Origin: Parabacteroides goldsteinii
Lineage (GTDB): Bacteria; Bacillota_I; Bacilli_A; RFN20; CAG-826
Direction of reading: 5' to 3'
Length of the DNA: 64,000 nt
Assembly: GCA_963632335.1 (NCBI GenBank)
Contig: CAVGUA010000109.1
Span: forward strand, 21,982-85,981
Position numbers and translations under genes: made by a program. Numbering within the stretch: the stretch's first letter is position 1; each line of letters opens with the position of its first letter. The notes beneath the pieces are model-generated. The model worked only from the letters and a program-made list of their open reading frames with translations, had not been told where the DNA came from and made no database searches. Shown here one piece after another: positions 1-64,000 of this stretch.

Positions 1-3000
1 ATTCTAAACAACATCTTTTAACCTATCACTAAAAAACGATTTATTTTGTTGTATATCATATAAAGAATCGGATTTTTTTAATCCGAAATTTTCTGCAGCA
101 GTTTTTGCCATTACGCACCCTGCTGATTGAACTTTAGTTTTTGAAGAATCAATTTTTACAAGTTCTCCATTTAAAACAACAGTGTTTTTTCTGGAAAACT
201 ATTTGCCTGTTGGACTGATTGCCATTTTTTCATCTTCTTTGACTGCAATTAAACATTTCTAAATTAAGTCTTTGTCGAAAACTTTCTATGTTTTAAACCT
301 TTTAATTAAATCGTTTGTAAGCGCAGTCTGATCTCCTTTCTAAAGTTCATTTATCGTTAAGCTAATTACTTTTTTTGCGGCCTCAATGTCAGCTTCAGTA
401 AATTTCTTTGTGTTGAACTTGTATAAAAGATAAATAGCATCTGTATCCAGCATTGAAAGTCTTCTTGATACAACGTCCTTCTACTCTACCGTAGTAAAAA
501 AAGCATCATAATGTTGCAAATCAGACCCTTTTTTCAAATAATTGCAAACACTTAATATTTCTCCATTATTTATCTTAGTTATAAAATCACGACGATCAAT
601 TGGAGTTTCTAGATATATTCTATTTGTCTTTACAGTCTTATTGTCATCATATGATTTATATTCATACCAATTGCCACATTTTATCTGTGAATAATCAATT
701 AGATTTATTCCTTCGTCTGTAGCTCGCCATGTTGGAGTAATAGCATCGTTATTTTCAATTAATGTAAAAATTGGATTATCTCTTTCTAAAGACTATAAGT
801 ATTCAACATACCATAAAACAAGATTCTCTGTTGTATACTCAGGTGGAATGTTATTGTTTTGTTTTAAATAGGTTTTGTATTCAGTTGTATATTTGATTTT
901 GTTTAATAATTTTTCAAATAAATCTTTAGAGCCAAATTTTGACATTGCTTCTGCCTGAATATTACTATATAACCTACCATTAAAAATCTTTATATGACCT
1001 TTACTTGGATTTAATACACTTAATGAACCATCCCACTTTTGTTTAATTCCATTTTTATTTAAAAAAACTGATAACTCTTTATAAATTAAACTGCTAATAT
1101 TCGCATTATTCGTTGGGGTTTTTTCAATGAATTTGTTTAATATTTCTTTAGTAATGCCACCTTCTTTTTTTATTTCTAAAACTAAATCATTACAAATATT
1201 TTTTACCAATTCAGCCCCGTCGTTACCATGTAATATGTTGTCAGCAATAACTTTTAAAGTCGACTTTTTAAATTCAATTAATAATTTTTCTTTGTTTGTT
1301 TTAGCATTTATATATTCTGCAAATGGAATTAATATCTCCGCTATATTTGCTAAAGACATATTTGCCAATGTAGTATAAAGTTGACTTGCATATTCAGACG
1401 TATAACCACCATGCGCTGCAGCGGCAATAACCTATGTCATTAAAGAAATTTCTGCAGAATCAGCCGCATGCTCCTTGTCTAACTATATACCTGCTTCTAA
1501 TAATTTTACTTTAAAATACTAAAGCGGACTGTCATTATAATAACTATCTTTTGAATTTATATTGGCAGCACCATGTTTTATTGCGCCTGCTGTTACTATT
1601 AAATTAATATCAGAATGTTTTAATGGCTAGTAAACATCATCTTGGCTTATAATAGTTTTATTATTTCTATCAACAATCTCTCCAATTTGATTTTGTAAAT
1701 AAACAACATTTTTTATAGAGTTTTCTGATTGCACGAATACGTTTGATTCTGCACGTTCTACAGAATATTGCCTACCAAATAGGCACCATAAGTCATAATT
1801 ATTTTTAAGCCTTACATTAAAATCAACATTATTTTCAGCATCAGTGACAGAAACAACCTCTAATCCTAAAGCTTTTAATATTTCATATTTCTTTTGATTA
1901 TCAACAATATTAAACTGACTTAATACTTTACCACCAATACTTTCTTTATTTATTGCTGATTTTGCCATTGCAAAATCAATTTGGTATGTCTGTGTGTTTT
2001 TGTCAAATTTGATATTTTGTAATTTATATATACTATTACCTAGCTAAAAATAAGCCTAGCTGCATATTGTATTTACTATATTTTCTCCTAAAAAGTTTTT
2101 AGTAATATCATAATTTTTTTCTTCTCCATTCCGATCTTTCCAATTAATTTTTGTCATTTTTTTCATTAAGTTTCCGAAAAGACCAACTGAACTTCCATCT
2201 ATTATATTACCGTCACTCTTTAATATTGTAGAATTAGTTATAGCAAATCCTGCTGTTTTAATAATACCACCACAGCCTATTGATTTATGGTAAAAATGTA
2301 TAAACGGTTTTGTATTTGTACCAACAGCAGCAGAACCAAGTGAATTATTCATCTGATAAACATCAAATGGATTAGTAAAAGTCGCACCATCGTAAGGTTT
2401 AACACCGTTTTCAATACTACCATTGACATTATATAATGTATCTTTTATATCCTCAATAACAGCAATATTATAATCTTCTGATATTCCATTTAATTTATTT
2501 AGAGAAAACAATTGTTTAGATGCTGTTTCAGAAACATTACGCTTATTCTAAGCATTAAAGCGAGCAGATTCTTCATTTATAGAATTAAAGTCAACTAAAT
2601 ATTCTCCAAGTTTTGGTGGATGACTTGCATGCGAGCCAACTGTTGACAATAAGAATTCTTGACCAAACAAGAACTAAAATAAATTATAACGCTCAATTAC
2701 TGGATTTAATTTAAACTAAATGTTCTATAATTTCCCTAATGTCTAAATACAATCAGATAACGTATAATCAGCATTATTTACTTTATTATAATCAGAAAAT
2801 TCCTAAGATAAATTTTGTAAGGCATTTAAATGTTTTAATAAAACAGGCGAAATTTCCGCTTTTAAAATATCATGTAATTTTGCTACATTATTGTCTATTT
2901 CAACATTGTTTCTTATGTCTGTAATTATATTTAAAATAGACTTTGTATTATCAGACTGCTACCCCTTAAAGAAATCATAAATGTTATCAAAATTCTTTGA

Positions 3001-6000
3001 AAAGTATTCATTTATTTTTGCTTTAATTTCAGCGTTTTCAAACAAATGTATAAGATCTAATTTATTAGAAATATCAATTGTTTTGATAATATTTTGATTT
3101 TCATCAGTAAACTAAAGACGCCCTAAAACCATCTGTTTTGTAGTTTCTCTAATCCATGATTCAGACACATCACTCCAACCCGGGTTTTTGTCTTTACCAT
3201 TTAAAATTTGTTCAAGCTTTTTCAATTCATTTTTGCCTTCAACATTTGACAAGTCAATTTCAAATTGACTATCAATTAAGGATTTTAGAATTTCAATATT
3301 TTGCAGCTGCCAAAATTTAGTATCCGTCTAAAAATCATGCATCTAAACAGATTGTGTGCCATCAAATTCTATTGAAGCGTTATCAATTTCAGTCCTAAAC
3401 TGATCATTTGATGAAAAACGATATGCATTGCCTACAATTGTTCTATTCCAAGCAAGGCCTTTTATTTTTGTATATGTTGTGTTTTGATTTTCATCAATCG
3501 TCTGTACAATTCTATTTTCAGAACCATAATATACCTAGTCAATTAGAGAAAATAAATTTGTTGGATGTGCAAGATTATAATCCTTGACTATTTCTTTTAA
3601 TACACTTTCTGCACTTCTATTGCTCCCGAATTTTCTAAAAACTAAAGCATTAAAAGATCTAAAATTATCATTAAGAGGGTTGTCTATTTTTGCGAATTCA
3701 CCCCATTTCGCATCATTTTTAAATGAGCTAAACAAATTTGCAAAGTCTGTTTTTATTGTATTAAATACCTTTAAATAATAATTGCCAATTTCTGTTTTAA
3801 TAGCACTACATAGTTCATTAATAGTGCATTTATATGCCTCTTTGTTTTCTTTTGGTAATTTTAATATCTTATTTAAATCAATAATTAGTTTTGCAATTGT
3901 AGTTTTATCTGCATTTACGGATGGTAATATTGCTATTTTTCTGTTACCGACGAGTGCGGAACTTGCAACATCATCGCCCTATAAAAAACCTCCAATAAAA
4001 TCATACAAAAAGTTTGAGTAGTTATACTCGTTTACATTGAAATCAGTTGCCTTTTTAGATGTTTCTCCATTATAGTACTCTTGAATGGTATACATTCCAT
4101 TATACAAATCAAATAAACTAAAATTTTCAGCAGGAGTATCTTTACCGCAAAGCAAAGTCCATTGGTCTCTAAGTTTACCATAAAGCCTACTTGCTGAAAC
4201 GGTTGTTAAAGTACTATAATCACTCATTTTGACGCTTCTAGAAGAAAGTAAATTTTCTCTATCAAGCAAGAAAAAAGCAATATCATTTTCAAGCAAACCA
4301 GCTTTGTTCATACAAACATCAAAACCGTCAATATTATCAAGATATGCTGGTTTATATTCGTCACCGAAAAAACTTAATATTTTGCTTTTTTGAACATAAG
4401 GAGTGACCTATGTGCCATTAGTAAAATAGTTTTGAATAGCAATTACTTTTAATGCATGCATTGCATACATAAATAATGATTGACTAGCATTAGATGATAT
4501 TCGCTGTATAAAATTATTTTCAAATTCATTTGTGCTTAAATTTATTCCAAGAACATCATTTATAAAGCATACAATACTTTTTGCATTATTTTTAAAAAAA
4601 TCAGCTTTTACATTTATTTTATCATTTGATCCAATTATAATATTATTGTTTTCATCAAGTTGTATAGAAACAGTTTTTTTAGTGTTATCTATTTGAATAT
4701 TGTATTTATCTTTTAATAAAAGATATTCAGATAAACAATTTTTGTTATTAAATTTTTCTCTTATTTCTCTAACTTTATTTGATACAGCATTTGATGATAT
4801 TTCTTGAAGTATTGTTTTGCCTTGATAATCTGTATAATATTGACAATGCCTGACCGAAACTAAAGAATTAAAACTTTCACACAAATCTTCAAAATAATTT
4901 TTATTTCTATTTGTTATGTCGTTTTGTATGACATTTATGGTATAGGAATTTATATAGTCAGTAAAAGCGTATCTAACAGATTCGTTACCGTTAAATATGT
5001 ATTTATTTAACGAATTTAATGTATCGTTTACTGACTAGTCAAAATTTTTAATATTTAACTATTGGAAAATTTGATTTCTGACGTTTTTTGTTCCAATTAA
5101 ATCAAATAGAATCGGAAAATATTTTTGTGGATTCCTTGTCGCCTCTGAATAAAGCCTGCTAAATGTAAAATTGTTTGCATTTGAATTTTTGATATTACTA
5201 TCATTTGCTAAATAATCATTTAGCTCTAAAAATGTTTCGTTACCATTTTGGTCTATCAATACGGAATCTTGTCCAAAAAGCCACTTGATTGTATCTGCAT
5301 TTAAATCTTTTAATAATGTATAAAAATCAGCTTCAATACCTTGAAAAATATCCTCAAATACATTAAACAAACTTTTGTGGTTTAAATTATTATTCTAAAA
5401 CAATAAACGTATTGATTCAACAGCGGCGCATACATCATCCATTTTTAAGTATTTATTGTATTCAGATGTATATTGACTTTCTTTTGGCGTCATTTCAAGC
5501 ATTATCTTTACGCTTATGTCTGTTTCATCCATGAAATTTACATCATTATCACTAGTTCGCCATGTATCTATAATCGCATTTGATTTTTTTATTACAGAAT
5601 ATTGCTTGTTATTAAAGCTGCCATCTGTTATAGTGCCATGTTGAATTTTATTTGGCAAAACAATTTCAAGCAGACTGTCAAAATGAGTAAGCAAATGCCA
5701 TGCTACATAAGCATCATATTTTTGACTGTCTTGGCTTTTCCATAGCATTGGCTCGCCAACTTTTGCAACACCATTGCTTGCTAAGTCATCATTAAACAAA
5801 GTATTAATTGCCTTGCTATATTTTTGCATCACATTAGTATATGTATCTTCATCATATAAACGTTCAAGCATTACATCAGTATAGTTACTTTTTAAAAAAG
5901 TAACTACTTTTTGCCAAAGATTTTGTTGGTAGTTTTTTATTCTATCTGTCACTTCAGAATTATCTTCAACTCGTTTTGCAAAGCCATTTTCCCTATAAAC

Positions 6001-6480
6001 AAAGAAACATTCTCCTAATGCAAACTTCACGTCGTTTAGTATCACTGTTTGTTCTTCTGACATACCAACCAGAATGTCAGCCAAGAAATTTTTGTCAAAG
6101 TTTGTATTTAACGTTTTTGAATCAGAAATGTCATCAAGCACCTCCAATTTTTCTTTAGGTGCATTGGCTTCTTTATTTTGTTGTATAGCCTAATCACAAA
6201 GTTTTTTTATTTGTTCAGTAGTTGGGAAATGCTCTTGATAAAAAGCACTCCAATCGTCACCTGCCTTAATTACATTGTTTAAATCCTGCTCATACGATGA
6301 ATAAAACGTACCTGGATCAACAATTGCATCTGGTCTTGTTAATTCATTTTGTATTAAATTTTTATACGCAGAATAAAACATTTTTTTTGCTTCGTCTTTC
6401 GACACCTCATTGTTTTCAATATATGTAAAAACTTCAGTTAAGCCGTCAAAATCAAGAGTATTCAGTTTTATGCAATTCAT
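1..6480 (-). CDS. Giant virion/ejected-type protein, first 2,160 codons (3' end lies beyond window start); function unassigned
   Basis: Nine track fragments (793, 1627, 2056, 3535, 3979, 4408, 5059, 5395, 6190) share one frame and each ends in TAG. I read every gap triplet by triplet and found no TAA/TGA from 1 to 6480. The ATG at 6478-6480 follows the terminator T-run; the alternative ATG at 6493-6495 sits inside the hairpin. Confidence 0.8.
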
Positions 6481-6490
6481 ATATAAAAAA

Positions 6491-6522
6491 ATCATTGCCA
6501 ACAGACGTCTGTTGGCAATGAT
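6491..6522 (-). terminator. Rho-independent terminator after the 3,657-aa gene
   Basis: Perfect palindrome atcattgccaacagac/gtctgttggcaatgat about 27 nt past the TAA at 6550. On the minus strand it is followed by a T-run (plus A-run 6485-6491). Confidence 0.7.
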
Positions 6523-6549
6523 AAATATAAACTTAAACCAAGTATTTTT

Positions 6550-9500
6550 TTAAGAACCAAAAAAATCATTAATGGCCCGACTGCCTAAATAACAACTGTC
6601 TTTATTATTTTTCTCAGTCGATTCAGTATCTGATTTACTCTATTCAGTACCTGGCCTTTTACTAGACGGAAGCGTTACTGTCTGCTTAGTCTATTCAGTA
6701 CCTGGTATAACATTTTGTTCAGGATTATTGTTAAGTAACACATCGTTTGACGTATAAATAAAAACAATATTTCCTTCATCCGTCTTAACAAAATCACAAT
6801 CTAACTAAACTTCTTTCCCCTTTATTATTACTTTAATATTGCTACCGTTTTGTTTTAAATTATAATGATTATTTGTTTTTTTTGCCGTACCGCTAATTTC
6901 AACATCAGCAGGAAGCTTAACTATTTCAGATCCATTATCATATTTTAATGACATAACAAATAGTTCTTTCCCGTGCGTTACTAGTTTTGTGTCCTTATTT
7001 AATTCATTATATTTTATTACTAAATCTTTAGTTGTTTTTAAATTTAAACCTTGCAGATATGTTATTTCATCAGACGTTATATCTAATTTTTTATTCAACA
7101 AAATTTCCCTAAAATTTTTAGATAAAACAGCTTCTTTATTTAATGCATTTTTAGCATATCTATATTTTGTTGAATTAGATGAACGCGTCCACGAATTACC
7201 ATTTGATTGTATAATGGTATGCGTCTTTTGCTTACCTTCATCTGTTATATCAGTTTCTTTGTATGTCTGTATATCAAACAGTTCTTCACAAGCATCAATA
7301 TTTATTTGGAACAAAGGACTATTTATTTCTCCTAACATCATAAAAGACTATCCGTCAACTTGAAATCTATTATTGGCATCAACACTAACATAGAAGAAAT
7401 CATTATTGTTTTCCAATACATTTTTAGAAGTATCAGCTTTGCATCTTATTGATATATATTGTATTTTATTTTTTTGTAACGAATCAACAATAAGCTATAG
7501 ATTGTTTGATGTTTTATGAGGGATTCCTTCAATAATATTTGTTGTACCATCATGTTTTAAAAGATCTGTTTCTTCAGTTAAAAACCAATCAAATCCTTCA
7601 TTTTTTATTTTAAGCGTATCCGAATAATAAACTAAGTTTAAAAGAAGTAGTCTAAAAATCTTATAAGTATCTACAGTTGATTTTAAACCTAAAAAGTCAA
7701 ACAAATCCGTTTCTTCTTGCGATGTTAACACGACAGATAAAGCTTCATTATAAGTTTTTAAATCATCTCTTTCTTTTAACAGCGCATTTGCTTTTTGTTC
7801 GATTTTGTTTAAAAGCTCTTTTACAAGATTTATTTTATACTCACTTATTCCGTCAGAATTACAATTTGGGTCTACTTTCTGTGGATTCTATATTGCTTCT
7901 AAAAAACTTTCATCGCCCCATAATGTTTTTATTAAATGATATGCAGTGTATTTTGTGCCATAAAAAACATTGCTATTCTTTTTTTCTTTTATTGTTTTAT
8001 ACAATAATTCAATATATGCGTCAAAGTTTGTTTTAAAAGCTTCATTCTGCTATTGCATATCCATTTTTGACATATCAGCAATTGGAGAGTGTAATAAGAC
8101 AATAGAAACGCTTTTAACCATTTTAGGATTTTCTTGTTGTTTAATAAATATATTTAACAACTCTGCGGAAGAAGCGTTGCGTAAATTCGGATTCTAAGTA
8201 ACAAGAATAAACGGAGTATGATCAGGTATATTAATATCTCCAACTTTACCATTTGTACTTTTTAGACCACCAATCATAATATTTGAAACTGCCTCAAAAT
8301 TTTTAAATGTCTCATCACTTATCTCTTTTACTGTTGGGAAATAATCATTTTGAACATTATTCGTTATGCTAGTTCTTGCTTTTGAAACTACATAGCTTCC
8401 TATTGAGTGGCCATTGTTTTCATATGGACTAAACTTTTTTAATTCTATAACATAAGCTCCACCTTTGATATAGAATTTAATTAACTTGCGCAAGTTATTT
8501 AAATACTTTAAATCAGGAGTATCTAAATTTTTATTAGCCAAGAAATTATCAAGTAGTCCTACTACTTGCTATAACTTTTTTAAATCAATTTTTCCAAACC
8601 AAATTTTTTGTAACTAATCACTAAAAGATTTTAAATCACCAGTAAATTCATTTTTAAATTCATAAATTTCTGCAATTAAACTAAATGGAGACCTCAAGGT
8701 AAATATAGGTAATTCCAAAATATCACCGTCTGATTTTGTGCCAATTACAAGACTGATTGTTTTTTTTAATACACCATCTTTTTCTTCGGTTTTTCTTACA
8801 TTTAATACCTAATCATATTCTTCGCATAATAAAGTTTTTGATTCAAATGATTTTAAATCATTTGATTTTTTACTATTTACACTATCAATATATTTTTCTT
8901 TAGTGCTTACAACGTTACATGATTTAAATATCCAAGAGACTTCAAAGTCAACATTTGAAATATCAAAATCAAAGTATTTATTAAATGTTGCACTTAACCT
9001 TCTTAATAAATTTTTTTGACTTGTTGCGAACAATACATCTGAACGAAGCTAATTTAAAATTTCTAAGTATATAACTTTTTCGGTTCTCCCATTATTAACA
9101 TCTATTCCATCTTTTAATTTCCATCCTCTCTATTCTATTAGTTTTTTTAGTCCATTAACAGAATCTATACGAAAGTTCACATCCTAATCCAACATTTCAA
9201 CATTACCATTGTTGTCAAATTTAACACCTGGCACTAATGTTGTTTGTGTATAAACGGTCATAAAATTATTTTTTAACCCACCACCATGATCTTGATTTAA
9301 AAATTCATCAAAATGTGGCTACTCTAATGGTGCAAACTATATAGTAACATCATTTACTTCTTCATCATTTAGAGTGCCTGTATCAATTAAAGTTTCAGGC
9401 ACAATTGTTTTTTCAGAACCTTCTTCCAATAAATTATCAAGAAGTTTGCTTCCTTTAGATTGTGAAGTCTGAGTAGTGGTTGTTTGTGGTGGCGTCGGCT

Positions 9501-12500
9501 AAGAAGTATCTACAACATCTTTTAGCTACGGTTGATTTATAAACGAGCTAATAGTGTTCAACAATGCATCAGGAATGTATAAATTATTATTTTTTGCACT
9601 TTGCCTTATGTCATCAATGGTAATAGTTTCATTATTATCTATCTTTGGCTAAAGTTCATTTATTATTTTATCAAGCTGCTCAACTGTTATTGTACTTTCC
9701 TCTTTTGTCGCATCGGTTTGCTAATTTGGATATGCTAAAAGTGAATCATCAACCATTTTCTTATATTCACTGACACTCATAGTCTCTTCAGTTGTTTTCC
9801 CGTCATGAACTTTTTCAAATGAAACGTTTTGTATATTACCATTATTATCTTTTTGCAAACCTGTAATATAATAAAAATCATACTATGAGCCATCTTCTGT
9901 TAAAAGCTTAAATGTACACCCAAGCCCAAAACCTTGATTTATATTATATGGGTATTTATATAATTGCTGATTTTGCTCATCAATAATTTTTTGTTCTGGC
10001 AATTTACTTTCAAGTTTTTTTATTTCATCTAAAATCTTATTTCTATTTTCTTGATTTTTTTTGTTTAAAAACGAAACCAGATCATCTTTTGTTTCTATTT
10101 TTTTTGCTTCTAATTCAATTCCTAAATCAGTTTTGGTTGGAGCTTTATATGTTATTTTTTCTGGATCGTGTATAGCGACTTCATATTGGCGTTGTTTATA
10201 AGCATTATAACTGTCTATAGCTTTTTGTGATATTGTTTCTATAACAGAAAATTTATCAGGAGACTTGCAATTTTTTATTTGAAAAGTCGAATGGTCTGCA
10301 ATTATCAATGTTGCCTAAACTCCTCTAGTTGCATTGGTATAAAAGTCTTTAATATTTGTTTGTTTGAGATTTTCTTTTTGGCGCAAAATAAAAAATCTCA
10401 TTTCTAAACCCTGAGCTTTTTTATTTTTATTAAAAATTTCTACCTTGTCTTCAAATCCTTTATTTACTATATATTGATATATTTCATCATTATTACTCTC
10501 TATGTACAATCCGATTTTTTGATTTTCTTCTAATTTGTTAAGCATATCATCTATTTCGGATTGCCATGCTTTTATTTCATCTTTATATAATATTCTATGC
10601 CCTCGTAGTTCGCCATTTTCTGTTTTAAAATAATGAAGTTCACTTTCGATTTTTTCATTGCCTAATAAAAATTTGGTAGTAATATCATTTAATATACTAT
10701 TATTAGTTATTACTTGTGTATTGCCAGATCTTAAAACAACACCCTATTTGGGAGTTGTTATAAACATATTAGGAAGTAAATTTAATACCACTTCAAAATT
10801 TGAACTAGATTTAACTACTTTTGTGCTTTGATTGAAATCGCCAGAACAAATCATTGAAATATTTTTTTGATTACAAAAATTATTTAAAGTAGCTATTTCA
10901 GGATTTGTTGCATTTGTTACCTCATCAAAAACAATCAATGAATAATCATTTGTATTTGCATTTAAATTATAATCTATATAAGTAATACCGCTCTTTGTTT
11001 TTTTAGGCTTTTTGTCAATTAAATTGTTTTTATCTTCCTTTGTATTTTTATATTCTTCACTAATTTCATCAACAAAATCAGCATAGTATTTTACGTTTTC
11101 TTTTGGAACATTAAAACTTTTTTGCAAAGATTCTTTTAAACCATCCGAATTAACACCAGAAAGAACAAGAATTTTAGAAGATAATTTTGGATTAATTTGA
11201 GTAGCTATTTTAATAGCATTTTTAATTATCACACTTGTTTTACCAGTTCCTGCAAGACCTTGTATAAGAATACTATTCTCAAAAAAAGGTAATTCGATAT
11301 GATCAATTAAATCAGTATTTTTTATTTTACCTTTATCAAACCTTTCCTTTAAAACTTTTATATAATCTGGGTTAAAGTTGTATTTTTTTGTAAAGTCTTC
11401 AAGTTGATTTGTTGTTTCAATATTTTTTAATTCTTTTAAAATTGTCAACTATAAAGCCTTAATAACATTTTTTGTTACATCGCCATTAACCAAATGAGAT
11501 ACTGCGTGATGAATGGCAATCTATTGTGAATTAATCTCAATAATTTTGCCATCGCTTGTTTTTTGGCATAAATCATAGAAACTAGATGTTTTTACACCGA
11601 TCCAACTGCTAAGTTCCGCTAAAAAGTTTTTGTCGTCAATATCCTATGTTGTTTCATTTAATTCAAAATTATTACCTCTGAAATTTGCTAACTATGAAAA
11701 TACATCAGTATTAAAATATTTCTATAGCCTTTCAACAGAAGTGTCATCTTTGAATAAATCATAAAACGCATCTTTTATTGCGACAATCTCTTCAAACATT
11801 TTATTCTCAACATCAGGAGGGAGTGTTAAAGCTCTATCTTTAACATCTGCTTTATAATAACTTTCTAATGTTTTGGCACTTATAACTGCAGCAATTATAG
11901 TTTTATTTATTTTTTCTACCTCATCATTGTCACTATTCTACAAAAAAACAGTGCGAATATTTTCTGCAAAATTTTTAATTCTGTTATAAACAATATACTA
12001 ATAATTTAATTGCGCTTTTTTAGTTGATAAAATTTTCTTTTTGTTGTTTACGTCAAATAAAGTTTTATAATGCTCTAAAGTTGCTAAAAGTTTATTAATG
12101 TCTGTCAATAAAACATTTCCAGAGTTGCTATCGATAACCAATAAGTCCTCCCATCCTTCTAAATTGACTTTTTTTGCCACGGCATTTATTGTTGCATTAA
12201 AACATGATAATTTACTTAAGCTCAAATCATCATTAACTGCACAGGCAACAATAGATCGTAATGATTTTAAATGACTAATTAAATCTGTCAACTACTAATA
12301 ATCTGCATAGTCGAAATTATATTTAGTTAAATCAGTTTTATTGGCATTACTTTTATCTTTTATTGAATAAATTGGTACTGTTTGATTGAAAATTTTTTCA
12401 AATTTATCCAACAAATCATTAACTGAGAAAGTCTAATTAGTTTCGTTGTTTATAAACTATTGTAAAAGACTTACAATTGGAGTATCAGATAATTTTGCTA

Positions 12501-15500
12501 TCTCACTTTCTTCATTATCAAAATTGTTTAGTTGATTTATATTTTTAGCATCATTTTGATAGTTTTTGTAATCATTCCTAAGATTAGCATCTAAAAAATC
12601 AAAATTAGTCAGGTTATTGTGTTTTAAAATACGATCTTCAAATGATTTATAAGTTATATCGCTATCTTCATCAGAGAAAATATATAAACCTTCAATTTGA
12701 TTTAATTGATATAGATTATTATTACTTTCATCAAGATACTCAAAACGAGATGCAAAATCAATTATTGTGTTTTTTAATTCTGGTGTTACATTGTTAAACA
12801 AATCCTCTAAAAGAGGGTTGATTTCATTTATGTCATTATTTAGGTCATTTTCTTGCTCTTTAATAAATTCTTCAAAAAGTTTTTTATTTTTTAAAACAAA
12901 AAGCAAAAAGTATTCATTAACCTATTCTTTTATATTGTTTAAATCTTCTGATATTCTTAAACATTCTGTATCATTTTCTATTTTTTCTTTGTCTATTTTA
13001 GTTAATTCATTTATTTTTTTCTTATCAAAGAAAATATCTATTAACTGCTAGTCTGAATAATTTTCATATTCTTTTTTTCCTGCCTTATCCAAAAGGTATC
13101 TTAAATCAACAATATTTATAGACTAAATAATATCTTCTTTCTTTTTAGAAAGTTCTTGATTGAAAACACTATTAAATTTATCGACAAAATTATTTAATCT
13201 TTTTTTGTTTATATCTATAATATATGCTTTAAGAACGCTTGTATCCGCAGTAGCTTGCAACCGATCAGCTAACTAGTTTAAAATTACGTCATTAATAACA
13301 GAGCTATAATTGTTTTTTGCATTCCTATAAATAGAGATTAACTATAAAAGCATTGTTTTCGTTTGTACATCACACATTCCTTTTATTAAAATACCATTAG
13401 ATACAACCTCTTCAAGTAAAGTTTTGAAATCTAATATAATTTCTTTTTGCATGTCTTTAATTGCGAGATTTACTTTTAGGATTGTGTTTTGAAAATCTTC
13501 TTTTATTTTGTCTTTCAATGCTTCGTTTAACTAGCTTATAATATCTTCTTTATTTTCATTAAATGCCTATTCTAACTTTTCTGAATTTTCTTTTAAGTTG
13601 CTTAATTGATTTTTTATATCTTCTAGTTCAGTTTTTTCAGCATCTGTAAGCTAATCAATTTTTTGCTCTAATTCACCTTGCCTTGTATATATTGCACTTG
13701 TAAAATCATTTAAATTTTTTATAAATAAATTAATTTTGCGTCTACTTTTTTTATTTAATTTATTTATTTCATGTAATAGTACAGAAGCAGCATTATTTTT
13801 TTCTTTCGACGCCTCGTATTTATCTATTGCATCCTAAAATCTTTGTCTAATTTCCTGCCATGATTTTCTAAAATTTTCAACAAGCGAACTATTAGCAATA
13901 GAAGGATTATTATTTACATTGTCTAAATATGTATTAATAATTCCATCTAATAAGCTGTTTTTTTGAGTTTGATTCTAAATAGTACTATTTAAAAGTGCAT
14001 TTGCCTACTATGTTAGACCATAAAGTATTACATCAGAAGCTTTGACATTTTTTGCATCCTTGAAGTTTTCAATAGAATCTTTAAAAAGTTTTTTAAAACT
14101 ATTTAGACTTGATATTAACTTATTAAGTTTTTCACTTTTGTTTTTTATCCTGTCACTCTATTTATTAAAGCCAATACTTTCTGCAAGTTCATAAACTAAT
14201 TGAGCAAGTTGTTTGGTGTAAACAAAACCATTTTCATCGGCTACAATTGAACCAAATACTTCATTTGCATCCTCGCTATATGTGTCCTATTGCATTTCAA
14301 TCCAACGCTCGTAAAAACTTTTGTCACCCTTAGTTCTGTTTGCATGGTTCCGCATTTGGTTTATGCGGAATAAACCAATTATGTCATTTATTTTTTGTAT
14401 ATTGATATTATCGTTTCGCAAAAGATAATTTTGTATAGTTTCTTTTAAGTATGCAGAACTGTTTCGACCATGCTCTAAATACCATTTTGATAAAGCATCA
14501 GCCGCTAATGCTTTATCCATTTGATTGAATGCTTCATATTCTTTTTTCAGCTTTTCAATGGTATCATTGTCTATTTCATTATATTTTTTATGAGTTACCG
14601 CTGCACAATATGTTTCAAATGTGGGTGGAATCATATTTTGATTAATACCAGGCGTCATCTCTACAAGTGCGGCAGCGATCATTTCAGGCGCACGTTTCCC
14701 TGACAAAATATCATCCTTTAACTAAATCTTTTCGTTAAGCTATTCTTGAATTTTTTCTATTTCTTTTTGTTTGATTACATCATTACTTTCATTACTATTT
14801 GTTTCTTTAGCTTCTTTTTTTGCTGCTATTTTTTGAGAATCAGTCATCTCAGAGCCGTCAATATTTTGTGTTTTTACACCTTTTGCCTCATTTAAAGCAA
14901 GACTTAATTTAACAATGTCATTTGCAACGATATTAAATGCCTGTACACTATTACCAATAGTAGCTGATTCTGATAATACACCAAGTCTAAATTCTTTTAA
15001 TAAATCAGCATGCAAGCCCATTAAAGAATCATCAGAAACTTTTGCTCCATTTGCATCTGCAGCTCTTTCGATTAAGTCGATCTAATCAAACAATGCTTTT
15101 TTACATGCATAATCCTAAGAATCATAATAGTCTTTTGCAACATCATACGATTCTGTACCAGGAACAATTCTCGTTGAAAGATTCCTAGATGCAAGTGTCA
15201 TATGTTTATTTATATAATCCTTATACTCAGCGGTCTAATTGTTTCGAACAATATAAACCAGCTATTTCATTGCTTCATCAAAACTATTTACACTTTGCTG
15301 TTTTACGGCTTTATAATTAGTGAATGCGCTATTAACACCTCCACCGACTATACCAGCAAACATACCCATTCCGTACCTGTCAAATTTGTTTTCAAAGGCA
15401 CCTATTCTCTCGTCAGAACCTACAAAATAGTTTTTAGCATTCCATGCGGATTTTGTTAAATCATTAAACAATTCCTCAATGTCATTTACAACGCCAGCTT

Positions 15501-17523
15501 CAAGACCTCCAGCAAAAGAAGCGTTAAATGTTAATCCTACTGTATTTCCCTTAAGCTAACCAGCTGCAGCCTTATCAGGAAGAGACTTGAAGAAATTTAA
15601 TACCTTTTTAAAATAATTCTGCTTTTCAATAGAAGACGCATCAACTGCTGGTCTTGGTGTTAACTTTATTTGATTCATCACTGTTCTAGTGAATGCATTT
15701 GCCGATTCACCTTCTGCTGTTTTAGCATTCATTGCTGCCCTTGCTGTATTTCGCCATTGCAACTTATTAATACGCATTTCTGGCAAAAAGAAATCACCAA
15801 TTGGTGTGTTTAACAAAGCCATTTCTGCGGCAAAACGAGCGAATGTAAAAATACTAGCATCCACGTCGTCAGCACCTGCAAGTTTTAATTCTCCATACAT
15901 TGGGCTTGCCATCAATCCTGCCATGTATACTTTAGATGCTACTTCGCCAATTTTATTATAGCCTTGCATATAAGCAGCAAAATCAGCCATTCCCTGCATA
16001 TTTGCTGCTTTCTCTAAGAACTATGCATCTGCTACACTTTGCATTGTGAATTGTCCTTCCTGTTCAGTGATGCCAGCTTTTATTGCTCTTTTTTTAGCTA
16101 ATTGATTTGCTTGTGTTGTTAATAATTCTTTTCTTTTCCTGATAAGTTCTTGTTGAAATTTTATTTGTTTTCCCTCGTCAAATCCCCAATCAATACTGCT
16201 TTTTAATTTATTGCCTTTAAAAACAGCAGGAAGCCATTCAAACAATATTCGCTATTCTCTTATCTGAGCAAGTAAATCAGCACATGTTGAAAACCAACTT
16301 TCAAAACACCAAGTATGAGTTTTTGCATACTCAGTTCTAAGGGTCTGCCTATTCCATGACTAGGCAAATCCTTCTATACTATTCAATATAGGACTATCGC
16401 TCCCAGTAATCATTTTCCCTGCAATGCTAAATAATCCCCCTAACTATGTCAACAAACTTGCTCCTGTAATAACAGGTCCAATATATGGGATGAACATTGC
16501 GCCAATAAGCACTGCATTTTTTGCAACAGTACCAATCATTGATTTTTGATTAATATCATCACTATCAAATGGGTCAAATTGGTTTATCCAAGAGCCATCT
16601 GTTGTTATCGTATTGAATTTATTTAACACAACCTTACCATCAACAGAACGTCCATTTAATTCTTCATAATAAAACGTTCCATTGTCATTAGTTTTGTATT
16701 GTCCTTTTTTATAAACTATTTTATCTTCATCTTCTGTTGGATTTCCGTTTTCATCGGCATTAAATTCCCATTGAGCTAAAACACGAGTGTCAAATATATG
16801 GGCAAAAAATGATTCGTCGTTTGGCGATTCATTCCAAGTATCTGTAGCAGGGTCGTAAATTTTTTGGGTTTGTGCAATTTCTTCATCAGACAATTGCCTT
16901 GGACCCATTTGCCCAATTGTTGTTAGTGAATTATTTTGCCGATATGGATTGTAAACAACTTGAAGTTTTTTATTGTTTGGATCATCCCAATCAACTTTTT
17001 GTTCATCAGGAGCATATATATTATTGGGGTCATACACAAATTGTTGCTGCATATCATACGAATCTGCAATCTCAACAATCCCATCACGAAGTATTTTTGC
17101 ACTGTCGTAAACTTCAGAAAAAGCTTTTTCGTTAAATTCTCCGTTCTAATCAGTAAAGGCTTTTTTTACAAGATCGTTACTTAAGTAACTATCTTTTGAT
17201 TTCAGTGTTACATTATTAGCAGTATAACCAACATCCAAAAAATCCTGCATTGAGTATGTAGGGTTTGTTATGATATTTAAAAACATATCATGTGTTTTTT
17301 CAGTTGGTTTAGGATTGTCAATTGACGGACTTTGTACATTATTTAATTTTGAAAAAAGTTCATCATAATTGGTATGATCCTCAAAATCATTTTCTAAAGA
17401 ACTATTAGGTACAGACACTCCAGAGGTCTCATTTGAAACCTCTGGAGTGTTTTCCTGTACAGCTGTATTTTCAATTTCTTGTGATACTTCACTCGTATTT
17501 TCAGCCATATTTAACATTTTCAT
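6550..17523 (-). CDS. Giant 3,657-aa protein with embedded RecD/Dda-like SF1 helicase core; probable virion/ejected protein
   Basis: Fourteen fragments (6805 to 17146) share one frame and all end in TAG. All gaps were checked and hold no TAA/TGA. The first real stop is TAA 6550-6552. The ATG at 17521-17523 overlaps the upstream TAA (TAATG). Helicase motifs: GLAGTGKT (~11236-11259), VFDEV (~10920), SGDFNQ (~10840), KAQGLE (~10411). The N-terminal third has hydrophobic Gly/Ala-rich stretches. Confidence 0.8.
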
Positions 17524-19463
17524 TATTCTGGAGCTTCAACATATTCAGCTCTTTTTGGTTTTATATTTTGTTCTTTTCTGTATAATTCATTTACTAAAGA
17601 ACCTGGTATTTGAACGCCACTCGCCGTAGCGGATAATAAGAAGCTTGATTCAACAGGAATAAATATAAGGCCTTCATAAGCATCGTCTGCTCCAATCCAA
17701 CTGTCAACGTCAATCTTATATTTCTTCTTTTCGTTTTCAGAAGCATTCCTCCCTAAGATTCTAGATATTTGTTCTGCTGATGACTAATCATTGCTGCCTA
17801 ATTTCTTTAAATGCACTGTTGCATCCGCTGCATCTTCTCCGCCATCAAATGCTTCTGCCTTAGCCGCGCCTTGTATTACCGCAAAGCGTTTGTATGCATA
17901 GTCATTAACAAGACCATCCTCTCTAAGATAAACTTGCAAACCAGCACTTCTAAATGCATCATTGACTTCTTGAATCATTTGTTTTTTCTTTGATTCACTT
18001 GTCTTATCATCAACATTTAATTCATGACCCTTTAATAAACCTCTAGAACGAAGGTCATCTTTAACCGCTTCTATCTCGCCAAGAAACTCAAGATTTGGTT
18101 TAACAGCTTGTGTATTTTCATCAAGAGTGCTTGGTAAATATACTAATGAAACTTTCCCGTCAGTACTACATGCCATATCTAGATTTTTGATTCTCTATCC
18201 GCCCATGTATATACTATTAAAATCAAGTAATGCTGCAATATCGGTTTCTGTCATGTCATACAATGAACAAGCACCATAATTCTTGTCGTTCTTTGTTATA
18301 GGAGCAGTGTAAAATCTAGCTGTAAACGCATCAGATGTTCCTGCAAATATTGTTATATCACGCCTTGGAACATTTCCTGTTTCAAGAAGCATCAAAGTAC
18401 TGTTCTTTAAATCTAATAATTTATCAGATTTTGACGAACCTTTCTTGCTGTTGTCAGCAGTATCAGCTTCAAGATCAGCTTCAATATTATAATCTTGCGT
18501 AAGCCTACTTAATAACAACTATGAAACTAATTCCAATGCTTCTTTTTCAGAACCTTCTTCACACTTTGTTTTTAATAATGTTTTAGCATTTTGTGGAAGA
18601 GTTTTCCAAATATAATTAAGGGAACGCACTATTTGACCATAATTATCCTTGGTAATAAGTTTTGCCTTGTACAAACCGTCAACTGTCATTAACTCTTCAA
18701 GACCGCCAGGAACTGAATTCGGGTCTTCTTTAACCATCTGTACTGCTTTGTTATAAGCTTCCTTTAGATAATCTATTCCAATCCTATTTTGCTTGTCAAT
18801 ATATCCTTCTTGAGAAGTACTAGTGGCCCCAATATTTTTTGCGCTGTTTTCAATTAAGTCTGTCGCCTCTTTAATTCCAATGCCATTAGAAACAAACTAT
18901 AAAACTTTATCGTTAAACGCAAAATCATCATTTTCAGCCCTACTAACAAGAACGTCATTGTTAGTGACAAGACTTACTTTATCCCTATATTTTGCATATT
19001 CTTCTGGCCTCATCCAAGCCTAATTGCCTTTTGCGTCCATTACTAATACCGCACCTGAATCAGATATAACAGCTTCATACATTCCTCCTGTTTTTTCAAC
19101 TTGGTCAGCTGCTTTTTTATATGCCTCCTTAGACTATGTTGCGCTTCCCATTTGTGACAGAATAGATAAATATACCTACTATGCATGAGACTAATCAATA
19201 GTGCCATTTCCATAAGCATCAGCATAATAAAATAACTATTCAACAGATTCAAGCATTTTTCTTTTGTCATTTGGCAATCCGTCAACTTTTTCGATTAGTG
19301 TAGCAAAATCCTTGAAATTCAAACCGTCATCATCATCTTTTTCGGTCTTTTTTTCTTCTCTTTTTGCCTCTGGCTTCTGTGGCGTATAGTTATATTCAGC
19401 ATTTGTATAGGTGGTCCAAACTGGACCACCATTATCAAATATATTTATAAAACTGTTTTGCAT
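17523..19463 (-). CDS. 646-aa structural-module protein, unknown function
   Basis: Fragments 17784, 18195, 18519 and 19236 share one frame and end in TAG. Gaps were checked. TAA at 17523-17525, ATG at 19461-19463, 3 nt after the upstream TAA. Confidence 0.8.
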
Positions 19464-19466
19464 GTT

Positions 19467-22400
19467 TTAATTTTTTAAAAATCTCTAAAGATATACTAAA
19501 GCATTACTTCTTATTGAAAGTTTAGTTGCCTCTAATGCGCCTCCATTTTTATATGTTGGTTCAGTCGTCCACTTAGTATTTAAATATTTAGAGATACTTC
19601 CTGCTTGCGGTGCACCCCATGTACTAAATCCATTTGGGTTTGCTATATGTTGTAAATATGACTACAAATAATCATTTTGTTTGTTTTGATACGTTGCTGC
19701 TGCTAAAGTATACGCATTCGTAAGATCTTGCAGCTATTTTTCTTTTTTCTATTGTGCAGCCTTTATTTGAATTGTATCACCATTAGCCTTATTATATGCG
19801 TCTTGATATTCTTGTTGTATTGTTACCTTGCCTTTGGTTAAAGCAATCTAAGCTTTATTGACTGCATCTTTCAATTCTTTACCTTCCTTTGTTGTATCAA
19901 ACTGTCCAACAGCAGCCTTGAGTGCATTATCGCGATCTTCTGTGTGGTACGCATTAAGTCTTGTTATCAAGTTCTTTGCATACTAACTAATCTTATTTGT
20001 GCTTTCTTTTGTATAATTAGCATCAATCTAATTGTTATAGTTATTAATTTTTGAACGAAGCTCATTATTTTCGTCAGCAACTTTTGTCCTTTCTGCTGCG
20101 TTTTTATAAGCCGTTTGTAATGCAGCCTATTTTTGTTCTTCGTCATTGGCTGCAATTTTTAAATTAACATTATTCCTTGCTGATTCTATTTGCTAATCTG
20201 CCATAAGGTCAGCAACAAGACCTGTCGCGGCGTCCGCAGTATTGCGTTTGTAATTATATGCAGAATTTCGATAAGTCTATCCAGCGTTATTTAATGTCTA
20301 AATTAAAGCACTTGGTGTTGAAATTCTTGTTTGCATCTAAGCAGGAGCCTGCTTGGGTGTATATTCAATTTTGCTTAAATTCCTGATTTTGTTATCAGCA
20401 TTTAATTGCAAACCAAGCATTGCCGCATTCGCACCCTCAGTTGCTTGCCTTAAATAATCATACGATTTAACAGGAGGAGTAACAACATTTTGTGGTTTAG
20501 TTGCCGATGCCTTTTGTAGCATTTCCGCTAATATGTCTTGCTGATTGCTGTATTCGTCAGTCTTTAAAAGACCATTATTAACGGCACCAATATGCTATAA
20601 AACACTTTGCAGCTCATCGTTTTTCAACCCACCTTCTATTGTATCTGTTTGATTATTCCAAGAACCGATAAGCCTTTCAATGTCATCATATATCTTTTTT
20701 TGCCTTTTTGGTGTATCAAAATCATAAGTTCCATCAGTATTTTGGGTGGCAAAATCATTCCAATCATAAACATTCTTATCGTTACTTAAAGCGTCAATAA
20801 TATTCTATCTAGCATAATAAAAATCAGTTGAAGAGGCTGCGTTTTTTGCTGCGTTTATCTAATCAGTTGTAATTAGCCCAGATTCAATAGCTTTATTTAA
20901 ATAATTATTCTGTGGAACAAATTCTGAACCTTTTTGCCAATTGTCTTTTTCGTTATTGACATTTAAATCAGATTCATTTAAATAAGATGGCCCGTCAGGA
21001 TTTGAAGAATAATAGCGTCCTTTTATCCTTAATGATTTTTCATTAAAAGTAACACCAGCTTTAGTTAAATCGTCTCCTTTAAGAACTCTATCATCTTTTA
21101 TATAATTGCCATCAGAATCTTTTGTGTATATATTATAAGTATCACCGTCCTTGTATAAATGCTAATCCTCATTCAATCCTAATTCCAATCTTTGCTTGTC
21201 AGTTAATATTAATTCATCCCTATCTTGTTTGTTTAAAGTTTCTAACATTCCATTGACATATCGATAATACTGATTTGCATTGACTTGGTCGTTTTGTAAA
21301 TCGAGTGCCTTGTCATATCTGCTCCGATCGTATGTATACACTCGTTCAAGTTGATTCCCTTTTCTTTGATACCTATTACCATTTACATTCATTTCACTCC
21401 CTTCATCTCCGACGTCAACCCAATTGTACTCATATATTCCATCTTTATTTTTTTGACCAACAAGATATTTTAATTTCCCGTCATTCTAATCAAAACTCAA
21501 TTTATAAGTTTGTTGATTAGGATCATATCCAACAATTGCCTTTTTTAAATCGTCTAAATTCCAAGTAATATAATTTCCATTATTGTCAATTTTTCCAAAT
21601 TCAATGTCTGAATTTGCCCTTTGATAATTTTCAGTATATTTTCCTAAGTTATTTTTAAAGGAATGGATTATATCATAAGCTGTTTCATAATTATTAGCCT
21701 GATCGCCAAAAATTGACTAAAATTGTTTATTTCTGAATACACCAACTTTTTTAGGGTTTATAATTGTGCCATCATCAGCAGTCCAATTGCCATCAGAATT
21801 TATTCTTATTGTATTTCCTGCTTTATCAGTTATAGTAAATGTTTCAGTATCCTTGTCAAAATTTAGTTTTAACTATGACGGAAGCCCTGCTCGATAATCG
21901 TATATATTGCCATTATGATAATTGTATAAAATAGAATTTGAAAAATTCTACCATAGCGGATTAGTGCTTAAAAAATTGTTTGAATTATTTTCGTTCCCTT
22001 CCTGAATTTGCATTCCAGTTTGTCCATACCCAATCATTCGGGAAGAATATGATCGGGCTTGACTAAAAGGGGTGAGTTTGCCTCCATATTTATTAGTTGT
22101 AGTTGTACCTGTATTTGCATTTGTAGTTTGTTTTTTGTTGTTGAAATTTTCATACAACACTTTTGCCTAATCATAGCTCATGCCCGTTTGAAGTCTAAAA
22201 AACATTCTTTCAACAAAACTACTTTCTAAATTTGGTTTTTGTTTTTCAAATTCTTTTGCAGCAGAAGCATTAAACGCATATCCTTTTAAATTTTTGTCAT
22301 ATTCTAAATTATTAAACCCAATATTGAATTTATTTTTTAAATTATACCACTTTCCATTTGGGTCTTTATATGACATTCCATCTATTTGAAAATTGTTGAC

Positions 22401-24923
22401 ATCAATAGTATTATCATTTGTTTTTGTTTTTACGATGTTTGCTGCTTTTTGATTCGCTGCTGCAGTACCATTTTTTGTACCAATATCATTGATTTCTGCA
22501 ATTTCTCCCTCTGATAGCTTAACTGTTTTTGAATTACCATTAGAAGTCACGTTAACCTCCATTTCTACATTTGAATCACCTAATCTTTTATTGGCCTCAC
22601 TTCCTCGTTTTGCTCTTCCTACAGCAGCAGAGCTTATTCCAAGGGTCAAAGTAAGGGCATTTATAAGTTCAAATGCTTCTTCTTTTTTAATCTCGTCTAG
22701 TTTGCCATCACAAAGTTTTTTCCAACAACTTAATGATTTGTCTGCGTTATTAATAGTACCTCTAACAGCTTCTGCTGTTAATAAACCACCAATTAAATGT
22801 CCAACTTTTGGTAGGTACTTAGCAATTTTTCCATATTTTCCTGCTACACCTATAACTGGAATTACACCAATTAAATCTAATCCTACATTAAGTGCTGTAT
22901 TACGAAATGCATCGCCAAAAGTTAATTGATCATCTGAAAAATCAGCACCAGCATTAATAAGATCAGAAGTAACACTTGATATCGCATTAATAACCGTACC
23001 TGGCCCAACAAACATATTACTCAAAAGAGATACAACATCAGCACCGAGTGCAACAAGCCTTGCCGTATCTCTACCGTTTAAACTAGACAACAAATAATCT
23101 GCGTCATCAAACGCTGGTTCTTGTCCTGTTAAAAACTACTTCTACCCAGAAAGATTTGTTTTTGATTTGTCATACTTTTCCTATATATCACTTTTAGGCT
23201 TTTTATTGCTTTTATTTTCCAAAATCTCACTTTCTGTTAAATACACCGTTCCTCCTGCTTGCATTTTATTTATACTAGATGCAACTTCAGCCGCTGCTTT
23301 TTTTCTATCTAATTCTTCAAAATCCCATTGATATTGTTTGTCTAGTTCATACTCTGGTTCGTCATAATATGCTCTATAAAAATCATTAGATTTTGTTGGA
23401 TCGTACTATGTTAACGTGTCCATATATTTCTTCTTTAAAAGGTTTAATTTTTGTTGACTTTTATACGGGTTTTCATTAATTTTTTCTATCAAATCTTTTA
23501 TTGATGTTTTTAATATTTTTAATTTACCTGTGCCTGTATCAACAGAAAGCGCATAACACCTACCTGTTTCTGGATTAATCATTCCTTGGGCAACAAATAT
23601 TTTTTTCCCTTTACCTTCATAAATAGGCTCGATCCCATCAGAATCTGATGTACCTCCGTCTGCTTTTGATAGAAACTACCTGTAAAAATCAATTAAAAAC
23701 CAATTCATTCTAATGCGCAATTTGCTACTAGTTACGAGCGGATCGTTAATATCATATGAATTTACTTGTGCCTTATACCAGCTAAAATCTGATTTTCCAG
23801 CAGGTTTTTGCCCTGTAAAAAAATAGGTTAATTGATTATTGCCGCCTTTACTATACAACAAATAACTTGGATCCATAGTATATACAGCATCCATTATCTA
23901 TGCTCCTTGTGTCAAAAATCTTTTTGACATATCTGTCAAATATGGGTTATCATCTCTAAATGATAATAAGTCAAAATCATAATCGTCTAAAATTGTTAGA
24001 TCATTTTGTGCTGCCTTATCAAAATTCTCTTCTAACATTTTTTCATATTTATATTGATCTGCTGTTTTCTATTCATTTTTTTCTGTGTCTAAAATTTCTT
24101 TTATATTTCCATCTCCATCGATAGCAACTTGATATTTACCATCTTTTACAACTTGTTCTTTTGGAGATTCTTCAGTTTTGTTAACAGGGTCGTATTCTAC
24201 TACTTTTTCTTGCGCAATTAGTGGAAAGAAAAATGGTTTATAATCATCAATAGTTCTTTTTTCTCGTGGTTTTGTTAAGAGCTTATCAATGTCCAAAATG
24301 GTTTCATCCTTAATTTCGTCAGAAATATTAAAATCATCATGAGAAAGTTTATAGCGGAAATCTTTTAAACAACGATCCCATTCTGAATAAACAGGGCTAT
24401 AATCCAATTTTATAGTATATGTATTTTTACCTGTTATCGGGTCAACATCGTTATTTTTAGTTTTTGTTGTTTTTATATAATCTTCAATATGGGTATTACC
24501 CTTTTCGTCGCTAGGTAAATCATTCATGAATTTATTAGCAGCATAATACCTATCAAATTCTATTTTTTTAGCGTCGCCCTTTTCTGATACTATAGGTTCA
24601 TCTTGTTTTTTATTCTTTAACAAAGTATCAACTGCGTCATTTATATAATAAACAGCATATTGTGTTGGACTAACACCATTATCATAAACTGGTAATTCAC
24701 TTTTGCCAATGATACTTCCAGCGTCATTAAATGCGTATGCACCAGAGGCAAGTCCATTCATAATGTCAGAAACCTCAGAAGCCACTTCCGCTTTTTGTTT
24801 GTCCTTTAATGGCATTATGCTTGTATATTCATTGAGGTTGTTCATGACTAACCTTGTCAAATCTGTTACATCGACTTGGTCGTTGCCATAAGTATATGTA
24901 CGCCTCTCCTTTTGTTCAGCCAT
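19467..24923 (-). CDS. 1,818-aa protein with central hydrophobic Gly/Ala/Val-rich region; tape-measure/ejection-like
   Basis: Fragments 20337, 21162, 21948, 22167, 23676 and 24069 share one frame and end in TAG. All gaps were read and hold no TAA/TGA. TAA at 19467-19469, ATG at 24921-24923 with an upstream in-frame TAA. The membrane-like stretch is ...LDLIGVIPVIGVAGKYGKIAKYLPKVGHLIGGLL... Confidence 0.8.
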
Positions 24924-24954
24924 AATATATTATATTTTATATTTTTTTTGTGTG

Positions 24955-25275
24955 TTAATAACTAAAATTATTGTAGTTATTTTGTAATATAGATGTATTA
25001 TTAAAAATCTACCTATTTATATTGTTTTGCAATTTTGCGTACTATTTCGCTTTTTCAAACATCTCTACACGCTAATCCTCTTTTTGTTTAATTAAACTTT
25101 TTGCATTTAAACCACTAGTAATTCCGTTTATAATACTGCTGCCAATTTTTAAAAAATTACCACCAAATGTACTTTGATTATTCTGTTCCTTTTTTCTTGA
25201 CTAAAGTTTGTCTGATATATTATCAAACGGGTTTGTCACACTTAAATATGGTTTTTTTGAAGATAAATATTCCAT
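24955..25275 (-). CDS. 106-aa hypothetical protein
   Basis: ATG at 25273-25275, 1 nt after the upstream TAA. Four in-frame TAG, then TAA at 24955-24957. It fills what would otherwise be a 350-nt gap. Confidence 0.6.
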
Positions 25276-25276
25276 T

Positions 25277-26491
25277 TTAGATTTTAGTTTTTCTTATTAA
25301 TCCAGTGCGGTCGTCAGTGTTGTTAATAATCTAGTCAGTTAAATATTTTCCACACAAAATTGCTAATTCTTCTTTTCTTTTTTGGTCTTCAGTTTCGCAC
25401 CATTCTTTCCACCATGTTTCAACTGTTTTTGTAACTTCATAAGTTAATATTAATTCATTAACTTCTATTTCAGCCTGCTAACGGCCTTCTGAATCTACAA
25501 CTGGAATGCCTTTTTTTGTGATGTGTTCATCATCTTCCATATGATGTTTTCTTGCGTGTAAGTTTCCTTCGGGTATAACATTCATTGTTCCACCATCCTA
25601 AAACTTTTGCGGATTAACTTCAAATCTAGCGGGATTACTCCAAAATTCTTTAGTTAGCTTTCTAACTTCCGCTTCCTATGTTAACAAACCGCCAGTTTTT
25701 AAAATTTTTGATTCCCAAAATGTTTTTGAAAATTCTCTAGACTATTGTCTTGTTTTTAAAACACCTCCTAATTTTGCAGCTCTAGCAAGAACGGAATTAT
25801 AACCTAATAATTCATTTTGTGCCCTTGACGCTAACATTGAGGCCATTGATGACGCAGCATTTTGAGCGTCTCTACTATTTTGATAAATATTCTATATAGC
25901 AGAATCTTGCTTATTTACTTCATTAATAAAATTATTTACCTTTTTTCTATTTTTCTTACCGAGAATTTTTGCGCCTGCATTCTTTTCTGCAGTTAATGCA
26001 GACGAAGCCGTACCTGCATAAGCAGATGCCATTTGCTGTAGCTCATTAGAGGCTTTATAGTTGTTTGTTTTTTTAGCAAACCAACCTGAGCCTGGCAATG
26101 CCCAAGACATTATTTTTGTTTTATTGTCAAACGACTTGCCAAGTCCCATGCTTTCGGCTAAGGCATCTCCTGATGTCATTGAATTATCCCCAAAACCTCC
26201 TGATGCTTGTAGCGCAGCAATACCAGCTCCTGCGGCCATCGCATACGGATTACCGCTTGACATTAATCCCTTTGCAACATTATACCTTACATTTGCACTC
26301 TGCTCTGACGAAGAATTGACGGTATTTGCATTTGACAAGTTCTGCCCTATATTCGCTCCTGCGATACCAATAGCAGAAACTGCTGGCTTCCAATTCATCG
26401 ACTAAAAAAAACCACCAATAATAGTTTTGTTATCGTTAGAATCACCAGTACCGCCGTCTTCAAAATATTTTATTTTATGTGTTTTGAACAT
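25277..26491 (-). CDS. 404-aa Gly/Ala-rich virion-type protein, unknown function
   Basis: Track fragment 25892..26398 extends through TAGs to TAA at 25277-25279. The upstream ATG at 26489-26491 lies just past the terminator; the alternative start is 26398. Confidence 0.7.
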
Positions 26492-26510
26492 GCTAACATT
26501 AATAAAAATT

Positions 26511-26548
26511 TTAAGGAGTGTCTTTTGTTTTGAAAAGACACTCCTTAA
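26511..26548 (-). terminator. Rho-independent terminator after the 2,242-aa gene
   Basis: 16-bp perfect stem ttaaggagtgtctttt/aaaagacactccttaa with a 6-nt loop, 33 nt past the TAA at 26581. T-rich tail on the minus strand. Confidence 0.7.
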
Positions 26549-26580
26549 AATTAAGTATTTTTAATCGTTTATTAAATCCA

Positions 26581-29500
26581 TTAGACATCAAAAGTTGTTT
26601 GTATCGCTTTTAATAACACTAATTTATCCCCTGTCCAACGTAGTTTAACATCCATGTAATTATCTAATAATGGTACATTTTTCTTGCCATTATAATATGT
26701 ACCCCAAGAGGACAAGTCAAGTTGTGAAGTGTCCTTATAAAACGCATAAACATCGCTAGGGACAAATCGTTGAAGACTAGTATTATCGCCTCTTTCATTT
26801 GCGTTAATTACCTTTTCACCGATTCCATTTGTTAACAAAGATTCATTAATTTTTTTGTCGCTTAAAAATATTTTACCATCATTATTACCAACAGTAATTT
26901 TTAATGGATTAAAATCCTCTGGTACAGGTGCATTGCCAATACTGATTGGAGGGACAATGTGACTTGAATCTTTATTATACCAAGAATCAATATCCTCATT
27001 TTTCTGATAAATATTCAAGGGCTAAATCTGTATTGCCCAATAACCATTAGTAAACTATGCGTTACCTCTTGTCCTGCCAACTTCTTCAATGTCTCGTATT
27101 AACTAGTGATTGCATAATTTAAACGAATCTTCTTGCTTGTTAAACACAACTTCACCACCTGAATAATCTTGATAATTAATGTTGTTATTATGATTAACAG
27201 CTTTTTTATAAAAATCTTCAATTTCATTAAACGTGTCTTGTTTAGAATAAACCAATGGTAACATTGTAGCTTTGTAATAATTTGACTATGCAACTTTATT
27301 CCTTAAATAATTATTATCATCTGCTTTTTCAAGGAAATCACTAGCCAAAATTGGCTTTACGTTAGTCATAAAATCACTATCCTAAAATGGCGTATGATCG
27401 TATAAAATATCAGATCCATTTTGTTGATAGAAAGCCTTGGTTGCTTCTTGTCTTAAATACATGTTCCTCTTGTCTTTTGAGAAATCATATAAATCGCCAT
27501 TTATCGTCATATGTACTGATTCTGGTTTGACATTATTTGAGAATACCATTAAATTCTAAAAACGTTTTAAAGTGCCATCTTCTGCGCCAACAATAAAGTT
27601 TATTTCAAAAGGATGCTGTTTACCATACCATAAACACGGTTTTATTTTTTCAACATCATCAATTAATCCTGCTTGACCGTGCTTCCAAAAATCAGTTCTT
27701 AACTTTGGATAAACAGCAGAGAATCTTTCTGTATAAGACTTCTAATTCGTTAAATTATAGATATTTGAAACGCCATTTGCTAATGAGACAAATGCTAATA
27801 CAGTTGGCGTGTTTCCAGTGAGAATGCAAGAACCAGAAGCAAATTCAACTTCCTTTAAAGATGTGACCTCTGAAAATGTTAAACATAATTGAGTTTCAAA
27901 ATATCCAGCATTATAACTAACATATTTTTCTGAACGTTTTACGTCATAACTACCAATTGACGTTGCGTTAACATCAACCGCATTCATTTCGCATTTAATA
28001 CATAACTATATTACTGGCTTCTGAGGCTCTTCCTTTAGCATCTTATATCTAAGTTTAACAACATTGTCTTTTTCGATATATAAATAAGATGCTCCATAAT
28101 CAAAAAATCCTTCTTTATGCCCAACGCCATCTGTCTAATCGGATTCTTCAATATTTGAATTTGTAAAGAAATATTTAAAGTTTCCGAAATTATCTCTCTC
28201 TACAGAAAATTTATATTTTACCCAAACGTCTTTGCCTGTTGGAAAATATTTGTTTTGCAGATATAATGGCGTTCTGTAGCAATTTATAGATTTGTCACCT
28301 TCTTTTATTATGCATTCTTCCCATTTGTCAATTAAAACGGATTTAACACAAGTTCCACGGGCGTCCGTGTCAAATTCATCAAACTCATCAAAATAAGAGA
28401 ATGACTATGCTGTAGTGTTTGAAATTTTTGGCTATGTAACTGTATCCGCAATACTCATTCCTAAATTAGCAATCCACTTTGAAGCATTTCTATCATAACT
28501 AAAATAAATATTATGAATATTTTCAGACCAACTAGGAATCCAAGAATAGAATGTGGTAAATTTCCCCAACTATTCATTATAACATAAATTCCACGTCTTT
28601 TCCTCAAAACCTATTGTATTATCATAATAAGTAAACATTACATCGCCTTTATAAGCATTGTAATGCGTCTTAACATTTCTTACGCCAATAATAGTTTCTG
28701 TTTCACGCTCTTCAAGCGTAATGTTTTCATTTAAGAATTTTTGAACTTTAAAGTCAGAAATAAGTTTAAATCCAGATGAAGAAACTTGCCATATCTTTTT
28801 ACCAACTGTATCAACTCCATAAACGGCATTATTTGTTACACAAACGCTTTCTGGCCATTGTGTCCCAAAGTCGGTAGAATACATCTATATTTCAGACAGT
28901 ACACTTGCAACCCCAAGTTTTAACTATAAATCTTTCTCGTTACTACTATTAAATAGAGCTTGCTAGTTTACGGCTATTCTTCCAATACCGTGCTCAAATA
29001 CAGCTATTAACTAATTACCAAATTCTACAAGTCTCATCAAACCACCATATTGTAATGGATAATCCTTATAAGCTGTAGACTAAAATTCTCTAAAACCATT
29101 CCTAAAAGCATCAGTTGATGCTTGTACTGAATAGGCAATTCTAGTCTAAAAATTATTTTTTAAATACGGAACATTTGTATTTGTAAAATATGTTTTTTGT
29201 CCCGTTGAAGAACTGAAGCCTTGATTGTAGCATTGAGATTCTGGTACTTTATGATTGCCAGCAACTGAAATTTCTTGGAATGGATAAAAACCACGAGGAA
29301 TCCCACAAGCTGCATATTCAGTAGAATAAGTTGAATCAATATCACGATAACAAAGATTCATTGAACTTCTAATCGGGAACGTTATCCAGAGACCTAATTT
29401 TACCGCATTTATATCTCCTCTATTAACATCTGCATGATCAGACGTTCCTTTCCAATTGTTTTTCCAAGTGTTTTTATCAACTATAATATCATTATATTGC

Positions 29501-32500
29501 GCATCAGGGTCGTTGAAGTTTCTATTAAGTCTATGAGTGAAATTACTGATATAGCAGTCGCCTCTAAATACAGCTATTACACTATCATTCATTGTTCTTG
29601 TGTTTCCTCTAGAATCAGTATAACTTAATGAACTACACCTATTTGTATAATCATGATATTCAACTCGGTCGGTAACAGCATAATATGGAGATTGATCGTT
29701 GAAGCGTATTTTAAATTTAGTAAAATCACTAGTTGATTCATTGCCTGGAACATAAATATTTACAATTTCAGACGGTAATAAATTCTTATTCCCAGACATC
29801 CCCAAGTAAGCACCAAATGAACCACGAATAATAGCAGAATTTAACGGAGTATAACCTTTTGGTGTGCTATCTCCAAATATTGCTTTTGCTCCAGACGCAA
29901 CACCTTGCATTATACCTGCTGTGGCAGCACCAGTTGCAACTGCAACCCCAAGTGTTAATGCTGTTGCAGCAACTGTTGAACCAACAGCTGTAGCAACGCC
30001 ACCTATTGTTGTTATTGCTCCAATTGCAGAAACTGCACCACCAATGCTTATTGGTGCAGCTGCACCCCAAGTACAAACTGTTACTGCTACTGCAGCTGCA
30101 ACTGTGACAGCAATTGAGACAATTTTGAGCCATTTTTTAAATTTTGACTTTTTCTTTTTGAAAGATACATAATTATCTTTTGTCGGTATTTTATATCTTT
30201 CTTTAGGTACACAAGAAACAAAAGAAATATCTTCTGCTTCTCCGCATCTTGCACGGAAGTTATGTCCATTATTTCGTATAAGTGGAGTGTTGTCTGGGAT
30301 TGAAATTATATGTAATTGCTCTAAAATATCTTTTGTTGGTTTTTTCCAGCAATTATTCCATGAGCAAAACATGAATCTATCATTGTTTTCATCGCAAATC
30401 ATTCTTAATTGGTCTGTAACATTTTTTACAGGGAATTTTCCTCCGCTAAAAATTGAATTATAATATGACTAGTTTAATTCAAATTCGGGACAAAATGCAG
30501 TTAATGTTTCAGTACTTGGCTCATCTAGTAGTTTTTCAGTAAATTCTGTTGAAGTATATGATTTTTTTGTTTTAGTAGGCCATGATATTAATTGTGGATT
30601 AACATCCGCGTCATCTAAATCTTCATCGTCATTTACTGGCAAACTAGCATCAGTCTTCAAAAATGTTTCAGTGCAATAAAGAGCAGGTTGAGATGTATAG
30701 TCATTTGCGTGGTTTATTCTAATAATAGGAGTTCCAGAAACATCATCAAAACCTTCCGTAAAAGCCTGTGCTAATATTGTTGGTATTCTTTTTTGACGCA
30801 CAATAAAATGTCCTTTTATATGATGCTTTTCTCTTAACTCCTTAATAACATCATCTCCAACCTTTATTGCTAAACCATATATCACTGGATTGCCAAATTC
30901 AAATTGTTCAACTGATTGTTCTCTGTATTCTCCACTTGCTTTATTGACATTTGTACTGCTGGATTCATAATCCCATTGTTCCTCTGTAGACTTCCTTTTT
31001 ACAGCAATCTAATCAGAAGGAAAACGAACAACGCCAGCTGAATTTTCTAGTGTCAATTTGTTTATCCAATTAGTATCATAATCAATAGTAAACGTATCGC
31101 GTTCTGTATATGGATTATTATTAGAACATATCGCTATTTTCCCTGTTTTGTCAGCAATTTTAACTGTATCTGGCTGCTTGTCCCATTCTGTTGAATAAAA
31201 AGGAGAAGGTGTGTTTGTGGTGACCATCACGTCTTCAATATTGGTTAACTCTCCAATACCTCTTATATTAAAAACAGGTGTTAAGCTACCATCGTCCATT
31301 ATATAAACAACACCAAACCGATACATCTCTTCTGGCCAATAACCAACATAATTGTATACGCTTGATGCATTATAATACCCTCCTATACCATAAGCATCTT
31401 CACCATCGTATTGTGGATAGCCAACTAAAGCATCACATGAAAGAACTTGATAAAATGGCAAGAACTCAAGACTGAGTTTTTGTAATTCGTCATAATCAAT
31501 TTTAGGCTTTGTGGCATTGCCAAGGAATAACATGTTTTGACACTGAGCTTGTGTTTTTACCCTACTAAAAATTTGATGTTCTGAAAGTATCTCGTCTTTT
31601 GCGGCTACTTCAGTTGTTTCAGTTCCTGTGATTATAAATGAGCAGCTCTATGACAATATTCTATATTTGTCTAATATTTTATGATATGTGACATTTCCTT
31701 CAGCACCAGAAGCATTGCTGCTTCTTGAATAATATATAGAAAGATAATCATATGCTGTATCAATATTTGATACAGTTAAATTAATACCTTTGTATGAATT
31801 TTCGTCAAGCTGTCCTCCTCTAATTGTTTGTGGACTATTTATATTTCCAATATAAACAGGTATACATCCAGTTTCGGCGATAACATCAGTTTCATTTCCG
31901 TCAGCGTCAGCCAACTTGAAATAAAACGTATACATTCCAACTTTTAATTGACCACCATATGTTAATCCATTGAATGTTATAACAGGTATGTGTTTATATC
32001 GTTTATTTAAAGACGTGTCAAGATCAAACTCATCACTATCATACAAATTTGTATCTGTATTTCCCTTTCTATCAACACGTTCATAAGTATTTAATTCTAA
32101 AGGAGTAAATCTGGTATTTATTAATCTTGGAATATTTTTATTATCATTTAAGATAAGGTTTGTTGAACCATCATAAGACTATTGACATTCTATTTCAACA
32201 GGATGCCTTAAATCAAAATCTAAAACATCTGTTTCTCCATTGCCTCCTGTTATTAAATCTTCTATAATTCCATCCTCTTCAAAAACAAGGGGATAAATGT
32301 CACTTGTTACATGTTTTAGGCCTACAATATTTCCATCACTATCATATTTCCTATGAGCATTGTCAAGGCATTTGTAGTATTTACCATTACGAGTAAAATG
32401 ATAAGCTGACTCTTCCGAAACTTCAGTCACGATTTTGTTTGCAGAAGCATATAAGTCTAAAATACCAACACCATATTTATATTCATCAGATACACTTGTG

Positions 32501-33309
32501 TTTGTCAAAACAGTGCTATCAGAAAAATCATCAGTGGCATCACCTGCAGGAGTGCTGTATTTATAATTGCTTACAATAAATTTTGTATCAACGTTTTTAT
32601 ATTCTGTTTTTAAAACAGAAACTAGTTTTATGTCGAGACTGCCAACGTTACTTATCAAACCTGTTGCATTGATAAATACTATATTATCGGTATAATCAAT
32701 TGTTTTACCTGAACTGTCTTTTGTTGGCAGTTCATCTTTAGAACCAGATAACGACATTGCAAGTTGTCTACAGAGTTCCTACACTGAACCGCAATTAGAA
32801 AAACATGAAGAAACAGGAATGTTTTTTAAATCTATTTCTGTCTCACCATCACTCCAAGTTGTGTTATTGACGTAATATTTTACATTTGTTGTTTCTGAAT
32901 TACTATCAGCTTCTACACTACTGACTTTAGATGTTGTGACAAGAGGTCCAATAGTTTTCTATTGAGAATCAAAACTAATGCTTGTTATACCTGAAAAACC
33001 AAGATTCTCTAAAAGGGTTTTAAATGAACGAGAAAGCTAAACAGAATAAGTTACTTTACTGATTGTTGTTACTTGTTTGGTTATTGAACTAGAAGCCGCT
33101 TCAATTAAACCTGCCTCTAGCACATTGTTAATAGCACCGTTATTCCAAATGACAACATTAGTCAATATATTCCTATCTGCAGACAAATAGTTGCCTTCGG
33201 AATCCTTTAAATACTAATTACCTTTTCTAAAATTATATAATGGATTGTACTCCCAGGCCATTGACCCTTTATTTTTTATACATTGTGTTGCGTATTTTAT
33301 TCGCGTCAT
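26581..33309 (-). CDS. 2,242-aa tail-associated protein with an internal 87-aa Ala/Gly/Val/Thr hydrophobic segment
   Basis: Fragments 26581 (TAA), 27742, 28570, 29146, 30469, 31009, 31648 and 32179 share one frame; all but the first end in TAG. Every gap was checked. The ATG at 33307-33309 is 2 nt after the upstream TAA. Confidence 0.8.
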
Positions 33310-33311
33310 AT

Positions 33312-36300
33312 TTATTTTATTATGTAAAAATTAGAGTCTGCTGGGCCGATGCCAGCTTCATATCTATGATCCATATCAGTGGCAAATGAAAATAAACATT
33401 GATAACCTCTTTCTGAAGAAGTTGAAGGATGATCATGCAACCAAGTGCCTGTATACCAATAATTTCTACAATAAATTTCGTTTTTGCCAGCAACAATAGA
33501 ATAGTCTTTGCCTATAAAACCAACATATTTTTCTGTAGTAAAATTACTTGTATTAGAGCTAATCTCTTTCCACGGCAATACTTCATACGTTGGATCATTA
33601 GTTGAAATTTTAGTTGTAGCCCCTTTCATATAAACGGGTACGTATTCACTATTATCATCAACCCATTTAAAATCTGCTTTTGATAATAATGTGTCTACAA
33701 ATGTATTGCTTCTAATTCCTGTATAGATACAATTATTGTTTAATGTAGGTTCACCAACGTTAAATGATAATATATCAGAATTGTTAGAAGCCACGAAATA
33801 ACCCGATCTTGATATAACTGTATTTTTATCAACCATTACGTCGCTGTAATTTTCGCTAATATCCAATTGAGAATATGGCTCTTCAATTGTAACAACACTT
33901 TCTTTATTACAAGCAAAAGATATTTTATAAGCATCAAAAGTATTGGCACTTATGCCTTTGTAGTAGAAACAATTATCAATATCATAATTAACTGTTATAG
34001 TATTTATCACTGTATGACTTTTTGTAATATCTTCTATTGCAATGTTTTGAATTTTTGAAGTTTGCTGTATTGAATTAACATTGCTTGTTAACGTATGATT
34101 ATTTTTTAATTCTGTTAAAAATGTAGTTATCCTGCTATCTTCTGAAGAACCTATATATTTACTATATGGCGGCATTTCACGGTCTTCTACATCTATTTTG
34201 TAGGTGCCTGACCCATATCCGTATAAAGTGCCATAGTCATAGCCATTAAAGGCTGATTTTTCCTAATATAGACTTGGAAAAATGATATTTGTAGGCGAAT
34301 ATCCATTTTGAGTTTGTACAGCCAAAATACTAACACAATATGAACCTAATAGCTTAAAATCGTCAGTTTTAATATCACAAACTTTCATGTGCCCTAAAAA
34401 AGCAAGCATTGGAAGTTGTGGCTCTGTTTTTAATAAATTGCTAGTAGCCAAATAACTATTTGGAATTAAATACGAGAAAGTATCTTTTGTTCTACTCTCG
34501 CTTGCTTTTTTATATGCACTTACTTGCAAATTGTCTTTTAATAGCTCATATTCACCATATAAATTTTCCAAACAAAAAACAGTTTTTGTCCTACCATCTT
34601 GTTTCCTTCCTCCAGATGAATCAAAAAAACAAGCAAACATTTTATCTGTTGTTGTTTGTTTTGGCAAAACATGATAACTTCTATTACTTGATATTAAACT
34701 TATATATTCGTTTCCTGTATCGTTTGTTATATAATTAATTTCACCATTATTTGTAATACTGTATTTATAAGAAACTGTTTTTTTGAATTTTAAATCACTT
34801 ACTTTATTCCATGTAATTAAATTGTCAGGGTCATCCGTTTTTATCCCACCACTAGGTATGCTAAATTTCGCCTAGCTATTTTTAATAGAGAATAAATTCA
34901 ATATACTTTCGTCAAATGTAAATGTAAATTCGGCATTGTATGTTTTTGTTGCAGTATATTCAGCCGTACCTTTAGCAATATCATCAATGTCAGGAATATC
35001 CATTGATTCACACTTTGTTTGTAAAACAGAATTAACCTTTGGAGTAAAAACTAAAGTTTTTGAATCGGTAGTTATATCACCCTCTTTAGTGTCTCCGTCA
35101 CGAATGAATGTGTCTGTTGAATTATATAACGAATTTCCATCTGGTACAGTAATTATTACAAACACATCACTATTACTTGTTGTGACTGTTGAATTATTTG
35201 ACATTGTTTTGTCAACTGAGATCCACGCATAATAAATACTATCCAAACTTAATGTAGTGCCATAATTTTCAGTTTCTTTTGGCTGAAGATATATTCCATC
35301 AACAAACGATGAATTATAATTATTACGTGAAGTTAATGTTTTCGTTATATGATATTTTGCATAATCACCAGTTAAATATTTTGATATATTTTCACAATTG
35401 CTTGGGTTTTTTTCTGCTGCGGTGTATTTACTACAGATTTTATTCCAACCATAGTAATCAACACAATGTAATGTTACGTTGCTAATAAATTGCTTGTTTT
35501 TTAGATATGTTTGCAATTGGTATTTTAACAAAAGCTATCCATAATCAGTTGCGTCTTCAATATAATATTGAATTGACTAAAACAAAATTTTGCCTGAATT
35601 TAGCCACGCCAAATTAAAACTTCCTTTTGTTGTTAACTAACTCAACCAGCCATTATTAAAGTTTTCATGTGTTGTATCTGAGATTCTATAGTATGGTGTG
35701 ATTTCATAATTTAAATAAGCTTTTGCATCAGACAAACTTGCAATAGTTTCTTCTGTTTTTATGCCATCTGGCCAACCTATTTTAAAATTGAAAACCTTTT
35801 CATAGCTATCATACGCTTCCTTGTCATCATTATCAATCGTAACATCCTTATCAGAAATTAATTCAATTGATTCATAGTTATTGCCTTGTTCTGCTGGCGA
35901 AATCTTTATCTTATAAGTATTTATTGCAATATTTGCATATTTCTTTATGAAAGAATAACGAATAAAATAAGCCGATGCGGTATTAACAGGATTAATTAGC
36001 CAATAATATTCAGCGTTTGCCTGTTTGCCAGTGACCTACCCTTCAACTTGGCTCATTAATGCTTCTTTGCCAATTTCTCGTTCTGTGCCAATAGAACAGT
36101 CTTCATACAAATATATGTCTTGATATGGCTTACTACTTGCGTCCTTTATTTCATATACTAAACAATCATCTGTAAAAATTATTGGTTGGTTATATAAATT
36201 TAATGTATAATATGTGAGCAAGTTGATTCCCATTGAACACTCAGAAGGAAGGTCAACTCCTTGTATATTAACAAAGGTAGGCTCCATAACTCCTTCTATA

Positions 36301-37289
36301 AAACTTGACAAAATATCAGGAGTGTTTAGCGTAAAAATCAAATATAAATCACCAACAATTTTATTTTTATAAATATTCCAAATAATATCCTTAGTATCAG
36401 TTACATCCTTCATATTAATAAAGGACTGATAATAAATATCACTATGTGTTTTATTGTTTGAATCCACATAATCACATTGACACCAGCTATAGAAGTCATA
36501 GGTGCAAGTATTTACATTAGGTGGCGTGTTTGTCCAATTCTTTTTATAAGTGATTTTATTATCGCCTGAAAGTTCAGTTATATTATACCAATATTGAGAA
36601 GCTAAGGCATTTAATGCAATGTTTGTCAAGTTGCCAGATGCATCAATAACCGCCACATCCATTTTTAAACTTCCTCTTTGAAGCCAAATCATTAAATTGT
36701 CAATAACATATTCTGTATTGTCATCAGGAATATGTATTGAAAATTTATCACCAGGTCGAATTGTATCAGCAAGCATTATTTTCTAAGTTAAAGAATCTAT
36801 TGTGGCTTCTCTTATATAACTATATTCTTTAACTACTGAACTATCATCATTTCCTACGTATTTTGAATAAACTATATTATCAGCACCAAATTCAATATTA
36901 GTGCTTGCTGATTCATATTTTTGCTCGCTTTTGTATGACTAAGTAAAATTTTCCAATTTTTTTACCGAGGAGCCATTTTCGTCACTGCTCACATTTCTTT
37001 CTGGACTAGGGAAACACCCAATCTAACTCTATTTTGTTAATGGATTATGGCTTGCAACATAAACAATTCCTCCAAACTCCTTCATTCCTACAGGCACAAA
37101 TCCAGCTGGCAAATAAGCAGATTCCACACGTCCATTGCCCATGTCGTTTTGCAAAATAAACTCATTGCCATCCATTGTGATTGTTGTAGCATTTAAGGCT
37201 CCTGCAAGTTCCGTTTTTGACATTGCAATTGGATTTTTGTCAAGCACCATGCCCTCTTGCCATTGATTTATCGACGTTTGTCTTGCCAT
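33312..37289 (-). CDS. 1,325-aa tail/receptor-binding-type protein
   Basis: Fragments 33312 (TAA), 34263, 34872, 36036 and 37029 share one frame. Gaps were checked. ATG at 37287-37289 with an in-frame TAA upstream. Confidence 0.8.
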
Positions 37290-38236
37290 ATCGTTTTGTT
37301 AATTTTCATCAAGTCTTTCATTGTAAAATTGGTACCATCTCGTATATATATTGCCTTCTTAAAAGGGATTGTACCATCACTATTCAAATCTGTTTTTAAA
37401 ATTTTATATAATTTATTTGTTGCCGCTGCAAGGTCGCATAATATTTCATACTTCCATAATTTTTGTCTTACTATTTCATCTGAAACTATTAAGTTTTTTG
37501 GCATCTGAAAATAATAATAATCATCAGCAGGCTTTTTTCTGCGATTATATAAAACCCCAAGTTTCGTTATTAATTTGCTTTGATAATAAGCCTTATGCTT
37601 TAACGAATCTGTAGTTAATTTTCCAACCAAAAATAAAAAATCTCTAACTTTAAAGCATATATCTCCACCATATTGTATGTGACGATATACTGAATCAAAA
37701 CCATATGTCATGATATACAGCAAATCTTTTATGTTTAAAGTTGGAAACATTTCCTATAAAACACTTTTATAATCAACTACTTTTTTTTCATTTTTCTAAA
37801 AAAAAATTGTTTGATTTTCAGTATGTTCGATTAATTTTCTTTTTTCATCGCCACTTATATAAACTCGCAAAAATGGATCTTTAATATTTCTGTTTTTTCT
37901 ATGTATTACTAAAGCTAATGCAGAAAAATTAGTCTTTAAGAAATCAACGTCCTAAAATACGCCCAATCTTCGTAGCCTTTTAAAATCTTCTCCTGCATAA
38001 CGTTTTACATACATTGAAAAATTACTCCTACCAGGGAAGATAAATTCAATATCATTGTCAATTATATCATTTATGATATATTTGAGTGTCTTCATAAACA
38101 CATAATGAACAAATCGTATTTTAGAATAATCATGAAAATACTACCATGTTTCCTTTTGTGTAAAATGTATTTTTTTTAAATCAAAATTCTCAAATATATC
38201 AAATAAATCAAAGCAATATCCTAAAGCAAATCTCAT
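37268..38236 (-). CDS. 322-aa basic protein, unknown function; first gene of the giant-gene transcription unit
   Basis: Track fragment 37268..37750 (TAA stop) extends upstream through four in-frame TAG to the ATG at 38234-38236, which is preceded by an in-frame TGA. It overlaps the next gene by 22 nt. Confidence 0.65.
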
Positions 38237-38332
38237 AAATCATTTTATATATTATTTAAAAATACATTTAATACATTCTATTTTCTAAAAAAATGGAATT
38301 AACGATACTTTTATATATATAGTTAATGCTCA
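38237..38332. promoter_or_regulatory. Divergent intergenic region (candidate promoters for both strands)
   Basis: The only divergent gene junction in the window: 96 nt, very AT-rich. I recognised no consensus promoter. Confidence 0.3.
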
Positions 38333-38620
38333 ATGAAAATGAATAAATTACAACAATTTAAAGACATAATTAATGGTCATGTAAAAGAAGTTTTAAACGA
38401 TGAAGAAGCATTATTAAAAAGACGTTTAAAAAAATGTAAATCATGCCCGTTGTTTACAGATAAATTAGGCGGCATGTGTGACCGTGATAAATATTATGAT
38501 TTTTAGAATAACAAGCAGTGCAAACCTGAAGATTCTGAAAATTGTATACATGGCTGTGGGTGCAGACTATAGGCAAAAGGAAGGCTGCCTTATGCAAATT
38601 GTGTTGCTAATAAATGGTGA
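38333..38620 (+). CDS. 95-aa Cys-rich (CxxC ... HGCGC ... C) zinc-ribbon-like protein
   Basis: ATG at 38333, in-frame TAG at 38504 and 38570, TGA at 38618-38620. Nine Cys residues, including KKCKSCP and CIHGCGCRL. Confidence 0.6.
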
Positions 38621-38623
38621 TAT

Positions 38624-39454
38624 ATGGAGAAAGCAAAAATTTTTGTTACTGATTTAGTTAAGCAGTATTCAGGTGTTTTTGACGTTCAATTTTGGAGTAC
38701 GTATAAAGCTTTAGAAAGATTACTTCCTGCTGATGTTTGGAAAGAAGAAAGGAAGAAATTTATGGACACAAGAGTTGTTAATAAAAAAATATTAACTAAA
38801 TATGAAATCACATAGGAACAATTGGATTCGACTTGCGCAGACATTAAAACTGAGTGGCAAAAAAAGAGTGATGAAGCCGCAGAAAGAGGAATTAAAATCC
38901 ACGCATAGATTGAACAATAGTTTAAAGATCCGAGTAGTTCTATAGATCTTAAAGCATTCGGTATTGGTGGGATTATAGATGTCCCAATATGTAATATATC
39001 TACTCCTGATCTTCCCTCTGGCGTTTATTCTGAGTACCCCATTCTTGTTGATTGCGGAGATATTATACTTAGTGGTAGAATCGACTTGCTTGTCAGAGAT
39101 GGCAACGACATATATATTGTTGATCATAAAACCAATAATTAGATAAAAAATAAGGGTGTGTATAATGGGAAAAAACATGATATACAAAAAATGAAATTCC
39201 CATTAAACGATTTGGAAGACACTACGTTTAATCATTATTCAATGTAGCTGTCGATTTATGCCTGGATGTTGCAATAGCTTTTTAAAGATATTCAAATAAA
39301 AGAATTAATAATCAATCATTTTGGTGAAGGTAATAAACATGAGTTTATTCATTGTGACTACATGAAAGAGCATGTTGAAAAACTAATGAATCAATATTAG
39401 AAAAAAATAAAGCATAAAACACAGCTTGATAAGTTAAAGCCGTTTGAATATTAA
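38624..39454 (+). CDS. PD-(D/E)xK (RecB/Cas4-like) nuclease, 276 aa
   Basis: ATG at 38624, seven in-frame TAG, TAA at 39452-39454. Motifs: GIKIHA, GRIDLLV, IYIVDHKT and Q(TAG)LSIYAW (QxxxY). Confidence 0.75.
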
Positions 39455-39496
39455 AAAAATAGTAGTTGATTATATTAATCAACTACTATTTTTTTA
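39453..39496. terminator. Bidirectional rho-independent terminator
   Basis: 15-bp stem aaatagtagttgatt/aatcaactactattt with a 5-nt loop. An A-run lies upstream and a T-run downstream, immediately after the nuclease stop. Confidence 0.7.
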
Positions 39497-39804
39497 TCTA
39501 ATAACATTTCCTTGTATAATATAAGTTTTTATTTTCAACAACTTGTGTGTGCAATATTTATGTTAAAACCAGCCAAAAGTACTTTCGTTGTTTTATTTTA
39601 ATCGACGTTTATAACAATAACATCTGACATGCTAATCTAAAGCAAATGTTTATACAAAGTTTTTGACTAAAATAATCTTTTATTGCTTTTCTCCAAGCTT
39701 TGCCTTCTTTATATTTTTATTAACGGCTCCCATCTGGGGCTGTATTCATATTGCACCTAGCCAAATTTTGACAAAAATTGTTTATTTTTTTTTCTTCAAT
39801 TGGT

Positions 39805-40680
39805 TTAATATATTCCTTTTAATTTTAAATCACCACACGTTAACATTTGATTGCCTAAGCAATAAACATATATAGTTTCGTTGTTGCATAAAAACGAACC
39901 AATCAAATTGCATTCTGTTAAAACATTATGCCCAGCATCGTCTATAAGAGATAAATAGCGTTTTTCGTTTTCTGGTATACAGAAATAATGATAATTATTT
40001 TCACCAATTATAGGAATCCAAAAATTTTGCCTTCTTCCGTATGAAGGCTTTTTTGAATTTTCATGATTAGTATACTTTTTGATGATTTCATCTAATGTGA
40101 ATGGCTCTGCGTTACTTTTTGTTTCATACCACATGATGCCATTAATTGCAGTTAAGTAAAATTGCTAACTAAATTTTTTTGACATCCCTTCGTTATATCG
40201 ATAGTCGTTCGGGTCAGTTATTGCCTTTGTCGTGATTTCAAACGTCAAATCAACGTAACCTTTTTTTAAATCTTTAATTGCAAATAAGCTATTCAATAAA
40301 TATTCATTAAAATCATCCTTAGTGCCTGTTTGTTTTAGTATTATATTATTTTTTTGCTCAACAGTTAAAGACCAAGTTTCAATTTCTGCTTTTAATTCGT
40401 TAGGGGCATTTTTATATTCGTCGCTAAAAACAATTGTAATCAATTCTACCGAAGTAGAACCTATAATTATATAAGGGTCTGGTGCGTCTATTGTAAATTC
40501 AGGAAAAACACAATGGGGTGCTACCATTCTTTTTACTACTTCTTTGACAGATAAATCTGATAATTCATCTTTTGCATTTATATTGCCAATTTTAGTTGTA
40601 GCATATGTTGGCTCGTCATAAAAACCTGGAGCAATCGAATATGTTTCTCCGTTAAGCCTGATATTTTCAATGTTTTTCAT
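39805..40680 (-). CDS. 291-aa hypothetical structural-module protein
   Basis: Fragments 40165 (TAG) and 39805 (TAA) share one frame and are joined. The ATG at 40678-40680 follows the terminator T-run. The longer track start at 40731 lies inside the hairpin. Confidence 0.65.
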
Positions 40681-40695
40681 AAAAAAAATATTATA

Positions 40696-40733
40696 AATTG
40701 CACACAATACTACGTCTAGTATTATGTGCAATT
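40696..40733 (-). terminator. Rho-independent terminator
   Basis: 17-bp stem with a 4-nt loop. The single mismatch is C.A on the plus strand but a G.U wobble in the minus-strand RNA. T8 follows on the minus strand. Confidence 0.65.
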
Positions 40734-40745
40734 TAGGAAAATATA

Positions 40746-43046
40746 TTAATAGAGGATTAGAGTTTTTGTTTCTTTTTCATACTCATGAGGCTATCGCCAT
40801 TTTGTTTCTGTCGTGTCTTCAATTAGTGCTGGGTTAAAATTACCGTCTAAAGCATATAAAATAAATTTCTTATTTTCAACATCATATATTTTCTAGACAA
40901 AATTATAACCGCTCGCTATTAGCTCATCTTCTGTTGTTACAGCTATTTTTTTATATGATTTGGCTGTTGTATATTTCATATACTATGATGTTGTAGTATC
41001 ATAATATGTTGAGCCTTCTGTTTTTGCATCTGGAGCAGCACTAAGTTTTTGGACAAAAAAATCAGTTGAATTTAAGTAAATATCTTTTAATGGATTATTT
41101 ATAGTCAGCTTAACATAAGTTCCCTCTGTCAACCCCAATTCTTCTGCTTCAGAGGTAGATAAATTAATAAATTTTCCGTCTGTAATATACCTGTCATCAG
41201 GTATTTCAATGTTTGCAATATCAAGAATTTCGTTATCTTTTCCTTGCGTTATAGTGTAAATTGTTTTGTAATTTTCGTCATCATGTTGTTTTGACATTCT
41301 AACGACTAATTTATCAAAATCAATGTATATTGGCTATTCTCTGTTAGCAATATCTAATTTTAGATATAATCCATTTTTTTGTTTTATTGGCTCGTCAGTG
41401 TATATCGAATCTTCAATTATAGAATTGTCGGTGTCAACATTATCATTGATTGAATAATATTTTTTATCATTATATTCAAATTCAGTGAGAATGCCGCCTT
41501 TTATAAACAATCCTGATTCTGTTTTTTTATAATAAACCTACCCATCAGCTAAAACATCACCACTTTGTAAAAATATTTTAGTATCACCTGCGTCATAACA
41601 ATGATATGTATAAACAACACTTTCTGTGCTTTCTCCGTCTCCAGTTAAAAGCGTCACTTCTCCATTTGAAATAACAAGATCCGACGGTACTAAAATATTA
41701 CCTACTTCCTTTTCGTTTTGGAGCAATGTATATTTTACATAATCATCATTTAATATTTTATCAAGTTGCAAATCAACACTATATTTCTCCCATCCAGAAT
41801 CAACAATAGTTCCTGTTAAATCAATTTTATAATAGGCAATATAAATACATTTTTCTTCTGTATTGTAGTAAACCCCTTTTGGTGTGCCAATTATATCTTT
41901 AAAATTTTCATCGTCAACAGAATAAGGATGTTTGTTGAAACAAGCAAGATATAAATCTCTAGCTTCTTTTTCGGTTAAAAGCGATTTAAAAAAATCTTCA
42001 AACTTTGGATTAACTCCAACATTATTTGTTTTATCATTGTCTAAATAATAAAGTGAATCAATCGTTTTTGTTATTATAGAGCCGTCTTTATTGATAATAG
42101 TAGTAGGTATTTGACCTGAAATTTTCATTGCCCACTCATTATCATACTCTTTAACCTATTCTTTGTTAATCAATGGGACTTCCTCTAAATTAAAGTAGTT
42201 ACCGCCAAGGTCTTTAACGTCAATATATAAAGACCAATCTTGATTTGCAATATCAAGCTGTAGGTATACTCCTTTTTTTAAAGTTGTATAATCATATATA
42301 TTAGAGCCAGAAACATAATTTGACGCATCAAATCTATTCTATTCATCATCAGTATTCTAAATATAAACATTTCCTGCTTGTGATGATTTTTTTAATTCTC
42401 CTTCTGTGACAATATCATCATCTGTATTTTTTATATAATAATAATTGCCAGCAGCCAATTGCTGTTCGGCTTTAATATATATTGTTTTGTATTGATTATT
42501 ATATGCTTTATATAATATTCCCTAAATAACTTTTAATCCATCATCACCAACCTTAACAACACATCCTGACTTTACAACTAAATCTGCATTGAAATTTAAT
42601 TTGCCAAATAAATCATTTCCTTTATAAAAGGAATATGTAATTATTCCATTTTGTTTTGTTGATACAACACTTAATTCTTCTGCATCACTTATTGAAAGTT
42701 TTGTGTCTCCAATTTGAAAATATTTTATTTTCAAATTTTCACCATCTTCTGTTTTTATTATCGCATTTTCTGTTTTTAATAAAGAAGATTTTGGAGTGTA
42801 TGTATATTGCTGTATAATATCGTTTGAGTTTGCAATTTCACGCCACTATCCAAGTTTAGAGTCAATACTGTTTTTTTTTGAAAAAATGTATGCTTTCCCT
42901 GTCTCTGTTACTGTTGCAATAAAACTATCTGGTAAATCATCAACATCAAAAGCCAATAATTGTTTTAATGTATCAAACCCATCTCGCTCAAAGTTTCTTA
43001 ACGGACCTTTATAGTCAAAGCCCGAACCTATAATAATTCCAGACAT
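40746..43046 (-). CDS. 766-aa tail protein, unknown function
   Basis: Fragments 40983, 41538, 42522 and 42846 share one frame and end in TAG. Gaps were checked. TAA at 40746-40748. The ATG at 43044-43046 overlaps the upstream TAA (TAATG). Confidence 0.75.
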
Positions 43047-44194
43047 TACTTAAATATAAATTTAATGGGTTCATCTGCGGTAAAATAATCATGCTTAATA
43101 TAGCATATATATGGTACGCCAACCGTTGTTTCGGAATCTTGATTTACTATTGAATACTATTTTGTGCTATTATCATACTGCACATTAAATGTTGTTTTGT
43201 TAAATAGATTAATTATTTCATAATTCATTATAATAGAAGACAATTCATTTAACTTTGCAGGATAAGCAAAAAATGGACACTTTTGCACAAAAGAAATACT
43301 ATCCGATTCAAAAGGCAAAGTATTTATATCTGTTACGATACAATTATTTAAATCATATTCAGTAATTGTTCTTGCAGCAACAGGATCTACTCCTGATTTC
43401 TTTTCAATTGTAGATATAACTTTTTTCTACAAGTTCGTGCTAGAAAACTAATACTACTAACTGTCCTGTATTGTATAATACTTGCCAGTAGCCGTTGATT
43501 GTTTTAACTAACCACCAAGCGTAAATATTATTTGATTTGCAGTATAATAAAAATCTAAACCATCTTCTAATGTAGAAGTATTTTTTAGATAAATAATACT
43601 CTATCCATTTGAAAAGCTATACCACTAAACAGTTTCATCTTTTTTTGACGTATTATTAATAACCCCAAAGAATGCTGGGTATACAATCTAAATTTTGATT
43701 GATGATGTTGTAGTCAAAAACTAATTTTGTAAAACAACATCAATATTAGCAATAGGGAATTGGGCAATATTTATTAGATAATAATAAATACCATTATCTA
43801 AAGCCGTTGCCTTAGTTGTGCAACCTTTATCTGAATATAGTTCAATATTATTTACTGTTGAAGTACTTAATATTGTACCATTATTTATTATTTTTACAGA
43901 TTTAACAGCTTCAACAACATTATTAATATCAATCTACAACAAAACTGATTTTTCATTATTTGTCATTAAATTCACAGCTTCGTTGTTGGCTGTAATAGTA
44001 ATAATTGGTTTATTGGGTTCAGTCAAGATTTGCTTTAACAAATCCTCAACCCTGTCGCCTTCCTTTACAATTGTGCCAGAAATGACCTCTCCTATAGGCT
44101 TTGTCACCTTAAACGGAGAGGTCTTTTCTGTCATCAAACTTGATATTAATATTTTTTCGTTGTTGTCAATCTGTATTTTTGAAATACTAGACAT
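43046..44194 (-). CDS. 382-aa tail protein, unknown function
   Basis: Fragment 43934..44194 was read through 13 further in-frame TAG to TAA at 43046-43048. Confidence 0.7.
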
Positions 44195-46737
44195 AATTAT
44201 TCAGAAAGTAATGTAACTGTTTTTCCGTTTGAACCTGTTAAAATTAAACTGCCATCTTCTTTAACCTAAAAATCAACATATACGGTTGGTGAATATGCTA
44301 ATCTCAATAAGTTGCTAGTGGATTCATTTCCATTAATATATAAAGCAGTTCCCGTAGAAGACGTGTCGTTTTCAATCTTTAAGCCAGTTCCTGTTCCTCC
44401 ATTTGTAATATATTCTCCAATTCCATTTCCTGAATTTGTAATCCTTGAACCAATACCATCATCTGCGGCATTTTCAACGCTGAATCCAGAACCAACTTCA
44501 TTATTAATATAAATACTTTCTTCAACACTTCCAGCTCCAATAAACTAACCAGTCATTGGAGTACTGCCGTCAAGACTTAATTTTGAATTATAAAATCCTG
44601 ACATTAAATCAGATGTTATAGTTTCTACGCCATCTGTATTAATAGTAAATGTCAAGCCTGATAAATTTCCACTATCATCAAAAGTCTAATTTGCAATAAT
44701 AGTACTAGAAGAACCATCTTCTCCGTCTTTACCAGCAGCTCCAGAAGGTAGTGAAATTGAAGTAGTTGAACCATCATCAAGATTAACATACATCTTTGTT
44801 AAATCAGCAGATTGCGTCACAGATTCAATGCCAACGCCCTTTTCTCCTTGCGCTCCTGTATCTCCTTTTTGACCGTCCTAAACGTCAAACATAATAACAT
44901 CTGTTAATTCTCCATTAAACATAATAGGCGAATCAAAAGTCATCGTAACAAGTTGATACCCAGCAGAATTATCAGTCGCATCAACATGAGTAATGCCAAT
45001 GTCTTTTATTCCTGTCCCTGTTGCGCCCTTAGCTCCTCTATGTATCTTGAACTAAACTTCAGTTGTACTCTCGCCATTAAATTCAACATAATCATCAAAA
45101 GTAAGAGTACAAACAGAATAGCCGTTTTCTAAAATATTACCATCTTCATCAACAAGATTCGAATCGTCGATAAAAAATTTATTTATTCCATTGCCTTTTT
45201 CTCCAATTATTCCTTGTTTGCCATCGTAAATTTTAACAGCTTTTGATAATTGTGTTTTAGCTTCGTCATTTAATTTAAATGATACTGTAGTATAACCGTC
45301 AACAACAACAACATTGTCTTTAATAACAGGTTCAGTATATTCAGATTCAACACTGCCAACTGAATAGCCTCGCTCGCCCTATATACCCTGATCACCCTTC
45401 GGTATTGTCAACGTGTCGGTTTGATGAGAGTCGCTTAGAACAAATGCGAATCTACCGTTGCCATCCTCGTCGTTTGAAATCTTTTTTATATCAGATACAC
45501 CAACTCCTTGAATTCCTCTCTAAACATGAATTGGGCTTGGTAGTGCATTCCCGTTTGCACTGAATGTTACAATAGTATCACCAGTTGTATCATAAGAATA
45601 ACTAACACTATCAACTGAATCGCCAGTCTCTCCTTTTTGACCTTTAGACACTTCTATTGACGTTGGCAAATAATTGCCATTTGTTGTCTAAAACTAAACC
45701 TACGTATTGCCACTTGATAACTAAGTCTCCTTTACATCTACAATTGACGCGCCATCAAAGACGTTAACAGAACCAATTGAATTTGTCGTGTTTTCTCCTG
45801 CGTAAAACTTTATAGTTGAATAACCCAAGCTCGTTGATGAACCATCAGTATGTGTGCTAGTCGCAAGAGTTACCGAATCGCCTTTTGCTCCCGAATCGCC
45901 TTTTGCTCCTCTTGGTATGTAAATTGTTTTCTATGTGCCATTATACATTGTAAAAACAATAGGAGTTTTATAGTCAGTTGTAAGATTCTATACGTCAACA
46001 CTTTTGATATTAGTTCCTATCGCAGGAAGCTAAACTGTTGATTTAGTATTATCAGTGTAAGTTATTATAATATCAGTAGTACCATCAGCATTAGTAGTAT
46101 CATTGGCAGTAATTTGCTTTATACCAATTCCATCATCACCTGAATTGCCATCAGGTACTTTAAATTCATACGGACCACCTTTGCTTGTGGTAACCTTTAC
46201 TAAAGTATAGTTGCGATCCGTTGACCATTGCCCAGCATCATTTACTGCAGTTATTCCAGTTATGCTTGTGCCGTCTGCACCCTTTGCTCCAGTTGCGCCT
46301 TTTTCTCCCTAAATACCCTAATCTCCTTTAGCTCCAGTTGCGCCCTTTTGACCATTGTAAACAAATATTTTTCCAAGCGTACTGCCTTGATCTCCAACTA
46401 AATAATATGTATTACAGGCACCACTTTCAGTACTTATTGTATTATATGATAGTTGGTTTATTCCTTCTGGTCTTTTAATTTTAAATTGTTTTATATCACC
46501 ATTGCTTAATGTGCATGAAACAACATATTGTTTTGCTTCTGTACTAACTGAAATGTCAGTTAAACCATTACCATCAACACCAAGCCATTCCTTTACTGCT
46601 TCTTTTTCAAGGTCTGTTAAATCGTCCTTTGTTGTACTAGCTGCTGCTTTGAAAATAGCTTTTGCTATTTCAGGATTGCTAGTCAAATCCTCATATGCTA
46701 TATAATGAACCGCATCTGGGTCTTTGTAACTGTACAT
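44167..46737 (-). CDS. Collagen-like tail fibre, 856 aa
   Basis: I translated every codon by hand. 17 in-frame TAG, no TAA/TGA until TGA at 44167-44169. Nine short Gly-X-Y tracts (for example GEKGATGAKGADG, GAKGDSGAKGDS, GQKGDTGAQGEKG) alternate with beta-rich modules. Confidence 0.85.
45873..45908 (-). repeat. Perfect 18-nt tandem duplication inside the collagen fibre
   Basis: ccgaatcgccttttgctc occurs twice in tandem and encodes GAKGDS-GAKGDS. Confidence 0.9.
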
Positions 46738-47006
46738 TATTCTTGATTTAATAAATATTCTTGATATTTTTTATTATTGGGAATATCATAAAAATTATCT
46801 ATAAGAGTTATTAGGGCTAGCAATTTACTATATTCTGGCCAATAACCTTTATTCATTCGTTTCATTAGTTTAAGAAACCTATCAATAGCCACCAATTTCA
46901 AATTATTGATGACAACCACATCCGCTCTTCCTTTCATTTGTTGTGTTGTTTGAACATATCCCTCCACACGCATGAATCCAATCAAGTATTCTTGCTGCTT
47001 CATCAA
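46737..47006 (-). CDS. Small hypothetical protein, start uncertain
   Basis: Its TAA overlaps the fibre ATG (TAATG). The longest form overlaps the upstream gene by 104 nt. An internal ATG at 46863-46865 would give 42 aa. Confidence 0.35.
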   Translation of the reverse strand: MMKQQEYLIGFMRVEGYVQTTQQMKGRADVVVINNLKLVAIDRFLKLMKRMNKGYWPEYSKLLALITLIDNFYDIPNNKKYQEYLLNQE

Positions 47007-47706
47007 AATGGTTTAGTTCCATACAATATTGAATAATACTTAATGCCATTGATGCCAAGTCTCGTTTATAAGTTATGTTTTCAGAAGTAGAATTGCATTT
47101 AGAACAAGTATAACTATCTAAAATTTTTTGACAATAATTTACGTAACAAAGTCTCAAAAAATGTAAACTAAGAATTTGGTTGCTATCATAGTTACATTTA
47201 AAAACACCATTCTCAAAGCTATTCTAAACTTCTGTTAAAAACGACTGACCAATTGTCTTAAATTCAACACATGTATCTTCTGCTGTATATATAGTCGTAC
47301 TTGAAGTTGTACTTTTTGTCAATTTATGAAATATACACTTGTTTGTAGAGGCGTCAAAATAATATATTCCATTCGGATAGGCAGCATATAATTCAGCATT
47401 TGTGTATTGAGAAATCCACTTCTACGTTGGTATTATAACATGATACACCTCAAAAACACCATCTTCTTCAAGCAGAAAACTCATCTTATCATCAACATTA
47501 GTACTTTTAGTGGTAACATAATGTGGTAAAATGCGAGCATCAACAAAAGCGGCCTCTCCATCTTCGTTCATTTTACATACAACATTCATTGTTGCTGAGT
47601 TACTCCATTGGAAAAGTTTTTTATCTGTAGTACTACTGTCATAAGTATCTTCGGCAATAACAGTAAGTCTATTTAAGTCTGTTTTTAAAAAAAATTTAAG
47701 TTCCAT
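46903..47706 (-). CDS. 267-aa protein with Cys-rich C-terminus
   Basis: Fragments 47422 (TAG) and 46903 (TAA) share one frame; the gap was checked. The C-terminus reads ...HACGGICSNNTTNERKSGCGCHQ. Confidence 0.7.
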
Positions 47707-47708
47707 AA

Positions 47709-49916
47709 TTAATGTCGCATTTGTACAATTCTATCATTATTTGGATTGCCGTCATTTAACTATTCTATTTCAGCTTCTGTTCTCTTATCATCATTTTTAT
47801 TCTCATTATTAACAGAAGACCTTTCAGTTTGTGCATTGAACCACCTAATCTTAACATCGTCAGCAGCCTTTTGCTCTTCAAGTTTCATCTTACGTTCGTC
47901 GTATTGCTATATCTACTGAGTTAATTGCTAGTTCTGCTTCTATAACTATTGTAATTGTTGCTGGAATTGCATAAGCTACTCTTGTGCCTACTTGAGCTAA
48001 TCATTTTCTTTTTTAAATTTATCGGTTGCTTTCCGAACACTTGATTTAGCCTAAGACAAACTTTTTGAAGTCATGACTTCAAATATAGTGTCCATTCCCA
48101 TCACTCCTGACTACATTAGCTATGGAACAATGGCTTTAATAGTTTCCAAGTCTCTAGCAATGTCCGAATTTGCAGTTACATGGACATCAAAATCAGTTGT
48201 CGTAAAATTATCTGGCAAAGCAGTGAATATTTTCTAGTATTGTTCTCCTAAAATAATTGTTCCAGTCAGTCCCTTTTTGTATACTATTTTTGCGAGATTT
48301 AATGAATCACTAAGTATTTCCTCTGTTACTAAATCCATTTGTTGGAACCAATGCTTTGTAATAATAAACGAATTATTTGCACTGACTTTTACATTTGTAA
48401 CTGCATCTCTTTGTTCAATTCCATTTAATCGCTCCCTAAAGACACCACTTATAGAACAAACTGTATTTTCAATTGATTCAATTGCAAGTTGTATTGCCTA
48501 AATTGACCCTAGTTTAGCAGTATCATCATAACCACTAAATGTCGTGTTCAACGATTGTCCAGTTGCATAACGTCCTTCCTGTGAAGTATCTATTAAAGCC
48601 AACCCTTGCTTTTTCATTGCAATCCACTTCTGTAGTCTTTCAACAGTATCTGTTCCAAGAATTGCAGGCAACATTGACACATCTAACCAATCGCCACTAG
48701 AACCTGAATTTGCAATTAACGTATCACGATAAAAATGCAACAAGTCATATTTATCTTGCAGGTGCATACATGCTATTACAAAACTAAATGGTTCATTGTT
48801 TCGATTATCAAAATAAACACCATTAATACTTAATGACGCATAAGTTGGATTAGTTATACTCCTCTATACAGTCTCATCTTTTCCTGTTAAAACAAAAATG
48901 TCTTCACCAATTCGAATGGTTTTATAACGCTACATAACATAATCGCTATCAGTCTCAAGCCATTCGACTTCATAAACAGGCACAAGACGATAATTATAGT
49001 TACTTACTTTATTGTATGGGTATCCTGGCGTTGTTACTTCATGGTCTGCCATTAAACCAGGAGTTTCCTAACACTTGTCATGAAACAATCTAACATACTT
49101 TCCTGGAGCATCATACTTTTCTTCACCAAGCATGTCTTTTATGCTTTGCTTATCCTCTTTCGACAAAACCGCTCCGTATTTATTTAATATCTATGATTTT
49201 GTCATCCAACGACGGACAACTGCTCTATAAGAATCTTTTATATAAGGAGAATCTGGATTTTTGTCAATAAAAGTATTTAACGGATTTAATACTTCTATCT
49301 AAATATTGCCACCATCAGACGTTGGTTTTACTTGGTAAAATGTATAACCTGTGATTAAAAGATCTAACAACAAAGTTTTTAACTTTGTCTATAAATCCAT
49401 TTGTCTTGATTGAATAATATACTATATTACATCTTGCGCAGCAATTTCAAATTTTGAAACAAAATTTTCAGAAACATCCGCAATTAAAGCTTCTATTTCT
49501 TTACCTACATATGGGTCGGTAAGATTGTTTTTATCACCTGTTTGTAAAAAGTCTAAAATTTTGTTTTTTGCTTTTTTCTATAATGTTGTATAAACCTCCT
49601 TAGTAATAGTCAACTCTTTTTCACGCATTATTTTTGAAATAGTATCTTGATCCTTGCAAGATACTTTTGGTATTATTGGAGAACCAAGATATTCTCCAAT
49701 CAAAGCGTCAACATGTTTGCGTATTAACGGAGTAAAGCTAACGCTGATAGGACTACCAACTCCAAAATTTTCTTCAAGAAATCTGAATTGTTCCTCATCA
49801 CGTTTGCCATTATAATAATTGTACGCCTTCTGCAAATCGTCCTTATCATAAACCAATTCGGAAATAGCCCTATTGGTTTCTTCAATCATGTCCTATTCTG
49901 TTTTTGTATATTCCAT
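47709..49916 (-). CDS. Portal protein (SPP1 Gp6-like N-terminal YYxG signature), about 735 aa
   Basis: Fragments 49578 and 48498 plus the gaps form one frame with over 20 in-frame TAG, ending at TAA 47709-47711. The N-terminus reads ...LQKAYNYYNGKRD.... The C-terminal coiled coil is Gln-rich. The alternative start is 49889. Confidence 0.7.
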
Positions 49917-49953
49917 GCTAAACGATTTTATTTTGTCTAAAAATAATATTTTT

Positions 49954-50238
49954 TTAACATATGAGCTACGTCTAGACAGAAGGTTCGTCAATTATACGTC
50001 TATTTATTTTATACATATAAAAGCCGTCAACATTCATCCCACGTATTTGCTCTTTAAAAAATTTTAAAAATTTTTCTTCTGGTAAATCACCTTGAATAAT
50101 AGTAGGCGCATCAACATCTGGTATACCAAGTTTTACTATGAAACCATATTTTGTCTACTCTAATTTTAAAGAGCCAACATAATCACAATCCCATGTTTGA
50201 TTTATAATATTTATCAAATCGTTTTTTGTCATATACAT
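49954..50238 (-). CDS. 94-aa hypothetical protein
   Basis: The ATG at 50236-50238 overlaps the TGA region of the upstream gene. Three in-frame TAG, TAA at 49954-49956. Confidence 0.6.
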
Positions 50239-51191
50239 CCAATCTTTTTTCGAAGATTATTTATTTGTGCTGCTAATTTATTACAATTGTCAATGTAGTT
50301 TTCATGTACACTTCCACTATAATTATTCTCGCAATACCCAGCTTCTAATAATTTAGGAATTAAATCTTTTGCTTTCATATTATAAACATCAATTCCTTTA
50401 TTAACGTATCTTGGAAGCTTAAATAATTTATTAACTTTTAAATTGCAATACTCTTCAACGTTTTTTGGAGCACAATAATATACTAAATGATATTTACCAT
50501 CTTTTTCAGATTTCTAAAATCTCAATGCAACATTATCCGCAAAAGCTCCTGCGTTTATATTGCCAAAGTTATTATAAACACTAGCTCCCTTTTTCCCCCA
50601 ATCAGATTCTAAAACATCCTAAGCTATTAAATAATTAATCATTGCATCGCTTTTGATACCAATTGATTTATAACCGTCATTCAATGCCTTAACAAATTCT
50701 TCTTTTGTCCAATCGGTCCTCCCGTCAGGAGTTAATGTTCTATCTTCCTTATAATTTTTTCTCCAAAGCTATTCTGGCGTTTTGTTTATTACAACATTTT
50801 TATTTCCCTTCTTGGATATTAGCCATTCATATGATTCTGGATTCGGTTCACCAGAAGTAACATCTTTTTCATTAATATCTTCTTTTGAAGAATCTTCTTC
50901 CTCTGTCTATTTTTGCTGTTTGAATAAAAAGGTATTTTCAAAACCAGGTATTGAGAGCTTTTGTGTTTTTTTTGAACTATTAATAGTTTTTATAAAATTA
51001 TCAAACAAACTTCCTTTAACGGTTGTTGCTGCAGATTCAAATATTGTAGGTTTTAATTTCTATGCTATACCCTATCCCCCACCCTGATTTTTACTTTCAC
51101 CAACAGTTCCTCCGTTCTAATAAGAAGGTATATCAAAAAAAGTATTTTTTTTTATGTTTACATTGGCATTCTCTTTGAATTTTATAAACAT
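50229..51191 (-). CDS. Peptidoglycan hydrolase with GH73 (N-acetylglucosaminidase/FlgJ-like) domain, 320 aa
   Basis: No fragment of this gene appears in the track because it is cut by 8 TAG. The hand-read frame is open from the ATG at 51189-51191 to TGA at 50229-50231. The motif is ...LIA-Q(TAG)-DVLESDWGKKGASVYNNFGNI... Confidence 0.7.
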
Positions 51192-51886
51192 TATCGTACA
51201 GGTTTGAATGATTTATTATGAACTTTTCTATTCCAAGAAGACATTGCATCAAGTACTTTATTCATGTCATTTTGATTGATATAATCAGGAACTCTAGCCG
51301 CGTCGCATGCTCTAAGCCATTCCATTTTTAACATCTACGCTGTTGCTAAAACACTCTAATTTAAAGTCATATATACTTCTTTCATTTTTGTGATGTATGC
51401 TACGTATGCGGCTATTGCCAATGCCTCTTTATCATTTATTTTTGGTAGTCCATCTTCACCAAGATATTCTCCTTTATATAATACCTTTACTTTACCAACA
51501 CAATCTTTGAAATACAATGTATTGCCAATTCTATTATATTGTAACAAATGACCACTTTGATATAATGGATCCGTGTTGCGTTTTTGAGATTCAATATATT
51601 GTTCTGTATGTGCCGATGAAATATCTCCTTCCCAACTATTATTTGTTACGTAATTCCAATCTTCAGGATCTGCTGTAACACTTTCAATTATATCAGCATT
51701 ACATGGTAATTCAAGTGAATTATCTTCACTGTTTACTTCTCCAATATATTGATAAACACGTATTTGTTTGTTACCTATTAGATTATGTGCAATCAACGCC
51801 AATTCTTCAAATTTAGATGTTGATAATTCAACACCGTATAATTCCTTTGCTAAAAAGGCCGCACGGCCCATATCATCGTATGTCAT
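51191..51886 (-). CDS. 231-aa head/neck-module protein, unknown function
   Basis: Fragment 51356..51886 was read through two TAG to TAA at 51191-51193, which overlaps the next ATG (TAATG). Confidence 0.7.
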
Positions 51887-52554
51887 TTATATGCCTAATC
51901 GTTTATTTGTAATGCTCTTTGCGTCCTGTAAATCTAAAGTTTTTCTTGTACAATCTGTTTTCGGACCTCATCATCTATTACGCTAGTTGTCATGTTTTCT
52001 ATATCTGCACAGCAGCTGTAATCTTTTATTTGCCGTAAATCCTTAAATACCGCAACTACTGAAACTTCTTTCAAAAACGGAGCGTTAAAAACAAAACAAT
52101 CTAATTTGTTATTTGCGTTTGGGGCAGGATCAATATATACGTACGGTTTATTTTTACCCCTCCTCCTATATTTATCATATTTATTTTCAAAATCAGACAT
52201 AATATAATACTCAAAAGAGTTCATTCTGTCAGTTGAGCCAATATAATAAATTGCATTTTCATTTAAATCATCATAAAGCAATGGAATCTCAAAATGCAAA
52301 TTAGGAGTTTCGTTTTCACCCCTACATTTAGGGCACCGCTCCAAATAGTCACAATCAACAGGTATACAATTAATGGCAAATAACAAATCTTTTATTGGCA
52401 ATATTTTATTTAATTGCATCTATCGCATTATTGAGATGCGTTTTGCAACTATCTCATCCTCAATTTGTTCGATTGAAATTGAATTACCAATATGTTCATT
52501 TTGTAGACCACCATAAATATCATTATAGATAGCCGATGCTAATTTCGTATACAT
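51883..52554 (-). CDS. 223-aa head/neck-module protein, unknown function
   Basis: Fragment 51934..52419 extends both ways through TAG. The ATG at 52552-52554 comes straight after the terminator T-run. TGA at 51883-51885 forms an ATGA overlap with the next gene. Confidence 0.65.
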
Positions 52555-52563
52555 AATAAAAAA

Positions 52564-52593
52564 TAGGCTAAGGCTAATAAAAGCCTTAGCCTA
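52564..52593 (-). terminator. Rho-independent terminator
   Basis: 12-bp stem taggctaaggct/agccttagccta with a 6-nt loop, followed by T6 on the minus strand. It lies 26 nt past the TAA at 52619. Confidence 0.75.
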
Positions 52594-52618
52594 TTAGGTT
52601 TAAAATTAAATCAGTTTA

Positions 52619-53578
52619 TTAAATCTTAGAAGTTGGAACCTCAACGTACTTGGAAGTTACTCCTGTTACGGTCTCAAGATCAGTAAGGAACGCCTCGGCA
52701 ATTCCAGCTGCAGGAGTAGTAGTGCCAGTTGCTTCATTTTCAGCAGGTTTGGAATCTGCAACATAGAATACATGAGTGGTACGAGACTTTGCAAGGCCGC
52801 CCATTACATCGCCATTTCCAAGTCCACGCTCTGCTTCATACGTGACAGTAATTTGAGTATAATAAGTACCTTGAACAGGCTGGTCATCATTTGGCTCGCC
52901 GCCCATAAGGTCGCCTACTGCGATGCCATACCAATAACGATTTTCGCAAGTTGGGAGGCGAAGGTCTTTAAGCGCATGAGTGTAATCTCCAAACGCTTCC
53001 TTTCCTACACAGACAGCGGTAACTTTACCGTCGACTGGTTTGAATACATAAGGTTGTACAAGTGCATCAGCATCAGAATAAGGGGTTGTGTCCTTATCAA
53101 GAACCTGAAGCTGTACGCCATAGCCATTGTCCTGTGTAAGGAACTTCTAGAATTGGTTCTTGGCGGTGATAACTACCTTACCGTCAGAAGCCTTTATAGA
53201 AAGAAGATCTTCACCATACTATGCAAGGCAATACTTCTTGCAAAGAGAAACGACTTCAGCAGCAGTCTTGCCGCCGACAAACTCGCCAAGATATAAAGGC
53301 TTGCCCTTGAAGCTGTAGTCAGTAGCATAAATAGACGCATTGTTATTGGAAATGCGAATGTAAACTGCAATCCTGTATCGCTTGGATGCGTCAAGACCGC
53401 TAACATCAACACTTGCAGATGCAAGCTCAGCCTTGGAAGCCTTGTTTACAGAAATGGAAGTTACCTTGTGGTCATCATCAATACGAAATTCAGGACCAAA
53501 ATTCAAGCGAAACTTGTTGTCAGTTGTGGACCACGTACCAGCGGTATTCACAAAATTAGTTGTTGTATACTACAACAT
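52619..53578 (-). CDS. 319-aa abundant-type virion protein (higher GC, biased codons)
   Basis: Fragments 52619 (TAA) and 53219 (TAG) share one frame; the gap was checked. ATG at 53576-53578. A strong terminator follows. Confidence 0.75.
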
Positions 53579-53600
53579 AATTCAAAATATATAATTTTTT

Positions 53601-54560
53601 TTATTTTGTTTGAGCCGTGACATCCATTATTGATTGACTAATAGGACCATGAGTTTGTAATCTAACATTTGATTGGTTCTCCATTATTATATGGACTAGC
53701 TCGTTTATAATTTCCATGCAAACATAGTCTGGAAATTCTAATATCTAAGAAGTATCTGTAGTTAAGTCTATTTGTTCTTGCGTTAAAACTATATGCTACG
53801 GAACTCGTATATAATCAACTCGAACATCTACAAGTTCATGAGTACCCTTTTTACCAAAATAAATTTCCATACGAACAGGATTTGGATTGCCTGTCCTGTC
53901 AACCTATTCTTGTGATTCAAATTTCATTAAATTCGTACCACCACCAAGAGTAAATGTTCTGCTTCCGTTTAATGTTTCAGTGTTTGATTTAAAAGCAGAA
54001 TCTCTATAATCCCCTTTATACGGGTCGCCTATTTTATTTTCTTCAAAATAACTAGGTTGCGTAAACTCATCAGATCCGTTTATATAATAATAAGGGCGGT
54101 TTACAGCAGGTTTTGTGTAATAATTCTACATTACCATTGGTAATGTATCTGCGGTTAATCGTTTTGCAGGGTATGATTCGTATGCTTCTTCGTCATCACA
54201 TTGCGCTTTTGCCATTTTTTTAAACGAACATACACAATTTAATATATGTATATAATCAAGCGGCAAAAACACTTCTTTGACTGTACCATAAATACTTTTA
54301 ATTGATTGCCGTTGCCAAGTATCCTCATCGCTTCCAAAATCACTTTTTAAAACTTCATTTGGATCAAGGTGAACGGTTTTTTTGACAGCTCTTAAATTAT
54401 CCGTCGCCTACTGATTCATATCGTAAATATTATAGTGTTTATTTATATACTACGATACGGCTTTGTTAAAAAAATAATTAAAATCCTCTAAAAGTAGGTT
54501 CGGTGCATGTACTTTATTAAGTTCTATAAGAACTGCTTGGTAACAATCTAATGCCGTCAT
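53601..54560 (-). CDS. 319-aa head-module protein, unknown function
   Basis: Absent from the track because it is cut by 8 TAG. The hand-read frame is open from the ATG at 54558-54560 to TAA at 53601-53603. Confidence 0.7.
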
Positions 54561-54571
54561 TTTAATTTATA

Positions 54572-55411
54572 TTATTCCTTTGCAGCTGCATAAAGGTCTG
54601 GATAAGTATCCCTTCTAATCAGCTCCAAAACTTTATTATTCTTTGGATCTTTCATCCAATTTAATACTGCATCTTCAGTTGCTCCAAGCACAATATTGTC
54701 GGCATAAATATACAGCTTGTTTTTAAAATAAATGACCTTTTTATCTCGTGCATCAATAGATAACATACGAAGTGCACTATCAGTGCCAGTGCAAATCTGA
54801 ATTATCTTATCAGGGTCGGATTCAGCAACAGTCATAAGGTAATCTTCAACATCAGTGTCCATAACACCATCCATATGTTTTCCAAGGAGTTTTGCAGTCA
54901 TCAAACGTCCTTCTGCGCCCTTGGGGTCGTCAACAATAAGATTAAGTGCTTTGCGATACTTATCTTTCTTTGACACTCTACGCTGCGCTTCTTCACCTGG
55001 CTTGTCAACATAAAGTTCCGCAATGCCATATCGAGGATTGCGGTTATTCCAGCCCATCGTACCATCAATAAGGCTATTACCATTGTTATCCTTCGCATAT
55101 CGATCGGGCGCAATATAAGGACAATTCTTTATTGCCTCCCATGTCTTACGCTCAACTTCGTCATTTAAATTGAAAGTTTGTCCATCAGTAACTTTTATTA
55201 CGTCATATTCACCAATATAATAGGCTCCACTATTACGTTCTGCATCGGTGAGAATTAAATCGCCACTAGCGTTTCGATGCTTAACGCAATCTGGCCATTT
55301 TCCTGTTTTAGGATCCTTGGCAGGCATAATAAAATACTTTTGTCCAACCTTGCCATATACGCTCCTTAATACAATAACATTGCTTGTTAAATCACTTTTT
55401 TTAGCAACCAT
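54572..55411 (-). CDS. 279-aa abundant-type virion protein, contains no TAG
   Basis: An intact ATG-to-TAA ORF in the track. Higher GC than its surroundings. It sits directly downstream of the putative capsid gene and its terminator. Confidence 0.85.
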   Translation of the reverse strand: MVAKKSDLTSNVIVLRSVYGKVGQKYFIMPAKDPKTGKWPDCVKHRNASGDLILTDAERNSGAYYIGEYDVIKVTDGQTFNLNDEVERKTWEAIKNCPYIAPDRYAKDNNGNSLIDGTMGWNNRNPRYGIAELYVDKPGEEAQRRVSKKDKYRKALNLIVDDPKGAEGRLMTAKLLGKHMDGVMDTDVEDYLMTVAESDPDKIIQICTGTDSALRMLSIDARDKKVIYFKNKLYIYADNIVLGATEDAVLNWMKDPKNNKVLELIRRDTYPDLYAAAKE

Positions 55412-55444
55412 AATACATAAATCATTAAATACTTTATAAAAAAT

Positions 55445-55474
55445 GAGGGAGGTAAGTCGTAGTATGCCTCCCTC
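55445..55474 (-). terminator. Rho-independent terminator after capsid gene
   Basis: GC-rich 8-bp stem gagggagg/cctccctc, then A+T6 on the minus strand. It lies 31 nt past the TAA at 55505. Confidence 0.65.
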
Positions 55475-55504
55475 TTATCTAATATCTTTTATTTTTAAAT
55501 TTTA

Positions 55505-55982
55505 TTAGGATTCACGGATAATGAATGACCTATAAGGGTTGAATACTGCAATACCAGCGTAGCCCCAGTTGATAAGCTTAGAACCTGCAACAGGGCTAGA
55601 AACAACACCGCTGCTGAGACCGTTTTCGCCACCAACGCCAAGATACTTATTCGTAATAAACTCGCCACCCTTTAAGGTGAAGCAAGCAATTGCTGGCTGG
55701 TTCTTGGATTCGTCAGCCGTAAGGTCAATCGCTACCATGTAACCCTTTTCAGAACCGTATTCACGAGTGAGCGCACGGTCAACAGTGAATGAAACCTGAT
55801 TGCCTGCATACTCATATGCGTTATACGTTGCGCCAACCTTAATGTCGCCGCCAGCAGCCTTAGAGTAAAGATAGCAGCCGTCGGTCTTGAAGTTAGCAAG
55901 ATAATCGCCAAGAGTGGTCTGAATATCATTCCAGGCTTTCTGATTGCAAATGAAATGATCAATTTTGTTAATCTTAAATTCT
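55505..55982 (-). CDS. Putative major capsid protein, exon 2 (5' boundary approximate)
   Basis: The frame is open from an in-frame TGA at 55982-55984 down to TAA at 55505-55507. There is no start codon for about 80 codons, so it cannot be translated alone. GC-rich and TAG-free. Confidence 0.6.
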
Positions 55983-57125
55983 CATTTAAGTTCAGACTAT
56001 ATCTTCATCTTATTTTAACGGTTTAATATTTTTTTTGTCTCCTATAAAAAATCTCCATCTAAATCCTCCGCAGCGTTTTTGTAATCCTTTTATTGCTGCT
56101 GTAATATTTGACGGTGTTTTTATTTTATTTCCCCTTGCCGCTTCAGCAATACTTGTGTAAGATTCAATAAAAAAGCCTTCATCATTATATTTAGCCACGG
56201 CTATTCCAGTATGTTCAAAATCAAAATGTCTTTTAAAAGACCAGTAGTAGCCATAAGCCTATTTTGATTTTTTGTTACATACATTACTAATTGCGTCCCT
56301 TGCGGCTGATTGATTTTTAAATTCTTTAGAAGCCTCAGTTATAGATTTCCAAATTTTCAAAAGATTGCCAAGCAAATCAAATTGATAAACAACCTTTTCT
56401 TTTTTTATTACTGGTTCAATATTATCAGTTTTGCCTAAATAATATTTCCACTAAAAATCACCGCAATATTTACTTCTACAGCAAACCGCATTGTAAATGC
56501 CTGTCAACCCCAACTCTTGTTGTGCTTTTTTTATTGATGGCCAAGTTCTTATAAATACTCCATCCAAAGTATATTGAGCAATTTCAATTTCATTAACCCA
56601 ATTCATTGTTATTTTGCCGCCAATAGTTAAGTTATAATTATTGCTTGATTTAACAAATTCTGGCGTTACTAATTCGGCTTCGTATTTATATGCCTCAAGC
56701 ATACCTTCTGTTGTATCAGGAAATATTTTTAAGGTTTGTCGCTTAAAATTAGAATATCCATATTTTAATACCGCAGCAGGAAAACCTCGTGTGTTTTTTT
56801 TTGAATCTTTATGAGTAACTCCACAACCTATATATCCATCAAATATATCAGGATTTGTGTAATGTACTCCAATATAAATTTTACCGTTAATTATATTTGT
56901 TGTTTTATAAACAATATAATTCATAAGATGTTAAACATTTAGTCGTTGAACGTCCCTCCCTTTCGGAGGTCTTCGCTGCTGATTGCCCAATCTTTATGAT
57001 TTTCTAGCATTCACATTCATTATTACTAATCATTGTTGTAGCTCATAAAGCTCTAAGGGGTTTCCAGCAATTTGAATAATTTATTCATACAGCATTCTCA
57101 TGCTGCCCAAGCTATCATATCATTT
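55983..57125 (-). mobile_element. Group-I-like self-splicing intron carrying a homing endonuclease (boundaries +/- ~10 nt)
   Basis: It interrupts the capsid reading frame. About 200 nt of non-coding sequence 5' of the endonuclease gene contains the hairpins CAGCAU-GAGA-AUGCUG and CCUCC-GAAAG-GGAGG. The sequence GCUUG can pair with the exon end CAAGU (candidate P1). The model UU|...G|A restores the frame: 965+478 nt = 481 codons. Confidence 0.55.
56010..56924 (-). CDS. GIY-YIG homing endonuclease with three NUMOD/IENR1-like DNA-binding repeats, 304 aa
   Basis: Fragments 56451 (TAG) and 56010 (TAA) share one frame; the gap was checked. In-frame TAG at 56451 and 56259. Motifs: YIVYKTTNIINGKIYIGVH, FKRQ, YEAELV, NYNLTIGG. 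The repeats are WPSIKKAQQELG, WKSITEASKEF and YTSIAEAARG. Confidence 0.8.
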
Positions 57126-58090
57126 AACTTGTTGCCACGATCATTTGCGGCTTTCTCATTAAGAGTTGCAATTACTGTATTGAACAACTCGATGGTTGGC
57201 TTGCCATTGTATGCGTACTTCGATGCGAAACGCTCTACCTGAGGCAAGAAGCCGTCACCAATATTGATTGGACGACCAGTGTCAGGATCAACAATAGTTG
57301 AACGACCAGTCTTAGGATTAATGTTGGTCTTGTTGAAGAGAAGACCCTGATTACGAGAATCCATGAAGTTGTCAAGAAGGGTCTTCTGTACGTTGTCCAT
57401 CTTATAAATGGTCTCCTTGCCGTCCTGTCCACCGCCAATCTTAATGAATACATCTTCATGTGCCTTATAAAGAGCGGAATAAGAAATGTCATTACGGAAG
57501 GTGGTGATGTAGTTCCTGTGATGCTCAACAGAAGACTGAGCCTTTACATAACCCTCTTCGTGAAGTTCAGGATGAGCATTAGACTAGAAACGAGTAGTCA
57601 TACCCATCTTGCAAGCGTCAAGGTCAAGCTCAACGTCATAAGAATTGTCAACAAGACGAACCTAAACTTCCCAGAAGTTATCAGCCTTACGAATTGGTCG
57701 ACTTACAACCATGCACTGCTGGCGAGATTCATCAATCTTGAAAATATCGTACTTCTCGTAGTAACGCTCCTTGAAGTACATCGTTATTTCGCTTCCATTT
57801 GCACCAGTGTCGGTTACATCAGCCGCAAACTCTACACGCTTAATAAAGTTTGTCTCAATATCCCATTCAAACATCATGCTATCAATAGACTAGAAGCGAT
57901 TTGCCTTCTTAGTGTCCATGTGATATACATTCATAAGGGATTCAGTAAGGAAAGAAGCACTCAAGTTAGGAAACATACGACTCACAACACCAAGCTTGTG
58001 AGGGCGAGTGCCAAGAAACTTGTAAAAGTCCTCATAGGTATAAGTTTCACTCTATGTGGGCCTTACAGTAACGTAATTTGCTACAATCAT
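57126..58090 (-). CDS. Putative major capsid protein, exon 1 (3' boundary approximate)
   Basis: ATG at 58088-58090, four in-frame TAG. The frame runs on into the intron to TGA at 57098. GC-rich with biased codons. It is preceded by an acidic scaffold-like gene. Confidence 0.6.
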
Positions 58091-58108
58091 AATTTATATA
58101 TAAATTAA

Positions 58109-59230
58109 TTAAAACTAATAATCCAGATCATCAATTGTCATATTAGTTGGCTATCCAAGTGGTTTTGATGCATTTTTAGGTGGAACACGTTGCCGAACAA
58201 TTTTTGATGGCTGATTTTGCCTCGCCTCGTTAATGCCAATATTATAACCCTCCTGTTTTGCTGCCATTGTAGCTCGCTGCACCATATTCTGTATATCCTC
58301 AAAAATACTATCTTGATTCAACAGGAACCATGAAGCCTTTACTAGATTTTCAGGATCTTGTAAAGCCTAGCCCAATCCGCTTGCTCCAAGTTCGTTGTGA
58401 CCCAAAATAAATTGTGCAATATCCTCTGCGTCAGACTGAGTGAGTGCAACGTCAAGATTTCCAATTCCATTAAAATTATTAATAGAATCAAGCACACTGT
58501 TCTAAAAGACTTCTAAACGTTGAGCCTCGGCTTGATGAGCAGCCTCATACTATTGAGCCTGTTGTGCTACCTCGTTGTCTGCAAATTGTTGCCGCAAACT
58601 TGCTACTTGTCGCTCGAATACTGAAGGGTTTAATTTTGCGCTGGCCAAAGACGCCTCTGCTTCTTCATCTGTAATGTCAGGTACCTTAGTAATTAAATCG
58701 GCAATATAAACATCATCATCACTAAGACTGGCAAGCCCACCTTCAATTGGCTTTTCTGCGACCTTAGGCTAAATATTCATAACCGCCTAAGCATACTAAT
58801 CAAGGTATTGCGCAGGAGAAAGTCCCTTCTCGCGAATATTATTTAATAATAATATTTCTTGCTAACTCAAGTCCGTCTAAGGATCTTTATGTGCATCTTC
58901 CAAAATATTGTACTGCTCTTCAGCGGTTAAGTCATTCCATTTTTTTTGAGTTACCAGCCCATTTGGGTCTTGAAACTTAATGCTTTCAGTTTTTATACCA
59001 TTGTTTTCCAGGTAGGTTTGTACAATATCTTTTTCATTTTCAGAATCGCTACTATCATTAGCATACGATTCTTCTTCGGTATTCGTGTATTGATTACGTT
59101 CATCTTCGATAATCTAAGAACTATCAATCCACGGCTTTACTTCTTCACCGCCCGTGTAATCATCTAAGCTTGAATCGTCAAAATTAAAATCAAGCTTACT
59201 TTCATCACCAAGCTTTGTTTCGTCAATCAT
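58109..59230 (-). CDS. 373-aa acidic, Gln/Glu-rich scaffold-like protein
   Basis: Absent from the track because it is cut by about 14 TAG. The hand-read frame is open from the ATG at 59228-59230 to TAA at 58109-58111. It lies directly upstream of the capsid gene. Confidence 0.65.
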
Positions 59231-59276
59231 ATTACATTATCATTTAAACTTTATAGATACATCTCTATAAAGCGTA

Positions 59277-59471
59277 TTATATTTTGTAGTTTATAATATT
59301 TACATGTTCAAAACGCAATGTGTCATCATCTTTTTTAATTTCAATAGAAGCAGCTTCGTTTAAAATAGAAGATAATGTTTCCCCATTGTCATTATATACA
59401 TATTTTGCGTTTGTCCCAATAGGGCGAACCTCTCCATCGATTTCAACCCTTGTTATTACCTTGTCAGCCAT
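59277..59471 (-). CDS. 64-aa hypothetical protein
   Basis: Intact ATG-to-TAA ORF. Its ATG overlaps the upstream TAA (TAATG). Confidence 0.6.
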   Translation of the reverse strand: MADKVITRVEIDGEVRPIGTNAKYVYNDNGETLSSILNEAASIEIKKDDDTLRFEHVNIINYKI

Positions 59472-59755
59472 TAATATTTGTTTAAGCGTAATCCGTATTC
59501 ATGCTTACTAATAGCATCTTTAGTGTATTTCTATAACTCATTAGCACTGATAAAATTTGCGTCCGATTTAGGTGTTAATGTCAAGCTTATTAAAGTGCTA
59601 TAATCATCATTTTTTTTATAATTAGTATTATAAGTATGTACCATATCTTTACCTACATAATAATTCTTTATTGGTAAATCCTGATATTCTACATTAGTAT
59701 AAATTTCATGATTTGGTATACCTATATAAATACCATTTATAATATTCCTAAACAT
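59471..59755 (-). CDS. 94-aa hypothetical protein
   Basis: Fragment 59531..59755 was read through TAG to TAA at 59471-59473. Confidence 0.6.
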
Positions 59756-60024
59756 TACCAGCCGTATTGCAACTCACCATCATCGGTAAGTTCTACACCA
59801 TTAACAAGTTCTGGATTCCATCCTGGAAATAAAAGTGTATCTATCCAATCCGTCTATCCACAAGGAAGGATTCTTGCGCTGACATAGCGAGGAACGCTTG
59901 TTCTTGAAACGGAAATATTTTTTATTAAAAATGCTGTTGGAGATTCAAATTTTTTTGACGGTATATTCTAAACATGCCCAACTTGAATGCTGGCTACTTG
60001 ACCGTCTCTATTCGTTATATTCAT
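59755..60024 (-). CDS. 89-aa hypothetical protein
   Basis: The ATG at 60022-60024 forms an ATGA overlap with the upstream TGA. Two in-frame TAG. TAA at 59755-59757 overlaps the next ATG. Confidence 0.55.
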
Positions 60025-60299
60025 TTTTTGTATTTTTCAAGTTCATCAAGAAACCACGTCAATTTGGTTTCGCCAATCGTCTTTTTCCCAACAGGTAATT
60101 CTCCATTATTTATTTTTCTATCAAAAGTTCGCTCGGAAATGTTAAGCCTTTCAGCGGCATCTTTCTTTGTTAATTTTATATGAGCAATATTTGATATTAA
60201 TTGCAAAGCATCTTCTTCAGATAATTCACAAGTACCTGTTCGTATCTTAGAAGCGTAATCATCTAAGATATTTGCTATTATACTCTTCAAACTTAACAT
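60021..60299 (-). CDS. 92-aa helix-turn-helix DNA-binding protein
   Basis: Intact ORF with a TGA stop. The HTH-like segment is LTKKDAAERLNISERTFDRKINNGELP. Confidence 0.65.
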   Translation of the reverse strand: MLSLKSIIANILDDYASKIRTGTCELSEEDALQLISNIAHIKLTKKDAAERLNISERTFDRKINNGELPVGKKTIGETKLTWFLDELEKYKK

Positions 60300-60338
60300 T
60301 ATTAAAAAAATAAAAAAACAATTTTACAAAATAAAAAT

Positions 60339-60366
60339 ACGGAGGTTAATTCACATTAACCTCCGT
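60339..60366 (-). terminator. Rho-independent terminator
   Basis: 11-bp stem acggaggttaa/ttaacctccgt with a 6-nt loop. T-rich tail on the minus strand. It lies 24 nt past the TAA at 60390. Confidence 0.7.
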
Positions 60367-60389
60367 TCAAATATAATTTTTGTAGGATT

Positions 60390-60782
60390 TTAATCAAATA
60401 AATTTAATGAATTACAATAATCAAATATTATCTGATTAATTGCACCTATTAAATAACACACTTGCTCACTGTCGGCTTTTATTTTGTAAACATCAGCAAT
60501 ATGCTATTGCAAATGTCTAGATTCGTGTGCTATTGTATTTATAAGTTGTGATTTTGTGTCATGCATTCCAATCACCATCACACTTTGCCGCTAAAATAAA
60601 TTTGAATACGTAAAACCCACATTATGAGATTCTTGTTTCATAAGCTGATAAGCGTTGAAGGTTTGTATTTTATTACAATGCAACTTCCATAATTGTTCTA
60701 TTATTTCTCCAATGTGGTATGTATCCAACGCAATAAATAGGTGTATTTCCCATTGTTCAATATTAAATTCATATTTTATCAC
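60390..60782 (-). CDS. 130-aa protein with HExxH motif (possible mini zinc-metallopeptidase)
   Basis: The GTG start at 60780-60782 overlaps the upstream TGA (GTGA). Two in-frame TAG, TAA at 60390-60392. The motif is ...NTIAHESRHLQQH... Confidence 0.5.
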
Positions 60783-61195
60783 AACATTTCAGACCAATCG
60801 ATTGGCGTTCCATTACAAACACATGTTGCATAAAAACGAGTAAATACCAATCCTTCGCAAGCGTCTTGATCGTCAATGACATCTTTAATATATAAAGCTA
60901 TCTACTCTTCTGTTTTTATTGAAGAACCTAGAAAATCCGCCTTTACCATAGATGCAATATAAACATAATCATATAGCTCGTTATTTTCAAGTGTAATTTT
61001 GAATTTATTTAATAACTAATCTACTTGCTCTTTTGTGTATGGTGTTATTTTCTAAAGTTGCCCTGCACTATCACGCTTTTTCATTTTACCAACAGCAAAC
61101 TAATAAAGTTTGTTGTTAAAATGTTTGCCATAATGTTTTAAATAATTCAACATATCAGGAGGCAAAACATCATAAACATCTAAACTATTACGCAT
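60779..61195 (-). CDS. 138-aa hypothetical protein
   Basis: Absent from the track because it is cut by four TAG. Open from the ATG at 61193-61195 to TGA at 60779-60781. Confidence 0.6.
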
Positions 61196-61199
61196 AACA

Positions 61200-61415
61200 T
61201 TAATAATCATATCGTCCACCACGACCTTTCTTTATAGACCAGTCGTAGTCTTCGCCGTTTTCTTGCATATAATATTTATCCCTATTTCTAAAGCCACTTC
61301 TAACCGATGTTTCGTCGTTTAGTTTTTCCATAATTTTTTTACCGCAACTAACAATTTTATTAACCCAATTTGATAATTCTTCGTAATTGTCTTCTTCTAT
61401 TGTATAAACTTTCAT
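61200..61415 (-). CDS. 71-aa hypothetical protein
   Basis: Intact ATG-to-TAA ORF in the track. Confidence 0.6.
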   Translation of the reverse strand: MKVYTIEEDNYEELSNWVNKIVSCGKKIMEKLNDETSVRSGFRNRDKYYMQENGEDYDWSIKKGRGGRYDY

Positions 61416-61416
61416 T

Positions 61417-61893
61417 TTATTTTAATTTTTGCGAGAGTATTGAACATATATCATCAAGTTTTGTTTCTATACCTCCTATTTTACTCTCAAGATTATTTAT
61501 TTTATCTTCCTGATCTTTTTGTTTCGCTAATTCAGGATTTAACTATCTTAATATCTATTCTCCTGTTTCTAACACTGACTAATGATATGGTATACTATTT
61601 AAAATTTGCTAGCTATTATTAATCATATTATTAACTTCCTGTATAATTATATCTTTCGAATCACTTATAATGGTTTTGCCATTATCGTAATTAGCAATAC
61701 TTAGCTATCCAGGTAATTGTTTGAAATCAGTTACAACATCATCTATTTTAACTTGTATATCTATCGTCTAAGGCAAATAGTTATTAAAGCCAGTTGACGA
61801 TACAACATTAGAAACAGTTTTTATACTTAAAGCTGGTGGCTCGTCTTTTTGTAGTATATATACTATAGAGCCTGCTCTTAAATTCTAAAACAT
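61417..61893 (-). CDS. 158-aa hypothetical protein with C-terminal coiled coil
   Basis: Absent from the track because it is cut by seven TAG. The ATG at 61891-61893 overlaps the upstream TAA. TAA at 61417-61419. Confidence 0.6.
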
Positions 61894-62201
61894 TAAATAA
61901 TTAGACTAAGTGTATTAGTATGTTTATTAAACAAAACAATGTGTAATCCTATAGTTACTGACGTTAACGTCATTCCTGTAGAACTAGTTAAAGTTTGCGT
62001 CTAGCCATTGTTTGTCTAAAAACTTATACTAGTGGCAGAAGTTGTCGCTGAATCTAAATTAACAACTACAAGACCAGCATTCCCAATGAACCTAAAAGTA
62101 TGGTTTGGTATTGTATACACAGCAACAGTAGAATCAGTTCCTGCCGTTGTTAACGTAGCGTCAATTAATGGAATACCATTTCTATTTCCAATGTAATTCA
62201 T
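61893..62201 (-). CDS. 102-aa Thr/Ser-rich hypothetical protein
   Basis: The ATG at 62199-62201 is 2 nt after the upstream TGA. Two in-frame TAG, TAA at 61893-61895. Confidence 0.6.
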
Positions 62202-62203
62202 AA

Positions 62204-63130
62204 TCAGTTCCAAAATGAATTATTATATCCATATCCAACATATTGGCTCATTGGAACGCCTATAAGATTTGGATAAGTCACAGTGGCAGTTGCAGGTTGT
62301 GCAGCTTTTATCGCATTAAGTTCCTGTTGTAAAGGGCTAATCATTGCTTGAATCGCCTAATTCTACTATTCTTGTGAAATTTGGTTTTGCAATTGAGTTC
62401 GCTATTCTTGTAGATCATTTATCTTGTCCTGTAAAGCATTAGCTTGCATCTAATCGAGCTTGGCTATAATATTTGTTGTCTAATTAACAGTTGCGTCTTT
62501 TATACTCTACACTCCAAGATTTACAGTATTTTGTATTGCGCATGTTTGAGCTTGAGATTCATAAGCATTTGAACTAAAACCACGTTCAAGACCAGTATTA
62601 ACTGTATTTATTGCAGACTATAATGTACTTGTTTGGTTTGCTATAGCAAGTCTGTTTTCACAACAGCAGGATGCTATCTGTTGTCCAAGTGCGGTATTGC
62701 CAGACTGAACCGCATTTATTGTCTGCAAACTAGACATACCAACCTGATTACCAACGTTCTATATAGCAGACATTTCACTGTTTATTGCAGATTTAACAGA
62801 ATTAATATCACAATTAAGCTATGTGGCTAATGAATTAATTGCCTGCTGATTACCTTGTATTGCGCTCATTAATAATTCTCTACCAGTGTCATTGTTTGCT
62901 AAATTAGCAAGATAACCAGTTCCGTCATTACCATTATTGCCCCAACTACCAAACCCTCCGTTACGCATAAGAGGATAAAGAAAAAATAAAAAGATGATCC
63001 ACATCCAATTGCCATTACCCCCAAAACCTCCGTTGTTATTCAATGCCATTAACAAGGCTGGATCAATTGAATTGTTTCCTCCAGATGCGCCAGCTTCTGG
63101 AAAAGTAAAAATTTTTGTACCGTCACTCAT
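62204..63130 (-). CDS. 308-aa membrane-anchored Gly/Asn-rich, Gln-rich coiled-coil protein
   Basis: Fragment 62819..63130 was read through about 13 TAG to TAA/TGA-free end at TGA 62204-62206. The transmembrane-like stretch is WMWIIFLFFLYPLM. The C-terminal two thirds are Q/N-rich heptad-like sequence. Confidence 0.7.
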
Positions 63131-63207
63131 GTTTTAATTAATTTGAATGTTATAATCAAATTTAATTTGAACCATGTTTTTGTCAATATTATAGACAATA
63201 AAAAGTT

Positions 63208-63239
63208 AACCCCTGCAATCTCAATTGATTACAGGGGTT
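63208..63239 (-). terminator. Rho-independent terminator
   Basis: 13-bp stem aacccctgcaatc/gattacaggggtt. The one mismatch is a G.U wobble only in the minus-strand RNA. AACUUUUUAUU follows. Confidence 0.65.
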
Positions 63240-63264
63240 TATTATGTTGACATTTTAATTTTTA

Positions 63265-63735
63265 TTATTTTATTTCAGCAAGATAATCGTCTATTCGACG
63301 AGACAAAAATTCTTGTAAAATTTTTATCTGTTCTGACATTTCAGAAATTTGATTTTGCAACTATTTATTCTATTCCTTTAGCTGTTCATTCTATTCCTAT
63401 AATGTTTTAACCTATTCCTACAACATTTTATTCTGCTGTTGAGTAATCTAATTTTGTGTTGTTAGATTAGTTATCTATGCTTTAAATTCAACATTCTATT
63501 CTCTTAATTCGTCAAGTTGTTTGTCTAATGATTGATTTTGCTAAATTTTTAAATCGAGATTGCGCATGCTATCTTCGTGCAGTTTTTGATAAATCTCCAT
63601 TTGTTTAGCCATATTAGCCAAATCGCTACTCTTTACTTCTGATTTGTATTTTGCCCGTGTAAAAATAAAAGATACAAAGCCAGTACCCAATGCAGACAAA
63701 ATACTTATTATAATTGCTGAGACGGAATTAATCAT
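63265..63735 (-). CDS. 156-aa N-terminal transmembrane plus Gln/Glu coiled-coil protein (holin/spanin-like topology)
   Basis: Fragment 63541..63735 was read through 10 TAG to TAA at 63265-63267. The transmembrane stretch is SAIIISILSALGTGFVSFIF. The coiled coil reads ...QEQVKTLQEQNEQLKEQNKQLQNQ... Confidence 0.7.
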
Positions 63736-64000
63736 GACTAAAAAACTTCTTTATCTTTTTATATATTTTAATATACCACGGAGTTTTTAACTCTTGTATT
63801 TCTGAGGTTAATATTCTAATTGCCTATAAGGCTACTATTGATAACTTTGCATAATCAACACTTAAAAACTAATCTTCATTAACAATACTTGGGATTATTT
63901 TTTGCACTTGTTGCGCAACGGTTCCTATCTAAATGCCTTGCTTTGGATTTTTCTTCCAAATAAACCGTTTTAATGGTATTGAATTTATTTGTTCAAGTGT
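63728..64000 (-). CDS. C-terminus of a tail fibre/spike with peptidase-S74 intramolecular chaperone domain (5' part outside window)
   Basis: The frame is open from 64000 to TAA at 63728-63730 with three in-frame TAG. The sequence ...RFIWKKNPKQGIQIGTVAQQVQKIIPSIVNEDQFLSVDYAKLSIVALQAIRILTSEIQELK matches the S74 pattern (G.iAQeV..v.P..V....l.vdY.kl....i.AiqeL). Confidence 0.7.

What the first reader, a model, noticed from the sequence alone, without database searches (positions are those of the whole stretch)
45379..46320. Paralogous collagen repeats swap CAG and TAG at the same position
Seen: the fibre contains ...KGD-TAG-GI-TAG-GEKG... (TAG at 46318 and 46309). About 930 nt downstream it contains ...KGD-CAG-GI-TAG-GERG... 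(CAG at 45388-45390, TAG at 45379-45381). TAG therefore occupies the Y position of a Gly-X-Y triplet, where a stop is impossible, and it is interchangeable with a standard Gln codon in a duplicated motif. This is internal, homology-free evidence for TAG = Gln.
Basis: seen in the sequence. Interest (0 to 1): 0.6.

Follow-up and report, generated by a model that had tools for sequence, protein, structure and literature searches.

The report
Amber codon read as glutamine
The stop codon TAG inside this crAss-like phage tail-fibre gene is read as glutamine, as it is in every late gene of the window; this is a real but already documented alternative genetic code.

Summary
On the minus strand, the fibre gene (44197-46737) reads KGD-TAG-GI-TAG-GEKG and, 930 nt downstream, KGD-CAG-GI-TAG-GERG.

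The conclusion that TAG means Gln is correct.
- In 26 TAG-free, standard-code portal orthologues, the window's 23 portal TAGs score Q +26 bits; the next best is E at -11.
- Q is the best decoding in all 26 TAG-bearing portal lineages.
- Among four close relatives, 54 of 74 variable TAG columns alternate only with CAA/CAG, and none with TAA.
- At the flagged CAG itself, one relative has TAG and two have CAA. Both upstream TAGs are CAA in a 59%-identical fibre.

The "paralogous repeat" argument is weak on its own.
- The two motifs share only 7-11 residues.
- Self-BLASTP finds nothing off the diagonal.
- A match this good arises in 47% of composition-preserving shuffles.
- Lys, not Gln, is the commonest Y-position residue in this protein.

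The context is a Crassvirales structural module with 319 in-frame TAGs and no gene that ends in TAG. Relatives encode a tRNA(CUA) with a tRNA-Gln body. No tRNA lies in the window.

TAG-to-Gln recoding in crAss-like phages is published and has proteomic support, so novelty is low.

The parts
44197..46737 (-). Tail-fibre gene: 846 codons plus a TAA stop, with 16 in-frame TAG. It has nine short Gly-X-Y runs alternating with beta-rich modules of about 40-90 aa.
   Evidence: Searches give the frame and the runs. PHROG tail fiber phrog_3904 scores E 8.6e-13. Orthologues of 846-847 aa in L001, L085, L086 and L087 keep the frame. Against L086, non-TAG codon differences are 211 synonymous to 91 non-synonymous.
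46297..46329 (-). Motif 1, K-G-D-TAG-G-I-TAG-G-E-K-G, with TAG at 46318-46320 and 46309-46311.
   Evidence: Both TAGs are kept as TAG in L087, L001 and L086, and both are CAA in L085.
45367..45399 (-). Motif 2, K-G-D-CAG-G-I-TAG-G-E-R-G, with CAG at 45388-45390 and TAG at 45379-45381.
   Evidence: The CAG column is TAG in L087 and CAA in L001 and L086. The TAG column is TAG in the four close genomes and AAG in L085. The next Y position (window CGA) is CAG in L087 and TAG in L001 and L086.
45193..45222 (-). Third copy of the same short motif, G-K-Q(CAA)-G-I-I-G-E-K-G.
   Evidence: It adds one more standard Gln codon (CAA) at the position before G-I. In L085 the GEK triplet of this copy is G-TAG-R.
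46264..46353 (-). Longest Gly-X-Y run, 10 triplets: GQK GAT GAK GDq GIq GEK GAT GAK GAD GTS.
   Evidence: Pfam Collagen PF01391 scores 19.2 bits, below the 27.2 cut-off.
47709..49916 (-). Portal gene, 735 codons with 23 in-frame TAG. This is the gene used for the decoding test.
   Evidence: PHROG portal phrog_6547 scores E 2.3e-53. 84 orthologous loci were collected.
1..63750 (-). The recoded late-gene block as a whole: 33 minus-strand ORFs with 319 in-frame TAG. The 32 complete ORFs end in TAA (26) or TGA (6), and none ends in TAG.
   Evidence: Coverage by stop-free stretches of at least 100 aa rises from 0.60 under the standard code to 1.17 with TAG as sense.

Best explanation
The window is part of a crAss-like (Crassvirales) phage genome whose late structural genes use a code in which UAG is a glutamine codon (NCBI table 15 type). 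The CAG/TAG difference between the two fibre motifs is simply two synonymous Gln codons one C/T transition apart. TAG is in fact the second most used Gln codon here (CAA 521, TAG 319, CAG 119).

Shown:
- TAG is translated through, in frame.
- The amino acid is Gln.
- TAG is never used as a terminator in this window.

Inferred:
- Decoding is by an amber-suppressor tRNA-Gln with anticodon CUA, which competes with host release factor 1. Related recoded phages encode such a tRNA, but none lies in these 64 kb. It would have to be elsewhere on the 129-kb genome, or supplied in some other way.
- From the literature, recoding keeps late and lysis genes untranslatable until the suppressor is expressed.
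For: ORF structure.

Decoding test on the portal against standard-code orthologues: Q +26.1 bits against E -10.9. Q wins in 26 of 26 TAG-bearing lineages. The TAG/CAR trade-off has slope -0.86.

Polymorphism among close relatives: 54 of 74 variable TAG columns alternate only with CAA/CAG, and TAA never appears.

Fibre orthologues at the flagged sites.

Suppressor tRNA:
- A tRNA(CUA) is found in 19 related recoded loci and in none of the TAG-free loci.
- It is 82% identical over its full length to Mycobacterium phage Wildcat tRNA-Gln(CUG) and 77% to a Pseudomonas phage tRNA-Gln(UUG). The best annotated full-length matches are all tRNA-Gln.

Literature:
- Yutin et al. 2021 (PMC7886860) report TAG-to-Gln in crAss-like phages.
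- Peters et al. 2022 (PMC9523058) report metaproteomic evidence of code 15 in crAss-like phages.
- Borges et al. (10.1101/2021.08.26.457843) give the late-gene model.
Against: No tRNA was found in the window, in close relatives L001, L086 and L087, or in the 4.9 kb beyond the right end, L091 and L092. The decoder for this lineage is therefore not shown.

About 40% of the window's portal TAGs lie in columns where standard-code relatives have E, K or another residue. This fits Q substitutions at variable sites but is not proof.

There is no protein-level evidence for this genome. The internal repeat comparison is statistically weak.
Confidence: 0.95

Rival explanations
1. TAG is a sense codon but encodes a different amino acid. 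Lys or Glu are the obvious candidates: both are one nucleotide from TAG, and Lys is the commonest Y-position residue in this fibre.
For: K occupies 11 of 40 Y positions, against 3 for standard Gln codons. The window TAG at 45379-81 aligns with AAG in L085. E or K is the majority residue at 7 of the 23 portal TAG columns.
Against: Log-odds are E -10.9 and K -33.1 bits, against Q +26.1. Among close relatives AAG appears 4 times and GAG 3 times, against CAG 35 and CAA 32. Only the Q count trades off with the TAG count. The suppressor tRNA body in relatives is tRNA-Gln-like.
Confidence: 0.02
2. TAG is a genuine stop. The fibre would then be a string of small ORFs or a pseudogene, or it would be made only by rare leaky read-through.
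For: Under table 11 the region breaks into ORFs of at most 139 aa. No suppressor tRNA lies in the window.
Against: - The Gly-X-Y periodicity runs in frame across the TAGs.
- The 846-codon frame and most TAG positions are conserved in four independent assemblies, with a 211:91 synonymous excess.
- There are 319 in-frame TAGs, up to 60 in one ORF, so leaky read-through would yield essentially no full-length product.
- TAG never terminates an ORF and never alternates with TAA.
- Portal, capsid and fibre family matches span TAGs.
Confidence: 0.01
3. The CAG/TAG difference is an artefact, for example C-to-T sequencing or deamination error or misassembly, rather than biology.
For: CAG to TAG is a single C-to-T change.
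Against: The same TAGs recur in contigs assembled from different samples: L001 from ERR2145011, L086 from ERZ15610108, L087 from SRR19415671 and L085 from SRR13434654. Across close relatives, 117 TAG columns are invariant. TAG alternates with CAA, a two-nucleotide change, as often as with CAG.
Confidence: 0.01

Closest known systems
TAG-to-Gln recoding (genetic code 15 type) in crAss-like phages (Yutin et al. 2021, PMC7886860; Borges et al., 10.1101/2021.08.26.457843; Peters et al. 2022, PMC9523058)
   Same: - In-frame TAG in portal, capsid, tail and other late genes of a low-GC (31.5%) Crassvirales genome.
- TAG aligns with Gln in standard-code relatives.
- Closely related lineages switch between the standard code and the TAG-recoded code.
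- A tRNA(CUA) is present in some recoded relatives but undetected in others, as those papers also report.
- Introns and homing endonucleases lie within core genes.
   Different: Nothing essential differs. This lineage is only about 60% identical in its portal to anything in IMG/VR and has no megablast hit in GenBank phages. It is therefore a little-described member. Its suppressor tRNA was not located.
supE-type amber suppression in E. coli, tRNA-Gln with anticodon CUA (my own knowledge)
   Same: A tRNA-Gln whose anticodon has changed to CUA inserts Gln at UAG. The phage tRNA(CUA) in relatives differs from a bona fide phage tRNA-Gln(CUG) by one base in the anticodon.
   Different: supE is a partial suppressor in a cell that still uses UAG as a stop. 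Here UAG has been removed from all gene ends and is used 319 times as a sense codon, which calls for near-complete suppression.
Collagen-like Gly-X-Y segments in phage tail fibres and baseplate proteins (Pfam PF01391; hit P0124 carries PF01391 plus BppU_N PF10651)
   Same: Short Gly-X-Y runs interspersed with globular modules in a protein that matches tail-fibre PHROGs.
   Different: The runs are very short, 3-10 triplets. The Pfam Collagen score of 19.2 is below the 27.2 gathering cut-off. Triple-helix formation was not tested.

Membership tests
TAG-to-Gln (code 15 type) recoded phage | Multiple in-frame TAG in conserved, recognisable phage genes, with long ORFs restored only when TAG is read as sense | tested here: met
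   Stop-free coverage rises from 0.60 to 1.17. The portal has 23 TAG and the fibre 16. Recoding TGA instead gives only 0.77.
TAG-to-Gln (code 15 type) recoded phage | TAG positions align preferentially with Gln in homologues that use the standard code | tested here: met
   Q scores +26.1 bits, and the next best is E at -10.9. Q is best in 26 of 26 lineages.
TAG-to-Gln (code 15 type) recoded phage | TAG is not used as a terminator; genes end in TAA or TGA | tested here: met
   Stops are 26 TAA, 6 TGA and 0 TAG. No TAG/TAA alternation occurs among relatives.
TAG-to-Gln (code 15 type) recoded phage | A suppressor tRNA with anticodon CUA and Gln identity is available to the phage | tested here: inconclusive
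   None was found in the window or its closest relatives. One is present in 19 more distant recoded relatives, with a tRNA-Gln-like body. The rest of the 129-kb genome could not be fetched.
TAG-to-Gln (code 15 type) recoded phage | Peptide evidence of Gln at UAG | not testable with these tools
   Published only for other crAss-like phages (PMC9523058).
Crassvirales (crAss-like phages) | Signature structural proteins: crAss-type major capsid protein, portal and ring protein | tested here: met
   Pfam Crass_capsid PF23898 scores 38.8 bits against a 27 cut-off for 57098-58093. The portal matches phrog_6547. CrAss_Ring_1 PF24228 is recorded on the L001, L086 and L087 orthologues of window 51191-51886.
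Collagen triple-helix repeat (PF01391) | A Gly-X-Y repeat that scores above Pfam's gathering threshold | tested here: not met
   The score is 19.2 bits against a 27.2 cut-off. The periodicity itself is clear: nine runs of 3-10 triplets.
Internal duplication (paralogous repeats) of the KGDxGIxGE[KR]G motif | Similarity between the two copies that extends beyond what composition and Gly periodicity give | tested here: not met
   Self-BLASTP finds no off-diagonal HSP. The shuffle test gives 47%, or 4.4% if q=Q is assumed. hhalign aligns 7 columns with probability 28%. Neighbouring modules 5 and 7 do show weak homology: 39 columns, probability 60%.

The most novel reading that the evidence does not exclude
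This lineage may carry no phage-encoded amber suppressor anywhere on its 129-kb genome. None was found in 64 kb plus about 5 kb, or in its closest relatives. In that case 319 sense TAGs would be decoded by something other than a recognisable phage tRNA(CUA). Candidates are a host-encoded or phage-modified tRNA, or a highly divergent or split tRNA gene.
Probability: 0.1. Interest if true: 0.55.

Novelty: already known. Interest (0 to 1): 0.15.

Why it matters
For annotation: under the standard bacterial code (table 11) this window breaks into fragments, with 60% coverage and a fibre cut into 17 pieces. Read with TAG as Gln it yields intact portal, capsid, fibre and giant proteins.

Biologically, this is one more example of a crAss-like lineage in which an amber codon has become a major Gln codon, making up 33% of Gln codons. 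Standard-code and recoded sister lineages lie close together, which makes the group useful for studying how codes change. It does not open a new question, because the reassignment, its amino acid and a proposed regulatory role have all been published.

Tried and rejected
- Megablast of window 40000-52000 against GenBank phages: no match.
- The search for related loci with the single portal protein in IMG/VR: no relative. It worked only with an alignment.
- Proteins from the search for homologous proteins could not be used for the tally. That database already translates TAG as Q, which would make the test circular. All tallies were made on DNA.
- The fibre has orthologues only in very close relatives: 4 database hits and only L001 among the first 84 loci. 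The broad decoding test therefore used the portal.
- Search for this lineage's suppressor tRNA:
  - ARAGORN and Rfam on the window found no tRNA.
  - Close-relative loci had none.
  - A metagenome scan with the C-terminal 700 aa of the cut giant ORF found no relative.
  - A homologue search with the same query returned only distant hits.
  - The window's exact proteins sit on a 129,446-bp NCBI contig, but its DNA could not be fetched. Only Logan contigs reaching 4.9 kb beyond the window's right end were returned, and a second look-up was not on record.
- Self-BLASTP and hhalign did not support paralogy of the two motifs.
- Joining capsid exon 1 to the putative exon 2 did not extend the Pfam Crass_capsid match. 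No intron-less capsid gene was present in the fetched loci.

Full report
**1. Observation**

On the minus strand, the TAA/TGA-free frame 44197..46770 has a Met at codon 12, which gives a gene at 44197-46737 of 846 codons. It contains K-G-D-TAG-G-I-TAG-G-E-K-G, with TAG at 46318-46320 and 46309-46311. It also contains K-G-D-CAG-G-I-TAG-G-E-R-G, with CAG at 45388-45390 and TAG at 45379-45381. These are exactly as reported, 930 nt apart.

All three TAGs occupy the Y position of Gly-X-Y runs. The first run has ten triplets (GQK GAT GAK GDq GIq GEK GAT GAK GAD GTS) and keeps its Gly periodicity in frame on both sides of the TAGs. Under table 11 the gene falls into ORFs of 139 aa or fewer.

**2. Is the "paralogous repeat" real?**

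The fibre has nine Gly-X-Y runs of 3-10 triplets, separated by modules of 40-90 aa. A third copy of the short motif, G-K-Q(CAA)-G-I-I-G-E-K-G, lies at 45193-45222. The similarity between the two flagged copies does not extend beyond 7-11 residues.
- Self-BLASTP with TAG masked finds no off-diagonal HSP at E <= 10.
- hhalign of the two modules, five orthologues each, aligns 7 columns with probability 28%. Modules 5 and 7 align over 39 columns with probability 60%.
- When X and Y residues are shuffled among the 40 triplets, a 4/6 match between runs occurs in 47% of trials. The 5/6 match obtained by assuming q=Q occurs in 4.4%.
- The commonest Y residue is K (11 of 40). Standard Gln codons (CAA/CAG) account for 3 and TAG for 3.

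The internal, homology-free argument is therefore a good hint, not a demonstration. By itself it could not separate Gln from Lys.

**3. Context**

The whole window (GC 31.5%) is recoded.
- Coverage by stop-free stretches of at least 100 aa rises from 0.60 under the standard code to 1.17 with TAG as sense. With TGA as sense it is only 0.77.
- There are 33 minus-strand ORFs, including giants of 3,661, 2,249, more than 2,183 and 1,820 codons. Together they carry 319 in-frame TAG.
- The 32 complete ORFs end in TAA (26) or TGA (6), and none ends in TAG.
- Gln codon usage is CAA 521, TAG 319, CAG 119.

The genes form a Crassvirales structural module.
- The portal matches phrog_6547, E 2.3e-53.
- The fibre matches tail-fibre phrog_3904.
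- Pfam Crass_capsid scores 38.8 bits against a cut-off of 27.
- CrAss_Ring_1 is recorded on the orthologue of 51191-51886.

**4. Decoding test across related genomes**

The large protein database translates TAG as Q, so its proteins are circular evidence. I therefore used DNA only. I collected 84 loci carrying portal orthologues.

Portal TAG counts range from 0 to 36. Across 33 clusters at 90% identity, TAG count trades off against CAA+CAG count with slope -0.86 and r -0.75. No other amino acid has a slope beyond +/-0.18.

Twenty-six portals (7 clusters) have no TAG, and they lie in loci with standard-code ORF coverage of 0.88-1.02. Against these references:
- The window's 23 portal TAGs align with Q 77.9, E 30 and K 15 (cluster-weighted). 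Twelve to thirteen TAGs fall in columns where Q is near-invariant.
- A Codetta-style log-odds gives Q +26.1 bits, E -10.9 and K -33.1. Control codons recover their own residues.
- Q is the top decoding in all 26 TAG-bearing clusters.

**5. Close relatives**

The window is 91.5% identical in nucleotides to L001 over 14.9 kb. With L001, L086, L087 and L091 there are 8,402 aligned codon columns.
- 191 columns contain TAG, and 117 of them are TAG in every genome.
- Of the 74 variable columns, 54 alternate only with CAA/CAG, 3 with CAA/CAG plus another codon, and 17 with other codons only.
- Alternates are CAG 35, CAA 32, AAG 4, AAA 4, GAG 3, TGG 2, TAT 2, TTG 1 and TAA 0.
- TAG alternates with CAA, a two-nucleotide change, as often as with CAG. 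This is how a synonymous codon family behaves. The absence of TAG/TAA swaps argues against TAG being a stop.

In the fibre, non-TAG codon differences against L086 are 211 synonymous to 91 non-synonymous, so the frame is under purifying selection.

**6. The flagged sites themselves**

- The window CAG (45388-90) is TAG in L087 and CAA in L001 and L086.
- The window TAGs at 46318-20 and 46309-11 are TAG in the three close relatives and CAA, CAA in the 59%-identical L085. That collagen-like run in L085 reads GIQ GKQ GEQ GIQ.
- The TAG at 45379-81 is TAG in the close relatives and AAG in L085.
- The next Y position (window CGA) is CAG in L087 and TAG in L001 and L086.

**7. Mechanism**

No tRNA is present in the window, in the closest relatives, or in the 4.9 kb beyond the right end.

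Nineteen more distant recoded relatives, with 9-36 portal TAGs, carry a tRNA with anticodon CUA 8-10 kb upstream of the portal. No TAG-free locus carries one.
- ARAGORN labels it "Pyl" only because of the anticodon.
- It is 82% identical over its full length to Mycobacterium phage Wildcat tRNA-Gln(CUG) and 77% to a Pseudomonas phage tRNA-Gln(UUG).
- All the best full-length annotated matches are tRNA-Gln. RefSeq annotates the same CUA tRNA of crAss-like phage cr7_1 as tRNA-Gln.

The amino acid and the read-through are shown. The decoder for this lineage is inferred: a tRNA-Gln(CUA) encoded elsewhere on the 129,446-bp contig that carries the window's exact proteins. The proposed role, keeping late and lysis genes silent until the suppressor is made, comes from the literature (10.1101/2021.08.26.457843) and was not tested here.

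**8. Comparison with what is known**

- Yutin et al. 2021 (PMC7886860) describe 243 crAss-like genomes with TAG-to-Gln or TGA-to-Trp, mostly in late genes. They also report code switches at short phylogenetic distances, imperfect agreement between recoding and detectable suppressor tRNAs, and dense group I introns in core genes.
- Peters et al. 2022 (PMC9523058) give LC-MS/MS evidence for code 15 in crAss-like phages.

Everything found here fits that picture. The finding is correct but already known.

**9. Verdict**

- Observation: the sequence facts are confirmed; paralogy is not shown.
- Interpretation (TAG = Gln): supported with high confidence.
- Novelty: already known.
- Interest: low, 0.15.

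Noticed in passing
window 55505-58093 (-): The major capsid gene looks split by a group I intron.
- Rfam Intron_gpI matches 56922-57131 at 52.5 bits. It follows directly on an ORF (57098-58093) that covers only positions 68-315 of 496 of Pfam Crass_capsid.
- Next comes a GIY-YIG/NUMOD1 homing-endonuclease ORF at 56010-56930, which has 2 in-frame TAG.
- After that lies a start-less, TAG-free stop-free stretch (55505-55981) that could be exon 2.
- Relatives L086, L087 and L091 have the same layout.
- Joining the two exons did not extend the Pfam match, so exon 2 is unconfirmed.
   Followed up: partly
L055:103-192 and L060:303-391 (related loci): In these two relatives the amber-suppressor tRNA(CUA) is 89-90 nt long rather than 73. 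A 16-nt insertion (AGCCCTCTGAAGGCGT-like) lies just 3' of the anticodon stem, in an otherwise Gln-like body. It could be an enlarged variable arm or a small intron. Portal TAGs in this cluster still decode best as Q.
   Followed up: partly
window 63265-63750 (-) and 61417-61914 (-): These ORFs have the highest TAG density in the window. The first is a 156-aa protein with an N-terminal hydrophobic segment and a coiled coil, at 6.2 TAG per 100 codons. The second is a 158-aa protein at 4.8 per 100. In the extension L091, the first lies just downstream of Peptidase_M15_3 and Peptidase_S74 genes. It may therefore belong to a lysis or tail-spike cassette, in line with the reported bias of recoding towards lysis genes.
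   Followed up: no
window 54572-55474 (-), 55505-55981 (-), 60021-60323 (-): Three ORFs in the recoded block have no TAG at all. The 279-aa product of 54572-55474 has no Pfam match. Its sequence is found, fully identical, on 22 contigs of up to 157 kb.
   Followed up: no
window 1-37298 (-): There are five very large consecutive ORFs once TAG is read as sense: more than 2,183 (cut by the window end), 3,661, 1,820, 2,249 and 1,328 codons, interrupted by ORFs of 647, 112 and 427 codons. The C-terminal part of the first has only distant database relatives, at most 41% identity. They are probably crAss-type virion cargo or RNA-polymerase-like giants, but this was not examined.
   Followed up: no
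window 38621-39454 (+): This is the only sizeable plus-strand ORF, 277 codons with 7 TAG. Its orthologue in L086 and L087 carries a weak PDDEXK_1 nuclease hit. It is an opposite-strand, recoded gene inserted in the structural block.
   Followed up: no
portal loci L004-L084: Portal lineages that use the standard code and lineages that are TAG-recoded are interleaved at 52-63% protein identity, with portal TAG counts from 0 to 36. This matches the published observation that crAss-like phages switch code over short evolutionary distances.
   Followed up: yes

What the first reader, a model, noticed from the sequence alone, without database searches (positions are those of the whole stretch)
55505..58090. 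Putative major capsid gene split by a group-I-like intron whose GIY-YIG endonuclease itself needs TAG read-through
Seen:
- The GC-rich capsid-like frame (ATG at 58090) runs into a TGA at 57098.
- About 1.1 kb further on, the frame reopens at about 55982 with no start codon for about 80 codons.
- Between the two lies a 304-aa GIY-YIG/NUMOD endonuclease (56010-56924) with in-frame TAG at 56451 and 56259.
- There is also about 200 nt of hairpin-rich non-coding sequence with GAGA and GAAAG loops.
- A GCUUG element can pair with the exon end CAAGU.
- Joining after ..AAGUU (57126) to A-GAA-UUU (55982) gives exactly 481 codons (...RGNKL-EFKINKIDHF...).
Established: group I introns with GIY-YIG endonucleases invade essential phage genes, and introns have been reported in crAss-like late genes.
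Inference: the endonuclease has co-adapted to the phage genetic code, so it is translated only when suppression is active.
Basis: partly seen in the sequence, partly recalled or inferred. Interest (0 to 1): 0.75.

Follow-up and report, generated by a model that had tools for sequence, protein, structure and literature searches.

The report
Group I intron in crAss-like capsid gene

Summary
On the minus strand a crAss-type major capsid gene (ATG 58090) is split by a 1167-nt group I intron (57126..55960). Rfam RF00028 scores 52.5 bits, above its threshold of 50. A 304-codon GIY-YIG/NUMOD endonuclease ORF (56924..56010) fills the P8 loop and has in-frame TAGs at 56453-56451 and 56261-56259.

Splicing is after U57127 (the invariant U·G pair of P1, CAAGU/GCUUG) and after G55960. 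This gives ...RGNK-Y-HFICNQ... and a 472-aa protein, not 481 codons. Three intron-less relatives, an ungapped alignment of 120 homologues, and covarying P1 and P10 in 13 same-site introns all support it.

TAG means Gln across the window: 290 in-frame TAGs in 29 long ORFs. The endonuclease uses TAG at the genome's rate. Its TAGs sit where unrecoded relatives encode Gln, and the part downstream of the first TAG is under purifying selection (dN/dS 0.12). Relatives in other phages carry TGA at Trp positions, or no internal stops.

None of this is new in kind. Yutin 2021 described capsid-gene introns and recoded intron ORFs in crAss-like phages. Borges 2021 proposed that recoded stops delay endonuclease synthesis. 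Verdict: a new member of a known kind, of modest interest.

The parts
57127..58090 (-). Major capsid protein exon 1. It holds 321 codons plus the first base of the Tyr322 codon. In-frame TAG (Gln) codons lie at 58054-58052, 57892-57890, 57664-57662 and 57586-57584.
   Evidence: Pfam Crass_capsid and PHROG 11589 major head protein. There are 978 homologues. The intron-less relative L087 has CAA/CAG Gln at all four TAG positions.
55960..57126 (-). Group I intron, 1167 nt, from the first base after U57127 to the terminal G (omega-G) at 55960.
   Evidence: Rfam RF00028 scores 52.5 bits at 57131..56922 and 27.1 bits at 56071..55973. The P1-P9 model on 13 same-site introns is 92.7% paired with 23 compensatory pairs. 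The boundaries are fixed by intron-less homologues.
57108..57131 (-). P1. Exon CAAGU (57131-57127) pairs with the internal guide sequence GCUUG (57112-57108), with the U57127·G57112 wobble at the 5' splice site. The P1 loop holds the P10 partner: AUGAU at 57118-57114, or AAAUGAU at 57125-57119.
   Evidence: U·G is present in 13 of 13 relatives, and 5 of the 6 P1 pairs show compensatory changes, e.g. CACGU/GCGUG and CUCGU/GCGAG. P10 covaries.
57090..57105 (-). P2 hairpin CAGCAU-GAGA-AUGCUG. The exon-1 reading frame ends at UGA 57100-57098 at its loop, 9 codons into the intron.
   Evidence: All six P2 pairs show compensatory changes. The sequence was checked.
56930..57080 (-). Catalytic core, 5' part: P3 (57080-57073 with 56937-56930), P4-P5-P6/P6a (57069-56950) and the P7 5' strand GACUA (56944-56940).
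   Evidence: Rfam alignment. P4, P6 and P7 are invariant; P3, P5 and P6a show compensatory changes.
56010..56924 (-). Homing endonuclease ORF of 304 codons. It has an N-terminal GIY-YIG-type domain and three NUMOD1-type DNA-binding repeats. In-frame TAG (Gln) lies at 56453-56451 (codon 158) and 56261-56259 (codon 222).
   Evidence: Pfam NUMOD1 and I-HmuI_NUMOD-like pass their cut-offs; GIY-YIG is sub-threshold. PHROG 314 homing endonuclease, E = 2.8e-24. The model of a 97%-identical relative matches the I-TevI catalytic domain and the I-HmuI DNA-binding region. Homologues have Gln at the TAG positions. dN/dS downstream of the first TAG is 0.12.
56008..56928 (-). P8. The stem UCUUAU (56928-56923) pairs with AUAAGA (56013-56008), and the endonuclease ORF forms the loop. 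The AUG (56924-56922) and the UAA stop (56012-56010) both overlap the stem.
   Evidence: Seen in the sequence. The helix is 87% paired in 13 relatives.
55960..55999 (-). Catalytic core, 3' part: P7 3' strand UAGUC (55999-55995), P9 hairpin CUUAAAU-GAGA-AUUUAAG (55990-55973), a conserved 12-nt tail AUUAACAAAAUU, and omega-G at 55960.
   Evidence: Rfam 3' piece. P7 is invariant and P9 has 3 compensatory pairs. A G precedes the protein-inferred exon 2 in all 13 relatives.
55505..55959 (-). Major capsid protein exon 2. It starts with the last two bases (AU) of the Tyr322 codon and ends with stop TAA at 55507-55505. The first 5-7 bases form P10.
   Evidence: The spliced sequence reads ...GNKYHFICNQKAW..., the same as P0002 at the junction, and 120 homologues align without a gap.

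Best explanation
This is a mobile group I intron, of the type common in phage genes, sitting in the major capsid gene of a large crAss-like phage (probably the Zeta group) that reads TAG as glutamine.

How the RNA works. The intron folds into P1-P10. P1 pairs the exon end CAAGU with the guide GCUUG and presents U57127·G as the 5' splice site. G55960 is the terminal guanosine. P10 aligns exon 2 (AUCAU) next to P1. Splicing joins U57127 to A55959 and recreates a Tyr codon inside the conserved motif TGNK-Y-xFICN, giving a 472-aa capsid protein.

The endonuclease. The P8 loop holds a 304-codon ORF with a GIY-YIG-type nuclease domain and three NUMOD DNA-binding repeats. By analogy with I-TevI it would cut intron-less capsid alleles of co-infecting relatives and copy the intron in by repair.

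The TAG codons. Because the resident phage decodes TAG as Gln, the endonuclease gene has drifted to use TAG at two Gln positions, at the same rate as the rest of the genome. As a result, full-length endonuclease (nuclease plus all the DNA-binding repeats) can only be made where TAG is suppressed. Elsewhere translation stops after residue 157.

Shown: the intron's identity and structure, the splice sites, TAG=Gln, and purifying selection on the endonuclease. Inferred: self-splicing in vivo, homing activity, and the timing or host-range consequence of the TAGs.
For: Intron identity and structure:
- Rfam RF00028 scores above its gathering threshold, and a 3' core piece matches as well.
- On 13 same-site introns the P1-P9 model is 92.7% paired, against 35-42% when partners are slid. 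It has 23 compensatory pairs, and no shuffle out of 500 reaches any measure.
- The U·G at the 5' splice site is invariant.
- P10 covaries: AUCAU/AUGAU, AUCAC/GUGAU, GGAUUU/AAAUCU, GGGUAA/UUACCC.

Splice junction:
- The intron-less alleles L001, L087 and L088 read straight across the junction.
- 120 homologues show no gap there, and residue 322 is Y, F or W.

Capsid identity: Pfam and PHROG hits.

Endonuclease identity:
- NUMOD1, I-HmuI_NUMOD-like and PHROG 314 hits.
- Fold matches to I-TevI (1mk0, probability 0.99, target-normalised TM-score 0.63) and to I-HmuI.

TAG = Gln:
- 290 in-frame TAGs in 29 long ORFs.
- L087 has Gln at all 4 capsid TAG positions.
- Endonuclease codons 158 and 222 are Gln in 117 and 96 of 120 homologues. 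Unrecoded relatives such as L007, L008 and L010 encode Gln there with no TAG in the ORF.

The endonuclease is translated past the TAGs: dN/dS is 0.12 for codons 159-304 against L002, which shares both TAGs.

Mobility: presence/absence polymorphism among capsid alleles that are 81-96% identical.
Against: - No RNA data exist, so splicing is inferred.
- No suppressor tRNA is found in the 64-kb window, so the decoding agent is not seen here.
- The GIY-YIG Pfam score is below its cut-off (18.8 against 22.6). No PDB relative is found by sequence. The Foldseek E-values are weak (0.03-0.09), although the top specific hits are the expected ones.
- P3 has one U·U position and an A×C end pair in the window copy, and P5 is weakly paired (72%).
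- Rfam's own alignment ends at G55973. The 3' splice site at 55960 therefore rests on protein homology and P10, not on the covariance model.
Confidence: 0.9

Rival explanations
1. The TAG codons in the endonuclease were selected as a timing gate. They block endonuclease synthesis until the phage's suppressor tRNA accumulates late in infection. On this reading they are an adaptation, not a by-product of the recoded code.
For: Full-length product requires TAG read-through. The first TAG falls at codon 158, after the nuclease domain and within the first DNA-binding repeat, so a stop there would remove most of the DNA-binding region. L018, a 55%-identical relative, also has TAG at codon 158. Borges et al. 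proposed this mechanism for a TGA-recoded intron endonuclease.
Against: TAG frequency in the endonuclease (2 of 9 Gln-like codons) is no higher than the genome background of 34%. TAG positions differ among relatives L009, L013 and L014, and several relatives have none. The gene sits in a late gene, so it is probably transcribed late in any case. All of this fits neutral CAG/CAA-to-TAG drift.
Confidence: 0.15
2. The endonuclease ORF is a decaying pseudogene. Its TAGs are real stops, and the intron persists only as a splicing-competent relic.
For: Two in-frame TAGs under the standard code. No suppressor tRNA in the window.
Against: TAG is in-frame 290 times in the window's long ORFs, including portal and capsid. 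Both endonuclease TAGs align with conserved Gln. There are no TAA or TGA stops and no frameshifts over 304 codons. dN/dS downstream of the first TAG is 0.12. The catalytic-domain and NUMOD residues that are invariant across the family are intact.
Confidence: 0.04
3. The reader's junction (57126 joined to 55982, 481 codons), or Rfam's implied 3' end (G55973), is the true splice site.
For: Both keep the reading frame. Rfam's alignment ends at G55973. With the alternative P1 register that Rfam uses, U57122 and G55973 would also join in frame (my reading).
Against: Both add residues (8 or 5) that none of 120 homologues has. Comparative P1 and P10 covariation in 13 introns fits only 57127|55959.
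Confidence: 0.02
4. There is no splicing. The capsid protein is made as two separate polypeptides from two genes.
For: GenBank annotates a split capsid gene as two CDS in crAss-like phage cr118_1. That is an annotation artefact around an intron core, not evidence for two genes.
Against: Exon 2 has no start codon for its first 74 codons (55959 down to the ATG at 55738). The break lies inside a conserved motif. Homologues are single proteins of about 473 aa. The intervening sequence is a structurally conserved group I intron.
Confidence: 0.01

Closest known systems
Group I introns in major capsid genes of Delta and Zeta crAss-like phages (Yutin et al. 2021, Nat Commun 12:1044, PMC7886860; e.g. 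cMAG OLRF01000054, whose capsid gene is in five fragments)
   Same: The same host gene family (crAss-type capsid), the same kind of element, the same phage assemblage of large gut phages with recoded stops, and intron-encoded endonuclease ORFs. The paper also reports intron ORFs carrying recoded stops (TGA in PolB introns of OLWB01000021). Relatives fetched here show capsid genes with 2-5 interruptions.
   Different: This copy combines a capsid-gene intron with TAG (not TGA) codons in the intron ORF; in the paper's capsid example there was no recoding. The paper identified introns by their protein domains. Here the RNA structure and the exact splice sites are resolved. Whether this exact insertion site was listed there was not checked.
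Recoded group I intron endonuclease of Agate phages (Borges et al. 2021 preprint, doi 10.1101/2021.08.26.457843)
   Same: A homing endonuclease inside a group I intron of a stop-codon-recoded gut phage.
   Different: Agate uses TGA=Trp, and its intron is in an early gene with the endonuclease preferentially recoded. Here the code is TAG=Gln, the host gene is late, and the endonuclease is not enriched in TAG.
Phage T4 td intron with I-TevI (group IA2 intron with a GIY-YIG homing endonuclease). The features of T4 td are recalled from my own knowledge.
   Same: A group I intron in a conserved phage gene, with a free-standing GIY-YIG endonuclease ORF looped out of the ribozyme. An in-frame stop shortly after the 5' splice site keeps ribosomes out of the core. 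The J8/7-P7 sequence AAGAUAUAGUC is shared with the Rfam consensus. The predicted N-terminal domain matches the I-TevI catalytic domain 1mk0.
   Different: The ORF is in P8 here, whereas in td it is in P6a (from memory). The DNA-binding part is three NUMOD1-type repeats, not I-TevI's zinc finger, minor-groove helix and helix-turn-helix. The host gene is a capsid gene, not thymidylate synthase. The ORF needs TAG read-through.
Bacillus phage SPO1 DNA-polymerase intron with I-HmuI. The intron architecture is recalled from my own knowledge.
   Same: NUMOD-type DNA-binding module: Pfam I-HmuI_NUMOD-like and Foldseek top hit 1u3e. As I recall, that ORF is also located in P8.
   Different: I-HmuI has an HNH nuclease domain, not a GIY-YIG one, and uses the standard genetic code.

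Membership tests
Group I intron (Rfam RF00028) | Covariance-model score at or above the curated gathering threshold | tested here: met
   52.5 bits against 50 at 57131..56922, E = 1.8e-10 for the whole window. A separate 27.1-bit match covers the 3' core.
Group I intron (Rfam RF00028) | P1 helix between the 5' exon end and an internal guide sequence, with a U·G wobble at the 5' splice site | tested here: met
   CAAGU/GCUUG. U·G is present in 13 of 13 same-site introns, and 5 of 6 P1 pairs show compensatory changes.
Group I intron (Rfam RF00028) | Terminal guanosine (omega-G) just before the 3' splice site, and P10 pairing of the 3' exon with the guide region | tested here: met
   G55960. A G precedes the protein-inferred exon 2 in all 13 relatives. 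P10 is 3-7 bp, lies within 0-2 nt of the guide sequence in 11 of 13 (a 5-bp alternative 1 nt away exists in the window and L002), and covaries.
Group I intron (Rfam RF00028) | Conserved core: the P3-P8 and P4-P6 domains and the P7 pseudoknot | tested here: met
   53 pairs in 10 helices are 92.7% paired, with 23 pairs changed on both sides. P4, P6 and P7 are invariant.
Group I intron (Rfam RF00028) | GTP-dependent self-splicing | not testable with these tools
   Needs in vitro transcription and splicing, or RNA-seq.
GIY-YIG homing endonuclease (I-TevI-like) | GIY-YIG catalytic domain recognised by profile | tested here: inconclusive
   Pfam PF01541 scores 18.8 bits, below its cut-off of 22.6 (E = 0.002). 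Only 9 of 26 family members match at E < 0.01. A PDB sequence-profile search finds no I-TevI hit.
GIY-YIG homing endonuclease (I-TevI-like) | Fold of the catalytic domain | tested here: met
   AlphaFold model of P0121 (97% identical), mean pLDDT 88.8. Foldseek against 1mk0 (I-TevI catalytic domain): probability 0.99, target-normalised TM-score 0.63, 104 columns, but E = 0.09.
GIY-YIG homing endonuclease (I-TevI-like) | Motif residues: the two Tyr of the motif, plus a conserved Arg, Glu and Asn | tested here: met
   Y6, Y17-x-G19, R62, E82 and N98 are invariant in 86 family members. Their equivalence to I-TevI Y6/Y17/R27/E75/N90 is from memory and was not checked residue by residue.
GIY-YIG homing endonuclease (I-TevI-like) | Site-specific cleavage of the intron-less allele | not testable with these tools
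   Indirect only: the intron is present or absent among close capsid alleles.
crAss-type major capsid protein (Pfam PF23898) | Profile match above the cut-off and full-length homology | tested here: met
   37.7 bits against 27. PHROG 11589 major head protein. 978 homologues, typically 473 aa, one of them named 'major capsid protein' by its source.
TAG-to-Gln recoded phage (genetic code 15) | In-frame TAG in conserved genes, aligned with Gln in standard-code relatives | tested here: met
   290 in-frame TAGs in 29 long ORFs. Gln stands at all 4 capsid TAG sites in L087 and at both endonuclease sites in relatives with no TAG in the ORF.
TAG-to-Gln recoded phage (genetic code 15) | Phage-encoded suppressor tRNA (anticodon CUA) | tested here: inconclusive
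   ARAGORN finds no tRNA in the 64-kb window. The rest of the genome, probably more than 130 kb, is not available here.

The most novel reading that the evidence does not exclude
One endonuclease-intron lineage occupies the same capsid-gene site in many crAss-like phages and has taken on whichever code its host phage uses: TAG=Gln here and in L002, L009, L013, L014 and L018; TGA=Trp in L015, L019 and L020; no internal stops in L007, L008 and L010. Code divergence could therefore act as a natural firewall. An endonuclease from a TAG-recoded phage would be truncated after residue 157 in a co-infecting standard-code or TGA-recoded relative. That would limit intron homing between lineages and tie endonuclease activity to the presence of the matching suppressor tRNA.
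Probability: 0.25. Interest if true: 0.5.

Novelty: new member of a known kind. Interest (0 to 1): 0.3.

Why it matters
The main value is practical. With standard gene calling this capsid gene appears as a 330-aa fragment, an orphan endonuclease fragment and an unannotated 3' half. The exact splice sites (57127|55959) and the TAG=Gln reading recover a normal 472-aa crAss-type capsid protein. The set of 13 same-site introns gives a clean, covariation-supported structural model for this intron class. It also shows one homing-endonuclease family adapted to two different stop-codon reassignments. That is a useful natural data set for asking whether genetic-code changes restrict the spread of mobile elements. 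Conceptually it adds nothing to Yutin et al. 2021 and Borges et al. 2021/2022.

Tried and rejected
1. They add residues absent from all homologues and have poor P10 pairing.
2. A 5' splice site at U57127 combined with G55983, G55981 or G55973 as the terminal G gives stop codons or the wrong frame (my reading).
3. A megablast search of 24 kb of the window against the GenBank phage collection found nothing. A tblastn search with the capsid protein found only two unannotated relatives, plus crAss-like capsids at 21-25% identity. The phage could therefore not be placed in an ICTV taxon. The Zeta-group assignment is inferred only from the size of relatives' contigs (137-204 kb) and from Yutin's description.
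4. A search for a suppressor tRNA in the window found none.
5. A PDB sequence-profile search with the endonuclease family gave no informative hit, so a structure prediction and fold search were used instead.
The 97%-identical P0121 was modelled instead.
7. An Rfam E-value scan of the whole window for further introns found only this one.
8. L018 and L028, two divergent relatives, were left out of the structural alignment because I could not place their splice sites confidently.
Full report
**1. What is in the sequence**

On the minus strand an ORF starts at ATG 58090. It contains four in-frame TAG codons (58054-52, 57892-90, 57664-62, 57586-84) and ends at TGA 57100-57098. The same reading frame reopens after TGA 55985-55983 and runs to TAA 55507-55505. 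Its first ATG is only at 55738.

Between the two parts lies an ORF, 56924..56010, of 304 codons, with in-frame TAG at 56453-56451 and 56261-56259.

**2. It is a group I intron**

Rfam RF00028 matches 57131..56922 at 52.5 bits (gathering score 50, E = 1.8e-10 for the whole window). A second piece at 56071..55973 (27.1 bits) covers P8', J8/7, P7' and P9. Nothing else in the window reaches E < 0.01. A blastn search with the region hits the same roughly 130-nt core in about 300 phage genomes, including Staphylococcus, Vibrio ICP1, Serratia and Lactococcus phages, and a crAss-like phage, cr118_1.

**3. The true splice sites**

- An intron-less relative (MT835470.1, locus L001) reads ...NEKSENPTGNKYVLICNEKAW... 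straight through.
- Joining U57127 to A55959 gives ...NEKAANDRGNK-Y-HFICNQKAW... and a protein of 472 aa.
- Among 978 homologues the usual length is 473 aa. The 120 best align across the junction without a single gap column. Residue 322 is Y in 86, F in 30 and W in 3. P0002 has the identical string GNKYHFICN.
- Two more intron-less alleles (L087 at 84% and L088 at 81% amino-acid identity) show the empty site.
It also places the 5' splice site one base beyond the U·G pair. Rfam's own alignment would end the intron at G55973, which is also inconsistent with the homologues.

**4. RNA structure**

I collected relatives of the endonuclease from IMG/VR and other assemblies. I built ORF-deleted versions of 13 introns that sit at exactly this site.

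A hand-drawn P1-P9 model with P7 as a pseudoknot gives these counts:

| Measure | Value |
|---|---|
| Cells forming a standard pair | 92.7% |
| Same measure with 3' partners slid by 1-3 columns | 35-42% |
| Pairs changed on both sides | 23 of 53 |
| Shuffles (of 500) reaching any observed measure | 0 |

- The U·G at the 5' splice site is present in 13 of 13. P1 changes in a compensatory way: CAAGU/GCUUG, CACGU/GCGUG, CUCGU/GCGAG, ACACU/GGUGU.
- P10, between the first bases of exon 2 and the P1 loop next to the guide sequence, also covaries: AUCAU/AUGAU here, then AUCAC/GUGAU, GGAUUU/AAAUCU, UUACAUU/AGUGUAG, GGGUAA/UUACCC.
- The exon-1 frame stops at UGA at the P2 loop, nine codons into the intron.
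- The endonuclease ORF fills the P8 loop. Its AUG and its UAA both overlap the P8 stem UCUUAU/AUAAGA.

**5. The host gene**

The spliced protein matches Pfam Crass_capsid (PF23898, 37.7 bits against 27) and PHROG 11589 'major head protein'. A portal gene lies at 47709-49916.

Relatives sit on contigs of 137-204 kb. That fits the Zeta group of crAss-like phages, with genomes of 145-192 kb, described by Yutin et al. 2021. I could not confirm the group directly.

**6. The endonuclease**

- Pfam gives NUMOD1 (43.6 bits) and I-HmuI_NUMOD-like (29.5 bits) above their cut-offs, and GIY-YIG below its cut-off (18.8 against 22.6). PHROG 314 'homing endonuclease' gives E = 2.8e-24.
- A PDB sequence search was uninformative.
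- An AlphaFold model of the 97%-identical P0121 has mean pLDDT 88.8. Its best PDB matches are the I-HmuI DNA-binding region (probability 1.00) and the I-TevI catalytic domain 1mk0 (probability 0.99, target-normalised TM-score 0.63), although the E-values are weak.
- Y6, Y17, G19, R62, E82 and N98 are invariant in 86 family members.
- I therefore accept a GIY-YIG-type nuclease domain with three NUMOD-type repeats, with the sequence-profile criterion only partly met.

**7. TAG is glutamine, in the phage and in the endonuclease**

- With only TAA and TGA as stops, the window resolves into 29 long ORFs that contain 290 in-frame TAGs. These include ORFs of 3657 and 2242 codons.
- TAG makes up 34% of Gln-like codons (CAA + CAG + TAG) in the other ORFs, 4 of 15 in the capsid gene and 2 of 9 in the endonuclease. 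The endonuclease is therefore neither enriched nor depleted (P(≤2) = 0.36).
- Its G+C content (30.3%) equals the window average (31.5%), while the capsid exons are at 43.4%.
- L087, whose capsid gene has no TAG, has Gln at all four capsid TAG positions.
- Endonuclease codons 158 and 222 are Gln in 117 and 96 of 120 homologues. At the DNA level, relatives with no TAG in the ORF (L007, L008, L010) encode Gln there.
- Between the window and L002, which share both TAGs, codons 159-304 show 14 synonymous and 8 non-synonymous differences (dN/dS 0.12). The part downstream of the first TAG is therefore translated. This rules out a decaying pseudogene.

**8. The same endonuclease family follows its host's code**

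Among the relatives:

- Some have TAG at various Gln positions (L009, L013, L014, L018).
- Others have TGA at conserved Trp positions (L015, L019-L022, L024-L027, L035).
- Others have no TAG and no TGA at aligned Trp positions (L007, L008, L010, L016, L017, L028).
- TAG positions are mostly not shared, which argues for drift rather than selected regulatory sites. L018 shares the TAG at codon 158.

**9. Mechanism**

The most likely reading is an ordinary mobile group I intron. The RNA splices itself out of the capsid mRNA. The endonuclease cuts intron-less capsid alleles of co-infecting relatives and drives homing.

The intron sits inside the strongly conserved motif TGNK-Y-xFICN, as is typical of homing sites. 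It is polymorphic among capsid alleles that are 81-96% identical.

Because the first TAG lies after the nuclease domain and within the first DNA-binding repeat, a ribosome that stops there would make a 157-aa product lacking most of the DNA-binding region. Full-length enzyme therefore depends on TAG suppression. That dependence follows from the sequence. That it serves as a timing device is an inference, and the background-level TAG usage does not favour selection for it.

No suppressor tRNA lies in the window.

**10. Comparison with what is known**

- Yutin et al. [quoted passage not shown] They report up to 14 introns per Zeta genome and a capsid gene in five fragments. [quoted passage not shown]
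- Borges et al. (2021 preprint) describe a recoded group I intron endonuclease. [quoted passage not shown]
- GenBank already holds a crAss-like genome (cr118_1, Suoliviridae) whose capsid gene is annotated as two CDS around an intron core.
- A 2025 paper on Zeta phages notes that endonuclease content differs between genomes that are 91% identical.

The finding is therefore a new, well-resolved member of a known kind.

**11. Verdict**

Novelty is low and interest is about 0.3. The most novel reading still open is that code divergence limits homing between phage lineages. I give it about 25% probability and moderate interest if true.

Noticed in passing
Loci L009-L036 (IMG/VR relatives), capsid gene: In related phages of 100-200 kb the capsid gene is often broken several times. 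A tblastn search with the spliced protein shows exon blocks ending near residues 27, 172-180, 250-260, 320-323, 375, 390 and 421-430, with up to five blocks in one locus (L016). The capsid gene is an intron hot spot in this clade.
   Followed up: partly
L012 about 2290-3440 and L016 about 2100-3460: A related intron and endonuclease (53-59% identical) sits 12 nt downstream of the window's site, after the first base of the Cys codon of ...FIC|N.... Its P1 is re-matched to the new exon sequence (CAUCU/GGAUG in L012, UAUCU/GGAUA in L016). This looks like a shift of the same element family to a neighbouring site.
   Followed up: partly
window 55505-58090 compared with the whole window: The capsid exons have 43.4% G+C, against 31.5% for the window and 30.3% for the endonuclease. 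The capsid gene uses CAG (11) and no CAA for Gln, while other ORFs prefer CAA (454 against 94 CAG). This is a strong gene-specific codon bias in the capsid gene.
   Followed up: partly
window 1-6549 and 6550-17523, minus strand: Two adjoining giant ORFs, one of at least 2183 codons that runs off the window end and one of 3657 codons, are readable only with TAG as sense (60 TAGs in the second). Further large ORFs lie at 19467-24923 (1818 codons) and 26581-33309 (2242 codons). They were not annotated here.
   Followed up: no
window 57098-57100; L015, L019 and L020 5' intron regions: The stop that ends exon-1 read-through into the intron is UGA at the P2 loop in TAG-recoded and standard-code relatives. 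In the TGA-recoded relatives the frame instead ends at a UAA slightly further on. The intron's 'ribosome stop' thus appears matched to the host code.
   Followed up: partly
window 1-64000: ARAGORN finds no tRNA gene in the whole 64-kb window even though TAG recoding is pervasive. Any suppressor tRNA must lie elsewhere in the genome.
   Followed up: partly
window 38327-39454, plus strand: This is the only sizeable plus-strand coding stretch in an otherwise minus-strand window: ORFs of 98 and 278 codons, the longer with 7 in-frame TAGs. It was not annotated.
   Followed up: no
window 55961-55972: A 12-nt tail (AUUAACAAAAUU) between P9 and the terminal G is conserved as AUUAAC/AAUAAC...AAUUG in most same-site relatives. 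Its pairing partner (P9.0 or a tertiary contact) was not identified.
   Followed up: no
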